Notes: generated by a model from the letters alone, not told the origin. A stretch of DNA of 32,000 nt from Promethearchaeum syntrophicum (GCF_008000775.2 NZ_CP042905.2:3660001-3692000); one strand, 5' to 3'. Positions 1-32,000 are shown, counted from the stretch's first letter. Program-made: numbers and translations.

Positions 1-277
1 CATGTATTACTGGTCTTGCTAACTCAATATGACCAAAATGACCATGGCATGCTCCCACTCGATTACCACATGTGGCGCATTTTTGACCAGGTTCTATGGT
101 ACCGAGTTTAAGATCCATTAACCCTGATTTAATAGGGAGACCATCCTCATCATATGTATCAGCCGTAATTATTCTGCCAACAGACATTTTCCTGATTTCT
201 TCAGGTGAAAGCAAGCCAAATCGAATTTTCTCGATTATTTTCAGAGTTTCAACATTTAATGAAATTTTTACAACACC
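1..277 (-). CDS. rpoA1: DNA-directed RNA polymerase subunit A' (Rpo1N), N-terminal ~90 codons; gene continues leftwards out of the window
   Basis: My own minus-strand translation. The ORF is not in the track because it runs off the window. Sequence: [88 protein letters not shown]. This is the highly conserved N-terminal zinc-binding clamp segment of archaeal RpoA'/eukaryotic Rpb1 ([15 protein letters not shown]......[13 protein letters not shown]). There is an in-frame stop at 278-280, and the first in-frame ATG (187) lies inside the conserved region, so the start codon is unresolved. Confidence 0.85.
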
Positions 278-518
278 CTATATGGTTTAAAATTTTTTTT
301 TTTTAAAATAAGAAATTGAAAGTGATTAAAAGTCCTTCCACTGTTCATGAACACGATATCAAAATACTCGATTTGTAAAAAATTTTTCGTTTTATTTAAA
401 AATTAAACAAGAAATGTGTTAAATAATGAGAGTAGGGAATGAATTCAATAAAAATCTCGGTAAACCATAAAAGAAAATTAGCAATTTCTATGATTTCACC
501 GAAATCTGATATAATTTT

Positions 519-525
519 AAAAAAA
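519..525 (-). terminator. oligo-T (T7) tract 12 nt downstream of the membrane-protein stop codon
   Basis: A7 on the plus strand equals T7 on the coding (minus) strand, just after the TAG at 537-539. Archaeal transcription terminates at oligo-T tracts. The AT-rich background lowers specificity. Confidence 0.35.
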
Positions 526-536
526 GATAAATTATT

Positions 537-1283
537 CTATTCCTCCTTATGCAAAGCCCAGAAAATCAATATCGGTGAAACGAATAAGAATATTTGTCCG
601 ATCATTGAAGTCCAAAGAGAATATGTCTGAAAAAGTAAACTCTTAAACATAAAATATAGTAAACCAATAGGAATTAAATCAATCCCAATAACTAAACCAA
701 GCATTTTTTTTTTAGATACGCGATCTTCGGTTTTTTTAATTGTCTTACTAAGATTTACCGTTGCTATTATGTAAAATATAAAAGGAATAGCTGAAGCAAT
801 TGCACTTATTACTGAAAATCCTTCTGCACTTGTAAATACTCCTGAAGGAGGTAAGGTTTTCGGATCGATTACATCTTTATTTTCATCCAATACCTGTAAA
901 GGCGCTTCAATTATCATCAATACTGTTGAAATCAATAATAATGTAATTTCCACGAATTGATATTTTTTCTTCTTTACTCTTAATTCACCATGGGTTATTA
1001 TATTTGAAGCGTTATATACCAAACCAGAATACAAATTAAGCATAACTTTTTGGATAGCCCATAAAACTGAACATATTAAAAAACTCGTATAACTAGCGGG
1101 TGCAAATGTGAATGAAAAACTATCAAATGTACTAAAAATAGCCCAGCTTAAAAATGCAAAGAAAAAAATCTTATTTAGAAGATAATTACTTTCGCGTTTA
1201 ATTCTAAATGCAAAAAACAAAAACATCATTGCCACAAACATTTTTGGAATGATTAACCAAACTCTTACGGGATCAACAATCAT
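537..1283 (-). CDS. polytopic integral membrane protein, unknown function (about 7 hydrophobic segments)
   Basis: ORF track, 248 aa. Repeated 20-25 residue hydrophobic stretches (e.g. FVAMMFLFFAF, IFFFAFLSWAIF, FLICSVLWAI, LLLISTVLMII, AIASAIPFIFYIIA, LVIGIDLIPIGLLYF, IFLFVSPILIFWAL). I recognise no family motif. Confidence 0.6.
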   Translation of the reverse strand: MIVDPVRVWLIIPKMFVAMMFLFFAFRIKRESNYLLNKIFFFAFLSWAIFSTFDSFSFTFAPASYTSFLICSVLWAIQKVMLNLYSGLVYNASNIITHGELRVKKKKYQFVEITLLLISTVLMIIEAPLQVLDENKDVIDPKTLPPSGVFTSAEGFSVISAIASAIPFIFYIIATVNLSKTIKKTEDRVSKKKMLGLVIGIDLIPIGLLYFMFKSLLFQTYSLWTSMIGQIFLFVSPILIFWALHKEE

Positions 1284-1341
1284 ATTAAATATAAAAGATT
1301 AAAATACCTAAGTAATTCACTTAAAATAAATTCTATTTAAC

Positions 1342-1749
1342 CTATGGACAAAAAAAACACTTATCCTTAAGTTTTTGTTCTTTTATCCAAGCTTTCAATC
1401 CAATTTTCTTCATTTTTTTTGAATTTTCTATTGTTCTCCTATGATGATCCATTCCATCGGAACCAAATTTATTTACAAGCGAACAAGGAAAATCCGTACA
1501 TTCAAAACAATAATTAAGATTTTTATTTAAAGCGCAAGCTCTCATCTTACAATCAGAACTCCAATGGACATCATTTGAACTTCTACATCCATTACATACA
1601 AATGAATCAGGATTTACTATTTCATTCCTTTGTTCTTTGAAATAATCTAAGAGTTCCTTTAAAATTGCTTGATCACCATGCGACGCAAGATAAATATCAC
1701 ATTTTGAACAATTTAAGCCGCAAATTGAAATATTCCAGTTTTCAATCAT
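1342..1749 (-). CDS. Cys-rich metal-binding protein, DUF3795-like
   Basis: ORF track, 135 aa. Cys pattern CGLNCSKCDIY ... CNGCRS ... CKMRAC ... CFECTDFPC matches my memory of the DUF3795 family layout. No search was run. Confidence 0.6.
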   Translation of the reverse strand: MIENWNISICGLNCSKCDIYLASHGDQAILKELLDYFKEQRNEIVNPDSFVCNGCRSSNDVHWSSDCKMRACALNKNLNYCFECTDFPCSLVNKFGSDGMDHHRRTIENSKKMKKIGLKAWIKEQKLKDKCFFCP

Positions 1750-1839
1750 AATATTTAATTAATATTCTTGAATTAAAAATATTACATTTGCTTTAAGGAA
1801 CATTTAAATTAACAATGAAATTAGTCTTCCAAGAGAGAA

Positions 1840-2871
1840 ATGCAAATATCCAACTCTAAAAATGTCCTTTTTATTTGGGAAGTGCCAATTCGGCTAAAAA
1901 AGTACTTGAATAAACATTTAGATAAAATTTCTAATCTAAAGCTTATCTTTCCACAAAATATTTCAAAAGAAAACTTAGAAAATCTAGCGTCCGAAGCTAA
2001 TGTAATAATAGGATGGCGTCCGTGGAAAAAACTTTTAGATCATGCACCTAAATTAAAATTATATATTAACCCTGGAACTGGAATCCAACATTTAATCCCA
2101 ATATTTAGAGAATTCAATAGTAAACAAACGAATATTATTCTTGTGAATGGTCATGGAAATTCATTATTTGTTGCACAACATGTAGTAGGTACCTTAATCT
2201 CTCTAATGAACAAAATTATTCTTCATCATAATTGGATGAAAGAAGGAAAATGGAGAACCGGTGATGAACAAGGGAAATCAACTTCTCTTTGGAAAAAAAA
2301 AGTTGGATTATTAGGATATGGCGCAATTAATCAGAAAGTTCATCAATTATTGTTAGGATTTCAGTGCAATTTTTCAATTTTAAAAAGGTCTTGGAGTAAT
2401 CCCAATGAGCCACTTATCTCATCCGCTGATAAATATCAACCTAATCAAATATTAGATTTTATGAAAAAAATTGATATTTGTATCGTGGCCGTTCCACAGA
2501 CAGCAAAAACCATTGATTTAATTGGAAGAAAAGAATTGGAACTGCTAGGAAAAGAAGGATATTTGGTAAATGTCGCTCGAGGTAAGATAATAAATGAAAA
2601 AGATTTATACGAGTGTTTAGAAGCGAAGGTAATATCTGGGGCAGCTATTGATGTATGGTATAATTATCAACCTGAAGAAGATAAGGAGGGAAAAAAATTC
2701 CCTTATTATTATCCATTTCACACTCTTGATAATATTGTGCTTTCACCCCATCGTGCAGCATCGCCATTTGATAATTTAGAGCGTTGGGATGAAGTTATTG
2801 AAAATTTGAAAAAAATTGCAAATAATCAAACAGATTTCTTGAACGTGGTTGATCTCGAAACAGAATATTAA
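1840..2871 (+). CDS. D-isomer-specific 2-hydroxyacid dehydrogenase family, NAD(P)-binding (PGDH/GHPR-like)
   Basis: ORF track, 343 aa. Rossmann motif VGLLGYGAINQKV; LVNVARGKIINEKDL (catalytic Arg); AAIDVW; SPHRAAS (catalytic His). This is the typical order for the family. Confidence 0.85.
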   Translation: MQISNSKNVLFIWEVPIRLKKYLNKHLDKISNLKLIFPQNISKENLENLASEANVIIGWRPWKKLLDHAPKLKLYINPGTGIQHLIPIFREFNSKQTNIILVNGHGNSLFVAQHVVGTLISLMNKIILHHNWMKEGKWRTGDEQGKSTSLWKKKVGLLGYGAINQKVHQLLLGFQCNFSILKRSWSNPNEPLISSADKYQPNQILDFMKKIDICIVAVPQTAKTIDLIGRKELELLGKEGYLVNVARGKIINEKDLYECLEAKVISGAAIDVWYNYQPEEDKEGKKFPYYYPFHTLDNIVLSPHRAASPFDNLERWDEVIENLKKIANNQTDFLNVVDLETEY

Positions 2872-2877
2872 AAAAAA

Positions 2878-5628
2878 TTATTTTTTAACTTGTTTTTTCG
2901 TTTCATCTTCAACTTGTTCTTTAGCTAGTTTTTTCGCTTGATCTTTGACTTGATCTTTAATTTGTTCTTTCATCGTTTCCTCAATATTTTCTTCAATATT
3001 CTTCTGAATCCCTTTGATTCTTTTCTCATTCTTTCTTTTTTTACGAATAATTACCGTACTTACCGAGATCATAACTGCTCCTGAAGCTCCAGCGATTATA
3101 TATATTATCGTTGGATCTGGAGGATTCTCACCTTCTTCTTTGATGACAGCAAAATTTACAGTAATCTTTACAGATCCACCATTATCATCATGTAATGTGA
3201 AAATAATCGAAGTATTTCCATATTGATTAAGAACACTCATAAATAGAAAGGCGCTATTTGATTCATTGCTAATTGTGACTAAATCTTCATTATAAACTTC
3301 CACTGTCCAATATAAATCTCCCTCATCAGTTTCAAAATCTAATTGATATGGAGAAAGGTCTACGATAAATTGATCAAAATCTTCGTTCTGAGTCCAAGTA
3401 TCCAAAGATTGTAATTCTGACACATTAATTATGAATGGTCCTGAATTTATTATTTGAATAGTTCTTAGCATTGACTCAGTTGAATTTTCATAACCATCAA
3501 AAGCCCATACCTCAATGGATACTTCATCTCCAACTGAAAAACCATCTAGCGAGGAAAACTCATTCCCAACTCCAGAAAGTACTTCTATACCGTTTATACG
3601 CCATAAATAATAGTAATTCTCAGAATCACTGACATCATAGTCATTCCAACCATCTATTGTGACGACAAGTGTATTGTTTTGATAACATTGATCTATTGTA
3701 TGATTTCCTGTTATTGTCATTGTTGTAAAAGTGGGAAGTGAATTTGAAATAATTAGAGGGATAGTTGTATTTACCGGATCTCCCGAATCGTAGCCATCAA
3801 AAGGAGTCACTTCAACAATAATTATATCATTCATAACAAAGAAAGTAGAATCTAACGTATTTCCAATCTGACCGGAAATTTCAGTCCCATTTAGAAACCA
3901 ACGATACGAATAACCAGCCAAATGACCATCAGCATCAGTCCAGCCTGTAGGAATTGCAGTGAGATCAGATTCTGTATATGCAATTCCCGGAGTAATGGAA
4001 ACGCTGGTAACAGAGGGTCGTGTATTTAAAATAGTTAGAGGAATAGTAGAATTTACCGGATCTCCCGAATCGTATCCGTCAAACGGGGTTACTTCCACAA
4101 TGATTATATCATTCATAACAAAGAAATTAGAATCTAACGTAACTCCAAACTGACCAGAAATTTCTGTGCCATTTAGGAACCAACGGTAGGTATATCCAGC
4201 CAAATGACCATCAGCATCAGTCCAACCAGTAGGAATTGCAGTGAGAGCAGATTCTGTATAGGCAGTTCCCGGATTAATGGAAACACCGGTAATAGAGGGT
4301 GGTGTATTTGATATTATTAGAGGGATAGTAGTATTTACCGGATCTCCCGAATCGTAGCCATCAAAGGGAGTCACTTCAACGATAATTATATCATTTATAA
4401 CAAAGAAAGTAGAATCTAACGTATTTCCAATCTGACCGGAAATTATAGTCCCATTTAGAAACCAACGATAGATATATCCAGCCAAATGACCATCATCATC
4501 AGTCCAGCCTGTAGGAATTGCAGTGAGGTCAGATTCTGTATAGGCGGTTCCTGGAGTAATGGAAACAGTGGTAATAGAGGGTGGTGTATTGATTATTGTT
4601 ACATTATCCCATTTGAAACCTGTTGCATTATTTACTCCATCACCAAGATAAACTCGCACAGAAACTCGATCCCACATAAAATATCCAGTCGTTAATTGAT
4701 CGGAAAGACCCCATTGTACAACTGTTTCATTGATCCACCATTGAAAATACAATATTAAATCATCTCCATCGGGATCAACCCCTGTTCCACTCATTGTAGC
4801 ATTTAAAATGTCAGTTACATTAGCAGGATTTGGAGTTATTTCTACATCTAAGGTTCCCCATACAGGACCAGAATTACCGATTGTTTGATTATCCGATAGA
4901 ATTGTGCTGTTTAGTTCATAATCAGATACAGTAACGTTAACTCGAATCATATCCCATCTTGCAAAGGGTACTCCTAAAGTATCGGAGGTAGTCCATTGAA
5001 CAATAGTTCCATTAATTTCCCAACTATAATATAAAGTTGTGGGATCTCCATCAGGATCTGAAGGAGTACCACCAACCAAAGTTGCAGTTAGAATATCAGT
5101 AATTTCGGCAGGATCAGGTAATATAATTACAGTAGTTCCCCCCCATTCAGGAGCTGTATTTGAAATTGTGAGCTCGGTAGAATTTACCGCAATTCCATAT
5201 TCAAAACCATCATACGGAGTCACTTCAACAATGATTATATCATCCTTAACAAAGAAAGTAGAAGCTAATGTAGGTCCTGTCTGACCGGAAATTTCTGTAC
5301 CATTTAGAAACCAACGGTAGATATATCCGGGAGAATGACCATCATCATCAACCGAATTTACCGCAATTCCATATTCAAAACCATCATACGGAGTCACTTC
5401 AACAATGATTATATCATCCTTAACATAGAAGGTAGATGATAATGTAGAATCAGTCTCTCCCCCAATTTCAGTTCCATTTAGAAACCAACGGTAGATATAT
5501 CCGGGAGAATGACCATCATCATCAACCCAATCAGCAGGATTTGCAGTGAGAAGAGAGCCAGTATATGCTGGATCAGGGGTAATGGAAACTCCACTAATAG
5601 TAGGAGGCGTATTTGCGATTAAAAACAA
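2878..5628 (-). CDS. repeat-rich surface protein with C-terminal TM anchor; probably the C-terminal two thirds of a gene split from 5594..7564 by a frameshift
   Basis: ORF track, 916 aa. The annotated start is a TTG only two codons after an in-frame TAA, and there is no signal peptide. The body is tandem ~94-aa beta-rich units: type A (W[TV]D[DA]DGH..GY.YRWFLNG..I.G....VEVTP.DG) and two type B units (DPDGD..LY..W.IN). These are followed by a distinct ~110-aa domain, one TM helix (IIYIIAGASGAVMISVSTVII) and a K/E/Q-rich tail. Confidence 0.8.
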   Translation of the reverse strand: MFLIANTPPTISGVSITPDPAYTGSLLTANPADWVDDDGHSPGYIYRWFLNGTEIGGETDSTLSSTFYVKDDIIIVEVTPYDGFEYGIAVNSVDDDGHSPGYIYRWFLNGTEISGQTGPTLASTFFVKDDIIIVEVTPYDGFEYGIAVNSTELTISNTAPEWGGTTVIILPDPAEITDILTATLVGGTPSDPDGDPTTLYYSWEINGTIVQWTTSDTLGVPFARWDMIRVNVTVSDYELNSTILSDNQTIGNSGPVWGTLDVEITPNPANVTDILNATMSGTGVDPDGDDLILYFQWWINETVVQWGLSDQLTTGYFMWDRVSVRVYLGDGVNNATGFKWDNVTIINTPPSITTVSITPGTAYTESDLTAIPTGWTDDDGHLAGYIYRWFLNGTIISGQIGNTLDSTFFVINDIIIVEVTPFDGYDSGDPVNTTIPLIISNTPPSITGVSINPGTAYTESALTAIPTGWTDADGHLAGYTYRWFLNGTEISGQFGVTLDSNFFVMNDIIIVEVTPFDGYDSGDPVNSTIPLTILNTRPSVTSVSITPGIAYTESDLTAIPTGWTDADGHLAGYSYRWFLNGTEISGQIGNTLDSTFFVMNDIIIVEVTPFDGYDSGDPVNTTIPLIISNSLPTFTTMTITGNHTIDQCYQNNTLVVTIDGWNDYDVSDSENYYYLWRINGIEVLSGVGNEFSSLDGFSVGDEVSIEVWAFDGYENSTESMLRTIQIINSGPFIINVSELQSLDTWTQNEDFDQFIVDLSPYQLDFETDEGDLYWTVEVYNEDLVTISNESNSAFLFMSVLNQYGNTSIIFTLHDDNGGSVKITVNFAVIKEEGENPPDPTIIYIIAGASGAVMISVSTVIIRKKRKNEKRIKGIQKNIEENIEETMKEQIKDQVKDQAKKLAKEQVEDETKKQVKK
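3739..4584 (-). repeat. three tandem 282-bp (94-codon) coding repeat units, highly similar at DNA level
   Basis: Unit boundaries were read from the recurring PP/RP codons: gggtgg ending at 4584 and 4302, gggtcg ending at 4020. The landmark ggatctcccgaatcgta recurs at 3776, 4058 and 4340, giving an exact period of 282. A diverged fourth unit follows at about 3445-3738. Confidence 0.9.
5180..5527 (-). repeat. 2 x 174-bp direct duplication (partial repeat unit, 58 codons) inside the surface-protein gene
   Basis: gaatttaccgcaattccatattcaaaaccatcatacggagtcacttcaacaatgattatatcatcctta occurs at 5180 and 5354. ccatttagaaaccaacggtagatatatccgggagaatgaccatcatcatcaac ends at 5352 and 5526. In the protein this joins ...YGIAVNS directly to VDDDGHSPGYIYRWFLNG. 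Confidence 0.85.
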
Positions 5629-7564
5629 AATTTATTGATTGATTTTGGTAATAGGTCTTATTACATGTAATTTTAATGGTGTTTTCCCCCTCAGAGAAGC
5701 TGGAATTTACAGTAATCGATATATTATATTTACCATCCACTCCCCCCCCATTTACAGTATATTCACTAGCACCGATCCAATAGTGAATCGTAGCATCATT
5801 TATTGGATTTCCATTACTTGGTGTGTTCTCTTGTAGATCTTCGTAGTATACTGTGATGTTAAATTCTTCATCCGCAACATACAGCTTTGATACAGAATTA
5901 TTCTCAGGAGATATAATAGAGGTTGAAGTATTAGCAAATATGTATAGATTTTTCTCATCTAGGGATGCTTTTCCTTCGGTGTTATTCCACCAAGATTGAA
6001 GAGTATATAGACCATAAGTTGTGCCAACATTTGTACTTAGATCCCAAGAATCAAAAACTACTGAACTAACGCTAGTAACCGTTTTCTTCTCTGGTCCATA
6101 GACGGTTGTCCCATTAGGAAAGAAGATCTCCAGAAATACATCTCCCGATATTGATTCGCTGAAAGTTGCATTGGGTGTGATTACATCCTGATAATATGCA
6201 GTATTTGTATTCACACCAGATTTAAGTGTTTCCAAACCATTTCCCAAATTAGAGGAAGAGGAGTATAGGATCCAATTTCCATCGGTCGCTTTAGTATCAT
6301 AAACACTGACAATTTTTGATGACCCATTTAGAAATGTGTTATCTATCGCTTTTGATATGGAATCATTTTTCAAATCATAGGCAGTCCAGCTTGCGGGAAT
6401 GGTAAAATTCAACGTATTATTATTCAATCGGTGATCGAATGCAGTAAAATTGGCTTCGGATTCCCAATAAACGTCAGAACCGCTTTCAACCGTATAAGTA
6501 GTATTTGCAATCATGGATTTAGTATAATTTACTTGAGTACTATTAACTTCAAGGGCAAAATTATACCAATCCGAATTAAATGAATATTCAATTTGATTAT
6601 TGATTCCAGTATCCCCCGTTTTATTCCAAAACCCAGAATTGTTAGTCGGAATGTTAAGATTATCAAAAACTAGAGTATTATTGATATTAAGATTGATTTC
6701 AGAAGGAATTATATAAGTTTTATTTAAGGTTAGTCCAACTTTAAGACCATAATCATAAGGTAATTGACTAGTCCATCCACTTGGACCAAATTGCGTTAAA
6801 GAAATTGAATTATTAAGATCACCACCACTATCACTTCTGTAAAACCAATCTCCTCTAAAAGTACTTTGACTCCCTAATTTATATAATCCAATAAACCAAT
6901 TATTCTTATAAGTTTCTGAAGTATCTAAATAAGTTGAAGAATTTAATTGAAAAGTTGAATTACTCCATTGCTGATCAGTATCGCTAACAAAAATACTTCC
7001 AATTTCTTCAATGGAAGAATAATCAGGTAATAATTCATCTGTGCAATTAAAAAGAACAATTCCTAAATAACCACTATCCCACCCCGTTTGTTGTTTCACA
7101 AAAAAACTTGCATTATTGATGAAGCAACTTGTAGATGTAGTAAAAGATGCTACATAGTAAAGATCATCAATGTATTGAGATCCAGCTTGGGTTTCTTCAA
7201 CAATTAATGTATGATTAGAAATAGTTAAATCGGAGATGCTCAGATTCACATATGATGTAGAAAAATCTGTTGAATTAGGAGCAGGAACTATTAATGAATT
7301 TGAAATTTGATTAATACTTCTTGTAGTCAAATTATTATAAGCTTGATGGAGAGTAACATTAATATTATCAACTTGTCCTGAAGAATTTGTTACATAATCT
7401 TGGGAAAATGGTGAAACTTCAATTAAATTTTCTTTAAAATTAGAAATATTTTCAGGATTTTCATTTAAATTATTTTTTTTAAAATCGTTGTTTTGAGTAT
7501 ATACTAAATTTCCCGCTAAAATTATTAGAATTATAATGATTACGCTTTTCTTCTTCATAAACAT
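5594..7564 (-). CDS. secreted/anchored N-terminal head module of a giant surface protein; paralogous to the first ~500 aa of 7695..13232
   Basis: ORF track, 656 aa. N-terminal signal/anchor MFMKKKSVIIIILIILAGNLVYTQ, with no C-terminal anchor. About 34 N-x-S/T sequons by manual count. It aligns along its length with the N-terminus of the 1851-aa ORF and includes a 100-aa identical block. Its stop lies 35 nt inside the next ORF, in the +1 frame. Confidence 0.8.
   Translation of the reverse strand: MFMKKKSVIIIILIILAGNLVYTQNNDFKKNNLNENPENISNFKENLIEVSPFSQDYVTNSSGQVDNINVTLHQAYNNLTTRSINQISNSLIVPAPNSTDFSTSYVNLSISDLTISNHTLIVEETQAGSQYIDDLYYVASFTTSTSCFINNASFFVKQQTGWDSGYLGIVLFNCTDELLPDYSSIEEIGSIFVSDTDQQWSNSTFQLNSSTYLDTSETYKNNWFIGLYKLGSQSTFRGDWFYRSDSGGDLNNSISLTQFGPSGWTSQLPYDYGLKVGLTLNKTYIIPSEINLNINNTLVFDNLNIPTNNSGFWNKTGDTGINNQIEYSFNSDWYNFALEVNSTQVNYTKSMIANTTYTVESGSDVYWESEANFTAFDHRLNNNTLNFTIPASWTAYDLKNDSISKAIDNTFLNGSSKIVSVYDTKATDGNWILYSSSSNLGNGLETLKSGVNTNTAYYQDVITPNATFSESISGDVFLEIFFPNGTTVYGPEKKTVTSVSSVVFDSWDLSTNVGTTYGLYTLQSWWNNTEGKASLDEKNLYIFANTSTSIISPENNSVSKLYVADEEFNITVYYEDLQENTPSNGNPINDATIHYWIGASEYTVNGGGVDGKYNISITVNSSFSEGENTIKITCNKTYYQNQSINFVFNRKYASYY
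6270..6571 (-). repeat. 302-bp block identical but for 1 nt (6416 a vs 12078 g) to 11932..12233
   Basis: Direct by-eye comparison at constant offset 5662. Flanking paralogous sequence is clearly more diverged. Confidence 0.9.
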
Positions 7565-7676
7565 CGCTTACTATTAATAATTTAGCTTTTACTTAATTAA
7601 ATCTTGAGAATATTTTGTAATTGTAAGGAAAAAAACTGAAATGATTTAAAATGGAACACAAAAAAATAAAGAAAAT

Positions 7677-7685
7677 AAAAAAAAA
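7677..7685 (-). terminator. oligo-T (T9) tract 10 nt downstream of the giant-protein stop; further T7 runs follow
   Basis: A9 on the plus strand at 7677-7685. The stop TAA is at 7695-7697 (minus). Confidence 0.45.
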
Positions 7686-7694
7686 CATTTCAAA

Positions 7695-10600
7695 TTAATC
7701 TCGTGGAATAAATAATGCGTCTTCTAACGTTTCAGCATATTGTTCATTAATCAAAGCATTATCGTGATCACCATTTGCTCTTAATTTAGCTGATTCTGCT
7801 TTATAATCTTGGATAATTTTTTCAAGATTTGGAATTTTTCTAAACAGTGCTTCAATTTTTAAGGATAATTTAATTGCATTTTCAGCATCCCCAACTTGAC
7901 AATATGTGTTTAGAGCCTGCTGATAAACAACTAAGCAATTGACATAATCTTCCTTTTCTTCTGCTTCTTTGGCATATTCTAAATATTGTTGTGTTTTTAA
8001 TTTTAATTCAGAAATTCGTGTAGCAGTTTCTTGTATATAAACTTCATTACTATCCTCTATAACATCTTGAATTTCATCCAAAACGAAATGATATTTTTTT
8101 ATATTTTCCGATTCAGATACTTGCCCAAATTTAAAGAGAAAATTTGAAATTATAAGTAATTTTGTTGTTAGTTCATTCCTTAATACCATATCTTGAGATT
8201 TTTGTGCTTTTTTCCATTTGGATAATAATTTCTTACGCTGGTTAACTAAATGATCTTTAGTTAGGAAATCTTCAGCAGTAGGAACTTGTTTAGTCTGCTT
8301 TTTGATTTCCGCAACCTTCTTGGTAAACTCTTTAATTAAAATTTCAACATCTAGGAAACCTAATTTAAATAAATTATGTGCTGCGTCAAGGACTTTTCCA
8401 TATTCGGCTAATGCATTATTGAAATCTTTCATTTTTTCATATTTTTTTCCTTGTTTTTGGGATTGCTTAATTGTTGTTCGATATTTATCCACCGTTGTAG
8501 TAATAACAAGATTTCCATATTTTTTACCAGAAGAATCCATATTCCATTGGTATGAAATGATTTCAGCTATTTCATAAAATCTAATACTATTATTGAAATC
8601 TTGCTCTTTTAATGCACTTCTGGCTTGTTTATCAAGACTTTTAATTTCCTTTTTAGCTTCTTTTATATCTTTGAATTTTTTTGCAGTAATTGTTTCCCCA
8701 GATATTTCAGTTGTTATGGTGATACTCTGCATTAAGGAACTTAAAATTACTTCTCTTTCTGCTGAAGAAAGAACTAACAATTCCTTCAATAAATCTTGTT
8801 TTTCTTGATCGGTTTTATTCGGAACCACTGAAACTCTTTCAGCTAATGTTCGAATTTCCTGATCGCTCAATTCTTGTTCTTCAAGTTTCTCGATTTTTAT
8901 GGGAATTAAAACTTTGCATTCAAGCAAATCATTGATAGCTAGAACAATTTCAGCAGATTCTTTTTTGGTTTGTTCAATAGAATCTGCAAGCAATTGGGCA
9001 AGAAATAGAAATTTTCTGTCTTCCGAAACCAGCCCTCGAGCAATCGATAGAATTTGTTTACAAAAGGAATTTCTTAAATTCTTTTCCAATTTTGAGTCTA
9101 CAGTTATTTCATGTGGAAGGATAACTGAAGTATGCAAAACCTCATCGATTAAATCCGGTGTATCTTGGAATATATTTAATTGTCCTTTCCACATTTGTAA
9201 CGTTAATTGGTAGTGTGCTTCAAATTTTGCAATAAATTTAGCAAGATTTCTTTTCATATACGGAGATGCAGGTTTACCTAAAACAAGAGTAACCCTAATA
9301 TAATCCCCATCAGAAAAGAGTAAAACCTTATCTCCATAGGATAATTCATTTAAGCTTTTATGGGTTTTTAGCTCTTTCCCAAAAGACTGAACAGCAGTTA
9401 AAAATCCACTAATTAAATCTGGATCGAGCATTTCGTCCGCAAATGATTTGAAAAATATGCTGGTTCCTGTATTTTTATAGATAATCATCAAATGTTGTAA
9501 ATTAATAGCGTCATCAAAGATAGTTGCTGATGACATTATCATATCGGTGTACTTTAATTTGCGAGGTGCAATTATTTTCTTTTGAACAAGCACTGCAGAT
9601 CCAATTGCTAAAGCAAAAATTCCAATAGCCCAGATAGCCCAAGGAGGGAGAATAATAGGTTTAGTTACTATAATTGATACCTCATATGAATCTTCAGCAA
9701 TTCCAACTTGTGAACCGTCATATTCAATTATAATTTGTAAACTTTCAAAATTTCCTGTTGGTACTTGGAACCTGAAGGTCACATTACCTGAAGAATCTGT
9801 TGTCGCAAAAATTGGGATAAATTCAGAATTGTTGGTACTTAATTTGATTTGAGCGAATGCTAGAGGCACTTGGGAAGTCCCATTTGGATATGTAAGTGTA
9901 AAAGTTAGATTAACATAAGCCCCTTCTTCTATAGATTCAGGTAGATATTGGGTAAATGTAATAATCACTTCAGGAATTACACTTATATTAAATGTTAAAA
10001 AAGAATCATGATAGGTGTCCGAAGAAAAGTCTACTGTAATTATATAACTTCCAATTTCTAGATCACTAGAATTTAATTCCCAATAATAAATTCCATTTGA
10101 TTCCCAATTTGCATCATAATCGTTTCCATTAAAATGCAATAAAGAAATAGAAGCTCCACTAATTCTTTGATTATTTATCGTATCATTATAAAGTATGCCA
10201 ATTTCTAAATTATGAGATTCATAAACAGAATAATTACCACTGGTTTCAATAACGGTGATCAAATCTTGTTGAATCGAATCTATTACTGCTTCGGTAATTG
10301 CATCATTTATAGTTAAATTAAATGAATAGGTTGCATTTTCATAATTAAACAGAGAGGTTATTATTGTTATATTATGAATATCAGATGATAAACTCGGGAG
10401 AGTAATATTTCCAATATTTTTTCCCAAACCGATATTCCATGCAATAGATTGAGAAACCGAATTCCCATCAATGAATACATAATAAGTGAAAAGACCATCA
10501 TCATTATAATTTAAAGTTGTCATGATTACTTCTGTATCCACAAAATCAAAAGAGATCTGTAATTGTGGGTTATGCTGATAGAGAGAAAAATTATGTGCGG

Positions 10601-13232
10601 AAACTTCTAATAAAGTATGATCTATTAATTCAACATTTTGAATCTCAGTGGAATTTCCTTCAACATAAAATGGAACTTCTAATGTGCTATAATCATAATT
10701 TGGGGCATGAGATATATTCAGAATTACGCTTTTATCACCATAATCTAACCCATTAAGACTTATATTCACCCAATACTCCCCGTCACTAATTTCAATCATT
10801 TTATAATTCCAATCACCAGTATCCCATGTTGTTGACGGATTAGAACCATTATATACTGTCAACGCGGAATGTGGAACACCTGTAAGATCTTGAGAATTAC
10901 TCGTGTCAGTAATGTGAATTCTAATAGTTGCATTTAAACCACTTGCTCTGGAAATGGTTTCATTAACGCTAATAAAAGTGATTTGGGTTTGAGCTAAAGT
11001 GACTGTAATATTAAAATCAAAAATTTGCGTTTTAAAATCAGTATATGTAATTGAAAAATTACAAAGATATTCACCGACATCTAGTTGGGAAGTATTGAGG
11101 TTAATTGAATAATTCCCACCAGTAAGATCTTCAAAACCCCATTCTATGTTAGGATTTAAAGTTTTTTCTAATATATTAGCTCCAATTATAGGATTATCGT
11201 TAATTTCTGTGTAATTCAGATAATAAGATGCATTGTGACCTTTAATAACATCTAAAGTAGAATTTGCAGTTAGTTCTTGTAATTTTGTATCAGAAACGAT
11301 ATAGAAATTATAGTCGAATGTGTAATTCATATAGTCTGTTTTATTTATTGTAATAGGAATAATTTTAAGCCCATTTGCAAGAAAGTCTGAAGGAGATATT
11401 GTTATATTGTAAGTTTCATCAGCATTATTTTGAACTTGACTTTGCCAACCATCACCTAAATTAAGATTATACCCGATCGTTGCCCCTGTTATATTATCTA
11501 AATTAAATTCATCAAAATATTCTAACGTAATATTAAAAGCGTTTGAATTGTCCAATATTTCAGTTTCATTAGTATTTTGAATAGAATAAGTTGTTTCTCC
11601 TGCTATTGTAATAAATGAATCGATGATAGCAATATCTGTTGCATTATTCCATGTAACTTGTACTTTATGATCGCCATATGTAGTTAAATTCTCAGAAATG
11701 ACCCAATTATTTAGAGATACAAATGAAGAATCAACCACTGATGTTAATTTTGAGAACACCAGTTCCTTATTAAAGGAATTATTATATACACTAAGGTTTA
11801 CATTTCCAGTTACAGGTTTTGAGAAAGTTGCATTAAATTCAAGTGTTTCATTGGAATAAACAATTCCGGTTTCCTTTCCTCCAACTCCAATTTTTACATC
11901 AGTTAATAGATTTGTTGAGTTAGAATACAAAATCCAATTTCCATCGGTCGCTTTAGTATCATAAACACTGACAATTTTTGATGACCCATTTAGAAATGTG
12001 TTATCTATCGCTTTTGATATGGAATCATTTTTCAAATCATAGGCAGTCCAGCTTGCGGGAATGGTAAAATTCAACGTGTTATTATTCAATCGGTGATCGA
12101 ATGCAGTAAAATTGGCTTCGGATTCCCAATAAACGTCAGAACCGCTTTCAACCGTATAAGTAGTATTTGCAATCATGGATTTAGTATAATTTACTTGAGT
12201 ACTATTAACTTCAAGGGCAAAATTATACCAATCAGCTTCAAATACATAATTTAATAGATTATTAATTCCAGCATCACCAGATTCATTCCAAAATCCTGAA
12301 TTATTAGTCGGAATGTTAGGATTATCATAAACAAGAGTATTATTGATTTTAAGACGTATTTCAGAAGGAGTTGTGTACGTTTTATTTAAGCTTAGTCCAA
12401 TTCTAGCTCCATAATCAAGACCGAGTTGGCTACTCCATCCACTTCCACCTTGTTGTGTCAATGCTATTGAGTTATTTCCATCTCCACCACTATCACTTCG
12501 ATAAAACCAATCACCTCTGAAAGTACTTTGATCTGGTAACTTATATAACCCAATAAACCAGTTATTATTGTAAGTTTTTGAACTGTCTAAAAAGGTTGTA
12601 GAATTTAGTTGAAAAGTTGAATTACTCCATTGTTGATCAGTATCATTTACAAAAATGCTACCAATTGTAGGTGCCGATGCGATGCTATAATTAGGTAATA
12701 ATTGATTAGATGAATTAAAAAGAACAACCCCTAAATTGCCATCATTCCATCCAAGTTGTTTTTTAACAAAAAAACTAGCATTTTTAATATAACAACTTGT
12801 GGGAGTGGTAAAAGAGGTAACATAAATAAGATCATCAATATATTGAGAACCAGCTTGGGTTTCTTCAATAGTTAATGTATGATTACTAATTGCAATATTA
12901 TTGATGCTTAGATCAACATAAGATGAATTAAAATCTGTTGCATTAGGTGCTGGTACTGTAAATGAATTAGAGATTTCATCAATGGTAATTACAGTAGAAT
13001 TATGATAAGCTTGGTGTATCGTAAGATTAATGTTGTTAGTTTGTCCTGATGAGTTTGCTGCGTAATCTTGTAATTTGGGAATATCATTAAATGGATTATT
13101 AGTAGTTTCTTGGCCATCATTTTTTATAAAACTATAGTTGAGGAGAGGACCAATTATAAACATGCAGAGAAATATAATGGTGATAACAATCTGCAATTTT
13201 TTGATTTCTTTTTTAAACGTTTTTTTAATCAT
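7695..13232 (-). CDS. giant type-I-like transmembrane protein: N-terminal signal anchor, ~1160-aa sequon-rich ectodomain, TM helix, ~630-aa cytoplasmic region (Roadblock/longin-like module + helical TPR/MIT-like repeats)
   Basis: ORF track gives 1851 aa from TTG 13250; I prefer ATG 13232 (MIKKTFKKEIKK..., parallel to the paralog start MFMKKK). Anchor: LQIVITIIFLCMFIIGPLL. Second TM: ILPPWAIWAIGIFALAIGSAVLV, about 9585-9665. The cytoplasmic part begins SSATIFDDAINLQHLMIIYKNTGTSIFFKSF..DPDLISGFLTAVQSFGKEL...LSYGDKVLLFSDGDYIRVTLVLGK... Confidence 0.85.
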   Translation of the reverse strand: MIKKTFKKEIKKLQIVITIIFLCMFIIGPLLNYSFIKNDGQETTNNPFNDIPKLQDYAANSSGQTNNINLTIHQAYHNSTVITIDEISNSFTVPAPNATDFNSSYVDLSINNIAISNHTLTIEETQAGSQYIDDLIYVTSFTTPTSCYIKNASFFVKKQLGWNDGNLGVVLFNSSNQLLPNYSIASAPTIGSIFVNDTDQQWSNSTFQLNSTTFLDSSKTYNNNWFIGLYKLPDQSTFRGDWFYRSDSGGDGNNSIALTQQGGSGWSSQLGLDYGARIGLSLNKTYTTPSEIRLKINNTLVYDNPNIPTNNSGFWNESGDAGINNLLNYVFEADWYNFALEVNSTQVNYTKSMIANTTYTVESGSDVYWESEANFTAFDHRLNNNTLNFTIPASWTAYDLKNDSISKAIDNTFLNGSSKIVSVYDTKATDGNWILYSNSTNLLTDVKIGVGGKETGIVYSNETLEFNATFSKPVTGNVNLSVYNNSFNKELVFSKLTSVVDSSFVSLNNWVISENLTTYGDHKVQVTWNNATDIAIIDSFITIAGETTYSIQNTNETEILDNSNAFNITLEYFDEFNLDNITGATIGYNLNLGDGWQSQVQNNADETYNITISPSDFLANGLKIIPITINKTDYMNYTFDYNFYIVSDTKLQELTANSTLDVIKGHNASYYLNYTEINDNPIIGANILEKTLNPNIEWGFEDLTGGNYSINLNTSQLDVGEYLCNFSITYTDFKTQIFDFNITVTLAQTQITFISVNETISRASGLNATIRIHITDTSNSQDLTGVPHSALTVYNGSNPSTTWDTGDWNYKMIEISDGEYWVNISLNGLDYGDKSVILNISHAPNYDYSTLEVPFYVEGNSTEIQNVELIDHTLLEVSAHNFSLYQHNPQLQISFDFVDTEVIMTTLNYNDDGLFTYYVFIDGNSVSQSIAWNIGLGKNIGNITLPSLSSDIHNITIITSLFNYENATYSFNLTINDAITEAVIDSIQQDLITVIETSGNYSVYESHNLEIGILYNDTINNQRISGASISLLHFNGNDYDANWESNGIYYWELNSSDLEIGSYIITVDFSSDTYHDSFLTFNISVIPEVIITFTQYLPESIEEGAYVNLTFTLTYPNGTSQVPLAFAQIKLSTNNSEFIPIFATTDSSGNVTFRFQVPTGNFESLQIIIEYDGSQVGIAEDSYEVSIIVTKPIILPPWAIWAIGIFALAIGSAVLVQKKIIAPRKLKYTDMIMSSATIFDDAINLQHLMIIYKNTGTSIFFKSFADEMLDPDLISGFLTAVQSFGKELKTHKSLNELSYGDKVLLFSDGDYIRVTLVLGKPASPYMKRNLAKFIAKFEAHYQLTLQMWKGQLNIFQDTPDLIDEVLHTSVILPHEITVDSKLEKNLRNSFCKQILSIARGLVSEDRKFLFLAQLLADSIEQTKKESAEIVLAINDLLECKVLIPIKIEKLEEQELSDQEIRTLAERVSVVPNKTDQEKQDLLKELLVLSSAEREVILSSLMQSITITTEISGETITAKKFKDIKEAKKEIKSLDKQARSALKEQDFNNSIRFYEIAEIISYQWNMDSSGKKYGNLVITTTVDKYRTTIKQSQKQGKKYEKMKDFNNALAEYGKVLDAAHNLFKLGFLDVEILIKEFTKKVAEIKKQTKQVPTAEDFLTKDHLVNQRKKLLSKWKKAQKSQDMVLRNELTTKLLIISNFLFKFGQVSESENIKKYHFVLDEIQDVIEDSNEVYIQETATRISELKLKTQQYLEYAKEAEEKEDYVNCLVVYQQALNTYCQVGDAENAIKLSLKIEALFRKIPNLEKIIQDYKAESAKLRANGDHDNALINEQYAETLEDALFIPRD
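11932..12233 (-). repeat. partner copy of the 302-bp near-identical block at 6270..6571
   Basis: See 6270..6571. It encodes the shared peptide (A/S)DWYNFALEVNSTQVNYTKSMIANTTYTVESGSDVYWESEANFTAFDHRLNNNTLNFTIPASWTAYDLKNDSISKAIDNTFLNGSSKIVSVYDTKATDGNWILYS. Confidence 0.9.
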
Positions 13233-13470
13233 AGTAGATTTCACTTCCAAAGAGCTCGATGTTCAAATGGCGAACTCTTAAAATATTCTATAATAATATT
13301 TCTTTTCAAAAATCATATATATTTTTTGTAAGGAGAGGTAATTGATATAAAAGAAATTCGATGCTATAAAAATGTGGTGCAAAAAAAAACCAAATCTTAA
13401 AATAATGAAAATGTCAAATGAGTCTAAAAATAAAAATAGAGCACTTTTAAAATTCAAAAGGATTATCATT

Positions 13471-13480
13471 AAAAAAAAAA
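13471..13480 (-). terminator. oligo-T (T10) tract immediately after the acdB-like stop codon
   Basis: A10 on the plus strand abuts the stop at 13481-13483 (minus). Confidence 0.5.
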
Positions 13481-14191
13481 TTAGAATTTTAAAATAATAC
13501 GAGCATCAACGGCTTTTAATCCGTCTTTGTAAATAAAAATTGGATTCAAATCCATTTCTGAGATTTCTTCGTGCTTGTATGCCAAATCTGCAATTTTTAT
13601 CAAGAGTTTTTTCAGAGATTCTAAATCTGCCTTATCATTTCCGCGGTATCCATCTAAAATCTTGAACCCTTTTATTTCATGAATCATTTCATCAGCATCA
13701 AATTCAGATATTGGGGCAATTCGAAAAGAAACATCTTTCATAATTTCAACTAAAACGCCACCGATCCCAAACATAACGGTTGCACCAAACTGAGGGTCCT
13801 GTAAAGATCCTACAATAATCTCTGTTATTGGTTTTGGTGCCATTTCTTGAATAGATATTGCTTTTAGCGGATCATTATCACAATCAATTTTCATTAATTC
13901 ATCATAAGCTTGTTTAGCAGATTCATTATCAGAAATATTCAATTTCACAGCCCCCGAGTCTGATTTATGTACTATTTTATCACTCATCAATTTCATAACT
14001 ATAGGAAAACCAGTATTTTTACAAGCATTTAAAACAGCCTTTTCTCCCTCTTTTGCAGGAACTAACACTTGTTTAGGAATTGGAATATCAATTACTTCTA
14101 AAAGTTCTTTAGATTCAAATTCTGTTAAAATTTTACGATTTGCTTTTTTTGCCTTAGAAATTATTTCATCAACGGTTGGCATAAGCTTCAT
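13481..14191 (-). CDS. acdB: acetate--CoA ligase (ADP-forming) beta subunit / ATP-grasp (ATP-grasp_5) domain protein
   Basis: ORF track, 236 aa. LTEFESKELL..IPIPK, PIVMKL.S..I.HKSD.GAVKLNI, EIIVG...DPQFG..VMFG.GGV.VE...DV.FR.AP, DGYRG. This is the typical layout of archaeal ACD beta/succinyl-CoA-ligase-like ATP-grasp domains. No alpha subunit is present in the window. Confidence 0.8.
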   Translation of the reverse strand: MKLMPTVDEIISKAKKANRKILTEFESKELLEVIDIPIPKQVLVPAKEGEKAVLNACKNTGFPIVMKLMSDKIVHKSDSGAVKLNISDNESAKQAYDELMKIDCDNDPLKAISIQEMAPKPITEIIVGSLQDPQFGATVMFGIGGVLVEIMKDVSFRIAPISEFDADEMIHEIKGFKILDGYRGNDKADLESLKKLLIKIADLAYKHEEISEMDLNPIFIYKDGLKAVDARIILKF

Positions 14192-14277
14192 TAGAAATAA
14201 TCGAAAAAAAAAGTTACTTTTTCTTATTTTAAAAAACAGTGAAAAATTACTTTTAAAATATAGAAGGAATTTGAGTC

Positions 14278-15309
14278 TTACTTGCTAGCTTGTTTGAAAA
14301 ATAACTCAATTCCAATCATGTTAAAAGCATCCCTTACATTTTCACCGGATTTAGCGGATGATTCTAAAAAGGAACAACGCAATATTGAGCCTAACACGCT
14401 CCCTTCATTAGTTGAAACCACTCGAGACTCATTTAAGTCGATCTTATTTCCGAGCAATATTATTGGAATATCCGGTAAAACGGCTCTAATATCCTTGATC
14501 CAATTCGAAACAGATTCGAAGGTTTTACGATTAGTGATGTCATATGCAATAAAAGCTGCGTTTGCTCCGCGATAATATGCTTTTCGCACTCGTTGAAAAA
14601 ATTTTTGACCCGCCAAGTCCCAGATCATAAAATTCAGAATCTTATCTTCAAATCCCTGAATGTAATATTCTTGATTAGTAATTGAAATCCCCAAAGTAGG
14701 TTTGTATTCAGAATAAAACTGATTGGTTACAAATCTATTTATTAAAGTGGTTTTCCCAACACTAGGGTCTCCTAAAACAATTAATTTAAATCTAAGATTT
14801 CTCTTTTTCTTCAATTCATTTCTTATTTGATCTTCATTTACTTTCAAATCTTTGATTTTTTTAGCTGACAGTGAAAGTTCGGGACCTAATTGAAGATTTG
14901 GAACATTTAGAGAGATATTTTGTGTTTCCCCTTCAAGTATTTTCGATATTTTCTCAGCGATTAGGAAACTATAAGGTAATACATTATTCATCTCGACATC
15001 ATAGCGAAATACTGATAATAAGATAGCTTCAGTACCAGCTTCAAGAAAAATTAAACGGTAATCTTCAACATCAAAAGTGCCAATTCCATATGATCCTGCA
15101 TACTCTTTAGTTATTCGTTTTAAAGTAGTTTCCACTATCCCGGCAATTGCCCCATAAATTTCTTCAATATTTCTCTCTTCTTCTGGGGGAGTTTTCTTTT
15201 GTAATAATAATCCATCTCTGTTAAAAATGTAGACAGCTTCAATATATTCTTTGGTAACTACAAAATAATTATCCAATAAAATATCAAGCTGCTCATTAAT
15301 ATTTGCCAT
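14278..15309 (-). CDS. Roadblock/LC7 (MglB-like) domain fused to a Rab/Ras-like small GTPase
   Basis: ORF track, 343 aa. C-terminal half carries G1 GDPSVGKT, G2 PTLG, G3 WDLAGQ, G4 NKID, G5 SAK, and the Rab-like stretch YYRGANAAFIAYDITNRKTFESVSNWIKDI. The N-terminal ~125 aa has a Roadblock-like alpha-beta-beta-alpha-beta-beta-beta-alpha pattern (IEAVYIFNRDGLLL ... IAGIVETTLKRI ... YRLIFLEAGTEAILLSVF). There is no C-terminal Cys prenylation motif. Confidence 0.9.
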   Translation of the reverse strand: MANINEQLDILLDNYFVVTKEYIEAVYIFNRDGLLLQKKTPPEEERNIEEIYGAIAGIVETTLKRITKEYAGSYGIGTFDVEDYRLIFLEAGTEAILLSVFRYDVEMNNVLPYSFLIAEKISKILEGETQNISLNVPNLQLGPELSLSAKKIKDLKVNEDQIRNELKKKRNLRFKLIVLGDPSVGKTTLINRFVTNQFYSEYKPTLGISITNQEYYIQGFEDKILNFMIWDLAGQKFFQRVRKAYYRGANAAFIAYDITNRKTFESVSNWIKDIRAVLPDIPIILLGNKIDLNESRVVSTNEGSVLGSILRCSFLESSAKSGENVRDAFNMIGIELFFKQASK

Positions 15310-15369
15310 AACTTAATTTAATAAGGCAATTTGATCCCAAAAAGGTTTTTACTGTAGTAGGAAAAAGTT

Positions 15370-15382
15370 AAAAAAAAAAAAA
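15370..15382 (-). terminator. oligo-T (T13) tract 16 nt downstream of the ATPase stop
   Basis: A13 on the plus strand. The ATPase stop TAG is at 15398-15400 (minus). Confidence 0.55.
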
Positions 15383-15397
15383 TTGTTATTAATGTTT

Positions 15398-18337
15398 CTA
15401 AAGGTGAAGCTGTTTTCTAAAATAGATTTTTAGAATCTCAACACACCCGATAGTTACTATAATAGAAGGAATAACCCAAAGCCAATCTACTGCATCTAAA
15501 GGAATAACAGAGAAAATATTTCCAAGTCCTCTCCAGAAATACAGTAAAATTGTCAACACAACCGAGATCCCTACAGAGAATAGCATAGGTTTATTCTTAA
15601 AGAAGCCGATTTTAAAGAGAGAATTGTATTCACTACGACAATTGAATGCATTACTCATTTCTGCGACCATCATAACCAAAAAGGTAACAGAACGAGCTTT
15701 CCAAAGAATATATCGATCTAATAAAAGTGCCTCTTCCATATCCTCAACAGGAACTCCACTTTCTAAAAGATGCTGATAAAGTCCAGATTCGCTATCATAT
15801 TTTATTATAAGATTTGTTTTAACACCTTCAGTATCAATTAAATCTTCAAATTCATAAATTAAATCTCTAAAACCATCAGGAACCTCAGTGGGCATGAATC
15901 CTGTAACTCTATCATATAATATATAGATCCCTAAGATTAACGCCGTTAATATCACACCTCGATACAACATTGTTATAATGAAATTTTTCGTTAGAAGCGG
16001 TTCATCTATTGGTCGGGGTTTTTGTTTCATTAATGTTGGATCATAAGGATCGAAACCCAAAGCGACAGCTGGAGCACCATCTGTGACAAGATTAATCCAT
16101 AATAATTGGGTAGCCACTAGAGGAGGTGGTAGGAAGAATGAAGCGATGAATAAAACTAAAACTTCCATTACATTTGAAGAAAGTAGATATTGGATGAATT
16201 TTTTGATATTATCATAAATACCACGACCTTCTTCAACAGCATGAACAATTGTTGCAAAATTATCATCTGCCAAAACCATGACAGCAGCTTCTTTAGAAAC
16301 ATCAGTTCCCGTAATTCCCATAGCCACACCAACATCTGCATTTTTCAATGCGGGAGCATCATTTACACCATCTCCAGTCATTGCAACAACAAATCCTTTA
16401 TTTTGCAGCGCTTTTACAATATTTTGTTTGTGTTCAGGACTAACTCGTGCAAAAACATGACAATCAGAAATATCATCATCTGACATATCCGGAATATCTT
16501 TTCCTTGATGCGTTATTTCGCCTGGATTAACCATACCTAATTCCCGGGCAATTGCAGTAGCTGTAATTAAATTATCCCCTGTAATCATTTTTACTCCGAT
16601 TCCAGCTTGTTTACATTCTTTAATTGCAACTTTTACTTCATCTCTAGGAGGATCTATCATAAATTGCATTCCTATAAAGGTCAAATCCTTCTCCATTTCT
16701 TCAACTTCAACTTTTATTCCTTCAGCATCTCGATAAGCAAATCCTAATCCCCGTAAGGCTTCATCAGCTTTCTGTTCATATGCTTCTAAAATCTGTTTCT
16801 TATCTTCTGCTGTTATAGGTCGATTTTGACCATCAATTTGAATATTGTTACATAAATCCAATAAAATTTCCGTAGCACCCTTAACATATGCAATTTTTTT
16901 ACCTTCAATTTCATGGATTACTGTCATACGTTTACGAGTTGAATCAAAAGGTATCTCGTCTAATCTTGGAAATTTCTTTTGATAAGTCGCATGTTCCATT
17001 CCAGCTTTCCAAGCAGATGTTATTAAACATCCCTCAGTCGGATCACCAAAGGTATTCCATTTCTTTGTCTTTTCGTCTTGATTTAATCTTGCATTATTAC
17101 ATAACAATCCGATTTTTAAAGTTAAATCTAAATCAGGAATAGAAGCAGTTTGAATTTCACTTCCCTCTAATAAGATTTTCCCTTCAGGTGCATATCCAGA
17201 ACCTGTGAAATCATATATTTTACCTCCAGCCCAAGCAGATCTTACTGTCATTTCATTTTTTGTTAAAGTTCCGGTTTTATCAGAACATATGACACTAGTA
17301 CATCCTAATGTTTCTACAGAATGTAATTTTTTAATGATTGCATTTTGTTCTGACATTCGTGTAACTCCAATAGCTAAACACACTGAAACAACAGCAGGTA
17401 AACCTTCAGGAATTGCAGCAACAGCCAAAGCAACACCAGCTAATATGGATTCCATAATTCCAAAGCTAGCACCAAACCATAAGAAGCGAGCAATATAAAC
17501 AAGAGAAACTGCTACACAAATCAATAATATAATCTTTCCTAACCATACTCCAAAATCTTCAAGATTTTTTTGAAGAGGGGTCATTTTATCTTCAGCTTCG
17601 GAAATCATAGTTGCAATTTTTCCAACTTCAGTTTTCATTCCTGTTTCGGTAATGATTGCTTTTCCTCTACCATATGTAGCCAAAGTTGAAGAAAAGACCA
17701 TATTTTTCCTTTCCGCTAATGGACATTCCACATCTTCAATTATATTTGATTGCTTATTTACTGGAACGCTTTCTCCAGTTAAAGCAGCTTCTTCGACTTT
17801 TAGATTAGATTGCTCGATTATTCTGCCATCGGCTGGTAACATATCACCTTCGTGGAGAACTATCAAATCTCCTGGTACTAATTCACGTGCCTTGACTGTA
17901 ATTTCTTTTCCATCGCGTATAACTTGAGATTCCGGTGCAGCAAAATTTTTTAATGCTTCTATTGCTTCGTCCGCTTTACCCTCTTGAATAAATCCAATAA
18001 TTGCGTTTAAAACTACAATTACAGCAATTACGATCCAATCATCACCTAAGGATCCGTATTCAATGAAATTGAAAACAGCTGAGATAATTGCTGAAAAGAT
18101 TAAGATGTAGATTAATACATCCTTAAATTGATCAAGAAAAACTTTCCATCTAGGTCGTTTTTCCTCAGCTTTTAATTCATTAGGTCCGTATTTTTCAAAA
18201 CGAGTTTTTACTTCTGCACTGGATAATCCGCTATTACTTGATGTTGATAAATTTTTCTCAACCTCCTCTTTAGAGAGGGTAAACCAATTAATTTCGGGTT
18301 CAATTGGTATTTCTTCAACAATTTCTTGATTTTCCAT
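15398..18337 (-). CDS. P-type ATPase, P2A (SERCA-like) cation/Ca2+ transporter
   Basis: ORF track, 979 aa. Motifs: TGES, PEGLP (TM4), CSDKTGTLTKN, KGATE, DPPR, MITGDN, MTGDGVNDAPALKNADVGVAMG, and the TM6 signature LLWINLVTDGAPAVALG. Confidence 0.95.
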   Translation of the reverse strand: MENQEIVEEIPIEPEINWFTLSKEEVEKNLSTSSNSGLSSAEVKTRFEKYGPNELKAEEKRPRWKVFLDQFKDVLIYILIFSAIISAVFNFIEYGSLGDDWIVIAVIVVLNAIIGFIQEGKADEAIEALKNFAAPESQVIRDGKEITVKARELVPGDLIVLHEGDMLPADGRIIEQSNLKVEEAALTGESVPVNKQSNIIEDVECPLAERKNMVFSSTLATYGRGKAIITETGMKTEVGKIATMISEAEDKMTPLQKNLEDFGVWLGKIILLICVAVSLVYIARFLWFGASFGIMESILAGVALAVAAIPEGLPAVVSVCLAIGVTRMSEQNAIIKKLHSVETLGCTSVICSDKTGTLTKNEMTVRSAWAGGKIYDFTGSGYAPEGKILLEGSEIQTASIPDLDLTLKIGLLCNNARLNQDEKTKKWNTFGDPTEGCLITSAWKAGMEHATYQKKFPRLDEIPFDSTRKRMTVIHEIEGKKIAYVKGATEILLDLCNNIQIDGQNRPITAEDKKQILEAYEQKADEALRGLGFAYRDAEGIKVEVEEMEKDLTFIGMQFMIDPPRDEVKVAIKECKQAGIGVKMITGDNLITATAIARELGMVNPGEITHQGKDIPDMSDDDISDCHVFARVSPEHKQNIVKALQNKGFVVAMTGDGVNDAPALKNADVGVAMGITGTDVSKEAAVMVLADDNFATIVHAVEEGRGIYDNIKKFIQYLLSSNVMEVLVLFIASFFLPPPLVATQLLWINLVTDGAPAVALGFDPYDPTLMKQKPRPIDEPLLTKNFIITMLYRGVILTALILGIYILYDRVTGFMPTEVPDGFRDLIYEFEDLIDTEGVKTNLIIKYDSESGLYQHLLESGVPVEDMEEALLLDRYILWKARSVTFLVMMVAEMSNAFNCRSEYNSLFKIGFFKNKPMLFSVGISVVLTILLYFWRGLGNIFSVIPLDAVDWLWVIPSIIVTIGCVEILKIYFRKQLHL

Positions 18338-18351
18338 TATTTATTCGCCGT

Positions 18352-18374
18352 AAAAAAGAGTGAATAATTCACTC
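18352..18374 (-). promoter_or_regulatory. 7-bp stem / 3-nt loop hairpin followed directly by T6, 14 nt upstream of the ATPase ATG (terminator- or attenuator-like)
   Basis: Minus strand reads GAGTGAA-TTA-TTCACTC-TTTTTT-acggcgaataaata-ATG. The stem is a perfect inverted repeat spanning 18358-18374. Confidence 0.4.
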
Positions 18375-18420
18375 AATGTTGGGAAAAGAAGATTTTAATA
18401 AATTAAAAAGTTGATTAATT

Positions 18421-19299
18421 CTATTTTGTGAATTGTTTTTCTTCTATAATAAAATTTCCACCCATTTCTTCAACCGAATCATGAAGAATTTGATATAAAT
18501 TATTCATATTTTTAGAAATATTTTCTTTATTTGAAAAGGAAGTTAAATGCAATTCCACAGCATAATCTAGGTGGTTGTTGATCATTCTCTTATGTGGATG
18601 AGTTTTTATCCAAATTTCGGGATATTTATTTTTAATCTCAACTATTTTCTGACCCAATTTGGATTCAGATAAATTATGAAATATAAAACTACGTTCATGA
18701 TATACCCCTTTTTCAGCAGATTTTAGTTCCTTTAATTCAGGAATGATATTATTAGAAAAAATTGACTGTAATTCCGCAGGAACTCCGGGCATACATATTA
18801 TTTTTGACCGCCCATTAGTAAATGAATTATCTATATAAACTCCTGGGGCCGCCCCCTCTTGATTAATTAGAGGCTTGCTCCCCTTTGGAAGATTGGCCAT
18901 TTTTTTTACATTAGGATAATTTTTGACTAAATATTGCTCAATATTGGTAATTTTGTCAAATCTTTTTGGATATCTCTGTTTAAAAGTGAATTGAATCATT
19001 TTAAATGCTTCATCATTATATTCTAGAGAACAAGGAGGATTTAATCCCATGGAAACACCTTCTATTGTCATATCATCATATGTAGGCCCCAAACCACCTG
19101 ATGTGAAGATATATTCCGGTATTCTTCTAATAGAATCTTGAATTGTGGTTTTTATAATTTCTAAATCATCTGGGATAGTGGTTATTCGGGAAATTTTTAT
19201 ACCAAGGTGTAATAACTGCTCAATCATCCATTGACCATTTGTATCACGGATTTTACCGATTAATAACTCGTTTCCGATTAAAATTATTTCACAATCCAT
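18421..19299 (-). CDS. CinA-N/MoCF-biosynthesis (MoaB/MogA-fold) domain protein, COG1058-like
   Basis: ORF track, 292 aa. N-terminus IILIGNELLIGKIRDTNGQW....L..LGI.......IPDD...I.......R..EYIFTSGGLGPTYDD.T is the hallmark of the CinA N-terminal / molybdopterin-binding fold. Confidence 0.75.
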   Translation of the reverse strand: MDCEIILIGNELLIGKIRDTNGQWMIEQLLHLGIKISRITTIPDDLEIIKTTIQDSIRRIPEYIFTSGGLGPTYDDMTIEGVSMGLNPPCSLEYNDEAFKMIQFTFKQRYPKRFDKITNIEQYLVKNYPNVKKMANLPKGSKPLINQEGAAPGVYIDNSFTNGRSKIICMPGVPAELQSIFSNNIIPELKELKSAEKGVYHERSFIFHNLSESKLGQKIVEIKNKYPEIWIKTHPHKRMINNHLDYAVELHLTSFSNKENISKNMNNLYQILHDSVEEMGGNFIIEEKQFTK

Positions 19300-19333
19300 A
19301 ATATAAATAAAAGTCGAATGCCTATTGAAATTG

Positions 19334-19933
19334 ATGACTATTGAAATTGACGATTCTGGAACTGGTGATTTAATCGGATCTGCATTTATTTTATTTTGGA
19401 GACGGGAAACAAATATTCTGATAAAAAAAGAAGTCCCCCTAAAATTATATCAATCGCCTGATTTCAATAATTTGACAAAAGAATACATAAAGAATCTTTT
19501 TATTGAGACTTTTAAAGAGATGGATATTCCAAAAACAGAGGACATCTACTTATGCACTGGAAATTGTTTTGATCTAGCGAGAATTTTTCTAAAAGAAGAA
19601 GAATATAATTATCATGATGCAAAAATTGAGGGATATCTGCAAGATTGTGTTGAACAAACGTACTTAGATCATATCATTGAAGAATATGATGTACCGGCGC
19701 ATCGTGTCTCATTAGAAAGTGGAGCTAAACGGTTTTTTTCATTATTTCATTGGGTTTATCAGGATTTTCCTCGTCGGAAAGCTTTTGTCAAAAGTGGGTT
19801 CCCAAAATGGAAAAGTAAGTGGGAAATCGAAGCAAAGAATAAATGGATGCTTGAGATGGTTAGTAATGAAGAAAAAAGATTATCTGATCCAAAAAGAAAT
19901 TCGTATCGGAAAAAGTGGTCTCACAGAAGATGA
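19334..19933 (+). CDS. hypothetical protein with basic C-terminal tail
   Basis: The ORF track starts at TTG 19325; the ATG at 19334 (MTIEIDDSGTGDLIG...) seems likelier. I recognise no family. The C-terminus is KRNSYRKKWSHRR. The stop overlaps the next ATG (ATGA). Confidence 0.5.
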   Translation: MTIEIDDSGTGDLIGSAFILFWRRETNILIKKEVPLKLYQSPDFNNLTKEYIKNLFIETFKEMDIPKTEDIYLCTGNCFDLARIFLKEEEYNYHDAKIEGYLQDCVEQTYLDHIIEEYDVPAHRVSLESGAKRFFSLFHWVYQDFPRRKAFVKSGFPKWKSKWEIEAKNKWMLEMVSNEEKRLSDPKRNSYRKKWSHRR

Positions 19934-20478
19934 GTGAATATCAAAATCTTAAACCTATTTACGCAAGTTCAGCAATGAGAATTTCCAAGATAGGCACAAA
20001 ATTGAAATTTTCTAATATGATTACATATGATTATTTCGATATTGAAAAAGATAATATCTGGAAAAACTATAAAGAATTTTTAAAAAAACCCTCTAATTAT
20101 GAATCTGAACTCCAACTTTACTGGAGTAATCTTCAATCGATTTTAGATGACGAAATTAATAAAATTAATGAAGAAGAAGTGTTTCTCAAAATAATTCATT
20201 GTACAATTCAATTCCGAGATATTTGCCATCCTTATGTGCAATGGATAATTGAATTTGAAGGAAATTCTGTTGAGGGTCAAAATATTTATGAAAACTATGT
20301 AGATGATGAAATCTTGGAATATCCGATTTATTCTTTGTATGTTTTCGAAAAACCATTAGCTGTAACGAAAATATTTACTTCCTTACAGTATAATTTAAGT
20401 GGATCAAACAGGATAATAGAATACTTTGGTGAACCAAATAATAAATTGGATGGCTATGAAGCAATTTTTTTCCAATAA
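19930..20478 (+). CDS. hypothetical protein, translationally coupled to 19334..19933
   Basis: The ORF track starts at GTG 19915. The ATG at 19930 overlaps the upstream TGA by 4 nt (ATGA), which is a classic coupling arrangement. I recognise no motifs. Confidence 0.45.
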   Translation: MSEYQNLKPIYASSAMRISKIGTKLKFSNMITYDYFDIEKDNIWKNYKEFLKKPSNYESELQLYWSNLQSILDDEINKINEEEVFLKIIHCTIQFRDICHPYVQWIIEFEGNSVEGQNIYENYVDDEILEYPIYSLYVFEKPLAVTKIFTSLQYNLSGSNRIIEYFGEPNNKLDGYEAIFFQ

Positions 20479-20502
20479 TTCTACCTTAATTCTATTTTAA
20501 AC

Positions 20503-21381
20503 TTAAAAAACAATTTCTTCTGTATCTTCTTTATTATCTTGATCTTTAGATTTCTTTGAGAATATAGGTAAATAAATTGAAAAGCGGGCATATTCATTTT
20601 CTTTGGAATCAAACTCTATAAATCCATTATGATCTTCTAAGATAACTTGACTAAAAGCCAAACCTAAACCCAATCCTTTATTTTTTTCCATTTCATCAGA
20701 ATAATCTTCTTTTGATTTTTTGGTGGTAAAAAATGGTTCGAAAATGTGAACCTTATCTTTCTCAGGGATACCTATTCCATCATCATAGATTTCTACGACA
20801 GCATAGTCAACACTATCTTTACCTTTTCCAATTGTCTTATTTTTAAAAGAAACTTCAATAAATTTCTTTTTTCTTGGCGTTTTCTTAGTGCCATATTTTT
20901 TATATAAAGAAGATAGAGAATTATCTAAAAGATTAACAAATACTTGTTGAATTTGATCAATTTTTATCAAGCTTTTCGTCTGAACCGCTTCAGCATTAAT
21001 TTTTACTTGAACTTGGTTTTTTACAAAAAGATGGTGCATGAAATTAACGACATTGAGTAATACTTTTTCCAGTTCATTTTCTTGATAGTTTTTAGAGCTG
21101 GATCTTGAAAAATCTTGGAGACTTTTAGTAATATTAGAAACTCTTTTACATTCTTTTATGATCTCATTCAAATTTTCATAATTTTCTGAGGATGGAGCAC
21201 AAAGGACTTTTCCTTCATTATCTATATCGTCTAATATTAAAGCCACCAAATTCTGAATTATCATAATAGGATTGTTAATTTCGTGCGCAATCGAAGAAGC
21301 CATTTTCCCTAGAATGATAAATTTTTCAGAATCAATCATCTTCTGAAAGTAATCGATATCCTCTTTTTTAGTAGATCCCAT
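20503..21381 (-). CDS. soluble sensor histidine kinase core (HisKA + HATPase_c), no TM or recognisable sensor domain
   Basis: ORF track, 292 aa. H-box SSIAHEINNP, N-box NLLDNSLSS, G1 DDGIGIP, G2 GLGLGLAFS. Confidence 0.85.
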   Translation of the reverse strand: MGSTKKEDIDYFQKMIDSEKFIILGKMASSIAHEINNPIMIIQNLVALILDDIDNEGKVLCAPSSENYENLNEIIKECKRVSNITKSLQDFSRSSSKNYQENELEKVLLNVVNFMHHLFVKNQVQVKINAEAVQTKSLIKIDQIQQVFVNLLDNSLSSLYKKYGTKKTPRKKKFIEVSFKNKTIGKGKDSVDYAVVEIYDDGIGIPEKDKVHIFEPFFTTKKSKEDYSDEMEKNKGLGLGLAFSQVILEDHNGFIEFDSKENEYARFSIYLPIFSKKSKDQDNKEDTEEIVF

Positions 21382-21480
21382 AAACTATATATTCTAATCA
21401 ATACTGGATTTTAAATTTGATACAATCCAAAGTAGGAAAAATAGAAATGAAAAAAACGAAAAAATTTTTGAAAAATTCAT

Positions 21481-22722
21481 TTAAAGTCTTTCGAGAACCG
21501 TTGCCATGGATACTCCACCTCCTCCGCAGAGAGTGGCTAATCCCTTATTCAATTTTTTGTGAATTAATTCATATAGTAAAGTTACCATTATTCTTGCTCC
21601 TGTACATCCAACTGGATGGCCTAATCCGATTCCCGATCCATGAACATTTGTGATATCCCGATTTAAACCAAGACCCTTTTCAACTGCTAAGTATTGACTT
21701 GCAAAAGCTTCATTTAATTCTATGCGTTCAAAATCCCCCATTTTCATGCCTGTTCGTTTAAGAAGATCTTTTACTGCGGGTATAGGACTTTCTCCCATAT
21801 AATAAGGTTCACATGCACCCATTCCCATTCCAGTTATTTTTGCTAATGGTTTTATGCCAAGTGCATCAGCTTTTTCTGCAGACATGATAATCATAGCTGC
21901 TGCCCCATCATTTATTCCCGAACTATTTCCTGCGGTAACTGTTCCAACTTTTGGTATAAAAGCAGGTCGAAGAGATGCTAATTTCTCCATTGTTAAGCCA
22001 GGTCTAAAATGTTCATCTTTATCAAAAACAAATTCCTTTTTTCGGGTTTGAATGTGAACCGGAACGATTTCATCACTAAATAATCCTTCAACATTTGCTC
22101 GTTCAGCTTGGTTATGAGATTTTAAAGCTACCTCATCTTGTTGTTCACGAGTAAATCCATGTTTCTGAGCTAAAAATTCTGCAGTCACCCCCATAATATA
22201 AGGTTTACCACGGTAGTAATCATCTTTAAAATCGCCTGTTCCATCTTTCGGAAAAGGAACGAAATGACTACCACCATGTAAACCGTGGAGTAACCCATCT
22301 TTTAAAGTTACATCTTTTAGTCGTCCGCCCCATCTTGTTTCTTCATTAATGTAGGGGACATTTGACATAGATTCAACGCCTCCTGCTAAGACTATATCAG
22401 AAAATCCTGCCTGAATTTGCCACATTCCTGATAAAACTGATTCCATTGCACTAATACATACTCGATTGATCGATACAGCGGGGACGGAAAACGGAATTTC
22501 TGCTAACATGGAACTAACTCGAGCAATATTTAACGAATCAATTGGTTCAAAACAATTACCAAACCTAACATCTTGGATCAATTTCGGATCGATATTTGCC
22601 CTTTTAATTGCTTCTTTCATTACGATCGCACCTAAATTGGGGGCTTTTATCGTTTTTAAAGATCCTCCGAAAGCACCAATTGCCGTACGACATGCACTAA
22701 CAATTACAACATCTTTTACCAT
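21481..22722 (-). CDS. acetyl-CoA C-acetyltransferase (thiolase II type)
   Basis: The ORF track gives 444 aa, but conserved thiolase sequence begins at MVKDVVIVSACRTAIG (ATG 22722). Motifs: NRVCISAMES (acyl-Cys), GNSSGINDGAAA, NEAFASQ, GHPVGCTGAR, CGGGG. The upstream 31 codons are low-complexity and probably not translated. Confidence 0.9.
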   Translation of the reverse strand: MVKDVVIVSACRTAIGAFGGSLKTIKAPNLGAIVMKEAIKRANIDPKLIQDVRFGNCFEPIDSLNIARVSSMLAEIPFSVPAVSINRVCISAMESVLSGMWQIQAGFSDIVLAGGVESMSNVPYINEETRWGGRLKDVTLKDGLLHGLHGGSHFVPFPKDGTGDFKDDYYRGKPYIMGVTAEFLAQKHGFTREQQDEVALKSHNQAERANVEGLFSDEIVPVHIQTRKKEFVFDKDEHFRPGLTMEKLASLRPAFIPKVGTVTAGNSSGINDGAAAMIIMSAEKADALGIKPLAKITGMGMGACEPYYMGESPIPAVKDLLKRTGMKMGDFERIELNEAFASQYLAVEKGLGLNRDITNVHGSGIGLGHPVGCTGARIMVTLLYELIHKKLNKGLATLCGGGGVSMATVLERL

Positions 22723-22884
22723 TTTTTCACACTTTTTATATTTTAATAAGAAATTTTTATAGATATTTGAAGATATATTTTTGCTTATTTTAAAGAATAT
22801 AAACCTTTTTTTCAAAATAACATAGAAATGTTATTAATGCAAAATGTTAGAAATTATATAAGTAATAAGGAACTGAGATAGTCA

Positions 22885-25800
22885 ATGCCCGAAACTAAAA
22901 AAAAAATTAGCAAGAAAAAGAAATTACCAAGTTCTAAATCTAAAAATTTTGGTGGTTTGGATAGTTTTATTAGCGGGAAACAAAAAAAGACTGCAAAAAA
23001 AACAAAAACATCCAGTTTGAAAAAAACCAAGAAAAAAATTCCAATAAAAGAAGAAAAAGAAAAAAAAAACGAGAGTAGAAATAAAATTAGTGAGAAACGA
23101 GATGTAAATTTTAAAGGATCTTTAACTCCATCAAAGAAAACAAAAAAAAAAACCAAACCAATTGAAAAAAAACAAGAATTAGATAAGGGAAATTTAGAAT
23201 CTGAGAAAATTGATAAGGAAAATGGAAAATCATTAGAGAAGAAGTATTTTCAAAAAAATTCTGATCCGATAGGGGATGCACAATTCACATTTCTTAAAAG
23301 AGAAAGCCGAGAGCAACAAAAATCTTGGCACTTGCGATTTTTATCTAAAGAAAAAGATATTATTCAAGATATGGAAAAGGGAATTCTATTAACCGTTGAT
23401 TATGATGGCGGTTTTAATAAAGCATTTGCTAAATTTTTTGACCTTTCTGACAATTCTATTAAAATTTGGATTGATACTACCAATCACGAACCATATTGCT
23501 ATCATACGGATGAAAAAGCAGATATTGAAAACGCTCTCTCAGGTTTTGAAGGATTTACAAAAATTGAAGAAGTCAAAAAATTCGATCTGTTGGAAGATAA
23601 ATTAATTGATATACGGAAAATTTACGGAATCACACCAACCGACATAGGAGGTGCCAAGGGGATTAGAGAAGAGTTAGGTGGAGCATGGGAAGCAAGAATT
23701 CGTTACCATCATAATTTCATTTATGATAGAAATCTAATACCTGGAATGTTATATAAAATTGATAAAGGGAAAATTATTCCAATAAACCCTCAAATTGATG
23801 AAAAAATCGAATTAGAATTGCTTAAAGTATTCCAAAATGCTCCAACTGAGATGAAAGAAATGGCTAAACTTTATCAACCAATTTTTTCTTCTCCAACACC
23901 CTCACTATTGCGAATGGCATATGATATCGAGGTTGAGGAATCACCAGATGGGGGTTTACCAAATCCAATGTTAGCAAGAGAAAAGGTGATAAGCATTTCT
24001 TTTGCTGCGACCGATGGTTTGAAAAAAGTTTATTGTCTTGATCGAGATGATCTAAAACCCGGAACTATTCCTGAAAATTTTCCTAAAAATGCAGAATATT
24101 TCTTCTTTAAGAATGAAAGAGAGTTAATCAAAGAATCTTTTCGCTTATTTTGGAAATATCCGATAATCATTACTTTTAATGGTGATAATTTTGATAACAC
24201 ATATTTATTCCATCGCGCACGGAAATTAAAAATAAAGGATGAAGAAAATCCAATCTATTTAAGCCGAGGAGGTGGTATGGTTACTCATAATACAGATTTT
24301 AAACATGCCATTCATATTGACATTTTCCAGTTTTTTGCAAATAGAAGTATTAAAGGATACGCATTTGGAGGTGCATATGTACGAAATTCTTTGGAAGAAG
24401 TCTCCAGTAGTCTTTTAGGATCAGGTAAAATAAAACACGAGGGAATCATGATTGGAGAAATGACCCTTGCAAATTTAATTCACTATAATTTAGTTGACTC
24501 TATTCGAACCTTGGAATTAACTACGTTTAACAATGGGTTAGTATGGAATCTGATCTTTGTTTTAATGAGAATAACTAAATTACCACTTCAAGACATTTTT
24601 CGCTTGCAAATTTCTGCTTGGATAAGATCTCTACTTTATTATGAACATCGTCGAAAGAATTATTTAATCCCTCGAATGAGTGATCTTGAACAAAGAGGAC
24701 ATTTTAGTCGAACAAATACATCTAAATTTCAAGGGGCATATGTTATCGATCCAATTCCAGGCATTCATTTTAAAGTCGCGGTTTTAGATTTTTCAAGCTT
24801 ATATCCTTCTGTTATCAAAACCCGAAATTTATCATATGAGACGGTTAATTGTATTCATCCCACTTGTGAGGATAATATGCTTGAAAACACATCATATTGG
24901 GCATGTACAAAAAAAATTGGGATTTTTGCATATGTTGTTGGTTATTTACGAGATATTCGTGTTAAATGGTATAAACCAATGTCAAGCGATAAATCTTTAT
25001 CTGTTCAGAAACGAGAAGCTGCAAAAGTAATGACAAGTGCTTTAAAGGTGTTCATTAATGGTTGTCTTCCTTATGATGAAGAAGTCATTATTCGAAATAA
25101 GAAAAATCAAATTTTAAGAAAAAAAATTGGTGATTTATCTGAAATATGGCATGATATTGAAATATTATCTATTATTAATGAGAAAAGCAAATTTGGAAAG
25201 AAAATATTTGTTCCAATTAAGGATTTCACGAAAAAGACCGCAAATTCTATTCTTGAAATTACTTTATCTGATGGAAGGAATATAAGATGTACTCCAGAGC
25301 ACATTATACCCAAAGTCGATTATGAACAAAATTTCGCTGAAATTGAAGCAGATAAATTAAAAATTGGAGATAATATATTAGTCCATCATCGAAATCCCCT
25401 TAACGAAGAGCAGAATAATTCAATTTTCATACCTGATATTATAGAAAATGAGGAGTTATGGATTGGACTAGAAAGAGAAGAATATAAAAAACATACGTAT
25501 AGAAAAAATCAAAACACCGAAAATAAAATCATTTCAATAATAAATTCTAAATTCAAATATTCAAAAGTTAGCAAGAAATACAAGTTTCCTTGGAAAAAAT
25601 TAACTTTGGATGAAAAAGAGAGCATTAAAGAAGCAAGTGAAAAAAAATATATTCCTTTTTTAATCAAATATGGAGAAGAAGCAGGAAAATGGAATAACAT
25701 TATTTTCGATCTACAACCGGAATTTTTTGAATTATTGGGTTGGTATATTGCTGAAGGAAATTCAGATAAAAATAGAATAGTTATCACTCAATCAAAAAAA

Positions 25801-27153
25801 TTACATTTAGCGAACTGGAATAAAATTATAAATATTATCGAATCTCTTGGTTATCCTTACTCCCAAGATAACAAAAAAAGAATAAGGATAAATTCAAATA
25901 TAATTAAGGAAATAATAGTTACTTTATGTTCAAAAGGAGCAGAAAAGAAAAGAATACCATTAGAGATTCTAAATATTGAACGTGCAAAACTATTATTAGA
26001 ATCCTATTTCAATGGAGATGGAAATTTAACTACTAAAAAAAGGAGAAGATATTCCACAATAAGTACACAATTAAAAAACGATCTAGTATATATTTTAGGA
26101 GCACTAGGAAAATACGTTTCAATACATCTCCCTTCAAACAATGACAATATATTTAGGATAATTGAAACAAAGGGTAAAAAATATAAAAGAAAAAATTATG
26201 GTTTATTAGATTTCAATGGTACCACTCCAGTAAAAATAAAAAATATTACAAAACTTGATGGACAGTTTGACGTTTTTGATATAGAAACTGGTAATGGATG
26301 GTTTGTTACTACTAATGGAATTGTTGTCCATAATTGTTACGGTGTGTTTGGAAGCACTGCTTTCCCTTTATATTTTCGCCCAGTTGCGGAAGCCACAACT
26401 GCAATTAGCAGATTTTCAATTCAACAAACCATTGATAAAGCAAAATCAATGAAAGTTGATGTATTATATGGAGACACAGATTCTGTTTTTCTCCTTGATC
26501 CATCCAAGAAACAGATTGAAGAACTTATTCAATGGTCCACGAACGAATTGGATTTGGATTTGGAGTTAGAAAAAACATACCAATTTTTAGCATTATCAAG
26601 TAGAAAGAAAAATTATATAGGAGTAAGAATGGGTGGTCAACAAGTAGATCTTAAAGGATTAATGGCTAAGAAAGGCAATACACCAAATTTCATTAAAATA
26701 CGGTTTAAAGAAGTCCAAAAAATCCTCACGAAAATAGTAGATATGGAATCTTTCAATGATAATCGGAAAAAAATAATTAAGATTATTAAAAGAACAAATA
26801 GTTTAATTGGGAAATCAGAAGAAAAGGGTGGTTTCAAAATTGAAGATTATGGAATTACAATCGTCTTAAAGAGAAAACTTGCAGATTATACAAAAAGCAT
26901 CCCTCAACACGTTAGAGTTGCAAATATGATGACTGAAGCTGAAAAGAAAGATCTCGGTCCCGGTTCTTTTATAACGTTTATAAAAACTCGAACCCAGGAA
27001 AAAGTGAAACCAATCAATCAGGCTAAAATTAATGATATCGATTATAAAAAGTACAAAGAACTAGTTAGAAGTGCCTTTGAACAAGTATTAGATGCATTGG
27101 ATATAAGTTATGAAGAAATTTTAGGAACGATAAAACTATCAAGCTTTTTTTAA
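22885..27153 (+). CDS. polB: family-B DNA polymerase (PolB) interrupted by one intein; Lys-rich N-terminal extension
   Basis: ORF track, 1422 aa. Exo I MAYDIEVEE, Exo II FNGDNFDNTYL, Exo III YNLVDS, motif A LDFSSLYPSV, motif B KVFING/CYGVFG (split by the intein), motif C YGDTDSVF, KKNY. The canonical PolB N-terminus (ILLTVDYDGG) only begins at residue ~165; an alternative start is M163 (ATG 23371). Confidence 0.95.
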   Translation: MPETKKKISKKKKLPSSKSKNFGGLDSFISGKQKKTAKKTKTSSLKKTKKKIPIKEEKEKKNESRNKISEKRDVNFKGSLTPSKKTKKKTKPIEKKQELDKGNLESEKIDKENGKSLEKKYFQKNSDPIGDAQFTFLKRESREQQKSWHLRFLSKEKDIIQDMEKGILLTVDYDGGFNKAFAKFFDLSDNSIKIWIDTTNHEPYCYHTDEKADIENALSGFEGFTKIEEVKKFDLLEDKLIDIRKIYGITPTDIGGAKGIREELGGAWEARIRYHHNFIYDRNLIPGMLYKIDKGKIIPINPQIDEKIELELLKVFQNAPTEMKEMAKLYQPIFSSPTPSLLRMAYDIEVEESPDGGLPNPMLAREKVISISFAATDGLKKVYCLDRDDLKPGTIPENFPKNAEYFFFKNERELIKESFRLFWKYPIIITFNGDNFDNTYLFHRARKLKIKDEENPIYLSRGGGMVTHNTDFKHAIHIDIFQFFANRSIKGYAFGGAYVRNSLEEVSSSLLGSGKIKHEGIMIGEMTLANLIHYNLVDSIRTLELTTFNNGLVWNLIFVLMRITKLPLQDIFRLQISAWIRSLLYYEHRRKNYLIPRMSDLEQRGHFSRTNTSKFQGAYVIDPIPGIHFKVAVLDFSSLYPSVIKTRNLSYETVNCIHPTCEDNMLENTSYWACTKKIGIFAYVVGYLRDIRVKWYKPMSSDKSLSVQKREAAKVMTSALKVFINGCLPYDEEVIIRNKKNQILRKKIGDLSEIWHDIEILSIINEKSKFGKKIFVPIKDFTKKTANSILEITLSDGRNIRCTPEHIIPKVDYEQNFAEIEADKLKIGDNILVHHRNPLNEEQNNSIFIPDIIENEELWIGLEREEYKKHTYRKNQNTENKIISIINSKFKYSKVSKKYKFPWKKLTLDEKESIKEASEKKYIPFLIKYGEEAGKWNNIIFDLQPEFFELLGWYIAEGNSDKNRIVITQSKKLHLANWNKIINIIESLGYPYSQDNKKRIRINSNIIKEIIVTLCSKGAEKKRIPLEILNIERAKLLLESYFNGDGNLTTKKRRRYSTISTQLKNDLVYILGALGKYVSIHLPSNNDNIFRIIETKGKKYKRKNYGLLDFNGTTPVKIKNITKLDGQFDVFDIETGNGWFVTTNGIVVHNCYGVFGSTAFPLYFRPVAEATTAISRFSIQQTIDKAKSMKVDVLYGDTDSVFLLDPSKKQIEELIQWSTNELDLDLELEKTYQFLALSSRKKNYIGVRMGGQQVDLKGLMAKKGNTPNFIKIRFKEVQKILTKIVDMESFNDNRKKIIKIIKRTNSLIGKSEEKGGFKIEDYGITIVLKRKLADYTKSIPQHVRVANMMTEAEKKDLGPGSFITFIKTRTQEKVKPINQAKINDIDYKKYKELVRSAFEQVLDALDISYEEILGTIKLSSFF
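25063..26334 (+). mobile_element. full-length class-1 intein (424 aa) with LAGLIDADG homing endonuclease, inserted in PolB motif B
   Basis: In-frame. N-terminal Cys (CLPYDEEVII), block B TPEH, two LAGLIDADG-type motifs (LLGWYIAEGN, LLESYFNGDGN), C-terminal VVHN followed by the +1 Cys. Removing it restores KVFING-CYGVFGS. Coordinates come from my codon counting (TGT 25063; AAT 26332-26334). Confidence 0.9.
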
Positions 27154-27179
27154 TAATTATTTTTGCTAAATATCCGAAA

Positions 27180-29318
27180 TCATTCAATAATGTTAATACT
27201 ACTAACGAAAATCTTTTTTTTCTTCATAAAATATGCTATTATCCCAGTTACTGCTATAACCGATAGAAATAAAATGATGCTAATTCCAATTGTTAGAATT
27301 TCTTGAGGAGCTGGAGAAATTGTGATAAAAGATGCTCCCGTATATAAAGTTGAATTGTAATTATCCATATAATCAAACGAAACAATTCCATATTGATAAT
27401 CTCCATCTTCTAATTTTAGCTCAACTTCATATTCACAATCCTTGAATTTTGGAATTAAGGGATAATATGTATAATTGTTGAAATCATCCTTGCTAAAGAT
27501 TAGAAACCCATAACAAATTCCAAGCCCGTAATCATTTAAGGTTGTGTTAAAATTAATAAAATCATTTGCTTTGGGTTTATTTGGGGCAATTTGCGTGTCT
27601 TCAATCATTGGGGCTTTATTATCAATTTCCGTATTGACTATACCAGAATAATAAATCATATTATGAGCAGATAACGAATAGTTATACGATCGGCTTCCCA
27701 AGGGAAGTGTAAAAACCATATTTCCTTGTTCATCTGCATTAAAAACCCTATAATGACCATCTTCAGACCATAAAGTCAATTTAGCATTGGGTACGGAAAT
27801 TCCGAATTCAGATTTTATTTGAATAACATATTTTCCCCCTTCATATGCTACAATACCTTCAGGAAATAATGGTGAAAATATTTGTGCGGTCTCAGTATAA
27901 ATGTAAACTGATGGATCTCCCAACAACATATAGGATAGAATAGATTTTCGATCCATTTCAAAATAATCGTAAACTGAAAGGTCTCTATTGAACCAAGAAG
28001 TATTTGCATAAGCTTTCTTAGATTCATACAGAGCTTTTCCTTGTTGAAAATTATTGTTTATAAACATTTCATTGAAAAATAATTTCGTTAATCCCCGATT
28101 AAATTGTTCTAAATAAGTATCGTTAGATAAATACCAAGATAATCGCATTGAACCAATGTATCCAACCGCACCAGTATTTGGTTGATTAATTAAGGTTTCT
28201 CCTAAACTATCCTGAACAGAATAATCATAACTATTAGTAGAACATGCATCAGCAAATATAAATGAAGGCATATTTTGATTCGATAATTGGGGGACATCAC
28301 TTGTTGATAGAACACCTGATGCAGCAAAACTAGTAGGACCCCCGTGTCCAGCATAAACTATAATGGAAGTACCATTGTTTATAGCTTCTAAAGCTGTTGT
28401 TTTTGTTAAGTTCAGAACATTTTCAGAATCTACGGGAGTATAAGCGTAAGTATAGTCCAACATATGCGTCCATTCCATCGAATCATCAACAAAATTATCC
28501 AATATGTATTGGTTAAGAACTCCTTCATCTTCTCCATCCATATCCGATGTAGTAGGGTAATCTGAAATACCAGAGAGTGCCAGATATTTATTCATCCAAT
28601 CCCCCGCATTTATTCCCGCTTCATAATTCATTGTTTTATTGAATATGTCATGTAATTCAGATATATTATCTACGGGAAATCGACCAACATAAACTTCTGG
28701 ATTATAATCTAATTCGGAGATAGATGATGAACTGTTAAAAGCTGAATGCTCTCCCCACTTTCCATCTCCGTCAATATCCCAATTTGATGTTAACTCTGCA
28801 TAATAATAATCTGAGGGTTTTTCATACGGATCTCCAACAGGTTCATTTTCAGGGATCAATAAACTATCAGGATTATAAACATATCGAATAGGAATTAACT
28901 CTGTATCTCCCAATAATAGAATCCATTTTATAGGATAAAGATTATAGTAATATTTAATAGCATTACGGATTTGTTCTGGACCATCTATACCTGCATAATC
29001 AGACCAGTTAGCAACAACTAATGTGGGAATGCCGATTAATTTCTTCCAATCTGCAAAAACTTGCGCTGCCTCCACAAAATTACTATTATCTGGAGATATT
29101 AATAACATTTCATACTGGTTGGGTAGCCATTCTGATTCGTTTCGTATAATTTCGTCTCGTGGAAGCTCTGAAATTATCTTATCTATTTGTGTGGAATCCA
29201 AGGCTTTAACACTACTAATCAATGTGAAAGGAGAAGGACCTAAATTAATTAGCGGAGAAGTGATAAAAACTAGTATTAGAGAAAAAATTATTATTCGATA
29301 AGAGCGACGTCGACTCAT
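27180..29318 (-). CDS. peptidase C25 (gingipain-like cysteine peptidase) with N-terminal signal anchor, beta-sandwich C-terminal domains and C-terminal TM anchor
   Basis: ORF track gives 724 aa; the likely start is ATG 29318 (MSRRRSYRIIIFSLILVFI). His/Cys dyad context IIVYAGHGGP and FIFADACSTNSY. C-terminal TM ILTIGISIILFLSVIAVTGIIAYF followed by KKKK. Confidence 0.75.
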   Translation of the reverse strand: MSRRRSYRIIIFSLILVFITSPLINLGPSPFTLISSVKALDSTQIDKIISELPRDEIIRNESEWLPNQYEMLLISPDNSNFVEAAQVFADWKKLIGIPTLVVANWSDYAGIDGPEQIRNAIKYYYNLYPIKWILLLGDTELIPIRYVYNPDSLLIPENEPVGDPYEKPSDYYYAELTSNWDIDGDGKWGEHSAFNSSSSISELDYNPEVYVGRFPVDNISELHDIFNKTMNYEAGINAGDWMNKYLALSGISDYPTTSDMDGEDEGVLNQYILDNFVDDSMEWTHMLDYTYAYTPVDSENVLNLTKTTALEAINNGTSIIVYAGHGGPTSFAASGVLSTSDVPQLSNQNMPSFIFADACSTNSYDYSVQDSLGETLINQPNTGAVGYIGSMRLSWYLSNDTYLEQFNRGLTKLFFNEMFINNNFQQGKALYESKKAYANTSWFNRDLSVYDYFEMDRKSILSYMLLGDPSVYIYTETAQIFSPLFPEGIVAYEGGKYVIQIKSEFGISVPNAKLTLWSEDGHYRVFNADEQGNMVFTLPLGSRSYNYSLSAHNMIYYSGIVNTEIDNKAPMIEDTQIAPNKPKANDFINFNTTLNDYGLGICYGFLIFSKDDFNNYTYYPLIPKFKDCEYEVELKLEDGDYQYGIVSFDYMDNYNSTLYTGASFITISPAPQEILTIGISIILFLSVIAVTGIIAYFMKKKKIFVSSINIIE

Positions 29319-29467
29319 TTTTACAAAACCTTTAGTTGAGAAATCCACCAACACGTAATATATCCAAAAAATTATTGATTTAAATATTCACCGATTATAA
29401 AACCATACAATTCCTTTATTAAAATCAAAAATTTTTAATTTTTAGGTTGATTTTATAAATTAGAGAT

Positions 29468-29591
29468 GCCAGCGTGGCTTAGCGGCTATAGCGTCTGACT
29501 TGTAAATAATTTTATGGAAAACAACAACAACTTTTTCCTTCAAAATTACAAAGAAATCAGATGATCGAGAGTTCAAATCTCTCCGTTGGCT
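29468..29591 (+). tRNA. tRNA-Thr (anticodon UGU) with a 51-nt intron; no encoded CCA
   Basis: Hand-folded. Acceptor GCCAGCG/CGTTGGC (one G-U pair). D arm GCTT-AGCGGCTA-TAGC with G18G19. Anticodon stem TCTGA/TCAGA, loop CTTGTA[intron]A. Variable loop TGATC. T arm GAGAG-TTCAAAT-CTCTC. Discriminator T at 29591. Mature length is 73 nt. Confidence 0.85.
29505..29555 (+). other. tRNA intron at the canonical 37/38 position (boundaries ambiguous by 1-2 nt because of A runs)
   Basis: 58 nt lie between the two anticodon-stem halves; subtracting the 7 loop nt leaves 51. The intron 3' segment TTACAAAG can pair with the anticodon-loop region CTTGTAA, as expected for a bulge-helix-bulge-type substrate. 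Confidence 0.7.
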
Positions 29592-30204
29592 TTCTATTTT
29601 TAATAATGGAAGATATTGAGTTTAATTCTTTGGATATTATATTGTTTATAAAAGAATTGAGCGAATAATTTAATGGAATACCTTCATACATTCGATTTTT
29701 AAATTTAATATAGGGAAATTGCTTAATGTTGTCTAAATATTTTGCTGCTAGATCTCCAAAGAGAAACTCGTCAATCTTGTATTTTTCTTGTTTAGGAGAA
29801 CCAAAATAATCAATATCTTGTATTTTAAATGTTTTATATTGACGATATCGCTTTTGCATGATATTATAAGCTTTATCTAGGAGTTTACCAATTTGAACAT
29901 TTCGAAAATTTGGTTTTAGTTGACTAAATACCCCTAAATAGGATTTAAATAGAGAATTGATATAATTAGATCTACTAACAGGGAAAAAAATAAAAATAAT
30001 TAAAGGTTCTTCAATCTCTTCATATCTAGATAAATTTTCTTCAAGAATATCCGATTCAATAAGCTTGAATACAAACTCCAGTGAATTACGATCTAAAAAA
30101 GAGCAAAAAACCAGCATTACTATTGACTCGTATTCATTAGCCCTTTTTAATTCGTGTTCCTCATACCATTCTTCTAGAAGCATAATCTTATATTTTACCA
30201 TCAA
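29557..30204 (-). CDS. hypothetical protein; last 12 codons are antisense to the tRNA-Thr 3' half
   Basis: ORF track, 215 aa. I recognise no motifs. The 3' end (…KNRKPTERFELSII*) overlaps tRNA positions 29557-29591 on the opposite strand, so the true extent and whether it is real are uncertain. Confidence 0.4.
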   Translation of the reverse strand: MMVKYKIMLLEEWYEEHELKRANEYESIVMLVFCSFLDRNSLEFVFKLIESDILEENLSRYEEIEEPLIIFIFFPVSRSNYINSLFKSYLGVFSQLKPNFRNVQIGKLLDKAYNIMQKRYRQYKTFKIQDIDYFGSPKQEKYKIDEFLFGDLAAKYLDNIKQFPYIKFKNRMYEGIPLNYSLNSFINNIISKELNSISSIIKNRKPTERFELSII

Positions 30205-30553
30205 ATCAACACCATCTTCGATATTTAACCTTTTTTTTTCATATCCAACACCTTTATGATTTACTCATTTTCTAGATTTTTGTCGGTGATTATGGAGGAG
30301 GTTTTCAATTTCGTTCCCCATAAAAATTTAAATAATGAAAATTTTGAATAATAAATAAAATTCCGACAATAATTGTATTAATAATCTAACCAATATCTGT
30401 TGGAGTTTGAGATTTTATATGAATAATCACATTATTTGATCGTACTGTATTATCAAGCATAATTATCTTTAATTTGAGATAATAAAAATTACGAAAAAAA
30501 CTCTTGGACAACATAATTCCAAAAGAATAAACTTGGGATCCAGGATAAAGTTC

Positions 30554-31210
30554 TTACTCTAATTCATCTAAAATCGATTTGATATTTTCATGAATACTCG
30601 GATTTGTATATATCAAATTCATCCACAGAACCGATTCAAGAATTCTGTTTAACTCCAAGTAATCTATATCCTTAATTCTTTCCAATTTTTGAATTGGAAT
30701 AACACGTAGCATCTCCAGTAATGCACTTTCTTTCTTTATTATGAGATCAGACATTTTCTTAAAAAAAGGTGGAAAATCGATATCCTTACCTAGTAAAATC
30801 TCAAGAAAACAACTCATTCCTGTGCAATATTGTTGAAGAATTCCATGAACATCAGAATCCATTCGATTTTCTTCAGAAATGAATTTTTGATTCAAATAAA
30901 ACTTAGAAGAACGTATATATAAATTATAACTCGAGAGTTTCTGGTCAGGTTGCACAATAACCCTTTTACCTGCAAGATGAATTAAATTCTTTTTTGTGAG
31001 AAAATTTAAATAACGATATATTGTTTTTTTTGATTTCGAAATTGTGGAATTAGAGAAGATTTCAAGTATTTCTTCAACAGTTTTAGGGGAATTACGAAGA
31101 AAGGTAAAAATTTTTGAATAATGTTCATCCAAAAGGATATTTAATTCATCTTTGCTTAAGATTTGAACTGCTTTTTGCTTATAAGTTAGAACATCCTTAG
31201 TTGACTCCAT
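30554..31210 (-). CDS. hypothetical protein with probable N-terminal winged-helix DNA-binding domain
   Basis: The ORF track starts at GTG 31282 (242 aa), which would overlap the divergent S41 gene by 32 nt, so I prefer ATG 31210 (MESTKDV...). The segment SKIFTFLRNSPKTVEEILEIF......SKKTIYRYLNFLTKKNLI resembles ArsR/MarR-type wHTH. This is pattern-level only. Confidence 0.5.
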   Translation of the reverse strand: MESTKDVLTYKQKAVQILSKDELNILLDEHYSKIFTFLRNSPKTVEEILEIFSNSTISKSKKTIYRYLNFLTKKNLIHLAGKRVIVQPDQKLSSYNLYIRSSKFYLNQKFISEENRMDSDVHGILQQYCTGMSCFLEILLGKDIDFPPFFKKMSDLIIKKESALLEMLRVIPIQKLERIKDIDYLELNRILESVLWMNLIYTNPSIHENIKSILDELE

Positions 31211-31250
31211 AAAAAAACTTAAATGATCAATCAATTTATTTATTCTTATT

Positions 31251-32000
31251 ATGCAAGAATCATTCTCAAAAAATGAGAACACATCAAAAAAGAATTCTCC
31301 TTACTGGACACCTCAAAAACGATCAGATTTACTCGTTTTAATAAGGAACTTGATTAATCAAAAATATATTATTCCAGAGATCGCTAAAAAATTAGATGAA
31401 TATTTATCTTCCGCTGAAAATCTACGTCAATTTATAGAAATTCCAGACCCGATACTCTTTGCTCAAACTCTTACAGAAAAACTTCAAAGGGAGTCAAAAG
31501 ATTTTCATTTCTGGATAGAATATTCATCAACACCCAAAATTTCTTCCGGAGAACATAAAGATGAGAAAATTGAGACAGAAATTGAAAAGGATTTGTATTT
31601 TAACCTTCAAAAATATCGAAACGGAAATTTAATCGAAGTAAAACGATTACCCGGCAATATTGGCTATTTCCGTTTGGATGAATTTCCAGAAGTCGAATTG
31701 TTTGGTGAAACTTTTCTTGCTGGGATGCGTTTTCTAGAAAATACAGATGCGATAATTTTTGATGTAAGATATAACGGAGGCGGCAACGCTGATTTCGTAC
31801 AAATTATGGTGAGTTATTTCTTTGAGGGTGATCCAAAATTACTCTACCATTTTGAAGATACCGAAAGCACAGAAATAGTGCAGATGTGGACTTTACCTCT
31901 TGTTGGTGTAAAAAAGCAACCTAAAAAGATAATTTCAATTCTAACCAGTGGGAGGTCGGCATCAGGTGCTGAAGATTTTGCTTATACCATGCAATCTCAG
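31251..32000 (+). CDS. peptidase S41 family (C-terminal processing / tricorn-core / IRBP-like), 5' 250 codons; continues beyond window end
   Basis: My own translation; the ORF is absent from the track because no stop lies in the window. Sequence: MQESFSKNENTSKKNSPYWTPQKRSDLLVLIRNLINQKYIIPEIAKKLDEY...GNIGYFRLDEF....AIIFDVRYNGGGN......ILTSGRSASGAEDFAYTMQ. Both the GY.R...F...IiDlR.N.GG core and the S-x-SA-x-E catalytic-Ser context are present. Upstream in-frame stop at 31224-31226. Confidence 0.8.
   Translation, partial: MQESFSKNENTSKKNSPYWTPQKRSDLLVLIRNLINQKYIIPEIAKKLDEYLSSAENLRQFIEIPDPILFAQTLTEKLQRESKDFHFWIEYSSTPKISSGEHKDEKIETEIEKDLYFNLQKYRNGNLIEVKRLPGNIGYFRLDEFPEVELFGETFLAGMRFLENTDAIIFDVRYNGGGNADFVQIMVSYFFEGDPKLLYHFEDTESTEIVQMWTLPLVGVKKQPKKIISILTSGRSASGAEDFAYTMQSQ

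Follow-up and report, generated by a model that had tools for sequence, protein, structure and literature searches.

A giant single-pass surface glycoprotein of Promethearchaeum syntrophicum with a predicted Roadblock/longin-fold domain in its cytoplasmic tail and a partially conserved Roadblock-GTPase neighbour

The window analysed here is a stretch of 32,000 nucleotides from the Asgard archaeon Promethearchaeum syntrophicum MK-D1 (NZ_CP042905.2:3660001-3692000). It contains a giant gene for a membrane glycoprotein and, two genes upstream on the same strand, the gene for a small GTPase carrying a Roadblock domain. Positions are counted from the first nucleotide of the window.

5594-7564 (-): 656-aa secreted paralog of the N-terminal half of the DSAG12_03900 ectodomain, without transmembrane helix or tail (sequence similarity)
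7695-13250 (-): DSAG12_03900 (QEE18062.1), gene for a giant type-I membrane glycoprotein (ORF translation, NCBI record)
7713-8666 (-): predicted C-terminal TPR-like alpha-solenoid, aa 1529-1846 (full-tail model, structure match, weak Pfam TPR_12)
8682-8864 (-): predicted second winged-helix-like domain, aa 1463-1523, three helices and a beta hairpin (full-tail model)
8901-9068 (-): predicted first winged-helix-like domain, aa 1395-1450, within the conserved family module (AlphaFold2 models)
9195-9542 (-): predicted juxtamembrane Roadblock/longin-fold domain, aa 1237-1352 (AlphaFold2 model, Foldseek)
9582-9653 (-): single transmembrane helix, aa ~1200-1223 (hydrophobicity)
9654-13130 (-): ectodomain, ~1160 aa, rich in N, S and T, with 64 N-x-S/T sequons
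13131-13193 (-): N-terminal signal anchor or signal peptide, aa 20-40 (Kyte-Doolittle 19-mer score up to 2.64)
13481-14191 (-): DSAG12_03901, ADP-forming acyl-CoA synthetase beta subunit (ATP-grasp_5; Pfam, synteny)
14278-14796 (-): Rab/Ras-like G domain of WP_147664993.1, aa 172-343, G1-G5 intact, no C-terminal cysteine (Pfam, PDB, motifs)
14905-15309 (-): Roadblock domain of WP_147664993.1, aa 1-135 (ortholog profile, Pfam on orthologs, Tran et al. 2024)
15398-18337 (-): type IIA (SERCA/PMR1-like) Ca2+ P-type ATPase, fourth gene of a conserved four-gene block (annotation, synteny)

Read from a TTG at 13250, the DSAG12_03900 ORF encodes 1851 aa; the NCBI record starts at an ATG at 13232 (1845 aa) and annotates the product as 'hypothetical protein'. 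The N-terminus ahead of the signal anchor is K-rich. All parts named in the original prediction, i.e. a signal anchor, an ectodomain of ~1160 aa, one transmembrane helix and a cytoplasmic region of ~630 aa, were found in the ORF. The helix is directly followed by the sequence KKIIAPRKLK, and the cytoplasmic tail comprises aa 1224-1851 (628 aa). Because N-x-S/T sequons are skewed towards one side (64 in the 1160-aa ectodomain vs 2 in the 628-aa tail) and K/R residues stand immediately past the helix, the protein was assigned an N-out/C-in topology. The N-terminal half of the ectodomain is paralogous to the 656-aa ORF at 5594-7564, while Pfam and PDB sequence searches with the ectodomain gave zero matches. 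DSAG12_03900 is a giant single-pass surface glycoprotein with a multi-domain cytoplasmic scaffold.

The juxtamembrane part of the tail (aa 1236-1455) was modelled with AlphaFold2 from a 38-sequence alignment (pLDDT 89, pTM 0.78). The model consists of the elements H2-15, E16-23, E28-34, H42-55, E66-70, E73-79, E83-89 and H95-117, and the predicted topology of aa 1237-1352 is alpha-beta-beta-alpha-beta-beta-beta-alpha. Four peptide motifs (aa 1251-1347, nt 9210-9500) had earlier been read as a beta-hairpin/helix/three-strand/helix pattern, which the model reproduces. In a model of the full tail (pLDDT 81), two winged helices and TPR-like repeats are predicted, the solenoid matching the LGN/Pins TPR structure 5a7d_C (E 1.9e-5) and, weakly, Pfam TPR_12. 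When the juxtamembrane domain was compared with the PDB by Foldseek, all 17 matches at E<=1e-3 were longin/Roadblock-domain proteins (AP sigma, zeta-COP, Rag C-terminal domains, LAMTOR, Fuzzy and MON1-CCZ1), with AP2 sigma 6owo_S at E 9e-5 and AP3 sigma at a TMt of 0.66. MglB and the MK-D1 protein Roadblock2 (9jq8) lay just outside this threshold (E 1.5e-3 to 2.3e-3); like LAMTOR and the Rag C-terminal domains, they matched with a probability of 1.00 and a TMt of 0.5-0.6. The top matches are longin proteins, and similarity at the level of the fold cannot separate longin from Roadblock. The longin topology is beta-beta-alpha-beta-beta-beta-alpha-alpha, with no N-terminal helix and two C-terminal helices; the modelled tail domain begins with a helix and ends in a single long one (H95-111 plus H113-117). 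The Roadblock fold sensu Tran et al. (2024, PMC10933270) comprises a five-stranded sheet, a central helix, and N- and C-terminal helices, and the predicted structure of the tail domain agrees with this description. Together, these models predict a Roadblock/longin fold for the first cytoplasmic domain of DSAG12_03900, a fold on which small GTPases are docked in eukaryotes.

This domain had been proposed to be of 'Roadblock/LC7- or longin-type', which is borne out by the predicted fold but not by any relation at the sequence level. Searched alone, the domain gave nothing in Pfam and NCBIfam at E<=10 and does not match the Roadblock/LC7 profile (PF03259), which was not found by Pfam in 10 diverse family members either. 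PDB searches with the tail, by phmmer and by profile, returned nothing, and the family profile matched no Roadblock chain among the PDB sequences. An hhalign comparison of the tail family with the Roadblock alignment of the neighbouring GTPase yielded a probability of 0.2%, i.e. no relation.

A profile of the Roadblock/longin domain plus winged helix retrieved 5285 clusters at E<=1e-3, of which 1383 remain at E<=1e-10. This module constitutes a very large unannotated family, and all reliably named members are from Asgard archaea (Lokiarchaeia, Helarchaeota, Sigynarchaeota and Hodarchaeota). A TM-like segment lies within 60 aa upstream of the module in 142 of 153 members (93%), and a fused G domain was present in none of the 202 members at hand. 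Across 80 species the tail is far better conserved than the ectodomain (49-66% vs 26-44% identity). The strongest motif family-wide is situated on the central helix of the Roadblock/longin domain and its C-terminal end, the signature DPxLISGFLxAxxSFGKE being located on this helix. In Roadblock proteins the central-helix region is the dimerisation site (Tran et al. 2024, PMC10933270).

The GTPase gene upstream (14278-15309, (-) strand) encodes the 343-aa protein WP_147664993.1, which had been read as a fusion of a Roadblock/LC7 domain with a complete Rab/Ras-like G domain. Both halves of this assignment were substantiated. The G domain matches Pfam Ras (E 1.3e-47), and its closest PDB match is the Thorarchaeota Rab 7ezb, with Rab6, Rab43 and Rab11 also among the top matches. 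G1 (GDPSVGKT), G2 (the T in YKPTLG), G3 (WDLAGQ), G4 (NKID) and G5 (SAK) can all be read from the translation. The protein ends in ...ELFFKQASK, with no cysteine motif for geranylgeranylation, and is therefore Rab-like, not a canonical Rab. Pfam did not recognise its N-terminal 150 aa. A word-index search with the N-terminal domain gave only 2 homologs, and orthologs were drawn from syntenic loci instead; the resulting alignment of ten sequences joined the window domain and P0030 to eight orthologs from such loci. Robl_LC7 (PF03259) was matched by four of the ten (best E 3.4e-6), the window domain itself having no match, and the ortholog profile aligned along its entire length with the Roadblock protein CvnB5 (3leq, E 0.02) and matched Roadblock/LC7 9jue at E 0.81. 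The fusion is already published: Tran et al. (2024, PMC10933270) count WP_147664993.1 among the 74 small GTPases of MK-D1, and their supplement labels its architecture 'RG' (Roadblock-GTPase).

Next we consider whether giant gene and GTPase gene are neighbours in relatives as well. Upstream of the giant gene, no neighbour is as constant as the acyl-CoA synthetase beta subunit, which occurs there on the same strand in 33 of 34 genomes. The Roadblock-GTPase adjoins this ATP-grasp/giant pair in 15 of 34 species-level genomes and at 40 of 54 evaluable metagenome loci; in 14 of those 15 genomes, however, it lies on the opposite strand, and in the other 19, including Lokiarchaeum ossiferum, it is absent from the locus. 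The synteny, whose lack in relatives had been named as a refutation, is real but partial. Pure chance adjacency, earlier named as the alternative, is rejected since dozens of species show this arrangement of orthologs. A co-transcribed operon is unlikely because of the opposite orientation in most relatives and because T-tracts follow every stop codon; T-rich tracts between the genes had been noted before. Collinearity is lost outside the four-gene block. The ATP-grasp gene and the Ca-ATPase are as constant neighbours of the giant gene as the GTPase, or more so, and the block may therefore represent inherited order without function.

Elsewhere, the association of module and GTPase varies. No member of the module family lies near any of nine closer homologs of the Roadblock-GTPase or four distant probable paralogs, and across 1.1 Mb of flanks neither additional family members nor extra Ras-like genes were found. 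Within 6 kb of the subfamilies P0183, P0185/P0181, P0201 and P0176 there is no GTPase. The partner of standalone module proteins is a 369-aa TPR-like protein, for which phmmer detected no homology to the TPR-like region of the tail. Two soluble full-length paralogs of the tail, P0106 and P0136, share 38% identity; each follows a longin-Arf-like GTPase gene on the same strand, at distances of 18 and 26 bp, respectively, and these GTPases match Arf and SRPRB models. This operon-like placement gives independent support to a GTPase link of the module family.

In Asgard archaea, Rab-, Arf- and Rag-like GTPases number in the dozens; of the 74 small GTPases of MK-D1, 26 are fusions with a Roadblock or longin domain. 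Terminal cysteines and lipid anchors are absent from all of them, and what they do in the cell and how they are targeted to membranes is not yet known (Tran et al. 2024, PMC10933270). According to the same study, their genes generally lie outside operons with Roadblock or longin genes, and genome layout does not allow their regulators to be assigned. We infer, with a probability of roughly 0.4, that the tail of DSAG12_03900 serves as a docking platform fixed at the membrane, akin to Ragulator, MglB or SRX, which would keep soluble partners at the site that the ectodomain marks on the membrane. The most plausible partners would be small GTPases, since those of Asgard archaea lack lipid anchors, and in this orthologous group WP_147664993.1 would be the leading candidate, by putative Roadblock-type dimerisation. 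The originally predicted receptor-GTPase module is partly supported. Its extension to a widespread class of Asgard single-pass receptors, whose module would dock lipid-anchor-less GTPases (Roadblock-Rab-like here, longin-Arf-like for the soluble paralogs) as a prokaryotic outside-in forerunner of the Ragulator-Rag and SRX-SR-beta platforms, appears unlikely.

Roadblock proteins are typically homodimers, and the tail domain would therefore dimerise or cluster the surface protein if self-association were its only role. The winged helices and TPR-like repeats would then engage partners other than GTPases, for instance factors of the cytoskeleton or of envelope assembly, and the GTPase neighbourhood would be inherited order without function. 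We regard this alternative as somewhat improbable. It is consistent with the crystallisation of Asgard Roadblock proteins as homodimers (9jq8, among the Foldseek matches; Tran et al. 2024, PMC10933270), and the family-wide invariance of the motif on the dimerisation helix points to one partner shared by all members, which may be the domain itself, and not to a locus-specific one. It also agrees with a tail that is equally conserved with and without a neighbouring GTPase, with the unrelated metabolic and ion-pump genes in the block, and with the TPR-like, non-GTPase partner of the standalone modules. The soluble paralogs speak against it, having kept their operon-like position behind Arf-like GTPases despite only 38% identity, as does the persistence of the GTPase beside the ATP-grasp/giant pair at the 40 of 54 metagenome loci while the outer flanks are scrambled.

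The tail might also act as a sorting or adaptor device, in which a sigma-adaptin-like longin domain, ESCRT-II-like tandem winged helices and TPR-like repeats couple to ESCRT or to a vesicle/protrusion machinery and not to a GTPase switch. The top Foldseek matches are in line with this (AP2, AP3 and AP1 sigma subunits and zeta-COP), as are the tandem winged helices following the Roadblock/longin domain, the vesicles and protrusions produced by MK-D1, and Asgard multidomain proteins that join longin, TPR, Ig-like and HTH/PCI domains with ESCRT parts (Makarova et al. 2024, PMC11188069). However, the Foldseek E-values of sigma adaptins and Roadblock proteins are only about tenfold apart, and no ESCRT, Vps28-C or adaptin-appendage domain was detected in DSAG12_03900. 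ESCRT genes were likewise not seen in the neighbourhoods annotated with Pfam (the window and some seven subfamily contexts); the screen of the 80 genome and 66 metagenome loci covered window proteins only. An adaptor function is quite unlikely. A membrane-tethered regulator of the ToxR/CadC one-component type, with the Roadblock/longin domain as sensor or dimeriser, is very improbable: although the tail has two winged-helix domains and archaeal winged helices commonly bind DNA, matches to DNA-binding HTH families are absent in Pfam and NCBIfam, 320 aa of TPR-like repeats follow the winged helices, and thousands of members on giant ectodomains would be unusual for transcription factors.

The family places a domain of predicted Roadblock/longin fold right beneath the membrane on large surface proteins and, with the docking platform as the preferred reading, would offer a candidate route for bringing lipid-anchor-less Asgard GTPases to the membrane. 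Two independent, deeply conserved GTPase neighbourhoods supply specific pairs of receptor and GTPase that can be tested in a cultured organism. If the pairing is true, membrane-anchored Roadblock/longin platforms for small GTPases would predate eukaryotic endomembranes; Ragulator-Rag, TRAPP and SR are eukaryotic cases of such platform logic. If it is false, the module still represents a large Asgard domain family that lacks annotation and merits both a name and a structure.

The original prediction knew of no description of such an archaeal receptor architecture, and our literature search for an Asgard transmembrane Roadblock/longin protein, or for the accession numbers, likewise found none. 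Tran et al. (2024, PMC10933270) do not describe a transmembrane-anchored Roadblock/longin module, and WP_147664989 and QEE18062 are absent from that study; its RG fusions and Roadblock/longin proteins are close counterparts of the present components, the window GTPase being an RG protein and Roadblock2 (9jq8) matching the tail domain. The longin SNAREs Sec22, VAMP7 and Ykt6 are also membrane-anchored longin proteins, but they have a tail anchor, carry the longin domain at the N-terminus and lack an ectodomain, whereas here the order is ectodomain, transmembrane helix, Roadblock/longin domain. In the signal recognition particle receptor (SR), the SRX domain of SR-alpha is a longin-type fold at the membrane that binds the Arf-like GTPase SR-beta; there, however, the GTPase is the membrane-anchored partner. 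MglB (Foldseek matches 6hjm, 1j3w and 3t12) shares the alpha-beta-beta-alpha-beta-beta-beta-alpha topology with a C-terminal helix, and MglB-MglA are prokaryotic Roadblock and GTPase partners from neighbouring genes. Yet MglB is a small soluble homodimer encoded in an operon with MglA, whereas the tail domain is the juxtamembrane part of an 1851-aa protein whose GTPase neighbour is usually divergent. Ragulator (LAMTOR1-5) is held at the membrane by lipidated LAMTOR1 and not by a transmembrane protein with an ectodomain; Rag proteins carry a C-terminal Roadblock domain and a Rag-type G domain, in contrast to the N-terminal Roadblock and Rab-like G domain found here, and sequence homology to the tail domain is absent. 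Nevertheless, the tail domain matches LAMTOR and RagA/C C-terminal domains in structure (5y3a_G, 5x6v_F, 8fw5_D and 6u62_B), and the two systems would share a membrane-fixed Roadblock-fold platform for GTPases with a Roadblock domain of their own, such as the neighbouring GTPase possesses, its pairing with the tail being putative.

The giant protein and the genes discussed with it are encoded in the window as follows:

7695..13250, minus strand: giant protein gene (1851-aa ORF; QEE18062.1 / WP_147664989.1, DSAG12_03900, annotated 'hypothetical protein')
Between the giant and Roadblock-GTPase genes: DSAG12_03901, annotated 'acetate--CoA ligase family protein'
14278..15309, minus strand: Roadblock-GTPase, a 343-aa Roadblock-Rab-like fusion (QEE18064.1 / WP_147664993.1)
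5594-7564, minus strand: 656-aa secreted paralog of the N-terminal half of the giant ectodomain, with neither TM helix nor tail
2878-5628, minus strand: surface protein of 916 aa that contains PKD-like repeats and has a C-terminal TM helix, beyond which there is just a short K/E-rich tail
22885-27153, plus strand: family-B DNA polymerase with an intein carrying a LAGLIDADG homing-endonuclease domain (Pfam DNA_pol_B, Intein_splicing, LAGLIDADG_3)
27180-29354, minus strand: 724-aa peptidase C25 (gingipain-like) protein (Pfam E 3.5e-65)

The annotated start of DSAG12_03900, the ATG at 13232, gives a protein of 1845 aa. Within the 1851-aa ORF we located an N-terminal hydrophobic anchor (aa 20-40) and a second hydrophobic helix (aa ~1200-1223; nt 9582-9653) followed by 628 residues, and the original prediction of an anchor, an ectodomain, a single TM helix and a large cytoplasmic tail was accurate. 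The 1160-aa ectodomain is N/S/T-rich and contains 64 N-x-S/T sequons, versus 2 in the K/E-rich tail, consistent with a glycoprotein of N-out/C-in topology. The three surface-protein genes are consecutive, with the Roadblock/longin tail on only one of them. The 656-aa paralog is 61% identical to the giant ectodomain (aa 58-649), and its 83% DNA identity over 1139 bp, with near-identical stretches, suggests that neighbouring surface-protein genes recently underwent duplication or gene conversion. The 916-aa gene contains tandem DNA repeats of 282 bp (three copies, 87% identity, 3738-4590) and 174 bp (two copies, 5180-5531).

The four peptide motifs from which a Roadblock/LC7- or longin-type domain had been read were found at aa 1251-1347. 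Pfam, NCBIfam, PDB phmmer and PDB profile searches recognised nothing in the tail. An AlphaFold model of aa 1236-1455, built on a 38-sequence alignment of collected homologs (pLDDT 89, pTM 0.78), displayed a helix, two strands, a helix, three strands and a long helix, after which came a small linker of helix and strand and then a winged-helix-like unit. A Foldseek search of the PDB gave 17 matches at E<=1e-3, all of them longin/Roadblock-domain proteins (AP2, AP1 and AP3 sigma; zeta- and delta-COP; RagA/RagC C-terminal domains; LAMTOR subunits; Fuzzy; MON1-CCZ1), while MglB, TRAPP and the MK-D1 Roadblock2 crystal structure fell just short of this cut-off. The proposed domain type was thus upheld by the predicted structure but not by sequence profiles. 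The modelled topology matches a Roadblock domain as Tran et al. 2024 define it, yet the closest structural neighbours are longins, so we call the first tail domain, as modelled, Roadblock/longin-fold. When the entire tail was modelled (pLDDT 81), a second winged helix appeared at aa 1463-1523, along with ~320 aa of paired helices matching TPR proteins such as LGN/Pins.

A profile of the module, i.e. the Roadblock/longin-fold domain plus the first winged helix, retrieved 5285 cluster representatives at E<=1e-3, of which 1383 passed E<=1e-10 and 249 passed E<=1e-30; no Pfam domain covered the module in any family member examined. The module usually lies towards the C-terminal end of proteins of more than 1000 aa. 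Among 202 members, a TM-like segment occurred at most 60 aa upstream of it in 142 of 153 that had sufficient sequence on that side; the protein ended within 30 aa past the module in 94 and continued for more than 150 aa in 86, the giant protein included. Many of the 'TM helix plus module' proteins that seem small, on ~1-kb contigs, are in fact truncated giant proteins (the 253-aa P0120 groups with the 1333-aa P0221), so metagenome length statistics of the family are biased downward. Named members belong to Lokiarchaeia/Promethearchaeota, Helarchaeota, Sigynarchaeota and Hodarchaeota; two carry bacterial labels and look mis-binned. Tails on contigs binned as Zixiibacteriota and Deferrimicrobium (L008 = QNAH01000273.1, P0193) share 61-63% and 40% identity with that of MK-D1, and the contigs are probably mis-binned Lokiarchaeia rather than bacterial. 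The family signature DPxLISGFLxAxxSFGKE lies along the central helix, its C-terminal end included, a stretch which in Roadblock proteins is the dimerisation site (Tran et al. 2024, PMC10933270); by analogy, we infer that it maps onto a dimer interface.

The fusion of a Roadblock domain to a complete Rab/Ras-like G domain in WP_147664993.1 is real and already published, as Tran et al. 2024 (PMC10933270) label this protein 'RG'. Its G domain, with motifs read from the translation, is complete and Rab-like, and its C-terminus is without cysteine. Pfam recognised nothing in its N-terminal 150 aa; among ten aligned N-terminal domains (the window domain, P0030 and eight syntenic orthologs) four matched Robl_LC7 (best E 3.4e-6), the window domain not being one of them, and CvnB5, a Roadblock protein, aligned with the entire ortholog profile. 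Hhalign detected no sequence relation between this domain and the tail domain, which bears neither way on a heterodimer.

Next to the giant gene, gene order is partly conserved. A species-representative genome scan yielded 80 Promethearchaeota loci, of which the 34 with at least 7.9 kb upstream were used for counts. The acyl-CoA synthetase beta (ATP-grasp) gene lay directly upstream on the same strand in 33 of the 34, and the Ca-ATPase was also present in most. The Roadblock-GTPase lay between these two in 15 (opposite strand in 14 of the 15); a same-strand orientation was confined to the window, Harpocratesius (L065) and close relatives (L083, L092, L093, L165). The giant-gene locus of Lokiarchaeum ossiferum has no such GTPase. 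Searching from the GTPase side recovered 66 metagenome loci: the ATP-grasp gene adjoined the GTPase in 40, was absent in 14 (four of them distant paralogs), and 12 were too short to judge; the giant gene with tail was present in all eight with enough flank. The expected synteny held in 15/34 genomes and in 40 of the 54 metagenome loci long enough to judge, but not in the remainder of the 34. Since flanks beyond the four-gene block were not collinear with the window, one congener excepted, the block is an island of conserved order. On a congener contig (L092:4404-7504, ~85% identity), other ORFs, one of 446 aa, replace the Ca-ATPase between MoCF and the Roadblock-GTPase, and the GTPase, ATP-grasp and giant genes are still together. 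The T-rich tracts noted earlier were confirmed after each stop codon, which argues for separate transcription units.

Because the block also includes a subunit of a metabolic enzyme (4xyl_B, E 2e-61) and an ion pump (SERCA/PMR1-type), conservation alone is no proof of a functional link. This composition, and a tail identity to MK-D1 of about 52% both with and without the GTPase at the locus, favour the main alternative, in which the module self-associates, its clients are not GTPases and the gene order is inherited. Against it stand two soluble homologs, P0106 and P0136, whose match extends over the whole tail, from the Roadblock/longin domain through the winged helices to the TPR-like region: although they are only 38% identical, the gene of each follows, on the same strand and at a distance of 18 or 26 bp, that of an Arf-like GTPase of 623 or 632 aa. 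This tight spacing, kept despite divergence, is the best evidence we obtained that the module family may work with small GTPases, and we consider the self-association alternative rather unlikely. At one locus, L158, a 319-aa Arf-like GTPase lies one gene further upstream; all three GTPases (L158:3009-7275, L163:4076-7302) carry an N-terminal NPRL2/FLCN-like longin motif, 'HFDPIIGPK', and the 623- and 632-aa ones also long C-terminal extensions. Four other sampled subfamilies (P0183, P0185/P0181, P0201, P0176) had no GTPase within 6 kb. Standalone 206-aa module proteins of Lokiarchaeota and Helarchaeota (L087:6001-7740, L089:6001-7741; also L090, L091) are always followed, ~10 bp on, by a 369-aa TPR-like helical protein with a winged-helix-like end; the pair resembles the tail architecture divided over two genes, although phmmer found no homology between the 369-aa partner and the tail's TPR region.

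Beyond the architecture, predicted fold, family and partly conserved neighbourhood established here, the tail may act as a membrane-fixed docking scaffold. To our knowledge, every characterised Roadblock/longin platform has a GTPase docking or membrane-traffic role. With this, the lack of lipid anchors on Asgard GTPases (Tran et al. 2024, PMC10933270; MK-D1) and GTPase genes next door in two independent subfamilies, small GTPases would be the most plausible clients. We give this GTPase-platform reading a probability of about 0.4, roughly half of which falls to the neighbouring Roadblock-GTPase as specific partner. An ESCRT/adaptor-like sorting device (compare Makarova et al. 2024, PMC11188069) seems distinctly improbable, and a membrane-tethered winged-helix regulator barely credible. 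A literature search did not find the ectodomain / TM helix / Roadblock-longin / winged-helix / TPR architecture or its large family, for which no Pfam model exists; the architecture falls among the Roadblock/longin platforms rather than forming a new category.
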